Part shown: piece by piece, positions 1 through 64,000 of the stretch | How positions within the stretch are numbered: position 1 is the first letter of the stretch | How the letters are laid out: each line of letters starts with the position of its first letter | Origin: Acidobacteriota bacterium | Lineage (GTDB): Bacteria; Acidobacteriota; UBA6911 | Direction: 5' to 3' | Assembly: GCA_963664705.1 (NCBI GenBank) | Contig: OY761556.1 | Span: forward strand, 4,768,001-4,832,000 | Length of the DNA: 64,000 nucleotides | The notes under the pieces: generated by a model | The model's database searches: none | What the model was told of the DNA's origin: nothing | What the model saw: the letters and a program-made list of their open reading frames with translations, nothing else | Program-made: the position numbers and the translations under genes

Positions 1-3000
1 AAGACCGGTGCAGGCCGCCTGCAGGTTATCCTTGGTTGTAACATTTGCCTTCTGAGGATCATCGACGGAAGTGAAATAGTTGCCGAAATAGTTGCCCTCC
101 TTTGCACCGGGTTCCCAATAAACCCCGATCTTGTCCCGTGGGAACGCACCGACCAGATCAGGTACGCCGGTCCCATAGAGCATGTTAAAGGCCGTGACAT
201 TCGCCGGGCTTCCGCTGCTCACATTGACAATCCAGCTCGCCTGCCAGTTCTCCAGGAATCGAGCCAACGCTCCGGTGCTGTTTTTAAACAAAAATTTGCT
301 TGGGCCGATCGGCAGATCAAAGTTCCCATAGGAGGTAAACACATGCGGGCGGTCGCTCCCCAAAACCGTGTAATCCCCTGCGCGATTCAGCGGATCCGTG
401 TATGCGGTGCCCGGATTGCCCAGATTCTTGCTCCACGTATAAGACATCTGGAAGCTGAAGCCGGCAACCGGCCGCATGGTGACCTGCGCCTGCATGGAGT
501 GATAATTCGCCGTTCCCCAGTTTGTATAAAGGTTCACGGTTCCAAACTGCGGGTTGGTAACAATGAAATTTTCAGGCAGCCCGGCCGTCCGAAGCAGCCA
601 TCCGTTGTCCGTGACGCCTCTGGGCGCATTGGGATTGGCCCAGCTGCTGATCGTGCTGGCAAGAACCGAGTAGTTCCCGTTGGCAAGCGCAGTTCGCACG
701 GCAGGTCTTCCGGTGGGGTTGCGCAGATAAGCCGCTCCTGATTTTTCGCCCCTGACCGGAGCAAAAATCTGGTCCAGCAGCTTCGCGGACGGATTTGAAT
801 CATCCCCGTAGCGCGCTGCGTTAAAGGCATCGAGCAGCCCGTTGGTCATGAAATTGGGAGTGTTGAGGTTGAAGAAATTCGAGTTCTTCCGCGTTAGGGT
901 GCCGACATAGCGGACGTCAACGGTCAGGTGAGATCCGATATTCCGAGTCAGCGCAAGCGTCAGATTCTGAATGTACGGAGTCACAAAATTGGGATCATAG
1001 ACAGAGATGGTCTGAGTCCGGTCCGTGAGCGGGATAGTCGCCATCGGTTTCGCCGTTGTCGGTACGGGGACAACGCTCGATACGCTGGCCAGATCCAGAT
1101 AGACATTGCTTGGAGTATAGGTAGCCGACGCCGTGCTTCCAGGCGGGTTTGCGATGATTCCCTCAGAGGTCGTGTTGGTCTGACCGCCTCCGACGAAACT
1201 GATCTGATATCCGCCGCGCAGGGTGGTTCTGCCTTTCCCAAACCACGGTAAAGCCCAGGAAAATCCAATGGCGGGACCAAAGTTGTTCAGGTCCTTTGAA
1301 TAGACGCCCTGATCGGGGTGATCGGAGTCGGGTCCGACAAAAATCAGTTCCGACATATCGGATCGTACTCCCGGTTTCCAGAAGGCTTCCTCCCAGTTGC
1401 GCCCCGAGATTCCGTAGGCAGCATTACCCCCGCCTTTCAGGCCGGCGGTAAGACCGTTCTTAAGAAACGGCACGCCATAATACTCATAGCGCAAGCCGAG
1501 GTTGAGCGTGAGGTTTTCGTGCACTTTCCAATCGTCTTTGACGAAGAATGAAATTTCCTTCTGACGAATATCCCGGATTTTTTGTTCCTGACCCAGGGGA
1601 TCATTCCACGCGCTGACGCTATTGGCTGTATTGATAAAATAGAGCTGGCTTACCGATGCCAGCGAACCGGAAAAGAAGTTCAGGAGGTTCTGCATCAATT
1701 GTTGGCTTCCGGTGGTCTGGGTCCCGGCCAGTCCGGGCATATTGGTGCTGTTGATTCCCTGCACCGCGAGCCCCACGGGATCTCCGCCGGTAGCATACGG
1801 ATTGATGTTCATGCCCCAGTTGGTGCCATAAACGGTGGATTGGGTTCTGTTCAATCGCAGCTCGAAACCACCCTTTAGCAGATGCTGCCCTTTGATCCAG
1901 GTAAGATTGTCGGCATAGGTCCACCGTGGACTGAGATCTTTATTTGTCCATCCCAACAGCGCGCCTCTGCCGCCAAAGAAATTGCTCGAAGCTACGGCAA
2001 ATTGTGCCCCTCCCGCTCCCGGGCTGATGACCAGGGGAAGTCCGTTTACTTTTGGAAGCTTGGCCAGGAGTTCTTTGCCGGTCTCTGGATTTTCCAGAGG
2101 GAAATACCCGTTGTTTCCCGTCCTCATCAAACCAAACCTGGCTTCATTAAGCAGCGCAGCGCTGAGCGTAGAGTTCAGGTTTACCGTTATGACCTGGGGC
2201 TGCCGCTCCGTCCGGCCGCCATAGCCGTTGGGCCAGACTTTGAAATTATTGTCAGCCCACGTCTTCTCAAGGCTCCAGGCCACATTGACCCTGTGCTTAT
2301 TGTTGAATATGTGGTCCACCTTGAGGTTGATCTGCTTCCGCTGGTTATCTTCGCCGATTCCATACATATTGTCCGCGCCGCGCGTTCCGCGCGTCCATCG
2401 GGCGCCAGCTGTATTCAGGCCGTCTGTGCCGGATAAAACATAATTGTTAGCGGCGGGCATCTGATTCAAAAAGCCCTCTATGAACCCGGTCGTGTCCACC
2501 TTCGTCCGATAAGGATCCCACGGCGACCCGCTTTTGATATCTGTGGCAGCGGTGAAATCGGAACAATCATTGGTCTTCGGTATTTTCAAAAGAGGACCAA
2601 AGATGCTCGCATAGCGGACGATGCCGTTATGCGGCTGCCAATTGGACAGGTGATTGCCTTTGGAATCGAGCATTGAAGGCTGCAGGGCCGGCGGTGTAAT
2701 GGGATTTCCGGCCGAATCCACGGTGGCAAAGGTGGCCGTCCCGGTAACGGTCAGCGTCTGATCCGCATAGCCATTATTCCAGTTGTCAAAGTAGCGGAAG
2801 ATCCCTTTGCGCGCACAAGGCGTCAATGCCAGCGCGTTATAGGAATCCCGAAGCCGCGCGATCTGTCCGTCAAACAGACCGAAAAAGAATGTTTTGTTCT
2901 TGATGATTGGTCCACCCAGGCTAAGCGTGTACTGGTTCAGATTGCGCCAGGGAGGAACAACGGATTTGCGATTATTGTCCCACTGGTTGGAGTCCAGCGC

Positions 3001-3777
3001 CGAATTCTGGATATTCCATACTCCGGCGCCATGGTATGCGTTTGTCCCGGACTTCGTTAAAACCTGGACCTGCGCATTTCCTCGTCCCATTTCAGCATCA
3101 ACAGGCGAGAGCACCATGCGGAACTCACCGACCATATCAGGATTGATCTGAGTGGGCGAATGAATGCCGGCCGGGTATCTCACATCGCTGATATCGACGC
3201 CGTCACGCTGCAGGTTCAGATTGCCTACGCTGACTCCGCCCACGGTCGTGTCGTTTGCATTGAATACGGCATTCCCCGCAACCGGCACATAGCCGGACAT
3301 GGTCCGGACGAGATCGAGCGCGTTATTGTTTACCAGCGGCAACTCTTTCACGGCTTTTTCAGCCAGCACATCGCCGGTAGAGGAACTTGATTCCAGGATC
3401 AGCCGTTCGGCGGCCACGTTAACCTCGACATCCTGGTTGAGCCCGGCGACCTGCAGCTTGCAATTCAAACGGACCTGAGCGGCATTACCAAGCTGAACAT
3501 CCGTGTAGGTCTGAAGTTGAAACCCGGGCTTTTCCACGGTCACTTTGTAACCCCCGGGAAGCAGGCTGGGAAGGTTGTATATTCCGGCAGTGTTGCTGAC
3601 AGCCGTATTGACAACTCCCGTGGCCGCATTCGTTGCTTTTATCGTTGCACCCGGCACAATGGCGCCTGTCGCGTCCAAAACTGTGCCGCTCAAACTGGCA
3701 GCGCTGGACTGGCTGAATGCCGATGCGCAGAAAAGAAGAGAAATCATCAATACTATCGCGACGCAATACCGCATCAT
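1..3777 (-). CDS. TonB-dependent receptor with N-terminal carboxypeptidase-regulatory-like domain (Acidobacteria type); 3' end runs off the window
   Basis: Absent from the ORF track because it has no stop in the window. Manual translation from ATG 3777 (RBS GAAGGA) gives signal peptide MMRYCVAIVLMISLLFCASAFSQ, then SLSGTVLDATGAIVPGATI...YNLPSLLPGGYKVTVEKPGF, plug-type INPDMVGEFRMVLSPVDAEMGRGNAQVQVLTKSGTN and NQYTLSLGGPIIKNKTFFF. Only the N-terminal part was translated in detail. Confidence 0.9.
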   Translation of the reverse strand, partial: MMRYCVAIVLMISLLFCASAFSQSSAASLSGTVLDATGAIVPGATIKATNAATGVVNTAVSNTAGIYNLPSLLPGGYKVTVEKPGFQLQTYTDVQLGNAAQVRLNCKLQVAGLNQDVEVNVAAERLILESSSSTGDVLAEKAVKELPLVNNNALDLVRTMSGYVPVAGNAVFNANDTTVGGVSVGNLNLQRDGVDISDVRYPAGIHSPTQINPDMVGEFRMVLSPVDAEMGRGNAQVQVLTKSGTNAYHGAGVWNIQNSALDSNQWDNNRKSVVPPWRNLNQYTLSLGGPIIKNKTFFFGLFDGQIARLRDSYNALALTPCARKGIFRYFDNWNNGYADQTLTVTGTATFATVDSAGNPITPPALQPSMLDSKGNHLSNWQPHNGIVRYASIFGPLLKIPKTNDCSDFTAATDIKSGSPWDPYRTKVDTTGFIEGFLNQMPAANNYVLSGTDGLNTAGARWTRGTRGADNMYGIGEDNQRKQINLKVDHIFNNKHRVNVAWSLEKTWADNNFKVWPNGYGGRTERQPQVITVNLNSTLSAALLNEARFGLMRTGNNGYFPLENPETGKELLAKLPKVNGLPLVISPGAGGAQFAVASSNFFGGRGALLGWTNKDLSPRWTYADNLTWIKGQHLLKGGFELRLNRTQSTVYGTNWGMNINPYATGGDPVGLAVQGINSTNMPGLAGTQTTGSQQLMQNLLNFFSGSLASVSQLYFINTANSVSAWNDPLGQEQKIRDIRQKEISFFVKDDWKVHENLTLNLGLRYEYYGVPFLKNGLTAGLKGGGNAAYGISGRNWEEAFWKPGVRSDMSELIFVGPDSDHPDQGVYSKDLNNFGPAIGFSWALPWFGKGRTTLRGGYQISFVGGGQTNTTSEGIIANPPGSTASATYTPSNVYLDLASVSSVVPVPTTAKPMATIPLTDRTQTISVYDPNFVTPYIQNLTLALTRNIGSHLTVDVRYVGTLTRKNSNFFNLNTPNFMTNGLLDAFNAARYGDDSNPSAKLLDQIFAPVRGEKSGAAYLRNPTGRPAVRTALANGNYSVLASTISSWANPNAPRGVTDNGWLLRTAGLPENFIVTNPQFGTVNLYTNWGTANYHSMQAQVTMRPVAGFSFQMSYTWSKNLGNPGTAYTDPLNRAGDYTVLGSDRPHVFTSYGNFDLPIGPSKFLFKNSTGALARFLENWQASWIVNVSSGSPANVTAFNMLYGTGVPDLVGAFPRDKIGVYWEPGAKEGNYFGNYFTSVDDPQKANVTTKDNLQAACTGL

Positions 3778-4248
3778 GGTTTTTTCCTTCGATCCACAAG
3801 CCGGGTCGCCCATTCCACTGCCTGGCGGTTCCCGGGAAAATCTGAGTTTGTTTCGCGTACCTCTCTGACGAATGCGGCGGGACATCCGAATACCTATGGC
3901 CATTCGCCGGTTTCGCTTAATGACAAGCCGAAGAACTGTGTCCCCCGGGTTCATTTGGCTCATCCAGTTACGCTTTCTGGAAATGCTTTGAAGGAAGTAT
4001 CATTTTTCACTGTGGAAATTGTCAAGACGATTGTTTCTATTTAGAAACAGTTGTTTTGTTTTCTATACTATTCTTATCCATGCGGCTTCCACGGCTTCGC
4101 CGGGAATGCAGCTCCCCGACGCCCGCCTCTCGAAGACAAGCTCCCCTCGGGGCCATAAGGTATCTCTTGCCGTTTCCGCAGAATGGCTAAAGAATGTCAT
4201 TGGGCTTTGAAGGGAAATCGCGCTGATTTATCCGATAGGAGAGGATTC

Positions 4249-5082
4249 ATGCCGGCACCGCAAACTGCGACGCTTTACAACACCGCTATTTTGAAGTTCC
4301 AGAGTTTTCAGATTCAACTGCCTGCCACGCCGGTGGTGCAAGTACCGCTGACCAGGCTTTCAGCTCAGCCGATTTCAAAAGTATCTGCGCCGGCTCCCTC
4401 GGGGCCGGAACTGTTCCGGCCGGCTTCAAGCCGTTCCCAGGATATTGACCGGCAGCGTCAATTGAACAGCCAATATGCAAAGCTGTTCCAGGGCATGAGC
4501 ACGGGCATCGTTGCGGCCTGGCAGCTCTTTCACGCCTTCGCAATCCTGAAGGATGTTCTCATCAACGGCCCCACCGCTGTCGCAGGGCAGATCCTTTGCC
4601 CAAATCTGGAAATGATCGTGGTCGCCCAATCGATCGATGCAGGAACAGGTTTGCAGGAAATGGAAATCCGTAAACAGGTCGCCAAGACTTTCTGGACCAA
4701 TTGGCAGCAGACGATGAATACAGTGATTGTGCCGGGTTTGCCGTGGTATCCCTCGTTCGTTGCCGTGCCCTCGCCAGTCGCACCGCCCACGCCCAATACG
4801 CCCATGCCCTTCGCGGCTCTAACCAGAAATAGCCTGTTTATGACAAAGTCCTGGCTGACGATGGGCCTTACCAATGCCCTCCAAGGCAAGCTGGACTATT
4901 CCGGGCAATTCAGTGAAGCGCTGGCAACGAGTATCGAGTCCGTTTTCAACCAATGGGTCCTGCAGACAATGGTGACGCAGGTCCTGGGCACGGGTCCCGT
5001 TCCAACCTTCGCCCCACCCTACGTGCCGGTGGGACCGGTTGTGGGCGGTACCGGAACCATGGTTCCGGGCGGTTTTGTCTAA
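4249..5082 (+). CDS. Hypothetical Pro/Gly-rich protein (277 aa)
   Basis: RBS AGGAGAGG before ATG 4249 (ORF track starts at 4183); distinctive motifs VPGLPWYPSF and VLGTGPVPTFAPPYVPVGPVVGG; no signal peptide. Confidence 0.75.
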   Translation: MPAPQTATLYNTAILKFQSFQIQLPATPVVQVPLTRLSAQPISKVSAPAPSGPELFRPASSRSQDIDRQRQLNSQYAKLFQGMSTGIVAAWQLFHAFAILKDVLINGPTAVAGQILCPNLEMIVVAQSIDAGTGLQEMEIRKQVAKTFWTNWQQTMNTVIVPGLPWYPSFVAVPSPVAPPTPNTPMPFAALTRNSLFMTKSWLTMGLTNALQGKLDYSGQFSEALATSIESVFNQWVLQTMVTQVLGTGPVPTFAPPYVPVGPVVGGTGTMVPGGFV

Positions 5083-5102
5083 AATACGCAGCAGGCGCTC
5101 CC

Positions 5103-6527
5103 TCAGGCTTTTCGAATAAACTCGATTCGATAATTAGCCTCGGGGTGCCGCTGGGAAGGACCTGCGACCAGGACTGCCAGTGACCCGGCAAGGCTTCCCT
5201 GCGCCAGCCATTGGGCTGTTTCCTTCCCCCAATCCTCCGGCTCCTGGCTGAATTCCACCGGAACCACGCCGTAGGAAAACAGCAGTCCCTGGCATACCGT
5301 TGCCTGGCGGCTGAACGCATAGATCGGGACATTCGGCTTGTAGCGCGAAATCATGCGCGCCGTATCGCCGCTATGAGTTGGGACAACCAGGCAATCGCAG
5401 GCGGCGGTTTCCAGAATGTGTTCCACAAAGCTCGAAATGGTTTCCGAGAAGTGAAGCGGATGCCGGGCGCGGCTGATGCGCTGCAGGTCTTCAATGCTGG
5501 CCCCGGAGCGGTGATTCTCGGTGGCGGCAGCAATCCGTGACAAAGTGGCAACCGCCTCTTCGGGAAATCTGCCCATGGCGGATTCGCCGGAGAGCATCAC
5601 ACAATCCGTCCCATCCAAAATGGCGTTCGCGACATCCGTGGCTTCAGCCCGCGTGGGAATCCTGGAGGCCATCATCGATTCCAGCATTTGTGTTGCGGTA
5701 ATAACAGGCTTGCCGGCAAGATTGGCTTTGGCAATCAGTTCCTTTTGCAAAACAGCCATCTGTTCGATCGGAACTTCCACGCCAAGATCGCCCCGGGCGA
5801 CCATGATTCCATCCGCGGCTTTGAGGATGTCGTCATAATTCTTCAGCGCACTGTAGCGCTCAATTTTGGCAATGATGAATGGATTCTTTCCCAGTGCCCG
5901 CGCGGCCGAGCGGACAGACTCAATATCGGAGGCGCTTTCCACAAAGGACTGGCTGACCGCATCCACATTATTGGCCAGCGCGAATTCCAGGCAAGCCCGA
6001 TCATGATCGGTAAAAGCGCTGATGCCAAGCGCGACTCCCGGCAGGTTCAGTCCTTTCTTCGAGCGTATCTCTCCGCCGACGGTAACGAGGCAATGCACAT
6101 CGGGTCCGACAACACCGGTCACTTCCAACTGTACCAGGCCATCGTTGAGATACAGCCGGTCCCCCGCTTTGACAACCTGGGAGAGCTTCTCAAAACTGAC
6201 GGAAGCCCGCGCCAGATTTCCAACGACGGGTTCAGTCGTCAACGTGAAGGAACTCCCCGCTTCAAGTTCAACCGGTTCGGGATCGATGTTCCCCAGGCGC
6301 ATTTTGGGACCGGGCAAATCCGCCATAATGGCAATCCGCATGCCCGTCCCCTGCATCGCATCCCGGATCTTCTTGATGCGCTCGGCATGTTGTTGAAAAT
6401 CGCCATGCGAAAAATTTAATCGTGCAATGTTCATGCCCGCCCGGATCAGTTTCTCCAGCATAGCCGAAGAATCGGACGCCGGCCCGATGGTGGCTACTAT
6501 CTTGGTGTTATGATTCAACCTCAGCAT
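5103..6527 (-). CDS. pyk: Pyruvate kinase
   Basis: TKIVATIGPAS, ARLNFSHG, DLPGPKMR, IIAKIE, IMVARGDLGVE, ATQMLESM, MLSGESA motifs; RBS GAGGAG favours ATG 6527. Confidence 0.97.
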   Translation of the reverse strand: MLRLNHNTKIVATIGPASDSSAMLEKLIRAGMNIARLNFSHGDFQQHAERIKKIRDAMQGTGMRIAIMADLPGPKMRLGNIDPEPVELEAGSSFTLTTEPVVGNLARASVSFEKLSQVVKAGDRLYLNDGLVQLEVTGVVGPDVHCLVTVGGEIRSKKGLNLPGVALGISAFTDHDRACLEFALANNVDAVSQSFVESASDIESVRSAARALGKNPFIIAKIERYSALKNYDDILKAADGIMVARGDLGVEVPIEQMAVLQKELIAKANLAGKPVITATQMLESMMASRIPTRAEATDVANAILDGTDCVMLSGESAMGRFPEEAVATLSRIAAATENHRSGASIEDLQRISRARHPLHFSETISSFVEHILETAACDCLVVPTHSGDTARMISRYKPNVPIYAFSRQATVCQGLLFSYGVVPVEFSQEPEDWGKETAQWLAQGSLAGSLAVLVAGPSQRHPEANYRIEFIRKA

Positions 6528-6942
6528 AAATCTCCTCGGAGAAGCATCTGTCATTGCGTCAGAACCCATCTCGATGCAAAGGCCGGCCGGAAGGATATTT
6601 CACGAGCTTGCGGCGAAGCGATCTGTCTCCCGGCTGCTGTCCTTTATTGCCCTATCAATTTCGGCATCGCGGGAATTATGGGCATATTTGAAATCTTGTT
6701 CGGTTGATTTTGAATCGCCTGTCATGCTTGAGGGATTTGTCCTGCTGCAAAACTCCCCCGAATCTCTGCGCGCATAGCCCTAATCATACAATAACGGGGT
6801 TGGACCGAAGGAAGGTATTTGTTGCCAAATAGATATCCCATCCATACTCACCGGAAATCCGCCTCGAACGCGTTTTTCACAAAAGGCCGGCACCCATTCT
6901 GCAAGTCCGATAGGCAACAATGCTGGCACCTCGCGCATAGCT

Positions 6943-6995
6943 GTCACAGATTTGTGACCTATCGCTTGACAATGCAATGGCAACTTTTATAGCCT
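6943..6995 (+). promoter_or_regulatory. Putative sigma70 promoter of the flavoprotein gene with an adjacent inverted-repeat operator
   Basis: GTCACA-gatt-TGTGAC at 6943-6958, perfect TTGACA at 6966-6971, TATAGC/TAGCCT at 6988-6995. Confidence 0.5.
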
Positions 6996-7090
6996 GCCCC
7001 CGCGACCTTTTACACCTTGTGACACAGGCATAGCTTTGTAGCGGACCTCATCCATCATTAGCAATACCCGTCAGGGAAAAGGAAGAAAAT

Positions 7091-8638
7091 ATGAAAGCAT
7101 CCAGAAGGAACTTCCTCAAGGCCACAGCAACAGGTATGGGTTCAGCCGCGCTCGCCGGGTTTGGTGCGACGGAAGCCGGCGCAACGCCATCCGATTCAAT
7201 CAAAAAATGGGATTACCAGGCAGAAATCGTCGTGCTCGGCCTCGGGGCTGCCGGGCTCATGACTGCCATTACGGCTTACGACCAGGGTGCCGATGTGCTG
7301 ATACTGGAAAAAGCCCCTGAAGCCCACGCCGGCGGGAATACGCGGGTTAGCGGGCAAGGGTACTGGTGCCCCTCTGATTCGAACAAGGCCTTCGATTATC
7401 AGAAGGCCATGAGCGGCGGCTACCCCATTCCAGATGAAATGGCAAAGGTCTTCCACGAAGGCTCGATCCATGTAACCGAGTGGCTCACCAAGATGGGCGC
7501 CGACATGCGGACGATGCCCTCAGCCGGTGAATATCCGGAGTTCCCGGGCGGCGCCGGAAATGTCTGTTGGTCCACCAAGGGCAACGGCTACCAGCGTCTA
7601 TGGCTTCTGCTGATGGAGAACGCCTTTCAGAAAAGAAAAGTCAGAGTTCAGTATGAAACGCCCGCAGTGGAACTGATTCGTGATGCGAAGACCGGCGAGG
7701 TCCGCGGAGTTGTAGCGGAAAACAAAGGCAGGAAGTTGTATGTCAAGGCGAAGAAAGCCGTCGTCATGTGCACCGGCGGGTTTGAAAACAATCAGGAAAT
7801 GATTCGCGACTATCTCGGCATGCCTTATGCGTATCCCAAGGGAAGCCCCTATAATACCGGCGATGGCATCCGGATGGCGATGGCGATCGGAGCGGATCTC
7901 TGGCACATGGACAACCAGGCCGGACCCGACTTCAATTTCCACATCCCCGGAAAAGACTGGGCTTTCGGCTATTCATTCTCTCCTCCGGGGAACGGCTGGA
8001 TTTGGGTTGCCAAGGACGCAACGCGTTTTACCAATGAAGGCTACGGCACAAAACATGGCAAAATACCGTTCCATGGTATCTACATCCATGTCCCCACCCC
8101 GCTTCCCGTTCATCTTGTCTTCGATGAGACCATGAGAAAAGCCGGCCCGTTGTATCCTCAGGAATATTTCTTCTGCTGGTGGTCGCAGATAGAAAAATAC
8201 AAATGGAGCCAGGACAGCAGTGCCGAAATCGAAAAGGGATGGATTGTCAAAGCCGATACGCTGAAAGAGCTGGCGGCAAAGATAGGCAAGAATCCGGAAT
8301 CGCTCGAGAAAACAGTCGCCACCTGGAACAAATCGTGCGCTGCGGGCAACGACTCGGAATTCGGACGGGATCCCAAAAAGATGGCCCCTATTCAAACGCC
8401 GCCTTTCTATGCGACCGAGTTTGTTCCCGCGTTCACCAATACTCAAGGCGGGCCGCGCCGCAATGCCAATTGCCAGGTCCTGGACACTAACAAAAAACCT
8501 ATTCCAAGGCTATATTCGGCCGGCGAATTGGGAGCCATCTACAGCTGGCATTACCAGGGCGGCGGCAATATTCTTGAATGCATCGTCTTTGGACGCGTTG
8601 CCGGGCAGCGTTCTGTTGCGGAAAAACCCTGGACCTAA
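7091..8638 (+). CDS. Tat-exported FAD-binding oxidoreductase (FAD_binding_2; flavocytochrome c / fumarate reductase / 3-ketosteroid dehydrogenase-like)
   Basis: SRRNFLK twin-arginine signal; VVLGLGAAGL Rossmann motif; LEK..GGNT, CTGGFENN, NTGDGIRMA, TQGG, IPRLYSAGE and GRVAG motifs; no CxxCH. Confidence 0.9.
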   Translation: MKASRRNFLKATATGMGSAALAGFGATEAGATPSDSIKKWDYQAEIVVLGLGAAGLMTAITAYDQGADVLILEKAPEAHAGGNTRVSGQGYWCPSDSNKAFDYQKAMSGGYPIPDEMAKVFHEGSIHVTEWLTKMGADMRTMPSAGEYPEFPGGAGNVCWSTKGNGYQRLWLLLMENAFQKRKVRVQYETPAVELIRDAKTGEVRGVVAENKGRKLYVKAKKAVVMCTGGFENNQEMIRDYLGMPYAYPKGSPYNTGDGIRMAMAIGADLWHMDNQAGPDFNFHIPGKDWAFGYSFSPPGNGWIWVAKDATRFTNEGYGTKHGKIPFHGIYIHVPTPLPVHLVFDETMRKAGPLYPQEYFFCWWSQIEKYKWSQDSSAEIEKGWIVKADTLKELAAKIGKNPESLEKTVATWNKSCAAGNDSEFGRDPKKMAPIQTPPFYATEFVPAFTNTQGGPRRNANCQVLDTNKKPIPRLYSAGELGAIYSWHYQGGGNILECIVFGRVAGQRSVAEKPWT

Positions 8639-8666
8639 GGATTGTGGTCTGTTGAAATCGGCCCAA

Positions 8667-8725
8667 GATTTGTGGAGTTCGTGACAGAGGCATGGGCAAT
8701 AAATCTGTCGCGCACTCCACAAATC
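8667..8725. repeat. Long imperfect hairpin (REP-like or terminator) downstream of the flavoprotein gene
   Basis: GATTTGTGGAGTTCGTGACAGA ... TCTGTCGCGCACTCCACAAATC inverted repeat. Confidence 0.6.
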
Positions 8726-9097
8726 ACCCTCAATAACTGGAGACCGCAGCTCTCGGATGAACTCACGATTTGCCCTGACCTCGGCCTATCGACCGCACTC
8801 AAACCCTTGAACCGTTCGACAATGACCGCGCCGGTCTGCTGCTCATATCCGGACTGCGCCTCTTCCTGCGTGAAAAACCGTGTACCCGGCACAGCTAAAA
8901 ATCCAAAAAGCAAAGCATGGGATTGATCCTGCTGCGCCAAACGACTACGATTTTTGTATACCCCCCCAGAGAATAAAAACAAAAAAGGAAAAGTCCTCAT
9001 TTGAGCCGGCCGTAATGAAATTGCAAATTTAAGGAATCCAATTGAAGAACCAAATCGCCGGTGGTCTCAGGCGAAATCCGGAATAAGGAGAACCATC

Positions 9098-10513
9098 ATG
9101 ATGTTGCCTGGAAGCCAGGGCTGCTTTATCCGCAAAATCATGTTTTGGGCAATGATCGCCGGGACGGCGGCACATCTTCCTGCTCAGCAGGAGAGTTCCC
9201 AGGCCGGGAGCTTGACGCTTTCGCTGGCGGTAAAGGCCGCACTGAACAACTATCCTTCCATTCAGGTTTCCCGGGAACAGATAGCGTCCGCGGCGGCCGG
9301 AATCGACCTCGCCCGCACAGCCTACCTTCCAAGAATTGATGTATTGGCCCAGATCGATCGAGCGACCAGAAACAATGTCTTTGGTCTGCTTATGCCTCAA
9401 AGTGTGATCCCGTCCATATCTGGACCGGTACTCGGAACTAACAATTCCGGCACCGTGTGGGGAAGCGCGGTTGGGACCCTGGTCTCCTGGGAACCATTCG
9501 ATTTCGGGCTTCGGCGCGCTAATGTCAACGCTGCCAGGGCAGGGCGTGAACAGTCTAAAGCCGGGCTTGAGAAATCGCGCTATGATGTGGCTGTCGCCGC
9601 CGCCGATGCCTATCTCACGCTCGTAGCGGCTCGGGAGACCATTCGTGGAGCGCAGGCCGGAGTGGACCGATCCCAGTCCATTCTTGAAACGATCCTTGCG
9701 CTCGTAAAAGCGGAGTTGCGTCCAGGCGCAGATGGTTCAAGAGCCGAGGCAGAATTGGCAGCGGCCAGGACACAACTTATCCAGGCGCAACAGGCTTATG
9801 AAATTGCGCGCGCCAATCTGTCCCGTTTCGTGGGCCTCGATCCAAACCGCATAGAAACCTCCGCGTCAAAACTGCTGCAGCTTCCTCCTTCCTCGAATCC
9901 CATTCCTGTGGATATCGCTTCAAATCCGGTAGCTCACGAACAGAATGCCGTCATTGAGCAGTTGCGCTCGCAGCAAAAAGCCCTGCAACGATCCTATTAC
10001 CCACGCTTTTTCCTCCAGGGATCCGCCTATGCGCGAGGGACCGGTGCAGAGACAAATGGCGACAGGCTGGGAGGACTCAACGGCACGGCTCCTAATATTC
10101 CCAATTATGCCTTGGGCCTTACCGTGACCTTTCCCTTGATGGATTTCGCGGCTATCCACGCCCGGGAGTCTGATCAAGCGGCTCGGATCCGGCGCGAAAC
10201 AGCCCGCTATCAGCAGATCGCCACAGATTTGAAAGCTCAATGGAATGCCGCCGAAGCAGCGCTCCAGGGAGCCAGAAGGATTGCGGCCCACATGCCGGTC
10301 CAGGTATCCGCCGCACGCACCAGTCTCTCACAGGCAACTGCACGTTATCAGTCGGGGCTTGGAAACATTGACGAGGTCGCCGAATCCCAGCGCCTGCTCA
10401 CGCAAGCGGAAATCAACGACTCACTGGCGCGGCTCGGCATCTGGCGAGCGCTGCTTTCGGTAGCCCAGGTCACAGGCGACCTCCAACCCTTCCTTGTGGA
10501 GGCAAGCCAATGA
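9098..10513 (+). CDS. TolC-family outer membrane efflux protein
   Basis: Signal peptide, LTLSLAVKAALNNYPSI, two OEP repeats (YLPRI, YYPRF), ARYQSGLGNIDEV; first gene of the efflux operon. Confidence 0.92.
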   Translation: MMLPGSQGCFIRKIMFWAMIAGTAAHLPAQQESSQAGSLTLSLAVKAALNNYPSIQVSREQIASAAAGIDLARTAYLPRIDVLAQIDRATRNNVFGLLMPQSVIPSISGPVLGTNNSGTVWGSAVGTLVSWEPFDFGLRRANVNAARAGREQSKAGLEKSRYDVAVAAADAYLTLVAARETIRGAQAGVDRSQSILETILALVKAELRPGADGSRAEAELAAARTQLIQAQQAYEIARANLSRFVGLDPNRIETSASKLLQLPPSSNPIPVDIASNPVAHEQNAVIEQLRSQQKALQRSYYPRFFLQGSAYARGTGAETNGDRLGGLNGTAPNIPNYALGLTVTFPLMDFAAIHARESDQAARIRRETARYQQIATDLKAQWNAAEAALQGARRIAAHMPVQVSAARTSLSQATARYQSGLGNIDEVAESQRLLTQAEINDSLARLGIWRALLSVAQVTGDLQPFLVEASQ

Positions 10514-10535
10514 ATCTTTTCCGGAGAGGTGAAGA

Positions 10536-13500
10536 ATGCGATTCGTGCTAGCCGCTCTCAGTCGTCCGGTCACGGTCCTCGTAACCCTGATTGCAATCGC
10601 GCTGGTTGCATATTTCGCCGTGCAGCGCATGCCGGTCGACATTTTCCCCAAGGTCGGCGAACCGGCGATTTACGTTGCTCAACCCTATGGGGGCATGGAC
10701 CCGGCACAAATGGAGGGGTACCTCACCTATTACTATGAATACCACTTCCTCTACATCACCGGGATCAGCCGGGTCGAGAGCAAAAGCATTCAGGGCGCGG
10801 CCCTCATGAGGCTTGTTTTTCGCGAAGGCACGGATATGTCCCAGGCAATGGCTGAAACGGTCGGGTATGTCAACCGCGCACGCGCCTTCATGCCAACGGG
10901 AACAGTGCCGCCCTTTATCACCCGATTTGACGCAGGCAGCGTCGCGGTTGGTCAGCTTGTCTTCAGCAGCCCCACCCGAACCCAGGGCGAATTGCAGGAT
11001 TTCGCCCTGAACAGCGTGCGTCCGTTGTTTGCCACTTTGCCCGGAGTATCCGCCCCGCCCCCCTTTGGCGGCAATCAGAAATCGATTGTGATCACTCTTA
11101 ATCCAGACCGGCTCCAGCAGTATCGCATCTCTCCGGAGCAGGCGATTTCGGCTGTCAGCAACTCCAGCCTGGTAATGCCCTCCGGGAATGTCTTCACGGG
11201 TAAACTCAACCGGATCGCAAGAACCAATTCAGCGCTGGGAGCGGACCTGTCAGAACTGTTGAATACGCCAATCCATCCGGTTACCGGAACCACCATATAC
11301 CTGAGGGACATCGGCACAATCGACAATGGCACGGACATCATCACGGCCTATGCCCACGTGAATGGAAAACGCACCGTATATATTCCCGTCACCAAGCGCG
11401 CCGATGCTTCCACTCTCGCGGTGATCAATGCGGTAAAAGCCTCCATGCCCGATTTCAAAAAGGTTCTGCCGGACGACGTGGATGTGAGCCTTCAATTCGA
11501 TCAATCGCCGTTTGTGACGGATTCAATCCGCGGACTGATTTTCGAGGGATTGCTGGGCGCAGCTCTGACCGGACTGATGGTGATGATATTTCTCAGGGAT
11601 TGGCGGAGCGCCTTGATTGTCATCATGAACATCCCATTCGCGCTGCTGAGCGCGACCATTCTGCTTTGGGCAAGCGGGCAGACAATAAACATCATGACCC
11701 TGGGCGGATTGGCGCTGGCGGTTGGGGTTCTCGTCGATGAAGCAACTGTATCGATTGAAAACACCCACACTCACATGGTGCAGGGAACCACACGAGCGCG
11801 CGCCGTGCTCCAGGCGGCAAGCGAAACATCTATCCCCCGCCTGCTTTCCATGTTTTGCATTCTCGCAGTCTTTCTTCCTTCATTTTTCATGATTGGCGTG
11901 GGCCGGCAGCTGTTCATCCCGCTTTCGCTGGCGGTCGCATTCTCCATGATCGCCTCCTATCTGCTCTCCAGCAGTCTTGTGCCCGTCTTTTCCACATGGC
12001 TGATGCAGGAGACGCATCGGGGCGAGGCGCAGGAAGGATTCTTTGGTCGCCCTCGGCATGTATACGAACGCTATCTGAGGTTCATCCTGCGATTTCGCTG
12101 GCCGCTGGTGGCTGCGTATCTGATCGCTTCAGTGACGATTCTCTATATTCTGCTCCCGCGCATGGGCACCGAATTGTTTCCGGATGTCAACGCGGCCTTG
12201 CTGCGAGTGCGGTTGAAAGCTCCCGCCGGAACCAGGATCGAAGAAACCGAGCGTATTGTTCTCCATGCACTAAACACGATCAATAATGAAGCAGGGAAAC
12301 AGAACGTGGTCATCACCAGCGATTTCATGGGGGTTGTTCCGTCCAGCTATCCGGTAGATCTGATTCATCTGTTCACAAGCGGGCCTCACGAGGCTGTTAT
12401 CCAGGTTGCCCTGAAGCCTGATGCACCGAAGGGGGAAGCCTTGCGGGAGCGGATCCGCGACAAACTGAAGCATGATCTCCCGGACTGCCAGGTCTCATTC
12501 GAACCCGCGGATATTATTTCCCAGGTGATGAGTTTTGGATCGCCCACGCCCATCGAGGTAGCGGTGCAGGGGCCAAGTTTGGATGATGACTATGGCTACG
12601 CCCAGAAGCTAAAAGCGCAAATGACAAAGCTCAGCTTTTTGCGCGATCTTCAATTTGCGCAGGAATATCGTTATCCAACCCTGGACATTGCGGTCAACCG
12701 TCAGCGTGCAGGGCAGTTCGAACTGACGATGGCGGAAGTGGCTCGTTCTGTGGTGCCCGCCACATCTTCCTCGCGGTTTACGCAGCCAAACTACTGGCGC
12801 GATCCCAAATCCGGCAATGCCTTTCAAATCCAGGTGCAATTACCTCAGAATCGAATGCAGAGTGTGGAGGATATCTCCGCAATCCCAATCATGCGAACCG
12901 GTGCCCGCAATACACAGCTCAAAGATGTGGCGCAGATAAACACCGGCACTATGCCGGGAATGATTGAGCGCTTCAACGGACAACACATTGTCAGTATTAC
13001 GGCAAACATTCACGGAATCACTTTGGGAGAAGCAGCCGCAAAGCTGAGTCAGGCGCTGGGAAGCGCGGGCGCACCTCCGCGCGGCACCAAGATAGTGGTC
13101 AAAGGGGAAATTCCGGCCCTGGAACAAACATTATCCGGACTTCGAATCGGACTGCTCCTGGCCATCGTTGTGATCTTCCTTCTTCTTTCAGCCAACTTTC
13201 AGTCAATGCGATTGGCATTCACCATTGTCCTGACCATTCCTGCGGTGCTTTGCGGAGTGCTTCTGACATTGCGGTTGACGGGCACTACGCTCAACGTCCA
13301 GTCGTTTATGGGCGCAATCATGGCAATCGGCATTGCGGTTGCCAATTCGATTCTCCTGGTAACTTTTGCCGAACGTTTTCGACACAGGAACATGCCATTG
13401 CTAGATGCGGCCTGCGAGGGATCGGCCAGCCGGCTGAGAGCCATCCTGATGACCGCCGCAGCCATGATTTTCGGCATGCTGCCGATGGCGATCGGGGTGG

Positions 13501-13682
13501 GCGAGGGCGGCTCTCAATCCGTTCCCCTGGGTCGCGCTGTTGTCGGAGGACTGCTTTTTTCCACCTTTGCCACTCTAACCATTCTTCCTTCCATCTATGC
13601 GATTCTTCAAGGAAAGGCATCTCTGCAATCCCCTTCCTTGAATCCCATGGATCCAGAGAGTCGATACTATGATGCCAAGTAG
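10536..13682 (+). CDS. RND efflux permease (AcrB/CusA family)
   Basis: 1048 aa with [42 protein letters not shown] and [10 protein letters not shown] motifs. Confidence 0.95.
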
Positions 13683-14760
13683 AATTCTATTGCCGGCATT
13701 TGCCTTGCTCACTTTGCTTGCAACATCCGGCCAAACGCAAAGCAGCGACCTCGTCCAGGTCGTTGCCAGACCGGCCTCACAAACAATAGAGTTGCCGGGC
13801 GAACTACTTCCTTTCCTGACGGTATCGTTGCATGCAAAAGTGCAGAGTTATGTGGAACGAGTCCTGGTTGATCGGGGCAGCGTTGTCAAGGAAGGTGAGT
13901 TGATGGTTCAGTTGAGCGCACCCGAGATCGAGGCACAAATTGCCGAAGCCGAATCAAAGGTTCAGGCACATGAAGCCGACCGGCTGCAGGCGGAATCGCA
14001 ACTGGCCGCAGCCCAGAGCACCTATGACCGCCTCAAAGCAGCCTCTCAGACGACGGGAGCCATTGCCGGCAATGAGCTGATACAGGCGGAAAAGCTGCGG
14101 GACGCAGCCCGCGCGCTTGTAAGCTCTCGCCAGCAGGCAATCCAGTCAGCCTCCGCTGCGGTTAAGGCCATCAGGGATTTGCAGGCGTATCTAAAAATCA
14201 CCGCTCCCTTCAGCGGCATTATTACCGATCGGCTTGTGCACCCGGGCGCGCTCGTCGGTCCGGGGAACGATGTCGTATTGCTTGTGCTTCAGCAGATTTC
14301 GAGACTCCGATTGGTTATCCCTGTTCCGGAGGAGAACATCAGCGGGATTGTGAACGGCGCAGTTGTATCCTTTCATGTGCCCGCATGGCCGGGCCGGGTT
14401 TTCTCTGGAAAAGCCGCACGGATCGCTCATGCTCTCGATCAAAGGACCCGCACCATGCCGATCGAACTGGATGTCGTCAATGCCGACGGTCTGCTCTCGC
14501 CCGGCATGTATCCGTCGGTGAAATGGCCGGTACATCGGGCCACAGCCTCGCTGTTCGTTCCCAGAACAAGCGTTGTCACAACCACGGAACGCACATTTAT
14601 TATTCGGGATAGAAATGGACAGGCTGAATGGGTGGATGTGAGAAAGGGGGCAACGGAAGGTGATATGGTTGAAGTGCTGGGCAATCTTAAGCCCGGAGAT
14701 GCTGTGCTGCGTCGAGCCACGGATGAAATACGCGAGGGCACATCCATAATTAAAAGATGA
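13669..14760 (+). CDS. RND efflux periplasmic adaptor (MFP)
   Basis: Lipoyl half-motifs VDRGSVVKEG and ITAPFSGII, alpha-hairpin, LSPGMY; overlaps the RND stop. Confidence 0.93.
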   Translation: MMPSRILLPAFALLTLLATSGQTQSSDLVQVVARPASQTIELPGELLPFLTVSLHAKVQSYVERVLVDRGSVVKEGELMVQLSAPEIEAQIAEAESKVQAHEADRLQAESQLAAAQSTYDRLKAASQTTGAIAGNELIQAEKLRDAARALVSSRQQAIQSASAAVKAIRDLQAYLKITAPFSGIITDRLVHPGALVGPGNDVVLLVLQQISRLRLVIPVPEENISGIVNGAVVSFHVPAWPGRVFSGKAARIAHALDQRTRTMPIELDVVNADGLLSPGMYPSVKWPVHRATASLFVPRTSVVTTTERTFIIRDRNGQAEWVDVRKGATEGDMVEVLGNLKPGDAVLRRATDEIREGTSIIKR

Positions 14761-14919
14761 GGAACATCAACACGCGCGGGATCGAATAGCACTGGATATT
14801 GGCATCCAGACCCTGATTTTTTGTCCATTTGGGCCGCTTAAGCGTTAATCGCTTGCATTCCTTTGCTATAGAGGTTACCTTCTCCGCGAAATCGAGACTA
14901 TAAAACTAGGAGAGATATA

Positions 14920-15111
14920 ATGGTGAAAGCAGTTGCTAAGACCAAGGCCAAAGCAAAACCAAAGACTCAAGCAAAAGCCAAAGCAAAAGCGGCCGTAAGC
15001 GAAAAACGCGAATACAAGACCCCCGAAGCTGCGGCAAAACAGAAAGCTCAGTGGGAAGCAAAGGGATACAAAGTCACGCGCAAAGCGAATACTTTGTATA
15101 TCAAGAAGTAG
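14920..15111 (+). CDS. Small Lys/Ala-rich basic protein (63 aa)
   Basis: Strong RBS AGGAGA; KAKAKPKTQAKAKAKA tail plus a compact C-terminal part (QWEAKGYKVTRKANTLYIKK). Confidence 0.7.
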   Translation: MVKAVAKTKAKAKPKTQAKAKAKAAVSEKREYKTPEAAAKQKAQWEAKGYKVTRKANTLYIKK

Positions 15112-15238
15112 AAGAGCTCCATCTGCCAATGACAAGGGCTTCAATAGCGTTAAGAAGCCCTTTGTTCATGGCAAGCAATCTCTGCAGACCAGAAGTGATC
15201 TGATCCCCAGAGTTATTCATGAAAGGTAGCCCAGTAAG

Positions 15239-15613
15239 ATGAAAGACGAGACAATCGACAATCCCTTTGAGGAATCGGAAGAACCCGATACCGACGACAT
15301 CGCCTCTTTGCTGCGAGCCATGCAGCAACAGTTGCATCATTTGGAAAAAAAGGTGGACCTGTTAATCGGCCGGTCGCAGGAGAGATCAGGGGATAGACCT
15401 CCACACGCCAGGTCCTTTGGGAGAAGACCTCCGGCAAGACCATTCCGATCGCCAGACCATTCCCACCACCATGGCAAAAGAGAACGAGAGCCCGGCCAGA
15501 GAGACAGGGATTCCTCCCCTGGACATTTTTATGAACGGCGGCCGCAGGAAAAAGGACGACGTCCGAGTTCCGGCAAAAAGCCCTCGGCATTCAAGCGTAA
15601 AGACTGGGATTAG
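15239..15613 (+). CDS. Hypothetical protein: acidic N-terminus, short coiled coil, Arg-rich disordered tail
   Basis: MQQQLHHLEKKVDLLI coiled coil followed by an R/P/G/H-rich tail; fills the gap on the same strand as its neighbours. Confidence 0.6.
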   Translation: MKDETIDNPFEESEEPDTDDIASLLRAMQQQLHHLEKKVDLLIGRSQERSGDRPPHARSFGRRPPARPFRSPDHSHHHGKREREPGQRDRDSSPGHFYERRPQEKGRRPSSGKKPSAFKRKDWD

Positions 15614-15814
15614 AAAGCGCGGATTCAATTCGCTTTAAAGCACCATCCAAGGGCGGGCCATACAGGAATGGATCCGGGGGACAGCGCAGGAAACAGTTCC
15701 CGGCACCTGAGCGAACACGATGATTGAAGAGGATCTGTGATCTATTCCTGTGAACCCTCTCTAACTTCCGAAAGCCTGGCATATCTGCGCTAATCTCACA
15801 CTGAAGTATTAAGC

Positions 15815-17722
15815 ATGGCACTCATTACTCTGGACAATGTCTCCATCGCATACGGCTACCTGCCGTTGCTGGACCAGGTTGATTTGCAGGTCGAATCCGG
15901 AGAACGGGTCTGCATCATTGGCCGCAATGGAACCGGCAAGTCTACGCTGTTGCGCCTCATTAACGGCGACCAGGTCCCGGACTCAGGCTCCCTCTATCGG
16001 CAATCCGGTTTGCGATCCGCGATCCTGGTGCAGGAGGCTATGCTCCCGGCCGAACGCCCTGTGTTCGACGTGGTAGCTGAAGGATTGAGCAGCCTCGGCG
16101 ATCTGGTGACCGCATATCACCATGCCGCGGTAAAGGTCGCGGAAACGGGTGCCCCGGCCGATTTGGAAAAATTGGGCCGGCTTCAGCACGATCTGGAGGA
16201 AAAAGACGGCTGGCGTCTCGAACAGCGAGTCGAGATGGTGTTGAGCCGGCTGAAGCTGCCGTCCGAAGCCAGTGTAAACACTCTGTCGGGCGGCTGGTGC
16301 CGTCGGGTACTGCTTGCCCGCGCTCTCGTTGCCCAACCGGATCTTTTGCTCTTGGATGAGCCCACCAACCACCTTGATATCGAGGCCACAACCTGGCTGG
16401 AAGACTTCCTTTCTGAATATGCCGGCACGGTCATTTTCGTCACTCACGATCGGGCGTTTCTGAGAAGGCTCGCCACACGCATTGTCGAACTCGACCGCGG
16501 GCACCTGACTTCCTGGCCCGGCGATTACGCAACTTTCCTGAGCAAAAAGGAAGAGTGGCTGACCAACGAGTCCCTCCGGCTTGATAAGTTCGACAAGAAG
16601 CTCGCCGAGGAGGAGGCCTGGCTGCGGCAGGGAGTTAAAGCCAGGCGTACGCGCAACGAGGGACGTGTCCGCGCTTTGATGGCAATGCGCCAGGAGCGGG
16701 CCGACCAGCGCGCCAGGATCGGAATGGTGCGGATGCAGCTTGAAATCGCGGACCAGTCCGGCCGGATGGTTTATGAATGCGAAGGCATCAGCAAATCTTT
16801 CGACGGCACGCAGATTATCAAAGATTTTTCGACCCGCATCATGCGCGGTGACCGGATCGGGCTCCTTGGCGCAAACGGCGCCGGCAAGACAACTCTGCTG
16901 CGCCTCCTGTTGGGAGAATTGCAGCCGGACGCAGGAACGATTCGATGTGGCACCAATGTTCAGGTCGCCTATTATGATCAACAGCGGGAGCAGCTTGACC
17001 CGGAGCGCACAGTCTTTGATACCATCGGGGATGGCAATGACACGGTGACGGTGAACGGCCGGTCCCGGCACGTAAACGGCTACCTGCAGGACTTTCTCTT
17101 CACTCCCGAACGCGCCCGCTCGCCAGTCAAAGCTCTGTCAGGAGGCGAACGCAATCGGCTTATGATGGCGCGCCTCTTCACGCGACCGGCCAATGTCCTG
17201 GTGCTGGATGAACCAACCAACGACCTGGACCTCGAAACCCTTGAATTGCTGGAAGAACAACTGTTGAATTTTCCGGGCACGATTCTGCTTGTCAGCCATG
17301 ACCGGGAATTCCTTGATAACGTTGTCACCAGCACATTCGTCTTCGAGGAGAATGCGCACGTACAGGAATATATCGGAGGCTACGAAGACTGGCATCGCCA
17401 GAAGGCAATTCCTGCCGCAAAGGAGAGCTCTCCCAAACCCCGTCGACAGGCCGCCGGCACCACCGAGCGCGCGGATAACACTGCACGCGCTAAAAAGAAA
17501 CTGTCCTATGTTGAACAGCGGGAATTCGATCGTCTCCCGGAGCGCATCGAGGCTTTGGAATCCGAACAACAGCGGCTCAGCGCTGCGATCGTTCACCCGG
17601 ATTTTTACAGGGAGACCGCCGAAACCATCCGGCAGCATTTAACAAGGCTGGAGGCATTGGAAAAAGAGCTCCTCGAGGCCTATGCCCTCTGGGATGAGCT
17701 GGATTCGCGTACGAAGCAGTGA
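15815..17722 (+). CDS. uup: ABC-F family ATPase Uup
   Basis: Two ABC domains (GRNGTGKS, GANGAGKT, LSGG, LDEPTN), WLRQGVKARRTRNEGRVRAL linker, C-terminal KKLSY...LPERIEALE coiled coil. Confidence 0.93.
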   Translation: MALITLDNVSIAYGYLPLLDQVDLQVESGERVCIIGRNGTGKSTLLRLINGDQVPDSGSLYRQSGLRSAILVQEAMLPAERPVFDVVAEGLSSLGDLVTAYHHAAVKVAETGAPADLEKLGRLQHDLEEKDGWRLEQRVEMVLSRLKLPSEASVNTLSGGWCRRVLLARALVAQPDLLLLDEPTNHLDIEATTWLEDFLSEYAGTVIFVTHDRAFLRRLATRIVELDRGHLTSWPGDYATFLSKKEEWLTNESLRLDKFDKKLAEEEAWLRQGVKARRTRNEGRVRALMAMRQERADQRARIGMVRMQLEIADQSGRMVYECEGISKSFDGTQIIKDFSTRIMRGDRIGLLGANGAGKTTLLRLLLGELQPDAGTIRCGTNVQVAYYDQQREQLDPERTVFDTIGDGNDTVTVNGRSRHVNGYLQDFLFTPERARSPVKALSGGERNRLMMARLFTRPANVLVLDEPTNDLDLETLELLEEQLLNFPGTILLVSHDREFLDNVVTSTFVFEENAHVQEYIGGYEDWHRQKAIPAAKESSPKPRRQAAGTTERADNTARAKKKLSYVEQREFDRLPERIEALESEQQRLSAAIVHPDFYRETAETIRQHLTRLEALEKELLEAYALWDELDSRTKQ

Positions 17723-17831
17723 AACTCTCAACGAGCCTTCAAGGCTTAATCCGACCTGGTTGTGGAAGGCGGATTAAGCCTCGAAGATCTGAAAACAAAC
17801 ACAGATTCAGACATTGTTTCCTGCATCAAAA

Positions 17832-18704
17832 TCACTCGCCGGCTGGGATGACCATGTCATGTATGGAAGTCTGTTCCGCCGTTACTCCATACCTGCCGTC
17901 GGCAGTGCGTATGGGGCGCGCCAGAGCGCAGGCAGGGTCATGTGTGAAAAAGAGGAGCCCGCCGCCCGCGATTTTGCTGTCCAGGTATTGCCTTTTTTCA
18001 TCAATGAGCAATTCCGGATATCGATCGTAGCCCATTGTTACCGGCAGATGCATCCAGGGTTTACCGGGGATCAGATCGCTGCAGAATGATATCCCGCCAA
18101 CGCACCCAATCTCAGCAAGCAATTGTCCGGGAGTATGCCCATCACTGTAGTCGAAGCGCACAGACTTGCCGAGGCTTGGCGTGTATTCTCCATCGACAAG
18201 CTCGAGTCGTCCGCTTCGTGACATGCAATCAATGAGCTCAGGTATAAAAGATGCGCGATCGCGTGGATGCGGATGAAGAGCACGATCCCATGCGCGGCCG
18301 CCAACGACCAATCTCGCGTTTGGAAACAGCAGCTCCGGCGCTGCGCCTTCGTGGTAGGCCGCAAACAAGCCCCCAATATGATCAAAATGCAAATGGCTGA
18401 TCACGACGGCATCGATGTCCTCATGCCGGAGTCCAAGTGTCGCGAGCGAATCAAGCAGCACGTGGCGGTCTTCCGCGACTCCATAACGCTTCTTCAGTTT
18501 CGGTTCAAAGAACGCACCGATCCCGGCCTCAAAAAGCACAGTCTTTCCGTCCACCTCGCGCGCCAGCAGGGCCCGGCAGGCTATTTCAATGCGGTTTTCC
18601 TCATCAGCGGTGAGCCACCTGGACCAGAGCGCGCGCGGCGCATTGCCGAACATGGCGCCCCCATCCAGGCGTTGCCGGTTCCCTTCTATCGACCACAGTC
18701 GCAT
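17832..18704 (-). CDS. Metallo-beta-lactamase-fold hydrolase
   Basis: [32 protein letters not shown] and FTHDP motifs; RBS GGAGGAG before ATG 18704. Confidence 0.92.
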
Positions 18705-18902
18705 GCAATGACTCCTCCATAGCTTCAAGCCGGGAAAGTATAGCGAGGCGTTCAGGAAAGATCCATTCCCGGCTTGGAGCGTATCCGGGAATTAGGATAT
18801 GAGGCACGCCCGAATGGGAACTGCGGAGTGCAGCAACTTGCAGCCGTCTTTGAAAACCATAAAGCAGAAGGGCTTCGCCCTCGAGGACATTTGACGGCGA
18901 CT

Positions 18903-21881
18903 TCACTTCCTCAAACAAGAGCGTATCGCCTCAATGACCGCTTCGGAAGGTCCGCTTTTGATCAGATATGCGACGGCGCCGGCTTTACGTATGGCTGCGG
19001 ATTCCTCGCCTTCGTTAAACATGGACAGGCCAATGATTTGTATTTCAGGCATTTCCTGATGAATGATTCTGGTGGCTTGAATCCCGTCCATTCCTGGCAT
19101 GCCAATATCCATCAGAATCACATCAGGCCGAATCTTCCGGACCAATTTCACCGCAGATTCACCATCCGACGCCTCTCCCACGATCTTGATATCCGGCTCC
19201 GCTCCCAGCAAACCAGCCAAACCCTGTCGCATGACCATATGATCGTCTACCAGGGCCACGCGTATTCTTGCAGTTGAATCGGGTTCCTCGGCAGATGCCA
19301 CCGCAACAGAGATCTCTGATTTCGGGCTTTTCCCAACTTCGGAAGATTGCTCCGGCATAATGGCATACGGAGAAATGAGACGAAATCGGCTGCCTTTTCC
19401 TACGGCACTTTCCATCTCAATTCTCCCGCCCAGGTAACTGAGGCGCTCACTGATACTGAAGAGCCCCATACCCGTGCTCTTGTCCTCCCTCGTGCGGAGC
19501 TCATCGGGATCGAATCCCGCACCCTCATCGGCTACTTCCACCTGAATCTGTCCATCAAGCTGGATAACTTCAACGTCCGCCGTCCTGACACCGGCATGCT
19601 TTACAATGTTGAACAGAAGCTCACGAACAGACTGGAATAGCAGGACACTTATTTCCTCGGAAGCACGCTGCATAGGTTCCTGGCAAGCCAGCCTCACAGT
19701 GAGGCCATGTTTGGTCTGCATCCATTTGGCCAACCACTCCAGCGCAGGAAGGAATCCGCCTTTGTGCAGAATAGGGGGACTTAATTCGGCGGTAAGCGAC
19801 CTGGATGTTTCGATCGAGTCATCAATAAGGCTTGCTACGGCTGCGGCCCTTTCCTGTACATCGCCGCCGCGCTCCAGGAGAGCAAGGCTGAATTTGGCTG
19901 CGGCCAGTGTCTGTTGCAGCCCGTCGTGAAGCAGCATCGCCAGCCGCTGTCGTTCGCGCTGCTCAGCCAGCGTCAAATCCGCCGCGAGTTGGCGCAGCTG
20001 CCGCGACCGTTGTTCCAATTCGAGCGTGCGCTCCTCCACCCGTTTCTCCAGTGAGTTGGTAAGCTCCTGCAAACGCTGATCGGCCAACTTCCGTGCAGTA
20101 ATATCCATCTGTACACCGTCCCAGACGGTACTGCCGTCGTCCATCCGGCGCGGTCGAGATCGCAGTCGCATCCAGCGCACCTCGCCATCCGGTCGGCGCA
20201 TGGGCACATCCATGTCGAAGTCGGATTGCTCGTGGATGCATCGTGCTTCCTCTGTCATTAATCGCTGGTAATACTCAGGCGGAATCTGCCCGTGCAACGT
20301 ACCGGCATCGCGCAGGGCATCTTCAATGCGGATGCCATTGAGTTTTTCGATTCCGGCACTGAAATAGGTGAATCTTCCCGCAGCACCATCCGAGCGGACA
20401 TATTGATAAACGGCGCTGTCCGGAAGATTGTCGCCAAGCAGACGTAACCGCTCCTCGCTGTCGCGCAGCGCCTCCTCTGCCCGTTTGCGTGCGATCGTAG
20501 CGCTCAGGAACTCGGCTGTCATCAACAGGATGTCTCCCACCGATTCCGAGAATCCCCCGGTACAGGAGGACATCAGCTTCAGCACGCCATAGGATTGGTT
20601 TCCATACCGAAGCGGAACCAGGATCATCGACCGCAAGCCGATTTTTCTGCAAGCCTCGCGGTCAACCCTCGGATCGGTTTCGGTATCGTCGGAACGCATC
20701 AATTCGCCGCTGGTCATGCAACGACCGGACAAACTGCCCGCTACTTTCAGCCGCAGTCCGACAAACCCGGCGGCAATCCCGCTGGCGGCTTCATATACCA
20801 TTTCCTCGCCGTCAGCGATTTCGAGACTGGCGCCTTCCGCGTTGGTAAGCCGGGACATGCGTTCCAGGACCAGTTGCAGCAATCCCTTGTAGTTCGTATC
20901 GGTCCGGGCAATCTCACGCTGTGTGTCCAAAACAGAAGCCAGCCGCTCGGTCTGAGCCTTCAATATCGATTCAGTCCGCTTGCGGTCGGTGATAGTCTGC
21001 TTTTGGTCCGTAATATCGCTGAAAAAGGTTGCCAGCCCCTCTTCCGTGGGATAACAGCGGCAGTCGAACCACCGGTTCAAAGGCTCCGGATAAAAGCATT
21101 CAAATTGCAGCGGCTTCCGTTCCTCCATGGAACGGCGGAAGTTCACTCCAAGGGGCAGATCGTAGGCAGCCGGCCATAGCTCCCACAGAGATTTGCCCAT
21201 AAGTTGACTGCGCGTCATGCGAAAGGCACTGGTTGCGGCTGGATTTACATGGGTATAGCGCCACTCCCGATCAAAAGCGGCAAAGCAGTCGCTCATCTGC
21301 TCCAGAACCGCGGTGGTTCTTGCGTTCGCCAACTGCAAACCTTCTCGCTGCATACGAAGCTGTTGAATCAGTTCCGTTGAGTTTTCAAGTTCGGTAAGAT
21401 CACTCGCCACGACGCATATGCTGGCTCCGTCCGGTTGGTTGAGCACATTGGCGGAGATATGCGCCGGCAGAGAGGCTCCATCCCCGCCGCAGAAAACCAT
21501 CCGTCTTTTAATGGACTCCTTCTGAACATCGAGTAGTAAGGAAGATGCGGCCTCTTTATCGGTTTCGGCCACGAATTCGCCGAGATTGTGGCCTACAATC
21601 TCCGAATTCGAACATCGGATGAATTGGCTGAACTGGGCATTGCAGAAGAGAATCCTTCCATCAAAAGTAAGGGTGAATGCCGCCTCCTTCATGGTTTCCA
21701 CGATCAGGCGATAGATGGATTCCGTGCCAAACAGCGAAAATACCTGATCCCCGCTGGGGCCCGAAACGATAATGGCGTCCACTTCGCCTTGGCGAATTGC
21801 CCGTAGTGTTTCTTCCGCCTCATGAAGGCGCGTCTGCAAATCCTCAATCAATTCCTGTTTGGATTGCCTCTTGTCCAGCAT
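18903..21881 (-). CDS. Kai-linked hybrid sensor kinase (coiled coil-PAS-PAS-GAF-PAS-HisKA_3-HATPase-REC)
   Basis: N-terminal RLHEAEETLRAIRQGEVDAIIV; H-box ERQRLAMLLHDGLQQ; DEGAGFDP and GMGLFSI; NarL-type receiver VALVDDH...MDIGMP without HTH; 10 bp downstream of kaiB. Confidence 0.9.
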   Translation of the reverse strand: MLDKRQSKQELIEDLQTRLHEAEETLRAIRQGEVDAIIVSGPSGDQVFSLFGTESIYRLIVETMKEAAFTLTFDGRILFCNAQFSQFIRCSNSEIVGHNLGEFVAETDKEAASSLLLDVQKESIKRRMVFCGGDGASLPAHISANVLNQPDGASICVVASDLTELENSTELIQQLRMQREGLQLANARTTAVLEQMSDCFAAFDREWRYTHVNPAATSAFRMTRSQLMGKSLWELWPAAYDLPLGVNFRRSMEERKPLQFECFYPEPLNRWFDCRCYPTEEGLATFFSDITDQKQTITDRKRTESILKAQTERLASVLDTQREIARTDTNYKGLLQLVLERMSRLTNAEGASLEIADGEEMVYEAASGIAAGFVGLRLKVAGSLSGRCMTSGELMRSDDTETDPRVDREACRKIGLRSMILVPLRYGNQSYGVLKLMSSCTGGFSESVGDILLMTAEFLSATIARKRAEEALRDSEERLRLLGDNLPDSAVYQYVRSDGAAGRFTYFSAGIEKLNGIRIEDALRDAGTLHGQIPPEYYQRLMTEEARCIHEQSDFDMDVPMRRPDGEVRWMRLRSRPRRMDDGSTVWDGVQMDITARKLADQRLQELTNSLEKRVEERTLELEQRSRQLRQLAADLTLAEQRERQRLAMLLHDGLQQTLAAAKFSLALLERGGDVQERAAAVASLIDDSIETSRSLTAELSPPILHKGGFLPALEWLAKWMQTKHGLTVRLACQEPMQRASEEISVLLFQSVRELLFNIVKHAGVRTADVEVIQLDGQIQVEVADEGAGFDPDELRTREDKSTGMGLFSISERLSYLGGRIEMESAVGKGSRFRLISPYAIMPEQSSEVGKSPKSEISVAVASAEEPDSTARIRVALVDDHMVMRQGLAGLLGAEPDIKIVGEASDGESAVKLVRKIRPDVILMDIGMPGMDGIQATRIIHQEMPEIQIIGLSMFNEGEESAAIRKAGAVAYLIKSGPSEAVIEAIRSCLRK

Positions 21882-21891
21882 AGCCGCAGGC

Positions 21892-22239
21892 CTATTTCTT
21901 GGGACGAAGATCAAGTCCGACCAGAATCCGTTCCTGATCCGTCAGGTCGCCAATGAATCTTCGTAAGGGTTGAGGTAATTTTCTAATCAGCGTCGGGGCT
22001 GCAATGATTTGTTCACCTGCGGCCAACGTCGGTTGCTTGTAGATGTCGATGATCTGCAGGTCATAGCGACCTTTGAGATGCTGCTCGCAAATCTCGCTTA
22101 TGGATGTTATCGCAGCCGACGACCGCCGGTTGATGCCTGCCACATACAATCTGAGGATGTACGTTTGTTTGGATGTGGTTTTTTTCAGATCTTTCTCGAA
22201 TTCGGCTGCGCTCTTAATAGGTTTCGCTTTTTTGGGCAT
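21892..22239 (-). CDS. kaiB: Circadian clock protein KaiB homolog
   Basis: YILRLYVAG...ICEQHLKGRYDLQIIDI...QIIAAPTLIRKLPQPLRRFIGDL...VGLDL. Confidence 0.95.
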   Translation of the reverse strand: MPKKAKPIKSAAEFEKDLKKTTSKQTYILRLYVAGINRRSSAAITSISEICEQHLKGRYDLQIIDIYKQPTLAAGEQIIAAPTLIRKLPQPLRRFIGDLTDQERILVGLDLRPKK

Positions 22240-22330
22240 GGTTAAGGGAGTTTTATCAGGCCGACAAATGCAAATCCAGCCCCGAAACCAATCTTGCTTC
22301 GACCGGCGACTGGTACCATTGGCCTCATTG

Positions 22331-24028
22331 TCAGATTCTCGCCTTCGTCATAGTTTTCCGATCCGTTGAAATCATCTGCTGCCGATCGGATTCCTCCTGC
22401 TTTGTGATCTTCAGTTCGTTGTCGAGGCTCTGGAGTTTCTGTGTAATGACCGCCGCCTGAGCCTGCAGATTCGCGCGTTCCTGTTCGAGTTCGCGTTGTC
22501 GTTGCTCGGAAGCCTGCTGGTCCGCAAGCACCCGGGCCCGATCGTGTGCCTCCTGAACAAGGCGCGCAGAACCGGTCAGCACCTGGCCGGGACCGACATA
22601 CACCTTGGTCAACCGAATACCATGATCGGTAAGCTGGAACTCCCGCATCTGATTGGAATGAGACATCCCGCGGCTTTTGAGAAGATACAACAACCGGTTT
22701 CGTTCGCCATTGGTTTCCAGCATCCGGACAAGAAGCCAGGTGTCCATCAACGAAGAAATCGCGACATCGCTTTTCTCGAGAGATTCACCGCCTTCCGTGA
22801 GGCTGGTCAGAACCGAGGTGATCTGTCGTGTCTTCAGAAAATCCACGATTCTCGTCATCATTGCGCGAATCTCGATCTCCTCACCAATGGAAGAGAGATT
22901 GGTGACAGGATCCATCACGACGCCGGCGGGATTGAATTCAGTGATCAATTGATGGATTCGGGCCAGATGCATCTCCAATCCACACATTGTTGGTCGCACG
23001 GAATGAAAGAGGAGCAGGTTCCTTTTTCTCCACTTGTCCAAATCGATGCCGATTGATTTCATATTCCGGATAATTTGGTCCGGAGCTTCTTCAAAAGACA
23101 AATAAGCGCACTTTTCGCCTCGGCCACACATCCCGTCGACGAATGCGGCGGCGATACTCGATTTCCCCGTGCCTGCGGTTCCGGATATCAGGACGCTCGT
23201 GCCCCGAAAGTAACCTTTGCCTCCCATCATGGCATCCAACTCTGGAATGCCCGTTGAAACCCGTTCGGTGGTTACAGGATAATCCAGGCCCAGCGAACTG
23301 ATTGGGAGAACGGACAACCCATGTTCATTGATTAAGGTAGGATATTCATTGGTGCCATGCCGGGAGCCGCGGTATTTCACAATACGCAAACGCCGCGTGG
23401 CTACCTGATTGCTAACCCGATGATCCAGGAAGATAACGCAGTCACTGACGTATTCTTCAATGCCGTGGCGGGTCAGCGTATTTTGGCCCTGCTCGCCCGT
23501 TATGATGACTGTCACGCCCTTATTCTTGAGCCAGCGAAAGAGGCGACGCAATTCAGCCCTGAGAATGCTTTCATTCGGCAATCCCGCAAAGAGAGCTTCG
23601 ATAGTATCCAGAACCACGCGCCTGGCGCCCAACTCCTCAATCATGAGATTCAGGCGAACAAAGAGGCCTTCGAGATCATATTCCCCAGTCTCCTCGATTT
23701 CGCTGCGCTCTATATGCACATGATCAATCGCCATCTTTTTCCGGGCGATCAGCCGACGCACATCAAAACCCAGGGAAGCCACATTCTGGATTAATTCCGC
23801 GGCAGTCTCCTCAAAGGACATGAAGACGCCGGGTTCGTCAAACTCCTGAGCGCCTCGAACAATGAACTCCATTGCCAGAAGTGTCTTACCGCTGCCGGCG
23901 CTGCCGCAGATCAATGTTGGTCTGCCACAGGGCAGTCCGCCATCGGTGATTTCGTCGAGACCGGCAATGCCTGTCGGGCATTTTTCAATACCCGGAGAAA
24001 CACTGCGATGCGCGCTTTTTTTGGCCAT
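22331..24028 (-). CDS. kaiC: Circadian clock ATPase/kinase KaiC (double domain, C-terminal coiled-coil extension)
   Basis: CI Walker A GSAGSGKT, CII GTAGTGKS, FEE motifs, KYRGSRH/KSRGMSH arginine fingers, phospho-site segment AISSLMDT, long Q/E/R-rich tail. Confidence 0.96.
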   Translation of the reverse strand: MAKKSAHRSVSPGIEKCPTGIAGLDEITDGGLPCGRPTLICGSAGSGKTLLAMEFIVRGAQEFDEPGVFMSFEETAAELIQNVASLGFDVRRLIARKKMAIDHVHIERSEIEETGEYDLEGLFVRLNLMIEELGARRVVLDTIEALFAGLPNESILRAELRRLFRWLKNKGVTVIITGEQGQNTLTRHGIEEYVSDCVIFLDHRVSNQVATRRLRIVKYRGSRHGTNEYPTLINEHGLSVLPISSLGLDYPVTTERVSTGIPELDAMMGGKGYFRGTSVLISGTAGTGKSSIAAAFVDGMCGRGEKCAYLSFEEAPDQIIRNMKSIGIDLDKWRKRNLLLFHSVRPTMCGLEMHLARIHQLITEFNPAGVVMDPVTNLSSIGEEIEIRAMMTRIVDFLKTRQITSVLTSLTEGGESLEKSDVAISSLMDTWLLVRMLETNGERNRLLYLLKSRGMSHSNQMREFQLTDHGIRLTKVYVGPGQVLTGSARLVQEAHDRARVLADQQASEQRQRELEQERANLQAQAAVITQKLQSLDNELKITKQEESDRQQMISTDRKTMTKARI

Positions 24029-24231
24029 CCTCGAATCCTCGGTTTAGGCGTTGGGGCGCAAGTTGCAGAAAGGGAGCTTGCGCCCGGCTGGAATCATTTT
24101 CAAACACAATAAAGCTCATATTGTTGTAGTGCCAACAATTTAGCAATCAAAAAGGCTCGCTTCGCCTTCATCCCAGGCAGCGCGAGAAGGATGAACCGGT
24201 ATAAGTTGAAGGCAATCATATATTTAATGAC

Positions 24232-24821
24232 TTTGAACCGCGAAGACCTCGAAGACCGCAAAGATCTTTTGGCTAATTTTGCTGTAATGTATAAAGCATC
24301 AAGGATGGAATCCAGCATATGATCTGGCAAGAACGATAACCGCAAAACCTGCAAAAATATTTTCTTTGCGGTCTTCGCGGTTAGTGGGGCTACTAATTCG
24401 GTCAAGTCAGGTTTAATGACTTTTGTCTAAAACCGTGGTTCAGCACCTTCATTTAGTGGGCAAACTCTGGTGTGCAAAGGATAAGATTAGGATCCGACGA
24501 TCAAATCAGGTTCCATAAATAAATGGCGCTGATTAGTTTTTGTATTTGAACCGCGAAGACCTCGAAGACCGCAAAGATTTTTTGGCTAATTTTGCTGTAA
24601 TGTATGAAGCATCCAGGATGGAATCCATCATATGATCTGGCAAGAACGATAACCGCAAAACCTGCAAAAATATTTTCTTTGCGGTCTTCGAGGTCTTCGC
24701 GGTTAGTGGGGCTACTAATTCGGTCAAGTCAGGTTTAATGACTTTTGTCTAAAACCGTGGTTCAGCACCTTCATTTAGTGGGCAAACTTTGGTGTGCAAA
24801 GGATAAGATTAGGATCCGACG
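24232..24821. repeat. Tandem direct repeat, two copies (24232-24499 and 24545-24821), each with an internal inverted repeat
   Basis: Near-identical ~270-bp units, each with AACCGCGAAGACCTCGAAGACCGCAAAGA ... TCTTTGCGGTCTTC(GAGGTCTTC)GCGGTT; copy 2 has 9 extra bp. Confidence 0.93.
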
Positions 24822-24824
24822 CCA

Positions 24825-25637
24825 TTACTCAAAAACTTCACCAGGGGTTGGCCGGTAGGAACGGGCTGGTCGAGATCGGCCGATGCGGGTACCACCCATA
24901 CCAGCGACACCGGAAATCCGGAGAGTCCTGGTGTAAGCATCCATGTCCCTTTTGTGCGTCCAATAACACTCACACGACATGGAGGCAATCCGGCGCTTAT
25001 CAGTGATCTTTATCAAACGCTGACGATATGAAATCAGCCCGCTTGATTTCAGAGCCCCCAGCTCCAAGCTGACGGTTGAGCGATTCACTCCAAGCATGAG
25101 GGACAGGAATTCGTGCGTGACAGGGTAACTGTCATCCTCGGCCCAATCCGACGTCATCAGAAGCCAACGACAAAGCCTCTGTTGCACCGTGTGGAATCTA
25201 TTGCAGAGCACGAGTTGCGTGGATTGATTGTGTAGCTGCTGAAGGAACACCAGCGAGCTTTTGCAGTAAGCTGTGTCGTTCCCCAAATGACGTTTGAGGG
25301 TAGCGGCACTGATCTTAAGGGCCTCGCCAGGAATCTGTACGATATATCGGTGAGCCGAATACTGGTGACCGGTAAGGACTTCGACAGGAAGCCCACCTTC
25401 TCTGCCGACCGCGCCCACTTCAATACTATGTCCGGTTGAGCTCGCAGCAATAATGGATATGAGGCCTGAGTTCAAAAACAGAACCGAGTCGACCGTATCG
25501 CCTGCCTTGAAAAGTACGTGGCCCGGGGGAAGCAAAATGACCTCAAGATCCGGCAGTATTTTCTCCAAAACTGCCTTGGGTAGCGACAGCAGCATCCTGT
25601 TACGAATCGCGGGGCTACTCATTTTATAGCCAGACAT
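24825..25637 (-). CDS. Crp/Fnr family transcriptional regulator
   Basis: cNMP-binding-like domain (SIEVGAVGREG), CNRFHTVQQRLCRWLL, HTH THEFLSLMLGVNRSTVS, C-terminal SCECY. Confidence 0.92.
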   Translation of the reverse strand: MSGYKMSSPAIRNRMLLSLPKAVLEKILPDLEVILLPPGHVLFKAGDTVDSVLFLNSGLISIIAASSTGHSIEVGAVGREGGLPVEVLTGHQYSAHRYIVQIPGEALKISAATLKRHLGNDTAYCKSSLVFLQQLHNQSTQLVLCNRFHTVQQRLCRWLLMTSDWAEDDSYPVTHEFLSLMLGVNRSTVSLELGALKSSGLISYRQRLIKITDKRRIASMSCECYWTHKRDMDAYTRTLRISGVAGMGGTRIGRSRPARSYRPTPGEVFE

Positions 25638-25978
25638 CGAACCCTCATATCCAAAGAGTTATAAATGCCGAGGGGGTGAGAGGGGGAACCGGCTGCTGCT
25701 TCGAGACCAAAACCGACCTACCCCATGCAATAAATCGGGGCTAACTTTATCACCTTTTTGACAACGACGCTGTTGGCCGGCCAACAGGTCCAATTATTTC
25801 TTTTTGAAAATTTGATCTGGGAATGGAACCTTTGCACCGATTGATCTTACCGGACTGAGGCTAGCAAAATGGAGAGGTAAACCGGCGTTTCGTTCCTGAA
25901 GTGCAAATGCAAGGCACGAGGCAGGGGGGAGTTCTTTGTCTCAGGCAGAACAAAGCCCGCACCCACTTCCCTGCAAAC

Positions 25979-26296
25979 CTATTTCCTGGGCCGCAGGTCC
26001 AATCCAACCAAAACCCGCTCGACGTTTGACAAATCGCCTATGATCTTTCGAACCGGCACCGGCAGCTTTCGGACAAGAGTCGGGACTGCGAGAATCTGGT
26101 CGCCTCTGGCAAGTTGAGGATTTTCCAGAAGATCTATCACCTCTATTCGATAGTGGCCATCCAGATGCTCCTCGCAAATCCTCTTTAAATTCGCGAAAGC
26201 AGTCAAAGCCCTGGCAGTGCGGCCTGCTATGTAGAGCCGGAGATCCCAGGTCTCCATCTGCTTTTTGATTTTATTGCCTGATTTTTTTTGGGGCAT
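25979..26296 (-). CDS. kaiB: Second KaiB homolog
   Basis: WDLRLYIAG...[50 protein letters not shown]...VGLDL. Confidence 0.95.
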
Positions 26297-26497
26297 GGTA
26301 GTTCCCAAATCCATCTGAAGCCGTTGATCGTAGATGCACGATTATGGGTACTAGTTTTCTGCGCGAATCCACATTGTAGTTGTCCCGACAACAAGTAGGC
26401 AACGAAATAATGTGCACCACATAATTATGGTGTTGTCTGTCCTGGGCTGCAGGAATGAAGCCCTCTGGGACGGCGGCGGCCACGGGCAGCCTTAAAA

Positions 26498-27373
26498 TCA
26501 GTTCTCGGTGGGCAATTTAAGGACTTCCTCGATGACAAGCATTTCCAAAGGCGTTTTGCGCGCATCGAACTTGAGCCCCAGTTTTTCCGCCGCACCGAAA
26601 AGAGAAACCGGAGACCCCGTATCGAGCATTTGCAATGCGCTCGGTGGAAGAACCACGCCACGATTAACCGCCGCGCGCACTAACATGTTTCGGTAATCCT
26701 CTTCGGTAATATCAAACGCAAAATCGTAGCGCCCCGTGAGATTGGTCATGTCGATGATTGGGCGATCCAGGAATGAATCCAGGCTGGTGGCCAGCAGCGT
26801 CATGGTCAGCTTTTTGCCTTCGAAACGATTGTTCGCGAATGTATACGAGGCACCCTGTCCAATATTGACCGAGATCCCCTGGCTGGATCCGGTTCCGCTC
26901 GCCTCAAAGGCTGCCGGACGTTCATGATTTTCCTGGTTGGAATCGGGTAGGCTTTCATTGATCTTGAGTCCGCCCTTGCTAACTTCAAGGACATATACCG
27001 GGAATTCCTTTTTTTCCCGATGCGTCTTCAGATGAAATCTTTCAATCAGCAATGCCTGCAGCATTTCAGGTATTTGACTTGGTGGAACGCCTTCCGGGAT
27101 TTTCGCAGCAATATCAAATCGCTCGGAATTCAGCCAATCCGGTCCCGAGATCTGATAACTTTTCAACCGGTAGGCGATCCCAACATAATCCTTCAAGGCC
27201 ATTCTGCCGTGGATTTGCGCACCATCGATGCGAATGCCCAGCGTTACAGACTGCGGATCCGATTGCCCCTTTGCCGGCCGGATCGACGCCACCTCAAAAG
27301 CAGGACCGGTCTGGGCAATAGCAACGCCCGCAAGAAGGAGTAACAGGCCGAAGACAATAACCATTCGCAACAT
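26498..27373 (-). CDS. TIGR03435 / DUF3738 family secreted protein
   Basis: Signal peptide, PAFEVASIRP, QISGPDWLNSERFDIAAK, MLQALLIERFHLKTH, DRPIIDMTNLTGRYDF, KLGLKF...LPTEN. Confidence 0.92.
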   Translation of the reverse strand: MLRMVIVFGLLLLLAGVAIAQTGPAFEVASIRPAKGQSDPQSVTLGIRIDGAQIHGRMALKDYVGIAYRLKSYQISGPDWLNSERFDIAAKIPEGVPPSQIPEMLQALLIERFHLKTHREKKEFPVYVLEVSKGGLKINESLPDSNQENHERPAAFEASGTGSSQGISVNIGQGASYTFANNRFEGKKLTMTLLATSLDSFLDRPIIDMTNLTGRYDFAFDITEEDYRNMLVRAAVNRGVVLPPSALQMLDTGSPVSLFGAAEKLGLKFDARKTPLEMLVIEEVLKLPTEN

Positions 27374-27634
27374 AGTTCTCTTTCCTTTGGAAAGAACATC
27401 CAGGCCCGGATAACTAAAGCTCCCCTAAGTGGCCGGCGGATCGCGTCTCTCCCGACATTTCATTCCTATAGTACGTTGTCCCTCGCAGGAAGGTCTCAGG
27501 TGTGTGGCGTATTTTTATCCGCGAACAATTTCATCAGCGGCTTCCGTGCGTATGATGCCCCTGCGGTGAATTTGCCACAACAGCGGGAAATAACGCTCTT
27601 CCCCGTTGTTCTCGCAGGACAACCATTATATTGT

Positions 27635-28624
27635 ATGAACTACAAACCGGATCTGGAAGTGGCGGCACCCCATTCTTTGCCATGTTGTTCCCGTTGGAGG
27701 AAGTTTTTGGTCAGGCAGGCAGGGTACTCCCTGGAGCATATTGCTTTTGAAGGCAAAACTGTAAACCGTTCGAGTCGTTTGCGGCATGCGCCGGCACACG
27801 CCGTCGTCGCCGGCATGGACTCGGACGATCTCACGCAACAGGATCGCTGCGAAGAACCCATCCCCTCGATTTTGCAGGCGGCTGGTTTATCAGAGAAGGC
27901 TTACCGCGCCGCTTCCATGAACCGGCGGCTGAATGCATGCCTGCGGTCCTTGAAAGCAACAACAGTCCCGGAAGCCGCCCATCTCCTCATCAAGCACCCG
28001 GAGCTGAAGGAACCTGCGCTGGACGCTCTCCTGATCGGGGTTACCGAATTTTTCCGTGACCGGCCGGTTTTCGATGCACTCAGCCGGCTTATCGAGACAG
28101 ATCTTCCCCAAAGGACCGGGACTTTGCGTGTCTGGAGTGCAGGGTGCTCCAGCGGAGCGGAATTGTACAGCATGGCCTTTCTCCTTGCAGAAGCCGGGCT
28201 TCTTCACCGGAGCATTCTGTTGGGAACCGACTGCAGGAAATCGGCCATTCGCGAAGCCAGGGCTGGACTCTACAGCGCATCCTGTCTGCAAACCCTGGAT
28301 CCATTGCTTCGAGAGAAATATTTCCGGAAGGTCGGGACGCAATGGCAGGTCCTGGATTCCGTCCGTTCCCATGTTCGGTGCCGGACCCAGGACTTGCTTT
28401 CGGTCTGCGAAAAAGGGCCCTGGGACATCATCCTCTGGAGAAACATGGCCATTTATTTCGAGACAAACGCCAGCCACCAGATTTGGAGCCGCATTACCAA
28501 AGAAATGCGTCCCGGCGGCCTGATCGTCACAGGAAAGGCAGAGCGCCCGCCCCATTCCATCGGTCTTAGTACTCTAAGCAGAAGTATCTATCGCCGGGAA
28601 AAGGGCAGCGGGCGATTGAGATAA
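27635..28624 (+). CDS. cheR: CheR-type protein-glutamate methyltransferase (start uncertain)
   Basis: LLIGVTEFFRD, LRVWSAGCSSGAELYSMA, LGTD, WDIILWRNMAIYF, GGLIVTGKAE. Confidence 0.85.
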   Translation: MNYKPDLEVAAPHSLPCCSRWRKFLVRQAGYSLEHIAFEGKTVNRSSRLRHAPAHAVVAGMDSDDLTQQDRCEEPIPSILQAAGLSEKAYRAASMNRRLNACLRSLKATTVPEAAHLLIKHPELKEPALDALLIGVTEFFRDRPVFDALSRLIETDLPQRTGTLRVWSAGCSSGAELYSMAFLLAEAGLLHRSILLGTDCRKSAIREARAGLYSASCLQTLDPLLREKYFRKVGTQWQVLDSVRSHVRCRTQDLLSVCEKGPWDIILWRNMAIYFETNASHQIWSRITKEMRPGGLIVTGKAERPPHSIGLSTLSRSIYRREKGSGRLR

Positions 28625-28639
28625 GTTGGAGATTTCAGA

Positions 28640-31600
28640 ATGATCCGAAACACAAGGATAGTGACCAGTTTTGTTGCGGTCCTGATTGTAGTCAGCCTTT
28701 TTGGGCTGGCCTCCTACATCAACACCCAACGCCTGATCAGCGGCAACAAGTGGTTACTGCACACACACCAGGTAGTCGAAAACCTCCAGGAAATCCTGTC
28801 TGTACTCAAGGATGCTGAAACCGGACAACGCGGCTATATCCTTTCAGGCCAGGATCACTACCTGGAACCCTATAACATCGCGACCAGCCGCATTGAAAGC
28901 CGATTTGCAATATTGGCTGAACTGATCCAGGACGATGCCGTCCAGCAATCGAACCTTGATCGCCTCCAACGGATGACTGCCTTGAAGCTGGATGAACTGA
29001 AACAGACGATTGAGCTGCGGCGCCGCTCCGGTCTGGACGCGGCCATGCCCATCATCCTCAGCGACCGCGGCAAAAATACAATGGACGACATCCGGGGTCT
29101 CGTCTCGCGGATGGACGAACGCGAACGGGCAGATCTTCAGCTGCAGCAAAAAGATTCCGAGAGCAGAGCGCGGATGACCATGTGGACAATCGCAGCGGGA
29201 CTGCCATTGTCCTTATTGGTTCTGGCGGTAGCGGCCCTCACGCTGACAGGCAGCGGCCTATATACCGATGCAATTGCCGGGCTGGTCACCAAACGATCCC
29301 TGTGGGAAAAGAGATTTCTACGCTATTTCCTTGCCATCGTCGCTGCCGTCCTGGCAGGAATTCTCCGGCAGTGGCTTCTGCATTTTGGCCCCTTGCCGCT
29401 ATACATTACGTTCTACCCCGCCGTTCTGCTGGTGGCCACGATCAGCGGCGGAGGCCCCGGCATCATCACTACTGTCTTGTCGGGATTCATTACCCTCTAC
29501 TATTTCATTACACCCCATGGACAGTTTTCAATCGAATCTCCGTCGGATCTGCTGGCTTTGGCCATCTTTATCGGAACCAACCTGACCCTGTGTGTGATTG
29601 CCGAACGCCTTAGACGGGCCCGTTGGGCCGAGGCCATGAGCATTGCAAAACAGCAGGAATCCGAGGAACTGGCGAAAAAGAATGAAGAGTTGGTCCAGCA
29701 GTCGGAAGAGCTCCTGCAACAATCGGAAGAGCTGGCTCAGCAAAACGAGGAACTCCAGTCCCAGTCCGAGGAAATACAAACGCTCAACACCGAGCTGACC
29801 GGTCGGGAAAACATGCTTCGGAAACTTCTCGAAGCCGCCCGGTTGCATCACTCCGAGGAGTCCGTCCTGAAGGAGGTATGCTCCGCAGCCAAAGATATCC
29901 TGGGCTCGGCAGCTTCAGCGGTTGTTATATGCGAAAAGAAAGGAGAGGCGTTGTTCATCCGCGCGCAAGCCGGATCACGGGAAACACCCAAGCCATGGGC
30001 TATCGAGGGATCCTTTCCGGGGCTGGTGATGCAGGAAGGACGCACGGCCTGCCTGAACGATTCCTCGCTGCGCCCGGACCTGAAGCTTCTCCAGGTTCCC
30101 GAGGCAACGCCATTCCAGTCCGCCCTGTCAACGCCGCTGCGTGTCGGCAGCGAGAATTTCGGAGCCGTCACCGTCTATGGCCTGCATAAACAGCAGTGGA
30201 CCGAAGAACAGTTTCGTCTGGTTGAATGGCTTGCCACACAATGCGGCCATATTTTAGAAACTCTCAAATTGCAGGATCAGCTGCGCGCAACAGCCGATCA
30301 GAACCGGCTGCTTTCCGATTTGCTTGAACACTCGGAACAGCCCTTCGGCATCGGTTATCCCGATGGGAGATTGGGTTATGTCAATGCGGCATTTGAGCGT
30401 CTCACCGGATATACAAGGCCAGAGCTTGAAACCATGGACTGGGCCAATGTATTGACGCCTCCACAGTGGCGATCCATCGAGCAGGAAAAGCTCAAAGAAC
30501 TCCAATCCACCGGACAGTCCGCACGCTATGCCAAGGAATATGCTCGAAAGGATGGCACCTGTATTCCCATAGAGCTCCTGGTTCATTTGATCAAAGACGG
30601 CAAGGACCAACCGCTCTACTACTACTCCTTTATCACCGATATTTCGGAACGCAAAAAGACCGAAGCCGAGGTGCAGAAACTCGCGCAGCAGCGTCAGTTG
30701 GCCTTGGATGCGTCCCACCTGGGCTGGTGGCATTTTGATCCGTTGACGCAGGTATCCTCCTGGGATGTGCGTTACCGCGAAATTTTTGGCGTATCCGGAC
30801 ACAGCCGCCCCAACGAGGAAATACTCAAGCGTCTCCATCCCGAAGACCTTCCCGGCGTCTGGGCCAAAGTTGAAGCCGCTCTGAATCCGGCGGATCCCAA
30901 GCCCTATTCGGCCGAATACCGCATTAACCTGCCGGATGGATCCATGAAATGGATCGAAGCCCATGGCGTGGCAACTTTCGACGGTAAAGATTCGCAGCGG
31001 CGCGCAGTGGCCCTTGTCGGCACGGTGGCGGATATTTCCGAACGAAAGCGGGCAGAGGAGTTGCTGCGGGACACCAATACTCTGCTGGAACAGAGAGTGG
31101 AGGAGAGAACAAAAGACCTGGCGCAGCGAGCCGCACAGCTTCGAGCCCTTGCCGGCGAACTGACTATGACCGAGCAGCGCGAAAGAAGTCGCCTGGCCAG
31201 GGTATTGCACGATCATCTGCAGCAACTGCTGGTCGCCGCCAAGTTTCGGCTGGCAATTCTTGGCAAAGGTGCCGAAGATCTGATCAAAAAGGCGATCACC
31301 GAAGTCGAAAGCCTGGTCGACGAATCGATTGCGGCCTCGCGATCCCTGACTGCGGAACTCAGTCCGCCGATCCTTCACGAGGCCGGACTGAAGGAGGGAT
31401 TGGAATGGCTGGCCCGAAGAATGGCGGATAAACAGGGGCTGATCGTGGATCTGGAAATGGAAGATATCGCGCCCTTGCCCGACGATCTGAAGATCATGCT
31501 GTTTGAATCGGTCCGGGAGTTGCTGTTCAACATTGTCAAGCACGCGCATACACATTCCGCATCCCTGAATCTGCGACGGGTAGACGGGCTTCTGCAATTA

Positions 31601-32239
31601 ACCATCTCGGATGAAGGGGATGGCTTCGATCCGAATGCACTGCCGAAACCCGGGGAATCCGGCCATGGATTCGGACTATTCAGTGTTCGGGAGAGACTGG
31701 AGCTTTTTGAGGGAAGCATGGAAATTCAAAGTGCTCCCGCTCAAGGCAGCCGAATCTTTCTGTCTGTCCCGATACCGGAACACTCCATTGCACCCAAGCA
31801 CGTCGATCAGCCCCCAGTGTCGCCGGAAATACCGGTCTTTCAGCAGCGCTCCGGCCCGGCGCCGGATAAAAAGATCCGCGTGCTGCTGGCGGACGATCAC
31901 TCTGTCGTCAGACAGGGGATTGCCGCCATGCTCGGCATGGAGTTGGACATGGAAGTTGTTGGAGGCGCATCCACGGGACATGAGGCGATTGCGCTCGCAG
32001 AAAAGTTGCTGCCGGATGTAATACTTATGGATATGAGTATGCCGGTTCTTAACGGGATTGAGGCCACGCGTACCATTAGCAGGGATTATCCCGAAATCAG
32101 AATTATTGGACTGTCGATGTTTGAAGACTCTGAACGGGCACAAGCCATGCGGGATGCGGGCGCTTCCGATTATTTGATGAAAAGCGGACCCGCGGAAGAG
32201 CTACTGCGTGCCATACGGGACGTTATTCATCATCGGTAA
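28640..32239 (+). CDS. Hybrid sensor kinase (CHASE3-DUF4118-coiled coil-GAF-PAS-PAS-HisKA_3-HATPase-REC)
   Basis: DAETGQRGYILSG (CHASE3), LYITFYPAVLL (DUF4118-like TM), EEL heptads, H-box LARVLHDHLQQ, receiver VLLADDH...MDMSMP. Confidence 0.92.
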   Translation: MIRNTRIVTSFVAVLIVVSLFGLASYINTQRLISGNKWLLHTHQVVENLQEILSVLKDAETGQRGYILSGQDHYLEPYNIATSRIESRFAILAELIQDDAVQQSNLDRLQRMTALKLDELKQTIELRRRSGLDAAMPIILSDRGKNTMDDIRGLVSRMDERERADLQLQQKDSESRARMTMWTIAAGLPLSLLVLAVAALTLTGSGLYTDAIAGLVTKRSLWEKRFLRYFLAIVAAVLAGILRQWLLHFGPLPLYITFYPAVLLVATISGGGPGIITTVLSGFITLYYFITPHGQFSIESPSDLLALAIFIGTNLTLCVIAERLRRARWAEAMSIAKQQESEELAKKNEELVQQSEELLQQSEELAQQNEELQSQSEEIQTLNTELTGRENMLRKLLEAARLHHSEESVLKEVCSAAKDILGSAASAVVICEKKGEALFIRAQAGSRETPKPWAIEGSFPGLVMQEGRTACLNDSSLRPDLKLLQVPEATPFQSALSTPLRVGSENFGAVTVYGLHKQQWTEEQFRLVEWLATQCGHILETLKLQDQLRATADQNRLLSDLLEHSEQPFGIGYPDGRLGYVNAAFERLTGYTRPELETMDWANVLTPPQWRSIEQEKLKELQSTGQSARYAKEYARKDGTCIPIELLVHLIKDGKDQPLYYYSFITDISERKKTEAEVQKLAQQRQLALDASHLGWWHFDPLTQVSSWDVRYREIFGVSGHSRPNEEILKRLHPEDLPGVWAKVEAALNPADPKPYSAEYRINLPDGSMKWIEAHGVATFDGKDSQRRAVALVGTVADISERKRAEELLRDTNTLLEQRVEERTKDLAQRAAQLRALAGELTMTEQRERSRLARVLHDHLQQLLVAAKFRLAILGKGAEDLIKKAITEVESLVDESIAASRSLTAELSPPILHEAGLKEGLEWLARRMADKQGLIVDLEMEDIAPLPDDLKIMLFESVRELLFNIVKHAHTHSASLNLRRVDGLLQLTISDEGDGFDPNALPKPGESGHGFGLFSVRERLELFEGSMEIQSAPAQGSRIFLSVPIPEHSIAPKHVDQPPVSPEIPVFQQRSGPAPDKKIRVLLADDHSVVRQGIAAMLGMELDMEVVGGASTGHEAIALAEKLLPDVILMDMSMPVLNGIEATRTISRDYPEIRIIGLSMFEDSERAQAMRDAGASDYLMKSGPAEELLRAIRDVIHHR

Positions 32240-32527
32240 ATCTCGGATCCGTTGCACTGGGAGCGCCATCGCTCGCCGCAGCAAATTAAAAGCACCCCAC
32301 ACCCGCACCATTCGTTTTGCAATACTGCCCAAAGTGTGATAATTAGAGCTCACTAACACGTTAACTATTGCAAGGCCCACTGCACATCATTCTGCGGTCT
32401 ATGCTTTTGCGCTGAAGTCCGGATAGTCGATGCGTACGAATAGTCGAAAGTCAGTAATCATCCGGCAGTTCGAAAAATCTATTTGAGTTATTTGTCTGAA
32501 TCGCTGTGCAAGGGTTGGAGCGGGATT

Positions 32528-35500
32528 ATGCGAATGAACAGCTATTCGAGAACGATTGCGGCGGTAGCACTTCCCTTTCTGGCATGCGGAGTTCAATGGT
32601 CTCTTTGGCAAACCCTAAGCCCCTTCGTCTGGTTCCTGTTTTTTCCCACGGTATTTTTCAGCGCATGGCTTGGCGGCATGGTGGGAGGACTTCTTTCCAC
32701 AATTATCTCGGCAACACTTGTCTGGTACGTCTTCATTCCGTCCCAATTCTCATGGACTCTAAAAAATTACAGCAATGCCTATTCGGTAATCATGTTCCTT
32801 GGCATGGGCTGGCTATTCAGTTGGGTGTTCACAAGGCTCAGCCGAACAACCCGGCAACTCATGAATTCGAATGAGCAGATTACGCAGCTCTATGAGAAGA
32901 CCAAGGAAATCGACACACTCAAAACTCAATTCTTTGCCAATATCAGTCACGAGTTGAGAACTCCGCTTGCCCTCATCCTGGGGCCGACCTCGAAATGGCT
33001 CCGCGAAAAGGCCCTGGATGAGAACCTACGGAATGATATCGAGATCATCAATCGAAATGCGCAACTGCTTCATCATCATGTGGATGAGCTGCTCGACTTT
33101 GCGAAGCTGGAAGATGGCAAGATGGGCTTATTGTACGCGAAGACTGATCTGGCCCACCAGATACGAATGCTGGCCTCCTACTTTGCACTGCTTGCTGATG
33201 AGCAACGCATAAATTTTTCAGTGCATGCGGATGACCCCGTGGATGCAGAGGTCGATCTGGAAAAATTCCATCGGATCGTATTAAACGTTCTTTCCAATGC
33301 CTTCAAGTTCACGCCGGAAGGCGGAGCGATATCGGTGGATCTGCGGAGCATGACGGATCTGGTGCTTATCCGTATCAGCGATACGGGACCGGGTATTCCG
33401 GAGGGGAGACAGGAATCGATCTTCGAAGCATTCAGGCAATTGGAGGAAACATCGACGCGCACTCACGGCGGGACGGGACTTGGCCTGTCCATAGCGAAGG
33501 AGTTCGTCAAGTTGCATGGAGGGACCATATCGGTCAAAAACCGGGAAACCGGTGGTTCGGAGTTTTCCATCGTCCTTCCTAACAAGGCACCTCTGGGAAC
33601 CAAGATATCGAGCCTGACACCGGAAAAAGCCACGCAGATGGAGGATCTGGGCAATCATCTTTCGGCAGAATTGCGGCATGCGCTGAAACCTGCACCTTCT
33701 GATCTGCCCTCAGACGCCGAAAGACCACTCATCCTGGTCGTTGAAGATAACGTGGATATGAATCAGTTCATCTGTTCTGTTCTGCAGCCCGGCTTTCGTG
33801 TGGTTGTCGCCTATGATGGAAAAGAAGGCGTAGCCAAGGCACTGGCAAACAAGCCGGACCTTATCGTTACCGACATTATGATGCCGGGTACGAGCGGCGA
33901 AATGATGCTCCAGGAAATTCAGTGTCATCCAGAACTTGAACATACTCCCATTATCATCCTCACTGCAAAAGCAGATGATTCACTGCAACTCAGGATGTTG
34001 CAGGAAGGCATCCGCGATTACATCCAGAAGCCTTTTCTGCCGGAGGTCCTGTTAGCCAAAGTTTCTACCATCGTGAATGAACACCAGGACACCGTCCGGA
34101 AATTGCGGGAAGGAGACCTCAAGCTCGAAAAGGCATTCCAGAATGCACCCGTCATGCTGGCGATCATGGATCAGGAAACCGGCAGGTACCTTGAGGTAAA
34201 TGACGAAGTCCTGCGAGCTTCGGGATATGAGCGTAAAGAGATCCTGGGGCGATCCGACACTGAAATTGGCTGGAGTTACCCGGAGAACCAGCTGCGGATG
34301 CTTTCAGAAATACATGAAAAGGGCCGGATACGCAGAATGGAACTGCAGCTCAGAACGAAAGACGGCCATACAATCATTGGGCGCGTGAATGGTGAAATCA
34401 TTTCTATTTCCGGGAAAGATGCGCTGCTGACCGTAACAGAGGACATTACAGATCAGGTTAAGATCGCCGAAAAGCTTACGGAATCAAACCGCCGCCTGTC
34501 GCTCGCCCTGGATTCCGCGGAGCTGGCTGTCTGGGATTGGGATGTGCGCAATAATACGATGTATTGGGATAACCGGATGTTTGAATTATATGGAGTGACC
34601 AGAACTGCATTCTCTTCCAATATTGATGCATGGCATGGTGGACTTCATCCGGAGGACAAGGATTGCGCCATTGCGGAATGTAATGCGGCTCTCGCAGGGA
34701 CGCGGACTTTTGATACCACGTTTCGGGTCAAGCCTCCTAATGGAACGACCAAATACATAAAGGCGAATGGCACTGTTGTTCGAGACATGGACGGCAAAGC
34801 GATTCGGATGCTGGGAGTCAATCGGGACATTACCGCGGCCACCCTGGCAGCAGCCGAAAAGGCGCAGCTCGAAGCAAGGCTTCAACATGCGCAAAAAATG
34901 GAAGCTATCGGTACGCTCGCGGGCGGCATTGCTCATGACTTCAATAATCTGCTCGGCGCCATCATGGGAAATACGGAGCTTTGCCTCATGAGTCTGCCTG
35001 AAGAGGGCGAAATCACAGAGAACCTTCGGGATGTCATGGCTGCATCCGAACGGGCCAAAGCGCTTGTACAGCAGATCCTGGCATTCAGCAGAAAAAGAGA
35101 GAGGCGAATCTCGCCGGTAGACATTAACCAAATCGTTACTGAAGCCATGAAGCTTCTGATTTCCGTAATACCCAAAACAATTGATATACAGCTGGAACTC
35201 AACGCGGATGGAGGCACTGTCCTGGCGGATGCGACGGAGCTTCACCAGGTGGTTATGAATCTGTGCACAAATGCCTATCAGGCTATGGCGGAAACCGGCG
35301 GTGTTTTAAAAGTGACGCTATCGAAATTGCGCGTGGACAATCGCGAAACGGATGCGGTTCCGAATCTCACCCAGGGGAGTTATATACGCCTCACCGTTAC
35401 CGATTCAGGGCCCGGCATGGATGAACAGACTTTGGCCAGAATTTTTGAACCTTACTTTACAACCAAAGTGCACGGGAAAGGGACGGGACTCGGGCTTGCC

Positions 35501-36016
35501 CTCGTTCATGGCATTGTCTATGCGCTAAAGGGAACGATTCAGGTCTTTAGCACCCCGGGGCAGGGGACTTCCTTTGCTGTCTATCTTCCTCAGCAGGAGG
35601 AGCCTTCGTGCGAAGCGGATTCGCAGGATAGAGCGGCTTCGAGCGGCAATGGCCGCATCCTTCTTGTGGACGATGAACCGTCACTCGCCCGGCTGGGCAG
35701 AAAGATACTCGAGGGTCTTGGTTATGCTGTCCAGGAATGCACTGACCCGATGGAGGCAATCCACCTTTTTGAGAGCGGTCCCTTCAGCTTCGACGCAATT
35801 GTTACAGACCAAACCATGCCTGGTTTAACGGGATCGGACCTCATTCAAAAGATCAAGGATATCAGGCCCGAAATGGCTGCGGTTCTGTGTACGGGATTCA
35901 GTGAGTTGATGGACGCGACCCGGGCAACGGAGCAAGGCATAAAATTCGTTCAAAAGCCTTATACCCGGGACAGCCTTGGCATTGCCCTTGCGGAAGCCAT
36001 TTCAGGTCGTGAATGA
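32528..36016 (+). CDS. Hybrid kinase with two kinase cores (DUF4118-HisKA-HATPase-REC-PAS-PAS-HisKA-HATPase-REC)
   Basis: H-boxes FFANISHELRTPL and GGIAHDFNNLL; G-boxes GGTGLGL and GKGTGLGL; receivers LVVEDN...TDIMMP and LLVDDE...TDQTMP. Confidence 0.92.
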   Translation: MRMNSYSRTIAAVALPFLACGVQWSLWQTLSPFVWFLFFPTVFFSAWLGGMVGGLLSTIISATLVWYVFIPSQFSWTLKNYSNAYSVIMFLGMGWLFSWVFTRLSRTTRQLMNSNEQITQLYEKTKEIDTLKTQFFANISHELRTPLALILGPTSKWLREKALDENLRNDIEIINRNAQLLHHHVDELLDFAKLEDGKMGLLYAKTDLAHQIRMLASYFALLADEQRINFSVHADDPVDAEVDLEKFHRIVLNVLSNAFKFTPEGGAISVDLRSMTDLVLIRISDTGPGIPEGRQESIFEAFRQLEETSTRTHGGTGLGLSIAKEFVKLHGGTISVKNRETGGSEFSIVLPNKAPLGTKISSLTPEKATQMEDLGNHLSAELRHALKPAPSDLPSDAERPLILVVEDNVDMNQFICSVLQPGFRVVVAYDGKEGVAKALANKPDLIVTDIMMPGTSGEMMLQEIQCHPELEHTPIIILTAKADDSLQLRMLQEGIRDYIQKPFLPEVLLAKVSTIVNEHQDTVRKLREGDLKLEKAFQNAPVMLAIMDQETGRYLEVNDEVLRASGYERKEILGRSDTEIGWSYPENQLRMLSEIHEKGRIRRMELQLRTKDGHTIIGRVNGEIISISGKDALLTVTEDITDQVKIAEKLTESNRRLSLALDSAELAVWDWDVRNNTMYWDNRMFELYGVTRTAFSSNIDAWHGGLHPEDKDCAIAECNAALAGTRTFDTTFRVKPPNGTTKYIKANGTVVRDMDGKAIRMLGVNRDITAATLAAAEKAQLEARLQHAQKMEAIGTLAGGIAHDFNNLLGAIMGNTELCLMSLPEEGEITENLRDVMAASERAKALVQQILAFSRKRERRISPVDINQIVTEAMKLLISVIPKTIDIQLELNADGGTVLADATELHQVVMNLCTNAYQAMAETGGVLKVTLSKLRVDNRETDAVPNLTQGSYIRLTVTDSGPGMDEQTLARIFEPYFTTKVHGKGTGLGLALVHGIVYALKGTIQVFSTPGQGTSFAVYLPQQEEPSCEADSQDRAASSGNGRILLVDDEPSLARLGRKILEGLGYAVQECTDPMEAIHLFESGPFSFDAIVTDQTMPGLTGSDLIQKIKDIRPEMAAVLCTGFSELMDATRATEQGIKFVQKPYTRDSLGIALAEAISGRE

Positions 36017-36021
36017 TTTCC

Positions 36022-36327
36022 CGGGAGCGCCGGCGTTTCGCCTAAGGTCATTTGCCTTTTTTCGGGCGTTTTTCTTTCGCCCCTTCAGGGCTCCTATTTT
36101 TTCATTATTCTACCAGGGGTTCGCTCCGCTCACCCCTGGCTACAATCTGCCGCGCCTCCGGCGCTTAGTGTAGATGGAACAAAGTTCCAGCGCCGGAGGC
36201 GCGAAAGATAGTAGCCCCGGGCGAGCTTGCGAGCCCGGGGTTATATTCCGGGCTCAAAGAGCCCTGAAGGGGCGAAAGAACGGCAATTGCAAAAAAGGCC
36301 ATTGGCATTAGGCATCTCGCCGGCAAG
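36022..36327. repeat. Composite REP/MITE-like element
   Basis: Inner 36040-36313 has imperfect terminal inverted repeats (GCCTAA...TTCTTTCGCCCC / GGGGCGAAAGAA...TTAGGC) and hairpins CCAGGGGTTCGCTCCGCTCACCCCTGG and CCCCGGGCGAGCTTGCGAGCCCGGGG; flanked by GGGAGCGCCGGCG and CTCGCCGGCAAG. Confidence 0.85.
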
Positions 36328-36538
36328 AGCCGCAGTGGGCCCCGGCTTCATTTCGTTATTCAACCTGCAAAAAGTATCCGTCACCCGGCTGGACGCGAAC
36401 GCTCCCAACAGTTTTGCTCCCAATAAAGACAGGTATGGAGTAAAATCACCCTTCATCGAAAACCTTCATAATCGCCTCATACGACGAGCCAGTACTGTTG
36501 GCGCTGAGTCGGGTGAAGTTTGTCCGAAAGGAAGCAGT

Positions 36539-39500
36539 ATGCAGTCCGGCAGTGGTAACGATCGGCAAGGTCAGAAGGATGCCAGAGAAAATTCATCGGA
36601 GCGGCAATCACCGATTGCTATCGATGTGTTCATCCAGGCTTTCCGATCCAACCCCGCTGCCATTGTGATTACTCGCGCCCGGGATGGTTTAATCCTGGAA
36701 ATAAACGAATCCTGTGAATCCCTTTTCGGGTTTAGTCGTGATGAAGTCATCGGGCGCACTACCCAGGATTTGAATCTTTGGCCCGACAAAGATAAGCGCC
36801 GTCACCTTGAAGAAGCCCTGCGCAAAACCGGAAGCCTGCGGAGCCAGGAGGTAACGATACGAAATGCTTCGGGCCTCCCCTTTACTGCATTGGTCTCGGC
36901 GGAATTGATGACGATCTCGGGAGAGGATGTCCTGATCACGACATGGCAGGACATAACCGCCAAAAAGCAGACCGAGAATGCCCTTTTGGAGAGCAACAAA
37001 AAACTGGAAATGGCATTGCGCTCAGCAGGGATGGGGGTTTGGCGGCTGGACTTGCCCGAGCGCAAACCCTTCTTCGATGATCAGACCTGTCGGCTCCTCG
37101 GAATCAACCCGGCCGATTTCAATAACACCTCGGCAGAGTTCTTTGCGGCGGTTCATCCGGAGGATCGAAACAATCTGGCTTCCGCCATCACTCAGGCAAT
37201 CCGGACAAATTCTGCGTACAAAGCGGATTACCGGGCAGTGTGGCCGGACGGGAGCATTCATTTCCTGACTTCAAGAGGACAACTGTTTTTGAAGGAGGAT
37301 GGGCAACAATGGATCAATGGACTGGTCTGGGACGTCTCCGAAAGAAAGAGAGGCGAGGACCAGTTATCGCGCAGTGAAAACCTGCTGCGCGCCGTTACAG
37401 ATAACTCACCGGAAGCGATCTATGTCAAAGACCGAGACAGTCGATGGTTGATGGCAAATCCCACGGTCCTGCATATCGTGGGAAGAGATGCTTCGGAGGC
37501 TCTGGGCAAAACCGATCTGGAATTATACGACGATCAGAAGATCGGCCAGGCAATCCTGGAAAATGACCGCCGCATCATGGAGTGCGGCGCATCGGAAGCA
37601 TTCGAGGAACTCGCGGACACGCCTGAAGGCAGGCGTACATTTCTATCGATCAAGGCTCCCTGGCGCGATGGTGCAGGAAAAGTCATCGGAGTAGTCGGGA
37701 TATCCCACGATATCACCGAGCGCAAGAGAGCAGAAAAAGCCCTGCGGGACCAGGATGAGAGGATGCAGGCTCTATTCAAGCATCCCAACATCGGCATCGT
37801 AATCACTTCTCCTCAGAAGGGATGGCTGGAGGTCAATGACGCATGGTGCCAGATGATCGGGTACTCCAGGGATGAGCTGAAAGAAATCGACTGGCCCGCC
37901 GTTACGCACCCGGAAGATCTTCAAGAGGATTTGAATCAATTCGAACGCCTGCTTTCCGGGGCAATCGACGGGTATCTGCTTCAAAAACGATTCATTCGCA
38001 AGGACGGGACAATTCTGTATACGGAGATTTCGGTCGCCTGCGTACGGCGGGCGGACAGATATCCAGAATACATGGTGACCCTTATTCGCGATATAACCGC
38101 CAGGAAAGAAGCAGAAGAGGCGCTGCGGGTTTCCGAGGAAAAATTTTCACTGGCCTTCTCCGGAAACCCTGCTGCCATTGCTCTGACGCGAATGAGTGAT
38201 GGCGCATTCCTTGAAGTCAACGACACGTGGCTGCGACTGAGCGGCTACGATCGTGAAGAACTGATCGGCGGCTCCATCCGACTCATGGATCTCTGGCCGG
38301 ACTCCAGTGTCAGCGATCTGTTTCACGGTGAGTTGAAGCGAAAAGGGTCCCTGCATGGCTGGGAACAGGAATTCCGAAAAAGATCGGGAGAACTATCTCA
38401 TGGCCAGCTCTCTTCAAACGTGCTGAGCGTTCGAGGAGAACCGGTCATCCTGACTACCCTGATTGACATCACCAAGCGAAAGCTCGCGGAAAAAGAACTG
38501 ACCGAAACCACACAACGCCTTCACCTTGCAACCGCGGCCGCCAAGGCAGGGGTTTGGGACTGGCATCTCAGGACCAATGAAATGATTTGGGACGCCCGGA
38601 TGCTCGAGCTTTACGGGTTGACGCCGGACACCTTTCCTGGCGGAGTGGAAGCATGGGAGCACCAGTTGCACCCGGACGATTTGGTCAATGCCCTTGAGGA
38701 TTGCCAGTCCGCCTTGCGGGGAGAAAGAGATTTCGATACCGAATTTCGCGTCAAGCATCCCGACGGCTCTGTGGTACATATCCAGGCGAACGGACTCGTT
38801 CTTCGTGACGGACAAGGCGAGCCTTTTCGCATGATTGGATTGAACACAGACATCACGGAAATACGCAGGACAGAAGCGGAGAAGGCAAAGCTCGAAAGCC
38901 AGTTGCAGCAAGCCCAGAAAATGGAATCCGTCGGCCGGCTGGCGGGCGGAGTCGCCCATGACTATAACAATATGCTGGGAGTGATTCTCGGACATACAGA
39001 GCTGGCATTGGAACAGGTGCTGCCTTCGCAGCCTTTATACGACGACCTGATTGAGATTCAGAAAGCCGCGCAGCGATCCGCAGACCTGACCAGGCAACTG
39101 TTGGCTTTCGCCAGAAAACAGCCCGTTGCCCCGCAGATGCTGAATCTGAATGAAAGTTTGTCGGTAATGGCACGAATGCTGCAGCGCCTTATCGGCGAAG
39201 CGATTCGAATCGACTGGAAACCGGGCAATGATCTGTGGTCGATCCAGATCGATCCATCGCAGATAGACCAGATTATGGCAAACCTTGCAATCAATGCGCG
39301 GGATGCCATTCAGGGAGTCGGCGTCCTGACAATTGAGACCGCTAATGTCACGCTTTCCGAAGAATACTGCGTCACCCACAAAAATTTCAGGCCGGGAGAC
39401 TACGTGCTTCTCACCGTAGGGGATACGGGAAGCGGCATGAACGAGGAAACGCTGCAGCACATCTTTGAACCATTCTTTACTACCAAGGAAATCGGCAAGG

Positions 39501-40033
39501 GCACTGGATTGGGGCTATCAACCGTATACGGAATTATAAGACAAAACAGCGGGCATATTACGGTGGAAAGCCGGCCAGGGATGGGAACAGCGTTCAGAAT
39601 CTACCTGCCCCGATTCCGGGGCAGCATCATGGAAACATCGGAGAAGCTTCGCGCGGTAGCAAAGGGCCAGGGGATTGTTCTGCTGGTGGAAGATGAAGGA
39701 TCCATTCTGAGGCTGACCACCAGAATGCTGGAGGGGCTGGGGTATACGGTTCTGCCCGCATCCACACCGGATGAAGCCATCTACCTTGCGCAGGAATATG
39801 GCGGAGTCATTAATATATTGCTGACGGATATCGTGATGCCGAACATGAATGGCCGGGATCTGGCGAATCGGCTGTTATCTCTCCATCCCAGGATATCAAC
39901 CGTTTTCATGTCCGGGTGGACGGCCGATATCATCGCGCACCAGGGCATCATGGAACCGGGGATTCATTTCCTTCAGAAGCCCTTCTCGAGACAACAGCTA
40001 GCGGAAACACTGCAACGAGCGTCCCAGCACTGA
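36539..40033 (+). CDS. Cytoplasmic hybrid kinase with six PAS domains (PAS x6-HisKA-HATPase-REC)
   Basis: Six PAS/PAC units, most ending in DIT/DVS; QAQKMESVGRLAGGVAHDYNN; FFTTKEIGKGTGLGL; REC. RBS AAGGAAG before ATG 36539; the longer ORF start lies inside the repeat. Confidence 0.92.
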   Translation: MQSGSGNDRQGQKDARENSSERQSPIAIDVFIQAFRSNPAAIVITRARDGLILEINESCESLFGFSRDEVIGRTTQDLNLWPDKDKRRHLEEALRKTGSLRSQEVTIRNASGLPFTALVSAELMTISGEDVLITTWQDITAKKQTENALLESNKKLEMALRSAGMGVWRLDLPERKPFFDDQTCRLLGINPADFNNTSAEFFAAVHPEDRNNLASAITQAIRTNSAYKADYRAVWPDGSIHFLTSRGQLFLKEDGQQWINGLVWDVSERKRGEDQLSRSENLLRAVTDNSPEAIYVKDRDSRWLMANPTVLHIVGRDASEALGKTDLELYDDQKIGQAILENDRRIMECGASEAFEELADTPEGRRTFLSIKAPWRDGAGKVIGVVGISHDITERKRAEKALRDQDERMQALFKHPNIGIVITSPQKGWLEVNDAWCQMIGYSRDELKEIDWPAVTHPEDLQEDLNQFERLLSGAIDGYLLQKRFIRKDGTILYTEISVACVRRADRYPEYMVTLIRDITARKEAEEALRVSEEKFSLAFSGNPAAIALTRMSDGAFLEVNDTWLRLSGYDREELIGGSIRLMDLWPDSSVSDLFHGELKRKGSLHGWEQEFRKRSGELSHGQLSSNVLSVRGEPVILTTLIDITKRKLAEKELTETTQRLHLATAAAKAGVWDWHLRTNEMIWDARMLELYGLTPDTFPGGVEAWEHQLHPDDLVNALEDCQSALRGERDFDTEFRVKHPDGSVVHIQANGLVLRDGQGEPFRMIGLNTDITEIRRTEAEKAKLESQLQQAQKMESVGRLAGGVAHDYNNMLGVILGHTELALEQVLPSQPLYDDLIEIQKAAQRSADLTRQLLAFARKQPVAPQMLNLNESLSVMARMLQRLIGEAIRIDWKPGNDLWSIQIDPSQIDQIMANLAINARDAIQGVGVLTIETANVTLSEEYCVTHKNFRPGDYVLLTVGDTGSGMNEETLQHIFEPFFTTKEIGKGTGLGLSTVYGIIRQNSGHITVESRPGMGTAFRIYLPRFRGSIMETSEKLRAVAKGQGIVLLVEDEGSILRLTTRMLEGLGYTVLPASTPDEAIYLAQEYGGVINILLTDIVMPNMNGRDLANRLLSLHPRISTVFMSGWTADIIAHQGIMEPGIHFLQKPFSRQQLAETLQRASQH

Positions 40034-40045
40034 ACTGAGGATTGA

Positions 40046-40270
40046 CGCCGGCGCCCACTGAGAGACCGCGTCTCGCCCAATGCTATTTACTTTTTCGGGC
40101 GCTTTGCTTTCGCCCTTAGGAGGGCTCTTTCTCGCGCATATCTCTACCGGGGGTTCGCTGCGCTTCACCCCTGGCCATTTTCTGACCGCGCCTCTGGGGC
40201 TGATTTGATTGCGATTCCAAGTTTTCTGGGCAAATAGTAAGCGGCATCGGCCGCGACCGCTAGGCTCCCG
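40046..40270. repeat. REP/MITE-like element (partial copy) between convergent genes
   Basis: CGTCTCGCCCAATG...CTTTCGCCC left-end motif and GGGGGTTCGCTGCGCTTCACCCCTGG hairpin resemble the 36-kb element. Confidence 0.75.
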
Positions 40271-40285
40271 GTGAATCGGTAATCC

Positions 40286-41407
40286 TTATGCGCAGCGCAG
40301 GACGCCCCTGGCCCAGAGGCAGTCGCCGCAGACGGGGAAGGGATTTCCCTGACAATCCTTTTCGTTTTTCTCGGAGTCTTCACAACCGCCGCAATCGACG
40401 CAAGGAGAAAACTCAAACTTTCTCACCCGCTCACGAAAGGCCGCATAATCAGGCTGAAGCCAAATCGACCTCAGGGATTGTTCTTTCAGACTGCCATATT
40501 CGCAATGCCGGAAAAACTTCTTCCAGCCTCTGACATAGCAGGTGTACGAATGGAGCAAGGGCGGACACGGGCTCACACTGCCGTGACAGGACAGAGCCAG
40601 GCTGCCAGGCCGGATGAACGGACAGTAATTGTTTCTCTGATTCAGATCGATGTCGAGATAGCTCAGATTGGATCGCTCACTTGCGATTGCACCGATCGAT
40701 TTCATGATCTCCGGGTCCCAATCCATTTTGGGGATATGCCAGCGCGGGTTGCGATCATTCCCCTGGCCTTCGTAGCTGGTTGGTTCCAGGTTGTAGAGAA
40801 TCTCATTCTGAAGCTCGGCGGTATACGGCAATACATTCGAGACAATAACGAAAGAAGCGCGAATATTTTCGGCAATCTTCTGCAGGGCGGGCAACTCATG
40901 AATGTTGCTCTTCATCGCCACAAATTCAATTCCGACTCTGAGCGGCGTTGGCCGCGTCCTCTCGCTCAGTTGAAGTAATTTGCTCACATTGTCGCTAATC
41001 TCTTCCAACGTGGCGCCTGGCCTTACGGCGCCGAGCGATTCGTTGGACGTCCCGTCAATGGAGACGGTGTACTGGTCAAGACCCGCGCGAATCAACCGTT
41101 CGCTCAGCGACGGGGTGAGCAATAAAGCATTGCTCGTCATCTCGGTGCGCAGTCCATGAGCATGGGCGAGCCGGATCATATCGGGAAAACGCGGATGCAG
41201 CAGCGACTCCCCAAAACCGGCAAAGGCGATGGTTTTTGCTTCCGGGAAATCAACCAGTCCGTCGATCAGAGCCTGGTACACGGGCCAGGCGAGATCTTCA
41301 AATGATTCATCCCAGGAATGGCGGATACAGGTTACGCAGCTCAGATTGCAGCGGTTGGTCGGCTCCACGTAGATCTTTGTCAGCGGATCGGCGGATTGGT
41401 CCTGCAT
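40286..41407 (-). CDS. Radical SAM/SPASM protein, probable tungsten-cofactor oxidoreductase maturase (TIGR04317-like)
   Basis: CNLSCVTC motif; Cys-rich C-terminus CPFI...PCPPL...CVDCGGC...DCQGN.FPVCGDC; downstream of aor and moaD. Confidence 0.85.
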   Translation of the reverse strand: MQDQSADPLTKIYVEPTNRCNLSCVTCIRHSWDESFEDLAWPVYQALIDGLVDFPEAKTIAFAGFGESLLHPRFPDMIRLAHAHGLRTEMTSNALLLTPSLSERLIRAGLDQYTVSIDGTSNESLGAVRPGATLEEISDNVSKLLQLSERTRPTPLRVGIEFVAMKSNIHELPALQKIAENIRASFVIVSNVLPYTAELQNEILYNLEPTSYEGQGNDRNPRWHIPKMDWDPEIMKSIGAIASERSNLSYLDIDLNQRNNYCPFIRPGSLALSCHGSVSPCPPLLHSYTCYVRGWKKFFRHCEYGSLKEQSLRSIWLQPDYAAFRERVRKFEFSPCVDCGGCEDSEKNEKDCQGNPFPVCGDCLWARGVLRCA

Positions 41408-41426
41408 TCTCTCTTTCTCTTCCCAC

Positions 41427-41493
41427 GAAAACAACGAAGACCGCGGAAAACACAGATATGATCTCCGTGCCTTCCGCGGTCTTCCGTGTTTTC
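41427..41493. repeat. Intergenic inverted repeat sharing the GAAGACCGC core of the 24-kb repeat
   Basis: GAAAACAACGAAGACCGCGGAA ... TTCCGCGGTCTTCCGTGTTTTC. Confidence 0.7.
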
Positions 41494-41498
41494 AGCGG

Positions 41499-41723
41499 CT
41501 ACCCACCCTCTAAAAAGGGATAGAGCTTGATGGAGTCGCCGTCTTTAATGACGCTGTTCAGCGGAGCCCATGCATCATTGATGAGCAGCATGCCGACATC
41601 GTCATCGGTAAGCCCGAGTCTGGCTTCAAGCTGCGCCAGGCTGAGAGACTCACCGATATCCAGCGTGTCATGCCTTTTGCCCATCCGCTCTACCAGATTC
41701 AACCCGAACTCAATTTCAATCAT
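41499..41723 (-). CDS. MoaD/ThiS-family sulfur carrier
   Basis: 74 aa, beta-grasp size, ends IKDGDSIKLYPFLEGG with the C-terminal GG. Confidence 0.9.
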   Translation of the reverse strand: MIEIEFGLNLVERMGKRHDTLDIGESLSLAQLEARLGLTDDDVGMLLINDAWAPLNSVIKDGDSIKLYPFLEGG

Positions 41724-41741
41724 ACCGTTCCCTTGGGCCTT

Positions 41742-43457
41742 TTAGCGCAGGAGGCCTTTTTGCATCTCTTCGTCGGAAAGATCGAAGACATGATTCGTAG
41801 GCGGCAGGGGAATTCTGTACATATATTCCGGCAGCTTATCCTGGGCCGGGGAAACACCGGATTTGACATTGTATTCATACTCGAGGCGCGCGGTCTGGTG
41901 GCCTTGTTCCCAGAATTCGTCCACCGTCATCTTATCGCCGCAAATACCATAGGCAAACTTGGTGAAGAGCTCCGGTTTCTTGAACAGGTACGCACGGGCA
42001 AAGATGCAGAATCCCATGTTTTCCAAGGCAGCCACCTGCAACTGCGTTTTGCGGGACAGGTCTCCCTGGCCCTCGCAGGACAGAGGAGGAACCGTGGCAC
42101 GGGCGCCGTAGCAATTACCCGTAGTATGATCGCCGCCTTGCGACGTCATCGCGAAGGTAACGCCGTTGCCCTTCAGGGCTCGCGGATCATATCCCGGAAA
42201 TGCCTGGCCCTTTGACATCGGCAGATCATTGATTCCGAAAACTTCACCGGTGGTCTTGACGCCATTGCCGATCACGCGGCCAAGCGGCGTGGCCGCCTCA
42301 ATCTCGTTGAGGAGTTTCATGAAGCTCTCTTCATTGCCGAACTCGGCTATCCCCGCTTCCGCAGCAACGCCGAGCGCGGCGCCAGTCTCGATCGCATCCA
42401 ATCCCAGGTCGTTTACCCTGTCATTCAGATGCGCAATGCTGTCCAGGGTACCCAGGCACAGATTGGAGCCCAGCAGCGACAGGTTTTCATACTGAACCGT
42501 GGAGCAGATCGATTTCCCGCCTTCGTCGGGGAAGATGGACAGGCACTTGATCATGCAGCCGTTCATACAAGCCTGACCGGTTTTGCCATCACCGCCACGA
42601 GCATTAATGAGCTCGACCAATTTTTCGCCGCCGATTTCGGCGAACTTGTCAAAAGCTCCCAGCGTGAAGTTACGGGTGGGACACAGCCCCAGCTCGTTGA
42701 CGATTTTGAACATGCCGGTCGTGCCATAGAGCTGATTCGTCTTTTTGATCGTTGGCATGGCCTCGACAAGCATCTGGTGGTATTCCTTTGCCGCCTCGGT
42801 AAAGACGGCTTTGTCGAAGTATTCCACCTTCGAAGTGCTGGCCGGAACGATCACCACCGCTTTGACCTGCTTGCTCCCCAGCACGGCACCCATGCCGCCG
42901 CGGGCCGCAAAGCGCATTTCGCCTTTGGGAGCGGCGCACACAACGCCCGCGCCTCGCATCAGATATTCGCCGGCAGGGCCGTTGCAGATAATGCCGCACT
43001 TCTCGCCAAACTTGTGCCGCAATGTCTGGATGGTATTCCGCGCGCCCATGTGGAGCAGCTCGTTCATAACCTCGAGCTTAATGCCCTCTTCCGAAACAAC
43101 GAGGACGTAGGTGTTCTTGTCATCGGCGGCAGGCAGGCGCTCGATGATGATGGCGCGGATGCCATGCCTTGCCAGGTCGTTGGCAGCGGTGCCTCCGGAG
43201 CTGGCTTCCTTGATGCCGTTGGTGAGCGGGCTCTTCCCGCCGATGGAAAGCCTGCCGGAACTGGAAACCGCGGTGCCTCCCAGCAGACCTGTGCAAATGA
43301 TGAGCTTATTCTTGATGCCAAGAGGCTCGCAGGTCGCGTCAACCTCATCGTTCATGAAACGGGCGATAAAACCTCTGGAACCGTAGCCGTTATATTTCCC
43401 GGCATCCTCCTGGGTGATCCCCTTGGTCTCCATGTTTACTCTAACAATTCTTGCCAT
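41742..43457 (-). CDS. aor: Aldehyde:ferredoxin oxidoreductase (AOR/WOR family, tungstopterin)
   Basis: SGRLSIGGKSPLTNGIKEA, AARGGMGAVLGSK, CMNGCMIKC, YENL, LGLDAIETG, KGQAFPGYDPRALKG, GGDHT. Confidence 0.93.
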   Translation of the reverse strand: MARIVRVNMETKGITQEDAGKYNGYGSRGFIARFMNDEVDATCEPLGIKNKLIICTGLLGGTAVSSSGRLSIGGKSPLTNGIKEASSGGTAANDLARHGIRAIIIERLPAADDKNTYVLVVSEEGIKLEVMNELLHMGARNTIQTLRHKFGEKCGIICNGPAGEYLMRGAGVVCAAPKGEMRFAARGGMGAVLGSKQVKAVVIVPASTSKVEYFDKAVFTEAAKEYHQMLVEAMPTIKKTNQLYGTTGMFKIVNELGLCPTRNFTLGAFDKFAEIGGEKLVELINARGGDGKTGQACMNGCMIKCLSIFPDEGGKSICSTVQYENLSLLGSNLCLGTLDSIAHLNDRVNDLGLDAIETGAALGVAAEAGIAEFGNEESFMKLLNEIEAATPLGRVIGNGVKTTGEVFGINDLPMSKGQAFPGYDPRALKGNGVTFAMTSQGGDHTTGNCYGARATVPPLSCEGQGDLSRKTQLQVAALENMGFCIFARAYLFKKPELFTKFAYGICGDKMTVDEFWEQGHQTARLEYEYNVKSGVSPAQDKLPEYMYRIPLPPTNHVFDLSDEEMQKGLLR

Positions 43458-43633
43458 ACACCTATGTCTCCTACTTTATTATTCCGGCATCCAAAGATCT
43501 ATCAGCCTGCCTACGGTGACTATGCGCAGACCAAGCAGTCAGACGATCGCCCGTCAGTACGGGTCAACCATCCACACACTTATAATCGTAATAAATAGAT
43601 TTTCAGCTGAGTTTAATTTTCGGGTGCCATCCT

Positions 43634-44356
43634 CTAAGCCATTGTTCCGCATACGGGACAGTCCGGTCTGCGACCGATCCCGAGCGGCGAAAAAGTCCAT
43701 TCAGAACCATTGAAAAGCAGCATTTTTCCTGCCGGTCCTGTTCGTCCCAGCAGATTCTCGACTACCGCCAAAGCCTCCATGGAACCGATAATACCGGCCA
43801 TGGGGCCAAGAGACACTGTTACATGCCCGCCGGTCCGTCTGTTTTCAAACCAGCACGAGAGGCAGGGCGTCTGGCGCGGGGCCACCGTCGTCACATAGCC
43901 GCTCCATCCATCGATCCCGCCATCCACGAGCGGCTTGCCCTGCGCAACACACAAGCGATTGGCCAGCAGACGCGTTTCCCGATTGTCCAGCGCCAGCGCC
44001 ACAAGATCGCTTCCGGCTACCATCGACGGGCCGTTCTGCTCCGTAAACCTCGCCGTTACAGGCGTCACCCGAACCGTGCCGTTCAGCGCCCGCAGGCACT
44101 CCGCCGCCCGTTCAGCCTTCCAGTAGCCTAAATCCGCTTCCGTATAGAGGATCTGACGATTCAGGTTGCTTTCCGATACCCTGTCATCGTCCACAACCGT
44201 GAGGTTTCCTACACCGGCCGCAACCAGATAATATAGCAGCGGAGAACCCAGACCTCCAGCGCCGAGCACGAGTACACGAGCACACGAGAGCTTCTTCTGA
44301 CCTTCTTCGCCAAACAGCGCCGCCTGCCGCGCATAGCGCTCGTTCGTCTCGCTCAT
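43634..44356 (-). CDS. moeB: HesA/MoeB/ThiF family adenylyltransferase
   Basis: ERYARQ, GAGGLGS, DDDRVSESNLNRQ, PCLSC and C-terminal CPVC Zn motif; no rhodanese domain. Confidence 0.88.
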   Translation of the reverse strand: MSETNERYARQAALFGEEGQKKLSCARVLVLGAGGLGSPLLYYLVAAGVGNLTVVDDDRVSESNLNRQILYTEADLGYWKAERAAECLRALNGTVRVTPVTARFTEQNGPSMVAGSDLVALALDNRETRLLANRLCVAQGKPLVDGGIDGWSGYVTTVAPRQTPCLSCWFENRRTGGHVTVSLGPMAGIIGSMEALAVVENLLGRTGPAGKMLLFNGSEWTFSPLGIGRRPDCPVCGTMA

Positions 44357-44553
44357 ATTCTTTCATCCTTTTGGCGCGGGCGAAAGAAATTTCTGAAATT
44401 GAATTGCGTCGGCGCGATCAATCTTTTGGCTCGATCATCCTCCGTTACCCGCACAGCGGAAATGGTACCGCCATGTTCCTGAAGCGATACTCTCTCCGAT
44501 TATGATGATAGCCCCGGCATGCATTGATGTAAAATATTAAAAAGCTATGCAAC

Positions 44554-44570
44554 CATACGGTTTGTCTATG
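44554..44570. promoter_or_regulatory. Putative LysR-type T-N11-A binding box
   Basis: CATA-cggtttgtc-TATG palindrome just upstream of the lysR RBS in the divergent moeB/lysR region. Confidence 0.55.
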
Positions 44571-44586
44571 ATAGGAGGCACGGCCC

Positions 44587-45471
44587 ATGGAACTGCGTCA
44601 GATGGAATACTTTCAAAAGGCGGGACTGCTGCGGAGTATCACCAAGGCGGCGGGGGAGTTGCACGTCTCCCAGCCCTCAGTTACGGTGGCCATTCAAAAG
44701 CTCGAGGAGGAGCTTGGAGTGCCCCTCCTCGATCGGAGTCAGAAGCAGATTGCACTCACACCGGAAGGGCACGTGTGCCTGCGGCGAACGGACGACATTC
44801 TTGCACGCATACGCGATCTGGTCTCTGAGATGAATGATTACCGCTTCGCACAAAAGGGAATCATCAAAATCGGTATCACGCCGGTGATTGGAGCCTATTT
44901 CTTTCCTGCGGCTCTCGCGAGATTTCAGAAGACTCACCCCCGTGTGCAGGTTGCGGTTATTGAAGAAGGTTCTTTGTCGCTCCGAAAGAGACTCGCACGC
45001 GGCGAACTGGATCTCACGATGATGATTACCTCCAAGACGTCCTCCCATCTCGAAACTGTGCCGGTGGCCAAGGGGCAATTGCTTGCCTGCTTCTCGCGCC
45101 ACAATCCCCTGGGCAAACTGAACGAAATCCCCTTTTCCAAACTCCGGGATCAACCTTTCATTATGTTTCGCGAAGATACCTACAGCCGGAAGATGATCCT
45201 GGACGAATGCGCCCGGAACAAATTCACACCCCGGATTGTGTTTTCCTCAAGCCAAATCGAAACTGTCATGGGGATGGTCGGACATGGAGTGGGCATCTCG
45301 TTTCTGTTGGATACCATCGTCACCAAATATCCTGAAGTGATTGGAAGACCCCTGTCCAAACCGTTATTGCTCGAAGCTGGATTAGCCTGGAGCAAGGACC
45401 GATACCTTTCAAAAGCGGCCAAACTTCTTATGGATTCGTTTCTGGAAGCGCCCAAGGAAATCGAGCCTTAG
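44587..45471 (+). CDS. LysR family transcriptional regulator
   Basis: MELRQMEYF...SITKAAGELHVSQPSVTVAIQKLEEELG HTH plus substrate-binding domain; RBS AGGAGG. Confidence 0.95.
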   Translation: MELRQMEYFQKAGLLRSITKAAGELHVSQPSVTVAIQKLEEELGVPLLDRSQKQIALTPEGHVCLRRTDDILARIRDLVSEMNDYRFAQKGIIKIGITPVIGAYFFPAALARFQKTHPRVQVAVIEEGSLSLRKRLARGELDLTMMITSKTSSHLETVPVAKGQLLACFSRHNPLGKLNEIPFSKLRDQPFIMFREDTYSRKMILDECARNKFTPRIVFSSSQIETVMGMVGHGVGISFLLDTIVTKYPEVIGRPLSKPLLLEAGLAWSKDRYLSKAAKLLMDSFLEAPKEIEP

Positions 45472-45609
45472 CTCTCGGAGCCGTCCCGAATGGCGGGCAA
45501 AAGTTTTACACCCCATTAACATCATTGATGAAAAGGCGCGCAGCCGCTGCACCGATAGAGCGGCAAGACTCTCAGTACTCCATGCGAGAGCCGGAAAAGA
45601 GGATCATCT

Positions 45610-46278
45610 ATGGTGAGCGGTATCGACAGCAACCTGGCATCAACAATGGCAAGCAGCCTGTTCTCCAAACTCGACACCAACAATCGAGGCTATCTTCAGA
45701 AATCCGATCTTGAATCTGCTTTCAGCTCCATCTCCAGCGATTCCGATTCAAGCAGTGCGGACGATGTTTTTGACACATTGGATATCAACAGCGATGGCAA
45801 GGTCACGCAGGACGAAATGGCCACAGCCTTGAAGAATATTCTCGGCAGCCAGCCCAATGGCGCCAGCATGCCGGAAGGAGGGCCTGGCGGACCGGGCGGC
45901 ACGCCTCCTCCACCACCACCGGAGGGATCGGACAAAGGATTTACGAAAGATGAATTGAGCACGCAGCTCGAGGAGATCGGCAGTTCCGACAGCAAGCGTT
46001 CTTCGTTGATCTCCAATATCGTGGAAAATTTCGATGAAGCGGATACGGATAAGGACGGCAAGGTGAGCATGCAGGAGGCCATGGCCTTTGATAAAGCTCA
46101 CCAGACATCATCATCCATATCCACCCAAGCCGCTTCGGATGGATCTACGTCCAGCACCGATAGCAAGAACAGCGAGGATCTTTTCATGAAGCAGATCATG
46201 AAATTACTGAGCGCCTATCAGGTAGCCCAAAGCGGGTCGAGCAGTTCTGATAGTTCCAGCCTCTCGATTTCGGCTTGA
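45610..46278 (+). CDS. Ser-rich EF-hand Ca-binding protein
   Basis: EF loops DTNNRGYLQKSD, DINSDGKVTQDE and DTDKDGKVSMQE; GGPGGPGGTPPPPPP linker; no Sec signal. Confidence 0.85.
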   Translation: MVSGIDSNLASTMASSLFSKLDTNNRGYLQKSDLESAFSSISSDSDSSSADDVFDTLDINSDGKVTQDEMATALKNILGSQPNGASMPEGGPGGPGGTPPPPPPEGSDKGFTKDELSTQLEEIGSSDSKRSSLISNIVENFDEADTDKDGKVSMQEAMAFDKAHQTSSSISTQAASDGSTSSTDSKNSEDLFMKQIMKLLSAYQVAQSGSSSSDSSSLSISA

Positions 46279-46284
46279 CCCCAC

Positions 46285-46500
46285 CGGGAGCGCCATGAAA
46301 GCAGCAGCTGCCGGCAAGCAGGCCCTTTCAGAGTTCTTTGAGCTCCGAATATACTCCCGGGCTCGCAAACTCGCCCGGGGCGACTATCTTCCGCGTCTCC
46401 GGCACCGGATCTTTGTTCCACCTATACGAAGCGCCGGAGGCGCGAAAGAACGGCAAGTGCAAAAAGAGTAATTTTCATTAGGCGAGACGCCGGCGATCCC
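46285..46500. repeat. REP/MITE-like element (partial copy) between convergent genes
   Basis: CCCGGGCTCGCAAACTCGCCCGGG hairpin and right-end GCGCGAAAGAACGGCAAGTGCAAAAAG...CATTAGGCGAGACGCCGGC match the 36-kb element. Confidence 0.8.
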
Positions 46501-46516
46501 CCGTGGTCCTTGCTGA

Positions 46517-47353
46517 TCAGTATGCGGCGCTCCCGGTAGAAATGACGTCGCGCGTGTCTATCGTAAATCTCTTATAGCTCGAAAACTGGTGAACATTGCG
46601 CCAGTGCTGTCGTTCGGTAGCGATGTCCACCGTGGCTGATGACGGAAGCCATTCCGCACGCTCCTGAGCCGGGAACTTATGGGGGTCATACAGCACCTCC
46701 ATTTCCATGGATTTGAGGTTATGATCGCTGCGCGACGACTCCAGCCCGGCGATTATTCTGTGAATGGCGCCGGAATCCGGGTCAATCCAGGCGCTTCCTT
46801 TGATGTCCAGCGGATAATCTATTCCGCGCAACCGCAGCGCGGTAGTCGATTTTGTGCCGGCAATGTGCTTGAATTGAATCTTAGCCAGACGGTGACCGTC
46901 GGCTGTCTCATACCCCGCGATCTGATATTCGAAATCGCTCTGATAATAAGGATGAAATACGAGCAGGAGCGTGGGGATGCCATTGGTTATCAGCAGGGGG
47001 ATATTCTTGTCTTTATTCTTTTTCCCTTGCAGCAGCCTGGATTCCTCCACAGAGAAACCCTCATCATCCACGTTCAGCAAGACCAGGTAATCAAAAGTTG
47101 ATTTCTGGATATACTCAGGTTTCCCCTCTTTTCCCAGCTTGGCCTGGGTCACTTTCTCCACGCATGTCACGGATTTGAACTGTGTCCAGAATTCCCCGAC
47201 CGACCTTCTCGCCTGCCCGAGGATAACCTTCAGGCTTGGGCCGTCATCCGGAACGTCACTTTCCGCGGCCTTCGCTGAACTCCCGGCGATGCACAGGCAG
47301 AAACACAGAACCATTCTATGGATCCAATGGTGCATTGTCTTTGGCAGATTCAT
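46517..47353 (-). CDS. Secreted beta-rich hypothetical protein, last gene of the cytochrome operon
   Basis: RBS GGAGG before ATG 47353 (alternative GTG 47392 overlaps the upstream stop); signal peptide; KGSAWIDPDSGAIHRI, WLPSSATV and FSSYKRF, reminiscent of LolA/sigma-E-regulator-like periplasmic folds. Confidence 0.75.
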   Translation of the reverse strand: MNLPKTMHHWIHRMVLCFCLCIAGSSAKAAESDVPDDGPSLKVILGQARRSVGEFWTQFKSVTCVEKVTQAKLGKEGKPEYIQKSTFDYLVLLNVDDEGFSVEESRLLQGKKNKDKNIPLLITNGIPTLLLVFHPYYQSDFEYQIAGYETADGHRLAKIQFKHIAGTKSTTALRLRGIDYPLDIKGSAWIDPDSGAIHRIIAGLESSRSDHNLKSMEMEVLYDPHKFPAQERAEWLPSSATVDIATERQHWRNVHQFSSYKRFTIDTRDVISTGSAAY

Positions 47354-47388
47354 AAATGAACCTCCGGATCGGCAAAGTGTGGATCTAT

Positions 47389-49197
47389 TCACTGAAGTCC
47401 CTTTTCACGCCGCGGCCTCCGATTGTCGAAACGGTAGCCGATAGTCAGAAAGGATTGACGGTAATTCTCGGTGTTGCCGCGGTACACGGTCATTCCTGCG
47501 CCCAGATAATAGTGCGGCCCAAACATCCAGTTCAGATTCCCGGTGACAAAGCGGGAACGGCTTTGGCTGGTGAGGTTGGAAAATACATTTTGCTCGCCGA
47601 TCTGCACATCAAACTGAAGGTTCTCGCCGAGTTCTCGCGACACCATCAACGCCTGATAAGTCCCGCGACCGAAGGAGCTGTCGAACCGGGAATATCGCAC
47701 ATCCGCGCGAATCCCTGTGTGCAGGATATCGGCAGCGGTCACTCCGACCAGGTAATCCCAGGAAGGTCTTGCATCCCCTGATCGGCTGCTGCGGCCGACC
47801 GTTGAATAGAATCCGATTTTGCGAGGCAATTCCAGGTGGAATCCACCGCTCAACCCCTGGAAAAGATATTTATCCAGGAGCCCCGTGCTCAGAAGCCGCT
47901 CATCAAAAGTCGGAATATTTCGGAAGTAGTTCTCGCTGAGATCAAAGCTCAATATCTTCCAGGGTTGCAGCCGGATCGTGAGATAGCTTCGGCTGAGTGC
48001 CAGTCCGGATTGTGCCGGGCTCTGAACGGAATCTCCGGATGCGGTATTCCCCGTCGAGGCGTAGGAATTGTTGAGCAGGTCGTACTGCACATCACTGTAT
48101 ATGGAAAGATATCGTTTATAGAAGATTCCATTTTGAAAAAAGGCAAATTGGCGATCGGGACGCCAGTTGACGCGGGTCAGCGCAACTCCTCCGGTGGTGG
48201 TAAAGCGGAATGAGTCAAAGCTGCCCGCCTCATAATTCACAAATCCGCCGCCCATCTGACGGTGAGGATCGTAATCCCACGAGGTCGGATCCGGAGCTGA
48301 TCCACCGAAAATACCGATCGTTGCCTTGCCATAGCGTCGGCCCAGGTAAAAGCCATCCATGGTGTCCAGGCTGCTGGCCCACGGGACAAACAGCCGGCCA
48401 ACGCCGGCAACCCAGCGCGAATTGGGGTTATCATAGGAAAGGCTCAGATGGTAGGTTCTATTGACCAGGTCGACAAACGTGGGAGTCTGGGAAACACCTC
48501 CCGCTGTATGCCGATATCCGCGGTAATAGCCTCTGAGATTCCAGTAGCTTCCTCCCAGCCGCGTGGCATCGAGTTGAACCGAAAGTCCGGTCAGGGTAGA
48601 GGCCGTTGACCCGGGCTGCTGCAGATAACCAAAATCAAACCCGATCCGACCGCGAGTCCGGTTCACTTCGGGAGAAGGCGGCTTCGGCAAACTTTCCCGC
48701 ACCTCCTGATCCAGTGGATCCTCCTGTGTGAAGCTGATGACCTGCGGGTATCTCCCAACATTGGTCGCGGCCGGCTTTTGCTTGAGCTTTTCGATTTCCT
48801 CGGGCGGCACGCACGCAACGTCTCCGGGATTTATATTTCCGGATCCGGAAATTATCCTGGCTACCGCGGAAGAGGCGGTAACCGATTCAATTTCGATTTG
48901 TGCGACTTCGGTATCTGATGCCCCCCTGCGCCGTATTACAAGTTTCTGGCCCTGAACCAGTCCGGCATCACTTCCGCCTTCCAGGTATACAGCCTCGGCG
49001 GATACATATTTAACTCCATATTGCGAGCCGACTTTGACGTCGGCCAAACACAGAGAGTGAATCAGTGGAAACAGCAGAATCAATGCCGTCATCGCAGTCC
49101 GGATCCGAGCGGATCGCGGCCACAGAGTGCGAAAGCGCGACCGCTGTATTCGCCTACCGGCAGGCATTGGCGATATCGTCATCAAAGGAAGAAACAT
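47389..49197 (-). CDS. Probable outer-membrane beta-barrel protein with small N-terminal beta domain
   Basis: TGATG overlap with the cytochrome stop; signal-like MTALILLFPLIHSLCLA; VYLEGGSDAGLVQGQKL (FlgT-C-like); many alternating aromatic strands; terminal strand FLTIGYRF followed by a short tail. Confidence 0.75.
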   Translation of the reverse strand: MFLPLMTISPMPAGRRIQRSRFRTLWPRSARIRTAMTALILLFPLIHSLCLADVKVGSQYGVKYVSAEAVYLEGGSDAGLVQGQKLVIRRRGASDTEVAQIEIESVTASSAVARIISGSGNINPGDVACVPPEEIEKLKQKPAATNVGRYPQVISFTQEDPLDQEVRESLPKPPSPEVNRTRGRIGFDFGYLQQPGSTASTLTGLSVQLDATRLGGSYWNLRGYYRGYRHTAGGVSQTPTFVDLVNRTYHLSLSYDNPNSRWVAGVGRLFVPWASSLDTMDGFYLGRRYGKATIGIFGGSAPDPTSWDYDPHRQMGGGFVNYEAGSFDSFRFTTTGGVALTRVNWRPDRQFAFFQNGIFYKRYLSIYSDVQYDLLNNSYASTGNTASGDSVQSPAQSGLALSRSYLTIRLQPWKILSFDLSENYFRNIPTFDERLLSTGLLDKYLFQGLSGGFHLELPRKIGFYSTVGRSSRSGDARPSWDYLVGVTAADILHTGIRADVRYSRFDSSFGRGTYQALMVSRELGENLQFDVQIGEQNVFSNLTSQSRSRFVTGNLNWMFGPHYYLGAGMTVYRGNTENYRQSFLTIGYRFDNRRPRREKGLQ

Positions 49198-52100
49198 CAA
49201 TTCCCCCCTGAGCGATGGCATTGATAGCAGTTGGCGCTGTTGTACACGTAGCCGCTCCTTCCTGCATGCTTGGAATCGGTCTGCGCTTTGGTGTGGCAAG
49301 ACGTGCAGGTGAAAACAGAATAGTTTGATGGATTTGTATGACAGTCACTGCACGTTTTGGCATTGCCGTGACTCGTTTTCCACCATGTGTGATTAAAGGT
49401 CGCTCCCGCCCACGAGGTCGTGCTGTGACAGGTGGCACAAGTGGTTGGGAAGCCGGCGGACTGATGGCCCGGATTCGTTGTCGTCTTGTACTCGGAGGAA
49501 TGGCACGCATAACAGTCGGTCGGCGTTCCGGCGTACTTGCCGCTGATATGACATTGATTGCATTGCACACTGGTATGTGCCCCGCTCAGCGGAAATGGCG
49601 TCGTGCCGTGATTAAAGGTTGCACCGGCCCAGGAAGTCGTACTGTGGCATGTGGCGCACTGCTGCGGGAACCCCGCAGACGCATGGTTCGGATTCGTCGT
49701 ACCATTGTAGTTATTCAGGTGGCACGAGACGCAGTTGGTTGCCAGCCCGGCATAGACTCCGTTCTTATGGCAGGAGGTACACGTAACACTGACGTGAGCC
49801 CCAGTCAGCGGAAACGCCGTCTTCGTATGGCTGAAAGCCGCTCCCGTGAAGCTTGTGGTGGAATGGCAGAGCGAGCAGTCCTGCGGATACCCCGACTGTG
49901 CATGATTCGGGCTCGTCGTACCGTTGTAGTTGCTCAGGTGGCACGAGGCACAGGCCGTCGGAAGCCCGGCGTAGACATTGTTTTTGTGGCAAGTGGCGCA
50001 CTGCACAGCCGTGTGGGCACCGGTGAGCGGAAATGGCGTCGTCGCATGATTGAAAGTCGCGCTGGCCCACGATTTCGTGTCGTGGCAGCTCGAACATTGC
50101 TGCGGAAATCCCGCCTGTGAATGATTAGGATTTGCCGTCCCACTGTAATCATTCAGATGGCACGACACGCAAGCCGTCGGAAGCCCGGCGTAGACGTTGT
50201 TCTTGTGACATGTCGCGCACTGTACAGCCGTGTGGGCGCCGGTCAGCGGAAATGGCGTTGTTGCATGATTGAAAGTCGCTCCGGCCCAGGCCGCCGTATT
50301 GTGGCAGGTCGTGCACTGCTGCGGAAACCCGCCCTGCGTATGGCTGGGGCTTGTGGTGCCGTTGTAGTCATTCAGATGGCAGGATACACAGGCCGTGGCA
50401 AGGCCGGCATAAACATTGTTTTTGTGACACGTCGCGCAGGGCACGCCTGTGTGCCCACCGCTCAATGGGAAGGCTGTTGCGGCGTGGTTGAAGGTTGCAC
50501 CCGCCCAGGTGGTCGTACCGTGACAGGCTGAGCACTGCTGCGAGAACCCGGCAGATCCGTGGTTCGGATTCATCGTACCCTTGTAGTTATTCAAGTGGCA
50601 GGACACGCAGTCCGTGGCAAGGCCCGCATAGACATTATTTTTATGGCATGTGGCGCATGGGACATTCGTATGCGCGCCGGTCAATGGGAACTTCGTCTGC
50701 GTGTTGTGATTGATCGAAACACCGCCCTGCCAGGAGGAGGTGCTGTGGCACTGACTGCAGTTCTGTGGATAGCCGGCAGCCGCATGGTTCGGATTCGTCG
50801 TACCCTTGTAGTTATTCAGGTGGCAGGACGCACAGTCGGTGGCAAGGCCTGCATAAACATTGTTTTTGTGGCACGTGGCGCACTGCACGCCTGTGTGCGC
50901 GCCGGTCAACGGAAACTTCGTCTGCGTACTGTGATTGATCGAAACGCCGCCCTGCCAGGAAGAGGTGCCGTGGCACTGGCTGCAATTCTGCGGGAACCCG
51001 GCCGCGGCATGATTCGGATTACTTGTACTCTTGTAGTTATTCAGGTGACACGATGCGCAGTCCATGGCAAGGCCCGCATAGACATTGTTTTGGTGGCACG
51101 CGGTGCATTGCGTATTTGCATGAGCGCCGCTTAGCGGGAATGCCGTTGTGCTGTGGCTGAAAGCCGCGCCCGCCCAGGACGTTGCACTATGGCAGCTGGT
51201 GCACTGCTGTGGAAAGCCGGCTGCTGCATGGTTCGGCTTTGCCGCACTCTTATAATCCGCCAGATGGCAGGACACGCAGGAGGTTGACAGGCCCGCATAG
51301 GCGTTGTTTTGGTGACACGAAGCGCATTGTACGCCGACATGGGCGCCGCTCAGCGGGAACTGCGTGGAAGCGCTGTGATTGAAAACAGCGCCGGCCCAGC
51401 CCGCGGGCGTGTGGCAGCTTACACAGTTACCGGAGAACCCCGCAGCCGCATGATTCGGGTTGTTCGTCGCTGAGTAATCCTTGGCATGGCAACTGATGCA
51501 GTCCGGCGAGGTGCCTGAAAACTTGCGGTTCGCGTGACAGGAGGTGCATTCGAGCTGGCCATGCCCGCCCGTCAGGACGAAGCCGGCGTAGCGGCCATGG
51601 TCGAACTTGTTACCCATCCAGCTGTCCATGCCGGCATGACACGACAGGCAGTCGGAGGGGAATTGGGCCGCGACATGATCCGGGGACTTCGCTGCTTTAA
51701 AATCGCCCGTGTGGCAGGACGCACAATCGGTGCTCAATCCCTTGAATTGCCCGACGGCGGCGCTTTTGTGACACGATATACAATCCGATGCAGCATGGGC
51801 ACCCATGAGCGGAAAACGATTCGTATGGTTTTTTGCGCTTGTCAGCGTCACACGCCAACCTCGGACGGAGTGACACTGCTCGCAATTGCTCCCCATCTGG
51901 CGGCGGTGAAAATCGGCGTGGCAATCCGCGCACTGCCGGCCCACATTGCTGAACACAAGCTTGGAGTGACACTGTCTGCAGCCTACACCGGTGTGCATCC
52001 CGCGCAATGGATAAGGTGTTTCCGAATGTTTGAAGTCGGGGAAAGGCCTGATCGGCTTGTAGCTCGTAGAGGCATGGCAGTTCGCGCATGGAATTGTAAT

Positions 52101-52448
52101 CGCCCCGTGCGGGCTGCCTTTCATGCCGGCTTTCGCATCCGCCTTCGCGGATGCAGCGCCGCCGGACTGGTGCATGGAGTGACATCCGGCGCAGGCACCG
52201 TTTTCAACGTTTCCCCCCAACGAAGGGTGCTTCCCGCTCTTCTGATCTTCCCGGATGCCGTCATGACAGCCGAGACACCGGAATTCAGGCTTCCCTTTTG
52301 AAAGATCGTGACAATCCGCGCAATGCTCCGAACCGCCAAGCATTTCGTGCCTGGCGGCAAGAGCGCCGGCAGATGTCTGCGCCGCATACCCCGTCGCGGC
52401 GCAAAACAGTACCCACACCAAGCCGAACTTTTTCACTGACAGTCGCAT
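49197..52448 (-). CDS. Giant multiheme cytochrome c with 43 CxxCH motifs and 12 tandem ~73-aa tri-heme repeats
   Basis: Sec signal; manual count of 43 CxxCH (4 N-terminal + 12x3 + 3 C-terminal); repeat consensus FNH..T.FPL.GAH..V.CxxCH.NNVYAGL.T.CxSCH...Y.....PNH...GFPQ.CxxCH...W. Confidence 0.95.
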   Translation of the reverse strand: MRLSVKKFGLVWVLFCAATGYAAQTSAGALAARHEMLGGSEHCADCHDLSKGKPEFRCLGCHDGIREDQKSGKHPSLGGNVENGACAGCHSMHQSGGAASAKADAKAGMKGSPHGAITIPCANCHASTSYKPIRPFPDFKHSETPYPLRGMHTGVGCRQCHSKLVFSNVGRQCADCHADFHRRQMGSNCEQCHSVRGWRVTLTSAKNHTNRFPLMGAHAASDCISCHKSAAVGQFKGLSTDCASCHTGDFKAAKSPDHVAAQFPSDCLSCHAGMDSWMGNKFDHGRYAGFVLTGGHGQLECTSCHANRKFSGTSPDCISCHAKDYSATNNPNHAAAGFSGNCVSCHTPAGWAGAVFNHSASTQFPLSGAHVGVQCASCHQNNAYAGLSTSCVSCHLADYKSAAKPNHAAAGFPQQCTSCHSATSWAGAAFSHSTTAFPLSGAHANTQCTACHQNNVYAGLAMDCASCHLNNYKSTSNPNHAAAGFPQNCSQCHGTSSWQGGVSINHSTQTKFPLTGAHTGVQCATCHKNNVYAGLATDCASCHLNNYKGTTNPNHAAAGYPQNCSQCHSTSSWQGGVSINHNTQTKFPLTGAHTNVPCATCHKNNVYAGLATDCVSCHLNNYKGTMNPNHGSAGFSQQCSACHGTTTWAGATFNHAATAFPLSGGHTGVPCATCHKNNVYAGLATACVSCHLNDYNGTTSPSHTQGGFPQQCTTCHNTAAWAGATFNHATTPFPLTGAHTAVQCATCHKNNVYAGLPTACVSCHLNDYSGTANPNHSQAGFPQQCSSCHDTKSWASATFNHATTPFPLTGAHTAVQCATCHKNNVYAGLPTACASCHLSNYNGTTSPNHAQSGYPQDCSLCHSTTSFTGAAFSHTKTAFPLTGAHVSVTCTSCHKNGVYAGLATNCVSCHLNNYNGTTNPNHASAGFPQQCATCHSTTSWAGATFNHGTTPFPLSGAHTSVQCNQCHISGKYAGTPTDCYACHSSEYKTTTNPGHQSAGFPTTCATCHSTTSWAGATFNHTWWKTSHGNAKTCSDCHTNPSNYSVFTCTSCHTKAQTDSKHAGRSGYVYNSANCYQCHRSGGN

Positions 52449-52456
52449 CCGATATC

Positions 52457-53041
52457 CTATCGAGTGGTCACAAGAAGGCTCATCATCTGCCGGGCCTTTT
52501 GTGCGCTTTCTGAATTCGAGTGCTGGGCTGTCAGGCGCGTCCAGTAGTCTCTCGCGCGATTCCCGTCACCGATATTGGCGTAAATGGCGCCAAGGTTATA
52601 GAGAGCATCCTCATAGGCGGGCTGCGTCTTTAGTATTCCTTCCGTATGCCGGATCGCCCCGTGGATGTCTCCGAGCTGAAACAGCACTTTCCCAAGTTCA
52701 AGATTTGCCTCCGGATTCTCCGGCTCCATGTCGAGGATCCTGCGCAAATCCGCCGCCGCTTCCTGGGCATGTCCGCTTTCCGATTCAATTTTAGCGAGCC
52801 TGAGAAGCACCGGTAAATGCCCCGGCCTCTTCTTCAGCGCAGTTCTGAGCATCTCCTGCTCATGCGGATTCTTCTCCCTGGATCCATCTGCAAACGCAGG
52901 CGAACCCGTGCCGGAATGTCCGGACGGTTCTTCCTTCACCGACCTCTTCGCATGTGTCGCCAGGTAGAATCCCGCCGCAATTACCGCGATTCCCAAAATC
53001 ACTATCGCTACAGCTCGTCGAAGCTTCACAAGCCTCCCCAT
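52457..53041 (-). CDS. Membrane-anchored tetratricopeptide repeat protein
   Basis: N-terminal TM (AVAIVILGIAVIAAGFYL) and TPRs (PENPEANLELGKVLFQLGD, PAYEDALYNLGAIYANIGD); 8 bp upstream of the cytochrome; start 53041 or GTG 53029. Confidence 0.85.
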   Translation of the reverse strand: MGRLVKLRRAVAIVILGIAVIAAGFYLATHAKRSVKEEPSGHSGTGSPAFADGSREKNPHEQEMLRTALKKRPGHLPVLLRLAKIESESGHAQEAAADLRRILDMEPENPEANLELGKVLFQLGDIHGAIRHTEGILKTQPAYEDALYNLGAIYANIGDGNRARDYWTRLTAQHSNSESAQKARQMMSLLVTTR

Positions 53042-53409
53042 TCCGCAAAGCTGGCACTCTGCCCGCCGCATAATGCAAAAATATTTTCCCTTGGTTTCTG
53101 CGAACCGGGATTGCGGTTGCAATCCGCGTGCCATTGCTACCACATTGTGGCATTTCCGGCATCTTCCGCCTCAAACGAGGGGGCTGCCCGATGCCGCCAT
53201 GGATTTAGATAACATTTTTATTATGTGTGTTTTAGTTGATGTCCGGGCGCCGGGTTCTTGGCCATTCCAGGCTTATTGCGCATGCAGTCCTAATGTCCTC
53301 GGCGTTTGACACCGGATCGATGGCCGGCACCGGAACTAGCGGAGAATTTTCCAGGCATGGGGGAAGAACTCCCCGATTACGCCATATTGCTTACCCACGA
53401 GACCAGAAG

Positions 53410-53442
53410 TGCATTTTTTGCACTCCATGTGAAGTTTTTGCA
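53410..53442. promoter_or_regulatory. Tandem TGCA-N5-TGCA enhancer-like sites
   Basis: TGCATTTTTTGCA at 53410-53422 and TGAAGTTTTTGCA at 53430-53442, a 20-bp offset. Confidence 0.55.
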
Positions 53443-53583
53443 TTTGGTGGATTATTCGCAAAAGGCGTTGACTCCATGGTGCTCCAAGTCGTCTGATATT
53501 TTCATCCTACGTACAGTGCAATATTCCTGCATTGCCTGATGCAATTTCCCCATTTGGAATTTCAGTCGCAGATTCCTCTTCTT

Positions 53584-53600
53584 TGGCACATTTCGTGCCA
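53584..53600. promoter_or_regulatory. Palindromic sigma54 -24/-12 element
   Basis: TGGCACATTTCGTGCCA gives TGGCAC-N5-GTGC (GG-N10-GC) on both strands. Confidence 0.6.
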
Positions 53601-53683
53601 GCAGAAACGCATGGAGGAGAGTTGTGCCTTCAAATGATAGCTCTTCCCTTCATTGTCTTTACCCGTGAATCAAACAACCAAAA

Positions 53684-54097
53684 GTGAGGGTGCGGATGCA
53701 AGGCTATTCCAATGACTCACATGATTCCAAATCTCAGGAATCTCTTCTCCTGGCGGCTGATTTCTTCCTTTTTCTTTCAGATTCTACTGTTCTGATGATC
53801 CTGAGCGCCATTCGCAGAAAGGAAATGACCTATCTGGAACTGGCCGGAGAACTTGGGATCCCTCCCCTGGTTGTTTTCACCAAGCTTCGGGCGATGGAAC
53901 GGGAGGGACTTCTTGTTTCGCACTTCCGCCCCAGGGGACTTTTCTTCCGCGTGGTGGATAACGAGGTTGCGCAGGCGCTTGAGCAGATACTGGCCATCCC
54001 GAAGAAACAGCTGCAGAGAGTTTACGATCGCAAGGCGGTTGCGGCGGGAACGAACGAAAACCGGCGGGAATCGCCGTTTCGAGACACTGCAAAATGA
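53684..54097 (+). CDS. ArsR-like winged-helix transcriptional regulator
   Basis: FLFLSDSTVLMILSAIRRKEMTYLELAGELGIPPLVVFTKLRAMEREGLLVS, a degenerate ArsR HTH; start uncertain. Confidence 0.7.
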   Translation: MRVRMQGYSNDSHDSKSQESLLLAADFFLFLSDSTVLMILSAIRRKEMTYLELAGELGIPPLVVFTKLRAMEREGLLVSHFRPRGLFFRVVDNEVAQALEQILAIPKKQLQRVYDRKAVAAGTNENRRESPFRDTAK

Positions 54098-54284
54098 GGA
54101 CAGAAACATGAACATTGCGGTCGGGATTTGCACGCGGCCTGCAAAATTTGCAGCAGATCCAACGACAGCCACCACAGGCTGAACTCCTAACTCAAACAGA
54201 GCGAATGAAATACGCCTCAACGAGCCATTGGGACCTCTCTTTGCCTGTCAAAAGGGTCTTCCTGACATTGCAGGAGAAGCAAAA

Positions 54285-55001
54285 ATGAAAAGATATCGAC
54301 GAACTCCATTGTTGGGATTGATGTTGCTGTTGGCAATTTCTGTCCAGGCTCAGGGAAGGCGGGCGAGAGGCCCTGCCAGGCAGGCGGATAGGCCGGCCCC
54401 TGCCGACGCCGCCCAATGTCTTGCCTTGGTCCAGTCCACTCCAAAACAGGCGCTGAACTCGATGGAGGCCGCCGGCCTCCTGTACATGCGGGAGGAAGAA
54501 AAGCTTGCGCACGATGTCACCCTGAAGTTGCAGGCAAAATGGGGGTCGCGTACATTCGGAAATATTACGCAAGCCGAGAACCGGCATATCGAAATGATCA
54601 AGCTGCTGTTGGATCGCTATCAACTGCAGGACATCGCTGCCCGAAACCCGGCCGGCACATTCCGCAATGAGGGGATCGCGGATTTGTACCATTCCTTTGT
54701 AGCGGAAGGCGAGCAGTCCTTGAAGGCCGCATGGAAAGTGGCGGCCGCAATCGAAGAGCTCGATATCCGCGACCTTGAAAAAGCCGCTCAGTCCACCGAC
54801 AATAGTGATCTGAAATTCGTTTACGATCATCTCCGAACCGCTTCGGAAAACCATATGCGCGTGTTTGTACAGCAGTTGAGCAGGGCGGGAGACTCCTATA
54901 TTCCGCAGCACATGAATCAAGGAGAATTCTCCCAGATCATCGCACGCGCCCAATCAGTTGGTCGCGGCAGCAAAAGGTCTTGCCCCTGGAATCAGCCCTG
55001 A
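54285..55001 (+). CDS. Secreted DUF2202 (ferritin-like) protein
   Basis: RBS AGGAG, signal peptide, YMREEEKLAHDV, FGNITQAENRH, IEELDIRDL, SENHMRVF. Confidence 0.88.
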   Translation: MKRYRRTPLLGLMLLLAISVQAQGRRARGPARQADRPAPADAAQCLALVQSTPKQALNSMEAAGLLYMREEEKLAHDVTLKLQAKWGSRTFGNITQAENRHIEMIKLLLDRYQLQDIAARNPAGTFRNEGIADLYHSFVAEGEQSLKAAWKVAAAIEELDIRDLEKAAQSTDNSDLKFVYDHLRTASENHMRVFVQQLSRAGDSYIPQHMNQGEFSQIIARAQSVGRGSKRSCPWNQP

Positions 55002-55031
55002 TACGCTATAACCACTTTTTACGGAATCACA

Positions 55032-56297
55032 ATGGCGGTCTCCTTGTCGAACCAGACTCGATTCCACCCGGCTCGCTGGATAGCTATTGCCGTGGTTGTT
55101 CTATGCATTGCGCTCCTCGCCAGTGCAGTCTTTAATTTCGTTACGCTATCGCGTCTGAGCAAATCCTATCTCTCGAATCGCGGCCATGAGATTGCCGCTG
55201 CGCTCGAAGGAATGGCACGCGGTCCCGGCAGGCGAAATAACCCGATATTCTGGCAATCAGTGCTGGAATCAAATTACACGCGCTACTCTGGTTCGGTAGC
55301 GTTTCTGTCCCTGGTGGATCAAAAAGGGAGCGTGCTCGCTTACAAAGGAAGCACAGCGGAGGTTCCGAGCGTCATCCCAACCACGCTGCGCGACGTGTAT
55401 ATCTTCAACCAGCCCCTTGCGTTGCCTCGTTTTGAGCATCAGGGAAATGGCGTTGTCAGCAGCTGGAGCATCCGCATCGGGCTTTACACAACCGAGACAG
55501 TCTCTATTCAAAGGCAGGCTCTTCTGCAGCTGGCAATAACCGGGATGACGGTTTTCACCCTGGTTCTCTTGGCCGTAAGTCTGATCCGCACGCTGAATCG
55601 CTTCCTTGAAATGAAGGCGCGGGAAGGAGCCGAAGCACAGCTCAAATCCCTGGGCATTATGTCGGCTTCGCTGGCCCATGAAATCAGAAACCCTCTGGGC
55701 GCCATGAAAGGGCTGACGCAACTGGCGCAGGAAGATCTGCCGGAAGATCATGCGGCGCAGGAAAAGTTGAAAACAGTCGTAAATGAAGCCGAGCGACTCG
55801 AACGATTGGTCAACGATCTGCTGGATTTTGCCCGTTCTAAAGAACCGAAAATCAGCAGTTTTGATCTTGTTGAACTTCTGACCGATATCAAGGCAATCCT
55901 CGGACCAAAGCTCGCTTCTTCGAAGGTAGACCTCCGGCTGACAAACAAAGGCGTACCCATGTTGGTTCGCTCGGATCCGGCGGGGCTAAGGCAAATACTG
56001 CTGAATGTATTGATCAACGCCATCGATGCCACATCCGAATCCCAAACCGTTGAATTGAAGGCATGCCTCTCCGAAGACGGAAAGACGATCCTGATCCAGG
56101 TTGATGATTCGGGAAAAGGGCTTGGCAAGGAAAACCCCGAAGAACTGTTTCTTCCTTTCGTAACCAAAAAGGTACGTGGGACAGGGTTGGGACTCGCAAT
56201 CTCGAGACAAATCGCCGAGAGCCTCGGCGGAACATTGACACTGGAGAGTTTGCCGGGAACCGGAGCCCGCTGTTCCATCACGTTACCCATTGTCTAA
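55032..56297 (+). CDS. Membrane sensor histidine kinase (ZraS/AtoS-like)
   Basis: Two TMs, SLAHEIRNPLGAMKG, LNVLINAIDA, FVTKKVRGTGLGL. Confidence 0.93.
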   Translation: MAVSLSNQTRFHPARWIAIAVVVLCIALLASAVFNFVTLSRLSKSYLSNRGHEIAAALEGMARGPGRRNNPIFWQSVLESNYTRYSGSVAFLSLVDQKGSVLAYKGSTAEVPSVIPTTLRDVYIFNQPLALPRFEHQGNGVVSSWSIRIGLYTTETVSIQRQALLQLAITGMTVFTLVLLAVSLIRTLNRFLEMKAREGAEAQLKSLGIMSASLAHEIRNPLGAMKGLTQLAQEDLPEDHAAQEKLKTVVNEAERLERLVNDLLDFARSKEPKISSFDLVELLTDIKAILGPKLASSKVDLRLTNKGVPMLVRSDPAGLRQILLNVLINAIDATSESQTVELKACLSEDGKTILIQVDDSGKGLGKENPEELFLPFVTKKVRGTGLGLAISRQIAESLGGTLTLESLPGTGARCSITLPIV

Positions 56298-56310
56298 AGC
56301 AGGCGGATTC

Positions 56311-57654
56311 ATGAAACTGAAGATACTTGTTGTCGACGATGAGGCGGGCCAACGACAGTTCATCAGCGGCGCTCTGGCTAAGGAGTACGATGTCACGGCC
56401 GCATCGAACGGCGTTGAAGCCTGCCAACTGCTGTCTCACTCCAGCTTCAGCCTCGTCATCACAGATGAGCGCATGCCGGACATGGGCGGGATAGAGCTGA
56501 TTCGATGGATGCGTGAAAACGCTCCGGAAACGCCGGTTATTGTACTCACGGCCTATGGCTCCGTGGAAACAGCCGTCGAAGCAATCAAGCTGGGCGCAGA
56601 AGAATACCTCACAAAGCCACTGAAGAGTCCGGAAGAGCTTCGGCTTATAGTCGGCAAAGTTTTGCGCAGCCGGGCAATGCGCGATCGCAGCCAGCTGCAT
56701 CAGGAGGAAACGGCCGCGGCTCTCCCGGCAGATGTTGTCGCTGAAAGCGAGAGCATGAAGCATGTCTTCCGGCTGGCAACGCAGGTGGCACAGCAGCCGA
56801 CCACAGTGCTCCTGACCGGAGAATCCGGAACAGGCAAGGAAGTGGTTGCCCGATTCATACACAGCCGAAGCCCGCGTTACGATCATACGTTTGTTGCGGT
56901 CAACTGCGCCGCCATCACCGAGACCTTGCTCGAATCGGAACTGTTCGGCCACGAAAAAGGCGCTTTTACCGGGGCGACACAAAACCGGCGCGGCCGGTTT
57001 GAATTGGCAGATGGCGGCACCCTGTTTCTGGACGAAATCGCTGAAATGGGTGTGGGCCTTCAGGCCAAATTGCTGCGCGTTCTCCAGGAACAGCAGTTCG
57101 AACGTATCGGCAGCGACCGGACCATGACGGTTGACGTCCGGGTCATTGCCGCAACAAATAAAGATCTAAACCTCAGCATTGCGGATAAATCCTTTCGAGA
57201 AGACCTCTATTACCGGTTAAACGTGTTTCCAATCCATATTCCCCCGCTGCGCGAGCGGCGGGACGATATTCTGCCACTGGCCAAATCCTTTGCTCAAAAA
57301 ATCTCGAGCCGTCTTGGCAGAGCGGCAGCCCCGATCAGCGCAGAAGCGTCAGAATTGATGAAGAGCTATGACTGGCCGGGAAATGTACGGGAATTGGCAA
57401 ATGCCATTGAGCGCGCCCTGATCGTCTCACGCACCGATTCTATCGAATCCGACGACTTGCCCGTGAAACGGGAACCGGCATCAACCGCGCAATCCTCACG
57501 CCCTGGTTTACTGGCCCAGGTTGAAAGAACCTCAATCCTGGATGTACTGGCCCGGAACAAAGGAGACCGGCGCGCGACGGCGGAGGAATTGGGCATCAGT
57601 CTGCGCACACTTCAATATCGCCTGAAAGAATACGGGATTACCGGGCGCGAATAG
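56311..57654 (+). CDS. Sigma54-dependent response regulator (REC-AAA+-Fis HTH; ZraR/AtoC-like)
   Basis: LVVDDE, GESGTGKE, ESELFGHEKGAFTGA, FLDEI, FREDLYYRLNV, WPGNVREL, C-terminal HTH. Confidence 0.96.
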   Translation: MKLKILVVDDEAGQRQFISGALAKEYDVTAASNGVEACQLLSHSSFSLVITDERMPDMGGIELIRWMRENAPETPVIVLTAYGSVETAVEAIKLGAEEYLTKPLKSPEELRLIVGKVLRSRAMRDRSQLHQEETAAALPADVVAESESMKHVFRLATQVAQQPTTVLLTGESGTGKEVVARFIHSRSPRYDHTFVAVNCAAITETLLESELFGHEKGAFTGATQNRRGRFELADGGTLFLDEIAEMGVGLQAKLLRVLQEQQFERIGSDRTMTVDVRVIAATNKDLNLSIADKSFREDLYYRLNVFPIHIPPLRERRDDILPLAKSFAQKISSRLGRAAAPISAEASELMKSYDWPGNVRELANAIERALIVSRTDSIESDDLPVKREPASTAQSSRPGLLAQVERTSILDVLARNKGDRRATAEELGISLRTLQYRLKEYGITGRE

Positions 57655-57809
57655 CTGGGAGCGCCGCCATCTCAACGCAATGCCGCATCCGATTTGTCGA
57701 GGGCGAAGCCCTTCGGAAGCCGGTGGCAAGCAGCCGCACTTCACGGTTTCCCATGCGGGCACGCCTTTTTGCAAATAATATGCGGGCATTAGTGTCGCGG
57801 CACTCCCAG
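57655..57809. repeat. REP-like element with terminal inverted repeats between convergent genes
   Basis: CTGGGAGCGCCGC ... GCGGCACTCCCAG. Confidence 0.6.
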
Positions 57810-57821
57810 TAGGACTCGATT

Positions 57822-58415
57822 TTATTGAATGCCAAGCAACTCCAAATGACTTTCGAAGGCATCCAGGTGCCTAATGGATCCGGCAAGCAAGTTCGTATAT
57901 ACAGCTTTGATGTCCGTATTGTCGGTTAACGCTATCGCAGCCTCCAGGTCTTTTATATCCTTCTTTTCGATGGCAACCCCCACCTGCAAAGCGTCAAAAA
58001 GCGATAATTGCCCCTGGGCAATCAGTTCGTTATATAACGCCTGCAGATCCTGATTAACAAAAACGCCGGGTTCCTTTGCCGGATCCGCCAAGCCATACCG
58101 CTCCAGGAGATTTCCAATGGCATCAAAATGTTTCTGCTCGCTTGCCGCAATGTTGGCATAAATGCGGACACCCCATTTTGCATAAAGGACCTGGTACACT
58201 TCCAGCGCAAGTTTTTCCTCTTCTCGCATAAACAAAAGCGACGCCAGTTCTTCGTTGCTCAACGATTGAGCAGTAATCGGGACCGATGCTTTCTGTCCGT
58301 TGGCGCCAGATCCGGGCCCTCCTCCCTTCTGATTGCTGTAACCATTCTGCGCCGCTGCCGGCAGGGCAGTCATAAAAGCCAGGCAAAGCACAAGCAGTAA
58401 GCTGGATAGTTTCAT
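57822..58415 (-). CDS. Second secreted DUF2202 (ferritin-like) protein
   Basis: Signal peptide, FMREEEKLALEVY, YANIAASEQKH, IEKKDIKDL, GSIRHLDAF; RBS GGAAG. Confidence 0.88.
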   Translation of the reverse strand: MKLSSLLLVLCLAFMTALPAAAQNGYSNQKGGGPGSGANGQKASVPITAQSLSNEELASLLFMREEEKLALEVYQVLYAKWGVRIYANIAASEQKHFDAIGNLLERYGLADPAKEPGVFVNQDLQALYNELIAQGQLSLFDALQVGVAIEKKDIKDLEAAIALTDNTDIKAVYTNLLAGSIRHLDAFESHLELLGIQ

Positions 58416-58480
58416 GTTTATATCTTCCTTTCCGTGCTGGTCTGTTTGAATTCCGAATTTACATACACGCAACGGATCTC

Positions 58481-58496
58481 TGCAATTCTCTGCCCA
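58481..58496 (-). promoter_or_regulatory. Putative sigma54 promoter of the second DUF2202 gene
   Basis: Minus-strand TGGGCAGAGAATTGCA (GG-N10-GC with TTGCA), about 65 bp upstream of the ATG. Confidence 0.55.
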
Positions 58497-58641
58497 AGAA
58501 CATGGAAGGAAGTTACTCATGTTAATCCAATGGTTTGCAGCCTACTGCACCCGTAAAGAATGCGAAAAAGAGCAGAATTTGCGGCAGAGCCTGGAAATTT
58601 TTGCATCGCGGAAACTGCATCCACGGCGGCTCGAGATATGC

Positions 58642-58657
58642 TGTGACGCCAGTCACA
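58642..58657. promoter_or_regulatory. Perfect CRP-type box
   Basis: TGTGA-cgccag-TCACA in the divergent intergenic region. Confidence 0.65.
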
Positions 58658-58882
58658 TAAATCTCATTTAAAGGCATGAATAATCAACATTTAGCCAGCT
58701 ATCTCTCTATCGGGTATTGCCGCCTCTCCGTAGTTTTTACTGAGCGGACTTGCCCGAATCCATGTTTTCTACCGATTCGCTTAACCCCCTTAAGAAATAA
58801 TAATATAACCTCGGCTAATCAGTGTTGAACCGTAGTAAAGATTGATTAATGGACTTGGCTCCAAATAGAAGTTCCTGTGATT

Positions 58883-60436
58883 ATGGAAAACGCGAATTGC
58901 TCGTTGAACTGTGTGCCCGGTGGACAGGAGATTCTCGACTCGCTCCCCTTCTATGCATTCCTCGTCAATTCCCAGCATCGCATCATCGCCGGCAACGACG
59001 CGGCCAGAAGACACCTGGGACTTGACGCGGAAAAACTGACGGGCATGCATTGCCCGATGACCATTCACGGGTGCAAAGATCCGGTGACCAATTGTCCGCT
59101 GGCGGAGGCTTTGAAAAGCGGGCGCGCCGCCGAGCGCGAAGTGTTCGATGCAAAATCGGGAAAATGGCTGAATGCAGCCATTTATCCTACGCCATTGCTG
59201 GCGGATGACGGGGAACCCGTCTACCTGCACTTCATACGCGACGTTACGGAATTCAAAAAGACCTCTCTCGATCTTTCCCAGACGCTCGAACACCAGTGGG
59301 CCATGTCCAGTCTGCTGCAAAAAATGCAATCCTGCCACGAAACCAGCGAGATCATCCGGGTACTGATCGATCAGATTCTTGCCCTGTCCTGGCTGGGCGC
59401 ATCCGCCAAGGCTGCCGGTTTTCTGAAGACCGATAATGGTTTGGAAATGGTGGTTCAGAAGAACCTCGATTCGACAATGATCGCGCGATGCCATCATCTG
59501 GCCCTGGGGGAGTGCTGCTGCGGGAGGGTCGCGGAAACCGGTCGCGTTCGGGTCTGCGTCAACGCCGAGGACAATCACACGAAATGCTCAACTCTGAATA
59601 ACCACCAGCACATCATTCTGCCGATCATTCACGAAGGCATGGTGCTCGGGGTCTATGCCTTGTACGTATACAATCTCGATAAGCTGGATAATACGAGGCT
59701 TAAATTTCTGGAATCGGCGGCAGATGTCTCGGCCGTTGCCATTGCAAGAGAACAGGCGCGCGAGAAGGAACAACAGATACAGAAAATGTATGTAGCGCAG
59801 CTCGTCTCTTCTCAGGAAGACGAGCGCAAAAGCGTTGCCCAGGAACTGCAGGAGCACGTTTGTCAATCGCTCTCAGCCATATTGCTGGAGACACAGATGC
59901 GTTCGGGCCAGGATTCGACCATCAACTATATCCGGGAACACTATGAAGCCCAGATCCGCGATCTGATTGACGAGGTTCGCACCATTGCCGGGAAATTAAG
60001 GCCGACCATCCTCGACGATTACGGATTCGAGTCTGCCCTGTCGCGCCTGCTAAAGGAATTGTCCGAACACACTCCGCTGCAGATTGACTATCAATTCATC
60101 AAATCCCCAACCTGGGCGGATAAACGTCTGCCGCCGCCGGTCGAAGTCGGGCTGTATCGCGTGGCCGTGGATGCCCTGAAAAATGTGATTTCCCATGCTT
60201 CAGCATCCAAGCTTTGCGTCATTGTCCTCCTGCAGAGTTCCAAACTCATCTTTCTGATCGAGGACGATGGATGCGGTTTTGATTACGCAGCGTTTCGCAA
60301 AAAACTCAATGGCTGTCGGGGTCTGATCGCCATGGAGGAAAGGGTAGCCTCGCTGGGTGGAAAACTCCGGATCACATCCCGGCCCCGGGAGGGAACCACC
60401 GTGCGGGTTGAACTGGACGTCACCGTGCCGGCATAG
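58883..60436 (+). CDS. Cytoplasmic Cys-rich PAS-GAF-HisKA_3-HATPase sensor kinase
   Basis: PAS with HCPMTIHGCKDPVTNCPL, GAF with RCHHLALGECCCGRVA, QEDERKSVAQELQEHVCQ, LRPTILDDYG, EDDGCGFD. Confidence 0.88.
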   Translation: MENANCSLNCVPGGQEILDSLPFYAFLVNSQHRIIAGNDAARRHLGLDAEKLTGMHCPMTIHGCKDPVTNCPLAEALKSGRAAEREVFDAKSGKWLNAAIYPTPLLADDGEPVYLHFIRDVTEFKKTSLDLSQTLEHQWAMSSLLQKMQSCHETSEIIRVLIDQILALSWLGASAKAAGFLKTDNGLEMVVQKNLDSTMIARCHHLALGECCCGRVAETGRVRVCVNAEDNHTKCSTLNNHQHIILPIIHEGMVLGVYALYVYNLDKLDNTRLKFLESAADVSAVAIAREQAREKEQQIQKMYVAQLVSSQEDERKSVAQELQEHVCQSLSAILLETQMRSGQDSTINYIREHYEAQIRDLIDEVRTIAGKLRPTILDDYGFESALSRLLKELSEHTPLQIDYQFIKSPTWADKRLPPPVEVGLYRVAVDALKNVISHASASKLCVIVLLQSSKLIFLIEDDGCGFDYAAFRKKLNGCRGLIAMEERVASLGGKLRITSRPREGTTVRVELDVTVPA

Positions 60437-60526
60437 TAGATGCAACTTTGCCTTGCCGGCAAGACGCTTAATGCTGCATGCTTTTTGCAGAATTCCAAAT
60501 TCTAGATTCCAGACTAGGCCCGGGGC

Positions 60527-60956
60527 CTGGGAGCGTCGGCGTCTCGCCGGCAAGAGCAAAGCTGCATCCGCCACAGCCGTTGCCGCCAGGACGGCTAATG
60601 ACGCATACTATTTGCCCGAGGAAGCCGGAAGCGCGATGCACCTCCGCCCCAGCGGGGCGGTCAGAACGTAGCCGGGGGTGAAGCGAAGCGAACCCCCGGA
60701 TAGCATGAAATTTAAAGGAGCCCCGGAGGGGGCGAAAGATATTTTCGTTCCTCTACATAACCTAAAGCTGAACATTGGATCGGGGCTCACCGTTTCTGCC
60801 GCCCTGCCAGGGCTCTTTCCCGCACTTATCTCTACCGGGGGTTCGCTGCGCTTCACCCCCGGCTACTTTCTGGCCGGCCCTCCGGGCCTTTTGCTTCACT
60901 CGCGTCGCAGGGCTTAGAACAAATAACAGGCAGCATTGGCCGTCTCGCCGGCAAGC
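60527..60956. repeat. Composite REP-like element with an inverted pair of hairpins
   Basis: CCGGGGGTGAAGCGAAGCGAACCCCCGG (60672) and CCGGGGGTTCGCTGCGCTTCACCCCCGG (60835), flanked by CGTCTCGCCGGCAAG at both ends. Confidence 0.82.
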
Positions 60957-60990
60957 GTGCGGCTACTTCCATGGCGCTGATGCCGGTTTG

Positions 60991-62676
60991 CTAATCCGCG
61001 AGCGCCGCAAGCTCCTGCGGGCTCAGTTGCCTCCGTATTTGAGCCTGACCATTCTTGGCCTTCGGGACTGCCAGGAACGATTCCTTGCTCAAAACCTCCT
61101 GCAAACGGCAGAAGTGCCAGTTCGGATCTGCCGGCGTCCAGCTCCCGCTCTTGTAGTTCGCACAACTGTCGGGCTTGGTCAGCGGATATTCTTCCAGCGG
61201 ATCATCCACCAGGTTGTAGAACGTACAGCTTGCCGTATCCGCGTTATCAATACAGAGAACCTTGTATTTCAAATTTCTTGCCCCGGCCTGACGCTGATTA
61301 TTCATAATGGGGTTTACCGTCTCGGTCAGCAGATACCCTTTATTGGGATCGCGCAGGCCTTTTGCATTCTTGAACAGTATGGGCGTAAGGGAGATGCCGT
61401 CGACCGCCACGGTGCCATCACCCGTCTTGTTGGGAACCATCTTGGGTACATCGAGGCGCGCCAGCTCCAGGATGGTGGAAAACAGATCCACGCCATGGAT
61501 GGGTTCATTGCTTTCCGATCCGGCCTTGATGCGCGGGCCGCGGATTGCCATGGAAACACGGGCTCCGCTTTCGTAGGCCGTGCCCTTGCTGCGTCCCCTC
61601 CGTGTAATATACATATTGTCGATGAACTCCCGCTTCTCGCCGAACATCCAGGTACCGTTGTCTCCAAGATAGATGACGTACGTATTCGGATCCTGCTTGT
61701 CGACCACATCGAGCACTTTGCTGATGATGGTATCCATCGAATTGGTCATCGCTCTCATGAGCGCTTCTGATGTGCACTTGCCGACGATCGCCGAACCGAA
61801 AGTACCACCGCAGGCTTTCATCTCCTTGATGGATATCTCATCCATCGTATCAATGTTCGGTACGACCATCGGATTCGGGAGCTGATTGCCCGTGATATGG
61901 GAAAGATTGAACGCCAGCCAGACGAACCATGGCTTGTCGGGGTTCTTCGATTTTTGGTCAGTGATCCATTTGATGGCATCCGCGGCATTCACCACGGGAG
62001 CATACGTAGTAGGCGCCACGCCGGGGATCGATCGAACCGGAGGTTTCTCGGTACGCCATTCGCTTGCCGGAGTCGTGCTATCCTGGCTCTGATAGTCCCA
62101 GTCCCAATAGGTGGCGACGCCACCGTGGAGGTTGCCCTGGAAGAGATCGAAGCCCGCCTCTTTGGGCTTCATGCCCGGATATTGACCCAGGCCTGCCATG
62201 TGATATTTGCCGAACAGCGCCGTGCTGTAGCCCCCTTTTTCCTTCAAGTCCTTAACGAAGGAATGGTGGTTCTGCGACAGCCAGTTGTTGTAGTCCAGCA
62301 CGCCTGTCTTGGCAGAATAGAGCCCGGTAAGAATAGAGGTGCGGGTGGGAGAGCAAAACGGGTTGACCCAGGCCTGGGTAAATCTCATGCCCGACCGCGC
62401 AAGGGAGTTGAGCGTTGGGGTAGATGCCGGGCGGCCCTTGATCATTTGATAATTGGGGTGATTACGCCCTGACGGCCCATATTGCTTGACCAGGCGGTCG
62501 ATCAAGCCCGGGTACATATCACTGGTCACATCGATGCCGATATCGTCACCGATGATCATCAGGATGTTGGGACGTGAGGCAGTACCGGTCTTCCCCTTTG
62601 TCTCCTTTGCAACGGACGGAGAAATACAGAGAAATACTGCCGCCAATATCAACACCGCTTTTGCCATTGATTTCAT
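60991..62676 (-). CDS. Secreted sulfatase-like hydrolase (Cys-type)
   Basis: Signal peptide, RPNILMIIGDDIG, CSPTR formylglycine motif, GKYH, LGDNG, KGTAYESG, FYNLVDDPLE. Confidence 0.92.
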   Translation of the reverse strand: MKSMAKAVLILAAVFLCISPSVAKETKGKTGTASRPNILMIIGDDIGIDVTSDMYPGLIDRLVKQYGPSGRNHPNYQMIKGRPASTPTLNSLARSGMRFTQAWVNPFCSPTRTSILTGLYSAKTGVLDYNNWLSQNHHSFVKDLKEKGGYSTALFGKYHMAGLGQYPGMKPKEAGFDLFQGNLHGGVATYWDWDYQSQDSTTPASEWRTEKPPVRSIPGVAPTTYAPVVNAADAIKWITDQKSKNPDKPWFVWLAFNLSHITGNQLPNPMVVPNIDTMDEISIKEMKACGGTFGSAIVGKCTSEALMRAMTNSMDTIISKVLDVVDKQDPNTYVIYLGDNGTWMFGEKREFIDNMYITRRGRSKGTAYESGARVSMAIRGPRIKAGSESNEPIHGVDLFSTILELARLDVPKMVPNKTGDGTVAVDGISLTPILFKNAKGLRDPNKGYLLTETVNPIMNNQRQAGARNLKYKVLCIDNADTASCTFYNLVDDPLEEYPLTKPDSCANYKSGSWTPADPNWHFCRLQEVLSKESFLAVPKAKNGQAQIRRQLSPQELAALAD

Positions 62677-62763
62677 AGGATCAACCCCTCCTCCTCTTGC
62701 CAGCCATCCAAGTGTCTCTATTTTGAAACACTGACTCGTATTTTATCCTCGATTTATCCAGCC

Positions 62764-63873
62764 TTATGCAAGACAAATCTGTGCGGCATCGACTTCGATT
62801 TCAAAAAAGAGATCCTGGCGGCAAACGTCGGCGTGCGATACGGCCATGGGGAAAGGCGGAATGCCAAGTTCGATGGCCACTCGACGGTAAATCGGCAGGT
62901 GATCCATATTTTTGAAATAGACGATCCCACGGCAGAGGTCGTTCCATCGCATTCCCCTTGAATCGAGAATAGCGCGCACCGCCTCCATCGTCAGCCGAAT
63001 CTGCTTTTCCGGTTCATTCGGATAAGCGCTTCTGCCATCGGGCGCGATGCTGGCCGTCCCCGAAATAAGCAGATTCCGATAGGTCGAGCCCCCCAATTCA
63101 ATGGCACGGCTGAATGAGCTCTTATATTCCAGCGCAGGTTTTTGCAGCGGCGAAGCGATGGTCTGCACCAGAAATTCGGAGTTCTTCGGCTGAACTGCAA
63201 AAATGCTCATGGTAATGGCGGCGCCGAACGGATTTCCGGCGCCAATTCCCGTGCTGGCGGGAACGATATGATTGAAGACCCCGATTTCATTGAAGAATGC
63301 GGTGCGAATAAAATTGAAGTCATCGTACCACTCGAGCAGATGGTCGAGGTATATCCACGTCCGCACCGTATCCGCGAAGCTGAAGCCGTTCTGTTTCAGA
63401 ATGGCGGCGGCGCTTTCAAAAACAGATCGCGCCTGCGCACCACGCGAAGCCATCAGATCCGTGGGAAGCAATCCGCATAAATGGCAATAGCGGGCGCCGT
63501 CGTCCTCATAGATGAACCCGAGGGTACGTCGGGCGGACTGAATAGGAAAAGGAATGATGCCGGAGAGTGCCACGGCCTGCATGGAATGAAAATCCCCATC
63601 CCTGCAGGCGTCTCCCTGCAGCCAGGCTATCGGCCACGCGGAAGCATCCTCCACAATCGGGTCGGAATACAACGGGTTTCCGGCAAAAGCAAAGCTACTG
63701 AGAACCACCGCATTCCGCTTCTGCGCCACAGCATGAATCACGTGGCTCGGGTTCTCCGCCGACTTCGCATTCACGGTAATATAATGTACGGAATGAGTCG
63801 GGAGCCGCAGCGTAGCAATCTCCGCCGCCTCTGCTGTTTTGACAACCTCCGCTTTCAATAACGATCCTTCCAA
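62764..63873 (-). CDS. RidA/YjgF-superfamily double-domain protein (chorismatase FkbO/Hyg5-like)
   Basis: DTVRTWIYL...FNFIRTAFF...PASTGIG, SFSRA, LISGTASI, DVCRQDLFFEIEVDA. Confidence 0.8.
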   Translation of the reverse strand: MEGSLLKAEVVKTAEAAEIATLRLPTHSVHYITVNAKSAENPSHVIHAVAQKRNAVVLSSFAFAGNPLYSDPIVEDASAWPIAWLQGDACRDGDFHSMQAVALSGIIPFPIQSARRTLGFIYEDDGARYCHLCGLLPTDLMASRGAQARSVFESAAAILKQNGFSFADTVRTWIYLDHLLEWYDDFNFIRTAFFNEIGVFNHIVPASTGIGAGNPFGAAITMSIFAVQPKNSEFLVQTIASPLQKPALEYKSSFSRAIELGGSTYRNLLISGTASIAPDGRSAYPNEPEKQIRLTMEAVRAILDSRGMRWNDLCRGIVYFKNMDHLPIYRRVAIELGIPPFPMAVSHADVCRQDLFFEIEVDAAQICLA

Positions 63874-63924
63874 ACCTGTTCGTCTGGTCTACCAGGTAAC
63901 AAAATCCGCAGCCATTGGATCGAT

Positions 63925-64000
63925 CTATTTCTTGTCTACTGCAAGAAACGAATCCTTGGCTACAACCTCCGTCAGCCGGCAGTAGTGCCATCGCGGATCC
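63925..64000 (-). CDS. C-terminal end of a second sulfatase paralog (partial)
   Basis: Minus-strand frame DPRWHYCRLTEVVAKDSFLAVDKK* aligns with DPNWHFCRLQEVLSKESFLAVPK of the 60991-62676 sulfatase. Confidence 0.8.
   Translation of the reverse strand, partial: DPRWHYCRLTEVVAKDSFLAVDKK

What the first reader, a model, noticed from the sequence alone, without database searches (positions are those of the whole stretch)
18903..26296. KaiA-less kaiB-crp-kaiC-kaiB-kinase locus: possible hourglass timer wired to two-component output
Seen: a full double-domain KaiC with Ser-Ser at the phospho-site position (AISSLMDT) and a long coiled-coil tail, two KaiB paralogs, a co-oriented Crp regulator and a hybrid kinase directly after kaiB. 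No kaiA is present in the window. Known: Rhodobacter-type KaiC2/KaiB2 systems have SS sites and a coiled-coil tail and work as KaiA-independent, ATP/ADP-driven timers. Inference: this non-phototroph may use Kai as an energy-state or stress timer. The kinase N-terminus (EAEETLRAIRQGEVDAIIV) may be the Kai-docking input in place of SasA, with Crp as an output.
Basis: partly seen in the sequence, partly recalled or inferred. Interest (0 to 1): 0.7.

Follow-up and report, generated by a model that had tools for sequence, protein, structure and literature searches.

The report
Hourglass clock kinase carries Kai-linked tag
A non-photosynthetic bacterium carries a KaiA-less KaiC–KaiB operon of a known 'hourglass timer' type whose sensor kinase starts with an unnamed ~45-residue module found almost only right behind kaiB across bacteria and archaea (including the Rhodobacter model timer), which is likely the missing plug linking these timers to their outputs, whereas the neighbouring crp gene is probably incidental.

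Summary
Observation confirmed: kaiB–crp–(repeats)–kaiC–kaiB–kinase. KaiC is KaiC2-type (Ser425/Ser426, long tail, 52% to R. sphaeroides KaiC); no KaiA or photosynthetic reaction-centre match in the 98%-complete genome. kaiC2–kaiB–PAS/kinase operons are already published. The interesting part is the kinase N-terminal module (helix–GEVDA–hairpin): no Pfam/NCBIfam/PHROGs family, 5,610 sequence clusters, grafted onto at least seven output types. Searched alone, it has kaiB directly upstream in 77 of 79 loci (the other two lie at contig ends); 44 of 47 KaiC-selected loci with room have it; in a cyanobacterial draw it occurs in 9 of 10 KaiC2 genomes and 0 of 37 with only other KaiCs; it stays with kaiB when kaiC moves; and it heads the kinase encoded 5 bp after kaiB in the R. 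sphaeroides KD131 hourglass operon. Binding to Kai proteins is inferred from genomics only and remains untested. Crp is poorly supported as an output: no module, 796 bp of genome-wide palindromic repeats before kaiC, not found in 40 relatives, Crp genes beside only 6 of 188 kai loci (p=0.06). The scan noted this module before on other DNA.

The parts
25979..26296 (-). kaiB, 'up' class (R. sphaeroides-like); orthologue of the gene that normally sits between kaiC and the second kaiB, here displaced upstream
   Evidence: PF07689 5e-26; best PDB match 8fwj KaiB; tree groups it with the middle kaiB of the closest cassettes
24825..25637 (-). Crp/Fnr-family regulator (cNMP-binding-like domain + HTH); lacks the Kai-linked module; probably not a conserved part
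24221..24821 (.). two ~320-bp copies of a REP/BIME-like repeat with 29-bp perfect inverted arms, present in 28 clusters genome-wide
   Evidence: short-read contigs break here
22331..24028 (-). KaiC2-type double-domain KaiC, 565 aa, Ser425/Ser426, extended C-terminal tail
21892..22239 (-). kaiB, 'dn' class, 10 nt upstream of the kinase start
21705..21851 (-). Kai-linked N-terminal module of the kinase (residues 11-59): predicted helix, GEVDA turn, beta-hairpin, leading into PAS1
18903..21881 (-). soluble hybrid histidine kinase: module-PAS-PAS-GAF-PAS-HisKA_3 (His652)-HATPase-receiver (Asp925), no DNA-binding domain

Best explanation
This is a KaiA-less KaiC2–KaiB operon with its dedicated sensor kinase, and it likely works as an ATP/ADP-driven switch whose state is likely read out by the kinase's N-terminal module docking on KaiB. 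Shown here: gene content, KaiC2 identity, intact catalytic motifs, and a module that is genomically tied to kaiB. Inferred from R. sphaeroides (PMC10076222): KaiC would form a coiled-coil dodecamer, autophosphorylate without KaiA at high ATP, and bind fold-switched KaiB and dephosphorylate at low ATP/ADP. Inferred here: the module's helix-hairpin would bind KaiB (as KidA's PAS region binds fold-switched KaiB in Synechococcus), passing the state through PAS1 to His652 and the internal receiver Asp925; the final response regulator is unknown. In this non-phototroph the input would be energy state rather than light. The crp gene is probably a later neighbour.
For: KaiC: 639 bits to PDB 8dba versus at most 364 bits to any non-Rhodobacter-type entry; 52.4% to KD131 KaiC; in the Ser-Ser clade with the KD131 protein, apart from Ser-Thr clades. 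Module-only query: kaiB within 450 bp upstream in 77 of 79 genome loci, the other two lie 32 and 186 bp from a contig start. KaiC-only query: module within 2.5 kb downstream in 44 of 47 metagenome loci with 1.5 kb of room, of 80 returned. Plasmids: all 13 records with KaiC at 51% or more also hit the module, none of the 3 with 34-36% KaiC do (9 of the 13 are one species); in the 5 inspected the module gene follows kaiB directly, 5 bp after it in KD131. Cyanobacterial draw of 121 genomes: module in 9, all among the 10 with KaiC2, 0 of 37 with only 31-37% KaiCs. Own-phylum draw of 201: all 7 KaiC2 places outside the window's genome and one unpublished genome have kaiB then the module within 830 bp. 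Favouring KaiB over KaiC: no locus has kaiC followed by the module without kaiB between; in G215 the module gene follows two kaiB genes 198 kb from kaiC; 3 of 79 loci with room have kaiB+module without adjacent kaiC; it also accompanies KaiC2s with short tails (11 of 115 scored KaiCs). Portability: fused to HisKA (52 of 79), HisKA_3 (13), HWE (6), HisKA_2 (4), GGDEF/EAL, sigma-54 activator and SpoIIE (1 each), sometimes in 2-3 copies per protein; single copy in this genome.
Against: All support for docking is genomic association; operon co-inheritance alone could give much of it, and loci are phylogenetically non-independent. KaiC2-kaiB pairs exist without the module: 3 of 47 metagenome loci, G273 and second copies in G166 and G269, and G081 and G056. 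The core turn resembles a generic helix-Gly-strand motif of substrate-binding proteins; weak hits of that kind occur mid-protein without kai genes. Most genome loci were caught by the exact word AIRQGEVD, so divergent members are under-sampled. 74 of 121 cyanobacterial-draw genomes gave no KaiC match at all, so that search is incomplete. Deleting Synechocystis kaiC2/kaiB2 left rhythms intact (PMC11372060, passage), so timer function is not general. No response regulator is encoded next to the kinase.
Confidence: 0.5

Rival explanations
1. The module binds KaiC directly (CI ring or coiled-coil tail), as SasA does and as kinases of KaiB-less KaiC systems are reported to; its position behind kaiB is just operon order.
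For: It tracks the KaiC2 clade and a divergent form appears in the sister clade (L028, L029); its first half is a coiled-coil-like helix; Pseudomonas KaiC-like proteins interact with their kinase (bioRxiv 2022.01.26.477890, abstract).
Against: It stays with kaiB when kaiC is elsewhere and occurs with tail-less KaiC2s; it is not a thioredoxin/SasA-like or receiver-like domain.
Confidence: 0.2
2. The module is only a dimerisation/cap element of this PAS lineage; the kinase is co-inherited and acts as an input (e.g. redox sensing, as suggested for Rhodobacter) or in a parallel stress pathway, with no clock-state readout.
For: Nearly always followed by PAS (75 of 79); generic turn motif; an input role was proposed in print (PMC5520375 passage citing Min et al. 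2005); Kai homologues serve stress responses in Legionella and Pseudomonas.
Against: The module is better conserved than the PAS behind it (mean column identity 65% versus 43% with PAS included) while outputs are freely swapped; this genome's other PAS kinases lack it; strong hits away from any kai gene were not found in the three phylum draws.
Confidence: 0.2
3. Crp is a functional part of the cassette (transcriptional output or regulator of kai expression), co-transcribed with the displaced kaiB.
For: Co-oriented and between two kai genes; Crp-family genes lie within 1.5 kb of kai genes in 6 of 188 other loci, in L115 directly after kaiB where the kinase normally sits; an earlier scan note describes a module-bearing Crp (e1-4266417, unchecked).
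Against: No module on this Crp; no homologue at E<=1e-10 in 40 relatives, 4 of which have KaiC2 operons; by tblastn 0 of 79 genome and 0 of 80 metagenome kai loci carry this subfamily; near-versus-far enrichment not significant (6 vs 3, p=0.064); these genomes hold 2-9 Crp-HTH matches each; 341-bp and 796-bp gaps, the latter with strong hairpin repeats.
Confidence: 0.1

Closest known systems
R. (Cereibacter) sphaeroides KD131 KaiBC hourglass (Pitsawong et al. 2023, PMC10076222; PDB 8DBA, 8FWI, 8FWJ)
   Same: KaiC2 clade, Ser-Ser sites, extended tail, no KaiA, KaiB of the same class as the window's upstream kaiB, and a kinase with the same N-terminal module directly after kaiB.
   Different: Host is a non-phototroph; two KaiB classes instead of one; kinase is a HisKA_3-receiver hybrid, not HWE; kaiB displaced and crp plus repeats inserted. 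The paper's text has no occurrence of 'histidine' or 'SasA'.
kaiC-kaiB-PAS/HK operons of R. palustris and R. sphaeroides (Ma et al. 2016, PMC4794148) and the 'first kaiC context' of De Luca et al. 2011 (PMC3164672)
   Same: kaiC-kaiB followed by a PAS histidine kinase or GGDEF/EAL protein is described as the rule outside cyanobacteria.
   Different: The passages read do not define the shared N-terminal module of the kaiB-associated kinases; De Luca's RtaNt domain belongs to the kaiB-less group and is receiver-like.
SasA, CikA and KidA of Synechococcus elongatus
   Same: Signalling proteins that plug into Kai complexes by an N-terminal or accessory domain; KidA binds fold-switched KaiB through N-terminal PAS domains and has GGDEF/EAL outputs (PMC9478674).
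   Different: The module is neither KaiB-like (SasA) nor a pseudo-receiver (CikA; recalled); it was not found in 37 drawn genomes having only non-KaiC2 KaiCs. KidA itself was not compared.
KaiB-less KaiC-like + kinase systems (Pseudomonas, Ramlibacter, Leptolyngbya)
   Same: KaiC coupled to a dedicated kinase; stress or stationary-phase roles.
   Different: No KaiB, different KaiC clade, different (receiver-like) kinase N-terminus.

Membership tests
KaiC2 subgroup | Double RecA-like domain with Walker A, catalytic EE and arginine-finger motifs in both halves | tested here: met
KaiC2 subgroup | Ser-Ser phosphorylation sites | tested here: met
   Ser425/Ser426 align to S413/S414 of KaiC-RS
KaiC2 subgroup | C-terminal extension about 50 aa longer than KaiC1/3 | tested here: met
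   115 aa after KSRG vs 40-69 in Ser-Thr clades; aligns to the 8dba tail
KaiC2 subgroup | Phylogenetic grouping with R. sphaeroides KaiC | tested here: met
   FastTree, 95 sequences, midpoint root, clade support 0.94-1.0; metagenome loci left out
KaiBC hourglass timer (R. sphaeroides type) | No KaiA in the genome | tested here: met
   PF07688 and PF08673 no match, controls rang; KaiA3 not searched with its own profile; genome 98% complete
KaiBC hourglass timer (R. sphaeroides type) | Dodecamer, KaiA-independent phosphorylation, KaiB- and ATP/ADP-dependent dephosphorylation | not testable with these tools
   needs biochemistry
kaiC-kaiB-PAS/HK operon | kaiC, kaiB and a PAS kinase adjacent and co-oriented | tested here: met
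   gaps of 91 and 10 nt
SasA-type Kai output kinase | N-terminal KaiB-like thioredoxin domain | tested here: not met
   no KaiB/SasA family hit in the kinase or in 86 module sequences; predicted helix + hairpin
Kai-interacting output protein (works like SasA/KidA) | Physical binding to KaiB or KaiC | not tested
KaiABC / KaiA3B3C3 self-sustained oscillator | KaiA or KaiA3 and Ser-Thr KaiC1/KaiC3 | tested here: not met

The most novel reading that the evidence does not exclude
The ~45-residue module is an undescribed, portable Kai-docking domain: the KaiC2 world's equivalent of SasA's sensor, used in thousands of bacterial and archaeal proteins to wire an ATP/ADP-sensing KaiBC switch to whichever output (four kinase classes, c-di-GMP enzymes, sigma-54 activators, PP2C phosphatases) is fused behind it. 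It would name the missing output of the R. sphaeroides hourglass (RSKD131_RS21470), and the two KaiB classes may split KaiC-binding and output-recruiting roles.
Probability: 0.55. Interest if true: 0.78.

Novelty: new variant of a known kind. Interest (0 to 1): 0.52.

Why it matters
How KaiA-less KaiBC timers pass their state to the cell is open: the structural work on the R. sphaeroides system does not discuss the kinase encoded 5 bp behind its kaiB. A short, family-less module shared by that kinase and by thousands of otherwise unrelated output proteins gives a precise, cheap test (one 60-residue peptide plus already purified KaiB/KaiC) and a marker for finding Kai-controlled outputs in non-photosynthetic bacteria and methanogens. 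The locus itself is an ordinary, rearranged member of a published operon type.

Tried and rejected
Complex prediction (KaiB versus module-PAS dimer) was not available; no result. A single-chain fold of a database KaiB-module-PAS fusion (P0009, 65-row mostly unpaired alignment) gave no support for an interface: pTM 0.51, hairpin pLDDT about 57-63, similar to the isolated fold; this is no evidence against binding. A first alignment for it (A6) was misaligned and dropped. KaiB-module fusions are all single-member records, several with frameshift-like junk, and none of 87 module hits in L023-L108 was in frame with kaiB: treated as likely read-through artefacts, not Rosetta-stone evidence. A possible kaiB 3' remnant between kaiC and the downstream kaiB was not significant (85 of 400 shuffles as good). 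Promoter/terminator scan matched chance levels (6 vs 6.2; 11 vs 10.2). No RNA holder listed. Foldseek of module+PAS returned only PAS folds; PDB sequence search of the module best E 0.067; the Atlas gave only unnamed hypothetical clusters for a homologue. My first crp screen by tblastn with the window's Crp was too narrow; a Crp profile later found 9 Crp genes in the loci. The kinase frame was wrong and redone. The draw centred on G041 was meant as a cyanobacterial control but only 10 of 121 genomes had KaiC, so it was not used as such; it was repeated around G166. Base composition shows no distinct foreign signature.
Full report
Observation. The window lies in a single-contig 6.89-Mb genome, 98% complete, 6% contamination. 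Two contigs of a same-genus relative have the same lengths and kai genes as records titled Acidobacteriota, so the host is most likely an acidobacterium (inference). On the minus strand are kaiB (26296-25979), crp (25637-24825), kaiC (24028-22331), kaiB (22239-21892) and a 992-aa kinase starting 10 nt later. Domains: KaiB x2, KaiC, cNMP-binding + Crp HTH, and PAS-PAS-GAF-PAS-HisKA_3-HATPase-receiver, with His652 and Asp925 in their motifs. KaiA, RsbU_N and both reaction-centre families give no match while their controls ring. The 796 bp between crp and kaiC hold two ~320-bp copies of a repeat with 29-bp perfect inverted arms, with 25 exact arm copies and 28 clusters in the genome. Short-read contigs break there, both sides at similar depth (these runs may be the source sample).

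KaiC and KaiB. KaiC matches the R. sphaeroides structure 8dba at 639 bits over residues 12-564, tail included; the next family is at 364 bits or less. Ser425/Ser426 sit where 8fwi has its two Glu substitutions. A 95-sequence tree puts it in the Ser-Ser clade with the KD131 protein, apart from Ser-Thr KaiCs. The two KaiBs belong to two recurring classes; the usual order is kaiC-kaiB(up)-kaiB(dn)-kinase, and the window's upstream kaiB groups with the middle gene of its closest cassettes, so it has been displaced (inference). kaiC-kaiB(dn)-kinase without a middle gene also occurs in 7 metagenome loci (L117, 126, 127, 163, 169, 171, 172). KaiC2 is patchy in relatives: 4 of 40, 2 of 24 in the genus.

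What is known. De Luca et al. (PMC3164672, section 17 read whole) state that outside cyanobacteria almost all kaiC-kaiB clusters have a kinase or GGDEF/EAL gene immediately downstream. Ma et al. (PMC4794148, passages) name a kaiC-B-PAS/HK operon in R. palustris and R. sphaeroides; Schmelling et al. (PMC5520375, passages) cite a suggestion that this kinase feeds redox signals in (the cited 2005 paper was not seen). Pitsawong et al. (preprint part 1 of 6 and term search; Nature version passages) describe the ATP/ADP hourglass and contain no 'histidine' or 'SasA'. Köbler et al. (PMC11372060, passages) note clock-independent roles for some KaiC2B2. [quoted passage not shown] So operon and timer type are known.

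The module. Residues 11-59 of the kinase have no Pfam, NCBIfam or PHROGs family (86 members scanned, only weak substrate-binding-protein hits) and no PDB relative. It is predicted as a helix, a Gly-Glu-Val-Asp turn and a beta-hairpin ahead of PAS1, at moderate confidence. A profile finds 5,610 clusters at 50% identity (4,111 at E<=1e-10); in 137 of the best 150 the match starts within the first 31 residues, and some proteins carry two or three copies. In 79 full-length bearers (7 truncated or near-duplicate ones left out) the outputs are HisKA 52, HisKA_3 13, HWE 6, HisKA_2 4, and one each of GGDEF/EAL, sigma-54 activator and SpoIIE. Record titles span Acidobacteriota, Planctomycetota, Cyanobacteria, Proteobacteria, Nitrospirota, Actinomycetota, Methanoculleus and Bathyarchaeota. 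I found no description of it in eight literature searches; the library lacks most subscription papers, and supplements (notably De Luca Fig. S6, whose legend mentions an unspecified 'N-terminal region') were not read. Earlier scan notes had spotted it on other DNA.

Two-way synteny. Module first: 77 of 79 loci have kaiB within 450 bp upstream, the other two are at contig starts; 66 have kaiC upstream, 10 lack room, 3 lack it. KaiC first: 44 of 47 metagenome loci with room, out of 80 (a few at only 22-30 bits). Plasmids: 13 of 13 KaiC2 records, 0 of 3 distant KaiC records; a 14th weak module hit has no kai genes within 6 kb. The KD131 plasmid carries kaiC-kaiB-HWE kinase, the kinase starting 5 bp after kaiB and scoring 56 bits for the module; its KaiB is the 8fwj sequence. 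In a 121-genome draw around a Coleofasciculus genome the module is in 9 genomes, all among the 10 with KaiC2, and in none of 37 with only 31-37% KaiCs; 74 genomes gave no KaiC match, a limit of the search. In a second draw 5 of 7 KaiC2 genomes have it. In the own-phylum draw of 201, 7 of 7 KaiC2 places (window's genome and one unpublished genome left out) have it; 5 weak hits are mid-protein look-alikes without kaiB. Exceptions are real: G273, G081, G056 and second copies in G166 and G269 have kaiC2-kaiB without it. Kin are not independent, so no p-value is claimed.

Which partner. kaiC is never followed by the module without a kaiB between; in G215 the module gene follows two kaiB genes 198 kb from kaiC; kaiB-module cassettes without adjacent kaiC occur in L079, L087, L088 and a second cassette of L037; short-tailed KaiC2s keep it. 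This points to KaiB more than to KaiC or its tail, but gene order is indirect evidence and binding is untested.

Crp. It lacks the module, has no homologue at E<=1e-10 in 40 relatives, and its subfamily is absent from the 79 and 80 kai loci above by tblastn. A broader profile finds Crp genes within 1.5 kb of kai genes in 6 of 188 loci and farther off in 3 (p=0.064), in varying positions; one (L115) takes the kinase's place. Five relatives carry 2-9 Crp-HTH matches each. A loose association with signalling islands is possible; a conserved output role is not shown.

Verdict. A real, rearranged member of the published KaiC2-KaiB-PAS/kinase operons. Best mechanism (0.5): energy-state switch read through module-KaiB docking. 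Interest 0.52; new variant of a known kind.

Noticed in passing
window 24221-24821 and 27 other clusters in G000: REP/BIME-like repeat family with 29-bp perfect inverted arms around a ~100-nt core (hairpin -74 kcal/mol), often in tandem arrays of up to 12 hits; no associated transposase looked for.
   Followed up: partly
L109 6986-8422 (NC_011962.1, RSKD131_RS21470): The R. sphaeroides KD131 hourglass genes are on plasmid pRSKD131A and are followed after 5 bp by an HWE kinase bearing the module.
   Followed up: yes
L028 5884-6723 (-) and L029 7149-7259 (-): KaiCs sister to KaiC2 (38-41% identity) have kaiB followed by a kinase with a divergent module-like motif, below threshold.
   Followed up: partly
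L115 2800-3508: kaiC-kaiB-kaiB followed directly by a Crp/Fnr regulator without the module, in place of the kinase.
   Followed up: partly
L093 577-3933 (-), L121 6375-6521 (-): In a Methanoculleus locus and a similar metagenome locus a second module-bearing gene is divergently transcribed upstream of kaiC.
   Followed up: no
L206 and L207 (G056:C121, G109:C80): Ser-Thr-clade KaiC matches lie in open frames of about 1,380 codons, possibly KaiC fused to a downstream signalling protein.
   Followed up: no
window 27476-40033 (+): Divergent signalling cluster next to the locus: CheR-like methyltransferase without CheB, a CHASE3 HisKA_3-receiver hybrid of the same output type as the Kai kinase, a double-kinase hybrid and a five-PAS hybrid.
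   Followed up: no
window 46517-53143 (-): 1083-aa multiheme cytochrome c, two family-less ORFs (636, 291 aa) and a TPR protein in a row; possible extracellular electron-transfer cluster.
   Followed up: no
window 40286-44356 (-): Radical SAM/SPASM, aldehyde:ferredoxin oxidoreductase and ThiF genes together, suggesting an anaerobic tungsten/molybdopterin AOR cluster.
   Followed up: no
window 54228-58520: Two DUF2202 genes flank a sensor kinase and sigma-54 response regulator pair.
   Followed up: no

What the first reader, a model, noticed from the sequence alone, without database searches (positions are those of the whole stretch)
46517..53041. Candidate new porin-cytochrome conduit: TPR + 43-heme cytochrome + beta-barrel + secreted protein
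Seen: four tightly coupled genes (8-bp gap, TGATG overlap, possible GTGA overlap) encode a membrane-anchored TPR protein, a Sec-exported 1083-aa cytochrome with 43 CxxCH motifs, a ~600-aa probable outer-membrane beta-barrel and a secreted beta-rich protein. Known: porin-cytochrome pairs such as Shewanella MtrAB and Geobacter OmabcB carry electrons across the outer membrane, usually with about 8-12 hemes per cytochrome. Inference: this is an extracellular electron-transfer system of different architecture in a probable Acidobacterium. One very long heme chain would be threaded through or exported by the barrel, and the TPR protein would act as a CcmI/CycH-like maturation chaperone.
Basis: partly seen in the sequence, partly recalled or inferred. 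Interest (0 to 1): 0.9.

Follow-up and report, generated by a model that had tools for sequence, protein, structure and literature searches.

The report
Fused giant-cytochrome outer-membrane electron conduit
These four genes encode a cytochrome with 43 heme-binding motifs, formed by fusing two normally separate cytochrome genes, next to a predicted outer-membrane pore; they are a stripped-down copy of a widespread, unnamed gene system resembling the predicted 'PCC3' conduit and likely carry electrons across the cell's outer membrane.

Summary
Observation confirmed: four coupled genes, 43 CxxCH plus 44 free His. The third gene folds as a 22-strand outer-membrane barrel, the fourth as a LolA-like carrier.

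The locus is a reduced copy of a larger cluster in Acidobacteriota and a Bacteroidota plasmid: 23-heme cytochrome A, variable cytochrome B (10-84 hemes), barrel, a membrane protein with the PCC3 heme-b signature (IMP), and a 4Fe-4S flavoprotein. The same genome holds a complete copy (L001). This matches PCC3 (He 2017) in organisation; sequence homology to PCC3 could not be tested.

New here: the cytochrome is A's three-heme cap fused to all of B (3+40). The fusion recurs in other genomes and sits in one barrel clade. Of 29 other genomes of the genus, 7 have the barrel and none the IMP.

Best reading: an outer-membrane electron conduit detached from its own input module. Barrel-cytochrome binding has only weak modelling support. 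The TPR belongs to the system but is not shown to be CcmI/CycH. New variant of a known, untested kind.

The parts
52457..53041 (-). 194-aa TPR protein with one N-terminal membrane anchor or signal segment and about three TPR repeats; a system-specific family with two conserved His; likely an assembly or maturation helper (function inferred)
52116..52448 (-). Signal peptide plus three-heme N-cap derived from cytochrome A, then a short linker (residues 1-111); 3 CxxCH and 3 further His kept in all five fused sequences read
49197..52115 (-). Complete cytochrome B moiety (residues 112-1083): 40 CxxCH, conserved N-cap, triheme repeats of mostly 73-75 aa, conserved six-heme C-terminal unit; whole protein 25 aa per heme, 42% Thr/Ser/Ala/Gly
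47389..49197 (-). Outer-membrane beta-barrel (start 49197 or 49092): small N-terminal beta domain, flexible linker, 22 predicted strands, last strand ending GYRF; no Pfam or NCBIfam family
46517..47353 (-). 278-aa exported protein with a LolA-superfamily fold (best Z 11.2, rmsd 3.9 A, 180 aligned, 3bk5); accessory, found with the Acidobacteriota-type barrels

Best explanation
The locus encodes a 43-motif fused cytochrome and a predicted 22-strand outer-membrane barrel that likely assemble into a conduit carrying electrons across the outer membrane, likely fed by general periplasmic carriers because the locus lacks its own inner-membrane input genes. Shown: gene anatomy, the A-cap/B fusion, barrel fold (predicted), cytochrome-barrel gene linkage, and loss of A, IMP and flavoprotein genes. 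Inferred for the ancestral six-to-seven-gene system: NAD(P)H or ferredoxin-level electrons pass through the anchored 2x[4Fe-4S]/FAD protein to two b hemes in the IMP, along the fixed-length 23-heme cytochrome A across the periplasm, into cytochrome B held by the barrel, whose variable triheme rod points outwards. Inferred for this copy: most of A was deleted and its three-heme cap became the periplasmic entry point of one polypeptide wire. The direction is most likely outward (reduction of Fe(III), humics or partner cells), but is untested. The TPR and LolA-like proteins are inferred assembly helpers.
For: 43 CxxCH with 44 spare His, about one distal ligand per heme, at 25 aa per heme. Barrel model and matches to outer-membrane channels: best Z 17.3, rmsd 5.7, 368 aligned to PiuA. 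B next to the barrel in 103 of 105 loci with room; among 50 well-covered loci B 50 (one, L064, is a doubtful remote match), A 41, IMP 37, flavoprotein 36. A has 23 hemes in 48 of 58 uncut copies, while B follows 3n+1 in 64 of 70: a fixed and a free length. The IMP has two WX3HX13H motifs and SGxxG, as defined for PCC3/PCC4. The flavoprotein has Fer4 and Pyr_redox domains. Fusion in window, L071/G481, L072, G479, P0128, P0131; barrels of the fused loci fall in one clade nested among full operons (SH-aLRT 100, quick tree). Shortened A (13 or 11 hemes) occurs in four further loci, all without an IMP gene. In the genus, barrel in 7 of 29 other genomes, IMP in 0 of 29; in the rest of the family the same 7 genomes have both. 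Complex model of the homologous L124 pair: 0.33 against best control 0.00, runs agree in at least 48% of contacts, partner pLDDT at least 71; this mark was reached by 116 of 157 solved complexes and 2 of 215 mismatches, but at 0.60 or under by only 18 of those 157 and both mismatches, so it is weak. The genome has a GspD over cut-off, a possible export route.
Against: No member has been tested. The complex score is weak, is for a homologous pair (barrel 44-45% identical to the window's) and gave no interface. The barrel's closest folds are TonB-dependent receptors and substrate porins, not electron conduits, and 22 strands is narrower than MtrB's 26 (recalled). The cytochrome has only a Sec-type signal and no lipobox, so surface exposure is unproven. 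The full cluster also sits on a plasmid of Emticicia oligotrophica, an aerobe by recall, which does not fit anaerobic respiration well. The A-cap diverges faster than B (43-55% against 74-78%). No periplasmic donor was identified. Most of the 29 genus genomes are drafts, so IMP absence means not found with this profile. The window's own genome does keep one IMP, so supply in trans is possible here.
Confidence: 0.62

Rival explanations
1. The barrel is a dedicated export or anchoring pore, and the cytochrome is released or tethered outside as a free rod, wire or redox shuttle; the barrel itself holds no heme chain.
For: Free variation of B length in steps of three hemes; Thr/Ser/Ala/Gly-rich composition; usher pores head the Foldseek list; a LolA-like carrier and a TPR protein, typical export helpers, sit in the operon.
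Against: Full operons carry a complete inner-membrane input chain and a fixed-length A, which makes most sense if electrons cross the envelope through this complex; no plug or POTRA-like domain was recognised in the barrel.
Confidence: 0.13
2. The cytochrome stays in the periplasm, tethered at the barrel, and acts as an electron store (capacitor) during redox swings, not as a path to the outside.
For: Sec signal only; capacitor roles have been proposed for such proteins; presence in soil and aerobic taxa.
Against: A store needs no barrel, yet the barrel is the one near-invariant partner; a 40-84-heme rod would exceed a periplasm's width unless laid sideways (inference).
Confidence: 0.1
3. The same conduit runs inwards, taking electrons from Fe(II), minerals or partner cells, as hypothesised for PCC3 in iron oxidisers.
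For: PCC3 was described in Fe(II) oxidisers, and some PCC3 proteins were detected in Sideroxydans proteomes.
Against: The full operon is paired with an NAD(P)H-type flavoprotein, which fits outward flow better on redox grounds (inference). Paludibaculum fermentans, an Fe(III) reducer, has a cluster matching by size and heme count only.
Confidence: 0.08
4. The four genes are a decaying remnant of the full operon with no current function.
For: A, IMP and flavoprotein genes are missing; the genome has an intact copy elsewhere; patchy presence in the genus (7 of 29); no TPR match in the 1.5 kb upstream in G479.
Against: All four frames are open; the fused form is kept at 60-65% identity over the first 187-215 residues in other genomes with all heme ligands; in G481 and G479 it is the only barrel match in the genome.
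Confidence: 0.07

Closest known systems
PCC3 porin-cytochrome cluster (He et al. 2017, PMC5566968; Hoover et al. 2023, PMC10734462)
   Same: Periplasmic cytochrome of about 21-27 hemes, variable repeat-rich second cytochrome (10-85 hemes, 22-39 aa per heme, Thr/Ser/Ala/Gly-rich), porin (22 strands predicted in Leptothrix cholodnii), about 300-aa IMP with two WX3HX13H and SGxxG; gene order periplasmic-extracellular-porin as in Slit_1447-1449. The parent family found here shows all of these.
   Different: PCC3 was reported from Proteobacteria; most of its porins have more predicted strands (up to 42); no flavoprotein, LolA-like or TPR gene is in its definition. The window's locus has no separate periplasmic cytochrome and no IMP. 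Sequence homology was not testable.
PCC4 and the Ptd operon (He et al. 2017; bioRxiv 10.1101/2023.11.21.568154)
   Same: Porin plus multiheme cytochromes plus ferric-reductase-like IMP plus Fe-S and FAD/NAD(P) redox proteins in one cluster, as in the full operon L001.
   Different: Their cytochromes have 4, 5 and 10 hemes, not 23 and 10-84; the window's locus lacks the membrane module.
MtrCAB / MtoAB / PioAB
   Same: Barrel gene next to an exported multiheme cytochrome; fed by a quinol oxidase encoded elsewhere in Shewanella (recalled), as inferred for the reduced locus.
   Different: No MtrB_PioB match; DmsE-type decaheme model 51 bits against a cut-off of 192; 22 predicted strands; 43 hemes in triheme repeats.
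c7-type polymeric cytochromes of Geobacter (PDB 3ov0)
   Same: Tandem triheme domains; Cytochrome_C7 E 1e-51 and TIGR04257 above cut-off; weak profile match to 3ov0, E 1.5e-4.
   Different: Those are periplasmic and have His/Met hemes (recalled); these repeats lack a conserved Met, have one spare His per heme and are tied to a barrel gene.
EET1-EET4 clusters of peat Acidobacteriota and Verrucomicrobiota (bioRxiv 10.64898/2026.05.27.727921)
   Same: Porin-multiheme clusters in the same phylum, proposed for humic or peat respiration.
   Different: Representatives have 8-13 hemes with OmcE-, MtrC-, MtrA- or OwcA-like folds; figures and supplements were not visible, so overlap is not excluded.

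Membership tests
PCC3 | Outer-membrane beta-barrel gene in the cluster | tested here: met
   22-strand model, pLDDT 80, matches to outer-membrane channels
PCC3 | Large repeat-rich cytochrome with 22-39 aa per heme, rich in Thr/Ser/Ala/Gly | tested here: met
   25 aa per heme, 42% Thr/Ser/Ala/Gly, triheme repeats; definition
PCC3 | Separate periplasmic cytochrome of about 21-27 hemes | tested here: not met
   Only a three-heme cap remains, fused to B. Met in the parent family (23 hemes in 48 of 58) and in L001 (26)
PCC3 | IMP gene with two WX3HX13H and SGxxG in the cluster | tested here: not met
   Absent from the window; the genome's single IMP lies in L001. Met in the parent family
PCC3 | Sequence homology to the proteobacterial PCC3 porin and cytochromes | not testable with these tools
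   No PCC3 sequence could be fetched: the supplement table is a picture, plasmid searches found none, and no proteobacterial genome could be used as a search centre
PCC3 | Extracellular location of the larger cytochrome | not testable with these tools
   Sec-type signal only; needs fractionation
MtrAB/MtoAB/PioAB | MtrB_PioB porin profile | tested here: not met
   No match in Pfam or NCBIfam scans; PF11854 finds nothing in the genome
MtrAB/MtoAB/PioAB | Decaheme DmsE/MtrA cytochrome | tested here: not met
   TIGR03508 51.2 bits against cut-off 192.2; 43 hemes
MtrAB/MtoAB/PioAB | Barrel fold like MtrB | tested here: inconclusive
   Listed matches are generic outer-membrane barrels with tied Z scores
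Geobacter OmabcB / ExtBCD | OmbB/ExtB porin homology | not tested
   No dedicated profile was searched; general scans gave no named porin
c7-type polymeric cytochromes | Tandem triheme c7-like domains | tested here: met
   PF14522 172.8 bits, TIGR04257 54.2 against cut-off 40
c7-type polymeric cytochromes | His/Met ligation of one heme per domain (recalled for GSU1996-type chains) | tested here: not met
   Repeats have three spare His and no conserved Met
CcmI/CycH | TPR_CcmH_CycH profile above cut-off | tested here: not met
   28.2 bits against 42; 14th of 38 matches in this genome
CcmI/CycH | Binds apocytochrome during heme attachment | not testable with these tools
   Needs binding or knockout tests
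LolA superfamily (fourth gene) | Open beta half-barrel with helical lid | tested here: met
   Z 11.2, rmsd 3.9, 180 aligned (3bk5); Z 11.0, rmsd 4.2, 187 aligned (4z48); Foldseek E 1e-6 to LolA3. No Pfam LolA match for 70 members, so fold-level only
Peat EET1/EET2 clusters | 8-13-heme OmcE/MtrC/MtrA/OwcA-like cytochromes | tested here: inconclusive
   Heme numbers differ from the representatives, but figures and supplements were not visible

The most novel reading that the evidence does not exclude
A single polypeptide wire, with a three-heme periplasmic inlet fused to a 40-heme modular rod, passes through or is clamped by its own 22-strand barrel and reaches tens of nanometres beyond the cell. 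It would be a one-chain replacement for the MtrA plus MtrC, or PCC3 two-cytochrome, relay, tunable in steps of three hemes, and freed from the NAD(P)H module of its parent operon.
Probability: 0.3. Interest if true: 0.8.

Novelty: new variant of a known kind. Interest (0 to 1): 0.52.

Why it matters
Acidobacteriota are abundant in soils, peat and sediments, and how they pass electrons to humics or minerals is open. The parent family was found in 34 of 401 sampled phylum genomes (a few matches weak) and has no Pfam or NCBIfam name. No PCC3-like conduit has been tested in the papers read. The natural series found here (A of 23, 13, 11 or 3 hemes; B of 10-84; with or without the IMP) tells which parts are needed and offers a two-gene minimal conduit for reconstitution. 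A covalent, length-tunable heme rod would also be a useful bioelectronic part. Named strains carry relatives: Candidatus Koribacter versatilis Acid345_0471 (cytochrome B) and Emticicia oligotrophica plasmid pEMTOL02 (full cluster).

Tried and rejected
1. Idea that the fused A-cap docks on an IMP supplied in trans: rejected as a general need, because G481 (97% complete) and G479 (93%) carry the fusion but no IMP or flavoprotein match. It stays possible in the window's own genome. 2. TPR as an incidental neighbour (my first guess): rejected; orthologues sit at either end of the operon in other genomes. 3. Direct homology test against PCC3: not achieved. Plasmid hits in Proteobacteria were the porin-less 7-heme/IMP/reductase clusters; their IMPs match the family profile at E 1e-15 to 1e-21. 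4. Sequence searches of solved structures gave nothing for the barrel and only weak multiheme matches for the cytochrome. MtrB was not among the listed fold matches; this does not exclude it. 5. Atlas search of the barrel returned only unnamed Acidobacteriota clusters, plus an AMIN-domain cluster at 0.89; the Atlas did not answer for the fourth protein. 6. Expression: no RNA holder listed; no reads were laid. 7. Literature searches found no description of this family or of the fusion. The Garber 2024 catalogue lists clusters in Ignavibacterium album (20 and 16 hemes, 542-aa protein) and Paludibaculum fermentans (260, 550 aa; 12, 5, 37 and 23 hemes) that match by size only; its table had no Emticicia row. 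bioRxiv supplements were closed. 8. The cytochrome was not folded alone (both jobs went to the barrel and the fourth protein). 9. The careful tree did not finish; the quick tree is cited and no clade test was run.
Full report
OBSERVATION. The four minus-strand genes are present as described. The cytochrome (52448-49197, 1083 aa) has 43 CxxCH motifs and 44 further His, about one distal ligand per heme, in triheme repeats of mostly 73-75 aa. The 8-nt gap and the TGATG overlap are exact. The fourth gene more likely starts at ATG 47353 than at the overlapping GTG. DNA repeat units are about 79% identical, and an independent assembly has the same 43 motifs (L071).

THE PROTEINS. The third gene has 1559 relatives among 7999 candidates scored and no Pfam or NCBIfam family. 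With 118 aligned sequences AlphaFold2 gives a small N-terminal beta domain, a low-confidence linker and 22 strands (pLDDT 80; 15 of 22 strands alternate clearly in hydrophobicity). Fold matches are outer-membrane channels: ushers, substrate porins and TonB-dependent receptors (best Z 17.3, rmsd 5.7, 368 aligned). The fourth protein (70 aligned sequences, pLDDT 85) has a LolA-superfamily fold (Z 11.2, rmsd 3.9, 180 aligned); the genome has five distant paralogues outside the two clusters. The TPR protein scores 28.2 bits on the CcmH/CycH TPR model (cut-off 42) and ranks 14th of 38 matches in its own genome. It forms a tight family with two conserved His, one in all 14 aligned sequences and one in 13.

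THE PARENT SYSTEM. The same genome has a second locus (L001): a 26-heme cytochrome (A), a 28-heme cytochrome (B, 54% identical to the window's), a barrel (52%), the LolA-like gene (41%), a membrane protein (IMP) and an anchored 2x[4Fe-4S]/FAD oxidoreductase. The barrel was found in 34 of 401 phylum genomes and 19 of 137 class genomes, counting the own genome. I examined 140 loci from genomes, metagenomes and one plasmid; 137 had a barrel match. B lay next to it in 103 of 105 with at least 700 nt upstream. Among 50 well-covered loci B was in 50 (L064 is a doubtful remote match), A in 41, IMP in 37, flavoprotein in 36, LolA-like in 34 and TPR in 9 at a 100-bit threshold. These loci are kin, and some are duplicates (L002=L152, L071=L151), so the counts are not independent. 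A has exactly 23 motifs in 48 of 58 uncut copies; complete-looking B ranges from 10 to 84 motifs (three shorter counts are likely fragments) and follows 3n+1 in 64 of 70. The IMP has two WX3HX13H motifs in 21 of 23 copies checked (one is frameshifted, one keeps both HX13H but lacks a Trp) and SGxxG in all. The full cluster, with a ccsA gene, is also on plasmid pEMTOL02 of Emticicia oligotrophica, Bacteroidota. Some metagenomic loci have only B and a barrel with a long N-terminal extension.

WHAT IS SPECIAL HERE. Residues 1-111 of the window's cytochrome match the N-terminal three-heme cap of A; from residue 112 it matches the mature start of B. So 43 = 3 + 40. The same fusion is in L071/G481 (43 hemes), L072 (28), G479, and in 3 of the 120 listed database hits (P0127, which is the G481 protein, P0128 with 28 and P0131 with 25). 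The three CxxCH and three spare His of the cap are kept in all five sequences read. The barrels of the window, L071, L072 and G479 fall in one clade nested among full operons (SH-aLRT 100, quick tree without bootstrap), which points to one deletion event. Four other loci have A shortened to 13 or 11 hemes, and all lack an IMP gene; L154 keeps a 23-heme A without an adjacent IMP, and L003 and L155 keep the IMP without A. In the window's genus 7 of 29 other genomes have the barrel and 0 of 29 the IMP, whereas the 7 barrel-positive genomes in the rest of the family all have the IMP. The flavoprotein was not found in the 4 genus genomes tested. The window's genome is the exception, with one IMP in L001.

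MECHANISM. Shown: anatomy, fusion, linkage, gene loss. Predicted: the folds. Inferred: in the full system electrons run from the flavoprotein through the IMP hemes and the fixed-length A to B at the barrel. A's constant length reads as a periplasm-wide ruler and B's free length as an outward rod. Once the input module was lost, A shrank, and here only its cap remains as an inlet for other periplasmic carriers; the genome has 33 ORFs with four or more CxxCH and a GspD over cut-off. Binding was modelled for a natural short pair, L124 (16-heme B and its barrel): score 0.33, best of three controls 0.00, at least 48% contact agreement, partner pLDDT at least 71. The mark was reached by 116 of 157 solved complexes and 2 of 215 mismatches, but at 0.60 or under by only 18 of the 157 and both mismatches; the support is weak, may reflect likeness to solved porin-cytochrome complexes, and gave no interface. 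Whether the rod threads the barrel, and the direction of flow, remain open.

COMPARISON WITH WHAT IS KNOWN. He et al. 2017 (PMC5566968; passages, section 15, text of Supplementary Figure 1 and Table 6, legend only of Table 4) defined PCC3: porin, periplasmic cytochrome (median 21 hemes), extracellular cytochrome (median 34, up to 85), and an IMP with the same motifs. Leptothrix cholodnii has 24 hemes, 22 strands and 22 hemes. Hoover et al. 2023 (PMC10734462, passages) report 21-27 and 10-35 hemes with linear models. Arbour et al. 2020 (PMC7399161, passages and section 18) show a 24/49-heme pair with a porin and variable heme number. A Sideroxydans proteome study (PMC11429942, passages) gives the gene order and leaves PCC3 function open. 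The Ptd operon (10.1101/2023.11.21.568154, passages) is a precedent for porin plus IMP plus FAD and Fe-S proteins. The peat preprint (10.64898/2026.05.27.727921, parts 1-5 and 7 of 8) describes Acidobacteriota clusters with 8-13-heme representatives; its supplements were closed and could bear on novelty. Wasmund et al. 2024 (PMC11495043, passages and section 10) note cytochromes of over 100 hemes without cluster context. Garber et al. 2024 (PMC11475568, part 2 of 3 and supplement searches) list size-matching clusters without describing them. PMC8258643 (passages) describes a different Bacteroidetes cluster; PMC8407742 (whole text) confirms Fe(III) reduction by Paludibaculum. The parent family therefore works like PCC3 and meets its organisational definition, but homology is untested. 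The window's locus fails two defining features (separate periplasmic cytochrome, IMP), so I do not file it as PCC3. It is not MtrAB by profile. Three earlier notes of this scan cover other copies, two of them calling the family PCC3-type; they are AI notes and not independent support, and none of the summaries shown mentions the fusion.

VERDICT. A real, conserved locus; a new variant of a predicted and still untested kind of porin-multiheme conduit. The 43-heme size is within the published range. The new points are the unnamed Acidobacteriota/Bacteroidota family with its flavoprotein, LolA-like and TPR partners, and the A-cap/B fusion that goes with loss of the inner-membrane module. I found neither in print in the searches. 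Interest 0.52.

Noticed in passing
L001 = G000:C1:2494000-2513999 (genes at L001 6033-15319, minus strand): Complete paralogous cluster in the same genome: 26-heme A, 28-heme B, barrel, LolA-like gene, IMP, 4Fe-4S/FAD protein. It is the only IMP match among the 30 genus genomes searched, and its barrel groups with a copy from another genus.
   Followed up: yes
L070 6830-18628 (NC_018749.1, Emticicia oligotrophica pEMTOL02): Plasmid-borne full cluster with its own ccsA gene: IMP, flavoprotein, 23-heme and 40-heme cytochromes, barrel.
   Followed up: partly
L096, L099, L110, L112, L116, L124: B plus an about 780-810-aa barrel with an extra N-terminal region (AMIN-like by the Atlas neighbour); no A gene, and no LolA-like or IMP gene where the contig reaches; several lie behind a sensor/response-regulator pair.
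   Followed up: partly
L171 6373-9645; L172 6234-9591; L173 4813-8300: Porin-less three-gene modules (FAD/2Fe-2S reductase, short IMP, 7-heme cytochrome) on Bradyrhizobium, Sphingobium and Pontibacter plasmids, two near copper-related genes; the cytochrome N-terminus resembles the A-cap.
   Followed up: partly
window 52457-53041: The TPR family keeps two His close to its first repeat (14 of 14 and 13 of 14 sequences); a possible heme- or metal-binding site, untested.
   Followed up: no
G000:C1:1653745-1672036: Another cluster of eight multiheme ORFs (4-16 motifs each) with a short TPR ORF at 1664025; a candidate second electron-transfer locus.
   Followed up: no
L003 3510-9845; L161 9966-15758; P0122: Very long relatives: 84 and 76 hemes in Acidobacteriota, and a partial 78-heme protein with related repeats named as Chloroflexi.
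   Followed up: no
window 45610-46278 (+): Ser-rich EF-hand protein convergent with the operon's end.
   Followed up: no
window 53684-58520: Divergent ArsR-type regulator, a DUF2202 protein, then a sensor kinase, a sigma-54-type response regulator and a second DUF2202-like ORF (read from the sequence). Not seen beside the other fused loci inspected.
   Followed up: no
window 40286-45471: Radical-SAM-like, aldehyde:ferredoxin-oxidoreductase-like, ThiF/MoeB-like and LysR-like ORFs, named from sequence reading only.
   Followed up: no
G438, G314, G330: Strong IMP matches (E about 1e-75) in class genomes with no barrel match to the window's protein; may hold more distant barrels or a porin-less form.
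   Followed up: no

What the first reader, a model, noticed from the sequence alone, without database searches (positions are those of the whole stretch)
49400..52040. Single-chain heme wire made of 12 tandem tri-heme modules with signs of recent expansion
Seen: each ~73-aa (~219-bp) repeat has three CxxCH and three extra conserved His (FNH, GAH, PNH), enough for bis-His ligation of every heme. Adjacent repeats come in near-identical pairs (WQGGVSINH.TQTKFPLTGAH twice; FNHATTPFPLTGAHTAVQCATCHKNNVYAGLPTAC twice). The repeats are rich in Ala/Thr/Asn/Ser/Gly and very poor in acidic residues. Known: Geobacter c7-type polymers such as GSU1996 are elongated chains of tri-heme domains. Inference: this is a wire or capacitor tens of nm long whose length can change by unequal recombination, possibly exceeding the periplasm width.
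Basis: partly seen in the sequence, partly recalled or inferred. Interest (0 to 1): 0.8.

Follow-up and report, generated by a model that had tools for sequence, protein, structure and literature searches.

The report
Fused 43-heme wire beside porin
This gene encodes one protein with 43 heme-binding sites in repeated three-heme units, next to a predicted outer-membrane barrel; it is a fused, stripped-down variant of a known but untested electron-conduit family (PCC3) and likely carries electrons across the cell envelope.

Summary
ORF 49197-52448(-) encodes 1083 aa with 43 CxxCH, 44 spare His and twelve three-heme modules. It is not an assembly artefact. It sits in a coupled operon: TPR protein, cytochrome, predicted 22-strand barrel, unknown protein. 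Relatives show the PCC3 porin-cytochrome layout of He et al. 2017: a fixed 20/23-heme cytochrome A, a variable cytochrome B, the barrel and a di-heme membrane protein. This scan has met that family at least nine times on other DNA. B changes length in steps of three hemes (3n+1 in 21/22, 56/62 and 20/20; 12-85 hemes), which supports the accordion idea. Here the expansion is not recent (longest exact DNA repeat 24 nt), and c7 membership fails on His order. What sets this locus apart: A's three-heme N-cap is fused to a whole B, and A's body and the membrane protein are missing. The fusion occurs in 3 of 51 genomes of the order. It implies that B's head lies on the periplasmic side, against the published model. 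Likely a single chain crosses the barrel with its repeat arm outside; this is untested.

The parts
52457..53143 (-). TPR protein, 228 aa, with an N-terminal hydrophobic segment; first gene of the operon; possibly a maturation or assembly helper (inferred)
   Evidence: Pfam TPR hits; PF23914 TPR_CcmH_CycH 28.2 bits, below its cut-off of 42. Upstream of the fused gene in L046, L061, L062, L063
49197..52448 (-). 43-heme c-type cytochrome, 1083 aa: N-cap of cytochrome A fused to a complete cytochrome B (3 + 1 + 12x3 + 3 hemes)
52380..52448 (-). Likely Sec signal peptide (residues 1-23); no conserved lipobox
   Evidence: Read from the sequence; fused orthologs lack Cys16. No signal-peptide predictor was run
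52113..52379 (-). Three-heme N-cap homologous to the N-terminus of cytochrome A, plus a linker of about 20 aa without hemes
   Evidence: 48% identity over 73 aa, E 3e-17, to the 26-heme A of the paralogous cluster; in unfused genomes the two query halves hit separate genes
52035..52112 (-). One-heme head of cytochrome B
   Evidence: Conserved at the start of B proteins
51384..52034 (-). Modules 1-3: conserved by position, more charged; likely the barrel-docking part (inferred)
   Evidence: Group by position across genomes; 8-13 charged residues each
50055..51383 (-). Modules 4-9: lineage-specific, interchangeable, nearly uncharged Thr/Asn/Ser-rich units (the accordion part)
   Evidence: Group by lineage; no clear positional match to the 43-heme ortholog L063; 2-4 charged residues each
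49398..50054 (-). Modules 10-12: conserved by position
   Evidence: Best DNA match on the diagonal against L063, 73-75% (module 11 tied with one other)
49200..49397 (-). Three-heme C-terminal cap with the same His/Cys order as a module
47389..49197 (-). Predicted outer-membrane beta-barrel of 22 strands without a plug, with an N-terminal FlgT-C-like domain. An in-frame ATG overlaps the cytochrome's stop codon (602 aa); the database entry starts at 49092 (567 aa)
   Evidence: AlphaFold2 pLDDT 78.9; barrel matches Z 12-17, N-domain matches 8z5n at Z 11.5, rmsd 1.7; start overlap read
46517..47392 (-). Conserved protein of unknown function with a signal-peptide-like N-terminus (ORF 291 aa); start overlaps the barrel's stop
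   Evidence: In 19 of 32 barrel loci; no Pfam or PDB match

Best explanation
The gene encodes a 43-heme cytochrome, a fusion of the three-heme N-cap of cytochrome A with a whole cytochrome B of a PCC3-type cluster, which likely forms a continuous bis-His heme wire that docks with its conserved head in the predicted 22-strand barrel encoded next door and would extend its uncharged repeat arm beyond the outer membrane. Shown: motif counts, the fusion, operon coupling, B-barrel linkage and length change in three-heme steps. Predicted: barrel fold and a well-ordered repeating module. Inferred: Sec export, heme attachment in the periplasm by the genome's CcmF/E or CcsA-type lyases, electron entry at the A-cap from periplasmic carriers rather than from the PCC3 membrane protein, passage of the chain through the barrel, and a reach of about 34-43 nm if straight. 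Gain and loss of inner modules, probably by unequal recombination, sets the reach and the number of electrons stored. The direction of electron flow is unknown.
For: One spare His per heme in a fixed order. A B-type cytochrome lies directly upstream of the barrel in 31 of 33 related loci; one has a remnant and one is cut by a contig end. A is absent from the fetched stretch in five loci with upstream DNA (L018, L019, L024, L036, L037), so B and the barrel are the core. Barrel model: 22 strands, no plug. Relatives carry a ~300-aa membrane protein with two WX3HX13H motifs and SGXXG, as defined for PCC3 (PMC5566968). PCC3's porin-adjacent cytochrome was predicted extracellular, repeat-built and Thr/Ser/Ala/Gly-rich, and its models are long and mostly linear (PMC10734462). 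B varies from 12 to 85 hemes while A is nearly fixed: 23 in 14 of 19; 23 or 20 in 32 of 34. Charge falls from 25% in A to 2-4 residues per module in modules 4-12. The fusion is intact in G000, G005, G007, P0241, P0242 and L060-L063, with 25, 28 and 43 hemes where complete. A heme-free 20-aa linker cannot carry electrons across the membrane, so B's head should be on the periplasmic side or in the pore (inference).
Against: No PCC3 system has been tested (10.1101/2025.02.27.639646). The protein has an ordinary-looking signal peptide and no lipid anchor, and no route is known that threads a heme-loaded chain of this length through a 22-strand pore. The fusion fixes only where B's head lies; it fits an all-periplasmic chain equally well. 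Low charge is not shared by all members (Asp+Glu up to 17%). The predicted extracellular PCC3 cytochrome Slit_1448 was not detected in ES-1 proteomes (PMC11429942). Heme distances and overall shape were not measured; the model lacks hemes and has pTM 0.52. Sequence homology to the proteobacterial PCC3 reference proteins was not tested directly.
Confidence: 0.47

Rival explanations
1. The whole chain stays in the periplasm. Its C-terminal cap plugs into the barrel from inside, as MtrA does in MtrB, and the long array lies along the membrane as a wire and electron store.
For: Signal peptide without lipobox. The C-cap and last module are as conserved by position as the head. GSU1996 and GSU2210 are periplasmic monomeric wires proposed as capacitors (PMC10138318). 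No export step is needed.
Against: 85 hemes, or 76 plus a 23-heme partner, would be several times the ~17 nm periplasm cited in PMC11492766. B, not A, is the one free to vary and depleted of charge. PCC3 authors predicted B extracellular.
Confidence: 0.28
2. The barrel is a dedicated secretion pore. B passes through completely and acts as a released or loosely surface-bound redox protein, not as a fixed conduit.
For: The barrel has no plug, and its top Foldseek hits are the FimD and PapC ushers. An unknown protein follows it in 19 of 32 loci and could be an assembly factor.
Against: The usher matches have TM-scores of only 0.3-0.4 and reflect barrel size; the wider search ranks other 22- and 18-strand barrels first. 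Most clusters include an inner-membrane di-heme protein (17 of 32 loci), which suits a continuous path.
Confidence: 0.12
3. The locus is a reduced satellite that has lost its electron source and serves only as a heme or redox buffer, or depends on the complete paralogous cluster elsewhere in the genome.
For: A's body, the membrane protein and the flavoprotein are missing here, and a full cluster lies at C1:2500032-2509318.
Against: All four frames are intact and all 43 motifs and their His are kept. The membrane protein was not found in 7 of 7 same-genus genomes that carry the barrel (71-98% complete), while the query found it in G000, G034 and G446. So the reduced form persists without a full copy in the genomes searched, at about 69% DNA identity.
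Confidence: 0.1

Closest known systems
PCC3 porin-cytochrome cluster (He et al. 2017, PMC5566968; Hoover et al. 2023, PMC10734462)
   Same: Order of constant cytochrome, variable cytochrome, porin. About 25 aa per heme. Repeat-built, Thr/Ser/Ala/Gly-rich second cytochrome (PCC3 median 34 hemes, up to 85). 22-strand porin, as predicted for Leptothrix cholodnii. Relatives and this genome's paralogous cluster have the membrane protein with two WX3HX13H motifs and SGXXG.
   Different: Here A is reduced to a three-heme cap fused to B, the membrane protein is absent from the locus, and a TPR gene and an unknown gene are added. The host group is Acidobacteriota by the labels of homologs. Searches for PCC3 with Acidobacteriota or Acidobacteria found no paper. 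Homology to the reference sequences was not tested.
Burkholderiales 24- and 49-heme porin-cytochrome clusters (Arbour et al. 2020, PMC7399161)
   Same: [quoted passage not shown]
GSU1996 / c7-type three-heme polymers of Geobacter (PDB 3OV0; PMC10138318)
   Same: Single chain of three-heme units. Pfam PF14522 passes its cut-off (172.8 bits against 24.8), best in a shifted frame. Weak profile match to 3OV0 (E 1.6e-4).
   Different: GSU1996 domains have an H-x2-H pair before the first heme and one His-Met heme. These modules have three spaced His and no conserved Met, and the gene is tied to a porin.
MtrAB (Shewanella) as a working model
   Same: A cytochrome of about 25 aa per heme paired with an outer-membrane barrel gene.
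   Different: TIGR03508 51 bits against a cut-off of 192; the barrel has no Pfam or NCBIfam family hit; 43 hemes rather than 10.
EET1/EET2 clusters of peat Acidobacteriota (bioRxiv 10.64898/2026.05.27.727921)
   Same: Porin plus multiheme cytochrome clusters in the same phylum, reported as transcribed in situ.
   Different: Their representative cytochromes have 8-13 hemes; PCC3 is not mentioned in the main text. Overlap cannot be excluded because the supplements were not available.

Membership tests
PCC3 | Outer-membrane beta-barrel porin gene in the cluster | tested here: met
   Model with 22 strands, pLDDT 78.9; structural matches are outer-membrane barrels
PCC3 | Large repeat-built, Thr/Ser/Ala/Gly-rich cytochrome next to the porin, 22-39 aa per heme | tested here: met
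   43 hemes, 25.2 aa per heme, 53% Ala/Thr/Asn/Ser/Gly in the array
PCC3 | Separate periplasmic cytochrome of about 21-27 hemes | tested here: not met
   At this locus only its three-heme N-cap remains, fused to B. Present in the paralogous cluster (26 hemes) and in most relatives
PCC3 | Inner-membrane protein of about 300 aa with two WX3HX13H motifs and SGXXG in the cluster | tested here: not met
   Absent from window 38000-62000 and not found in 7 of 7 same-genus barrel-bearing genomes. Met in the paralogous cluster and in 17 of 32 loci, so the wider family fits PCC3 and this locus is a reduced derivative
PCC3 | Sequence homology to the reference proteins (Sideroxydans ES-1, Leptothrix SP-6) | not testable with these tools
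   Supplements held no sequences as text; no named proteobacterial genome was reached
PCC3 | Extracellular location of the second cytochrome | not testable with these tools
   Only indirect: composition, length freedom and the signal peptide
c7-type polymer (GSU1996) | Tandem three-heme units in one chain; PF14522 above cut-off | tested here: met
c7-type polymer (GSU1996) | H-x2-H ligand pair before the first heme of each domain | tested here: not met
   Seen in the 3OV0 sequence; absent from all 12 modules, whose order is His, His, heme, heme, His, heme with 10-11 residues between the first two His
c7-type polymer (GSU1996) | One His-Met heme per domain | tested here: not met
   No conserved Met in the modules; three spare His each; GSU1996 feature from PMC10138318
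c7-type polymer (GSU1996) | c7 fold and heme core | tested here: inconclusive
   Fold searches with a heme-free model listed no cytochrome of this family; a missing match does not exclude it
MtrA/DmsE decaheme | Ten hemes; TIGR03508 above cut-off | tested here: not met
   43 hemes; 51.2 bits against 192.2

The most novel reading that the evidence does not exclude
Cytochrome B is a single-chain nanowire that is matured in the periplasm and threaded through its own 22-strand pore, head inside and tail outside. Its reach (about 10-85 nm) is tuned in three-heme steps by recombination. The A-cap/B fusion here is the natural proof of that topology and the smallest self-contained version: one wire, one pore, two helpers, no membrane reductase. 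This would be a kind of bacterial nanowire different from polymerised OmcS/OmcZ filaments and from MtrCAB.
Probability: 0.3. Interest if true: 0.8.

Novelty: new variant of a known kind. Interest (0 to 1): 0.42.

Why it matters
The giant repeat-built cytochrome itself is ordinary for the PCC3-type family, which is in print since 2017 and untested. The value of this locus is as a constraint. The published picture puts A in the periplasm and porin and B wholly outside. A conserved fusion of A's first three hemes to B's head, and loci with B and barrel alone, point to B as the barrel's partner with its head inside. That turns an open question (where the 20-85-heme chain lies and how it gets there) into a direct test. 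The 3n+1 rule gives natural short forms (12-19 hemes) for expression. A cultured bacterium, Emticicia oligotrophica DSM 17448, carries a complete cluster on a plasmid. If the chain crosses the membrane, uncultured Acidobacteriota would have a length-tunable route for electron exchange with solids or other cells.

Tried and rejected
Assembly artefact: rejected. Contigs of runs X2 and X3 (one sample, possibly the source) span all 6701 bases without a difference, listed pieces from a second study match exactly, and the gene has no exact repeat above 24 nt. Run X6 laid nothing, which is no test. No RNA holder was listed. Complex prediction for a natural short B (12 hemes) with its barrel from L019: no answer, score 0.12 against a mark of 0.32, controls not folded; it counts neither way. 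Fold searches of the cytochrome model (residues 724-1083): no Foldseek match at E 0.001 in PDB, none at Z 2 among 48,161 chains, none in the viral library; inconclusive for a heme-free model. Single-sequence PDB search gave only a reaction-centre cytochrome at E 1e-4. Alignment A3 misplaced the C-caps and was dropped. The genome-contig scan gave only 3 loci. Promoter and terminator scans were at chance level. The unknown fourth protein had no Pfam or PDB match. A weak membrane-protein hit on a Methylophaga plasmid (E 8e-4) lies in a different cluster without an annotated porin or giant cytochrome. The module tree is the quick version, 73 columns, with many open forks. PMC12977616 had nothing on repeat-number change in the passages read. 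'Poor in acid residues' as a family trait: rejected.

Full report
Observation. The finding lies in ORF 49197-52448 on the minus strand, 1083 aa. It has 43 CxxCH motifs, 44 other His and one other Cys; 2000 shuffles give at most 5 motifs. Four more hemes precede the array and three follow it. The array is 53% Ala/Thr/Asn/Ser/Gly and 1.7% Asp+Glu. Both quoted repeated segments exist. Public contigs of one sample, possibly the source, span the whole 6.7 kb without a difference, and listed pieces from a second study match exactly.

How recent is the expansion? Not very, in this gene. The longest exact DNA repeat is 24 nt. The 35-residue identical pair differs at 12 of 105 bases, all synonymous. 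Neighbouring modules reach 80% protein and 78% DNA identity at best. A 43-heme ortholog (L063, 69% DNA identity over the locus; its start is the same as the G005 gene, so the two count once) matches modules 1-3 and 10-12 by position but not clearly 4-9. A quick tree of 135 modules from 11 loci agrees: end modules group by position and inner ones by lineage (few columns, many open forks). So inner modules were replaced after that split and have since drifted. Some relatives show fresher turnover, with exact repeats up to 125 nt.

The module is the unit of change. Among 22 complete cytochromes from the window and fetched loci, 21 have 3n+1 hemes when CX3CH is counted; the range is 12-85. Among 120 short homologs, 62 had both ends and 56 of these were 3n+1; none was 3n+2. 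Among 75 metagenome loci, all 20 complete B genes were 3n+1. These sets overlap somewhat and include kin, so they are not independent counts. Syntenic loci L014 and L017 are 89-93% identical in DNA yet carry 61 and 46 hemes. Unequal recombination is the likely cause (inference).

Surroundings. The gene is second in a tight four-gene run: TPR protein (52457-53143), cytochrome, ORF 47389-49197, ORF 46517-47392, with overlapping stop and start codons at the last two junctions. The third product has no Pfam or NCBIfam hit but 1909 homologs among 8000 candidates scored. Its model (pLDDT 78.9) shows a small N-terminal domain and 22 long strands without a plug. It matches outer-membrane barrels, and the small domain matches a chain of the flagellar LPHT ring at Z 11.5, which I read as the FlgT C-terminal domain (recalled). 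Named homologs are Acidobacteriota. The barrel was found in 9 of 61 relatives and 34 of 401 genomes of the phylum, both counts including G000. I fetched 11 loci from the first search, 20 of the best places of the second, and used 2.

The family. In those 33 loci a B-type cytochrome lies directly upstream of the barrel in 31; one has a remnant and one is cut by a contig end. Seven break at a contig end inside B and three have B split by frameshifts. Most also have an upstream cytochrome A: 23 hemes in 14 of 19, and 23 or 20 in 32 of 34 metagenome cases. Seventeen of 32 loci have a ~300-aa membrane protein, mostly with two WX3HX13H motifs and SGXXG, and 16 a 4Fe-4S/FAD oxidoreductase. He et al. 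2017 define PCC3 by a porin, a periplasmic and an extracellular cytochrome (medians 21 and 34 hemes, up to 85; repeat-built, Thr/Ser/Ala/Gly-rich) and a membrane protein with these same motifs (PMC5566968; passages; two supplements gave legends only). Hoover et al. report long, mostly linear models (PMC10734462; passages). Arbour et al. saw the larger cytochrome vary by domain insertion or deletion (PMC7399161; passages and one section). PCC3 function is untested (10.1101/2025.02.27.639646; passages). A complete cluster with 23 and 40 hemes lies on a plasmid of Emticicia oligotrophica DSM 17448. This scan has reported the family at least nine times on other DNA. I reached the PCC3 reading before those look-ups, and they are not independent support.

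What is different here. Residues 24-93 match the N-terminus of cytochrome A of this genome's second cluster (48% over 73 aa, E 3e-17) and are joined by about 20 heme-free residues to the head of a whole B: 3 + 40 hemes. The fused form occurs in 3 of 51 genomes of the order; in the others with a match, the two halves hit separate genes or only one half was found. It also occurs in P0241 (25 hemes), P0242 (28) and 4 of 75 metagenome loci, complete ones with 28 and 43 hemes in the same four-gene layout. The membrane protein was not found in 7 of 7 same-genus genomes that carry the barrel (71-98% complete), while the same query found it in G000, G034 and G446. Five further loci have B and barrel without A in the fetched stretch. 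I found no paper naming PCC3 with Acidobacteriota or Acidobacteria or Emticicia with multiheme cytochromes, and none of the scan summaries shown mentions this fusion. A 2026 preprint describes porin-cytochrome clusters in peat Acidobacteriota with 8-13-heme representatives (10.64898/2026.05.27.727921; parts 1-4 of 8 and passages); its supplements were not available and may bear on overlap.

Mechanism. Shown: counts, fusion, linkage, three-heme steps. Predicted: a regular, confident module (pLDDT 81.4, pTM 0.52 for four modules plus cap) and the barrel. Inferred: Sec export; heme attachment by the CcmF/CcmE or CcsA-like proteins seen by motif in the genome; bis-His ligation of all hemes; a length of 34-43 nm if straight, scaled at 0.8-1.0 nm per heme from MtrA (about 10 nm) and GSU1996 (12 nm for 12 hemes; the 0.8 figure is my recollection), against a periplasm of about 17 nm (PMC11492766; passages). 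The published model has A in the periplasm and porin and B outside. It cannot hold for the fused form, because the only link across the membrane would be a heme-free linker. B's head must therefore be inside or in the pore. Either the chain passes through and its uncharged arm is outside (0.47), or it all stays inside with the C-cap in the pore (0.28). I favour the first because B, not A, is free in length, and charge drops from 25% in A to 2-4 residues per module after module 3. Against it: there is no lipid anchor or known export route, acid content varies from 2.9 to 17.3% in the family, and the ES-1 equivalent was not detected in proteomes (PMC11429942; passages).

c7 comparison. PF14522 passes its cut-off, best in a shifted frame, and a module profile finds 3OV0 at E 1.6e-4, so a distant link is possible. 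But GSU1996 has an H-x2-H pair and one His-Met heme per domain (PMC10138318, passages), and these modules have neither. It works like GSU1996 in principle and is not filed as a member.

Verdict. A real 43-heme cytochrome of a large, published but untested PCC3-type family. The locus fails two PCC3 defining features and is best called a reduced, fused variant. Interest 0.42: the giant repeat protein is ordinary for the family; the fusion gives a testable constraint on its topology.

Noticed in passing
G000 C1:2500032-2509318 (L022:5033-14319): Complete paralogous cluster in the same genome: A (26 hemes), B (28), barrel (52% identical), unknown protein, di-heme membrane protein, 4Fe-4S/FAD oxidoreductase.
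   Followed up: yes
G000 C1:1653814-1672012: Eight multiheme cytochrome ORFs (4-16 CxxCH) within 18 kb; the genome has 34 ORFs with three or more motifs.
   Followed up: no
L058:263-12847 (NC_018749.1): Complete cluster with its own ccsA gene on a 100-kb plasmid of cultured Emticicia oligotrophica DSM 17448; a practical test organism.
   Followed up: partly
L020, L021, L012, L008, L030, L038, L041 (contig ends); L025, L034, L035: Seven of 33 related loci break at a contig end inside cytochrome B and three show B split by frameshifts, so published heme counts for this family are probably too low.
   Followed up: partly
L036:11859-14414, L040:11693-14458, L042:5470-7776, L018:3269-4651: Members with 13-17% Asp+Glu, against about 3% in others; may follow habitat salinity or pH (untested).
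   Followed up: no
L014:6407-7531, L015:7451-8575, L017:11291-12421: A shortened cytochrome A of 13 hemes in clusters that also lack the membrane protein: a possible intermediate towards the fused form.
   Followed up: partly
   Followed up: partly
window 53684-58520: ArsR-like regulator divergent from the operon, then two DUF2202 genes flanking a sensor kinase and a sigma-54-type response regulator (latter labels from sequence, recalled).
   Followed up: no
window 40286-45471: Radical SAM/SPASM gene, aldehyde:ferredoxin oxidoreductase, a ThiF/MoeB-like gene and a LysR-like regulator (last two labels recalled).
   Followed up: no
window 45610-46278: Ser/Asp-rich EF-hand protein with a proline run, convergent with the operon.
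   Followed up: no
window 18903-40033: Several large PAS/GAF hybrid sensor kinases and a KaiC-like ATPase at 22331-24028 (labels recalled from sequence).
   Followed up: no
L059:10073-13427 (NZ_CP095734.1): Weak homolog of the membrane protein on a Methylophaga plasmid, between a 2Fe-2S protein and a cytochrome c, near a ccm operon; no porin annotated.
   Followed up: partly
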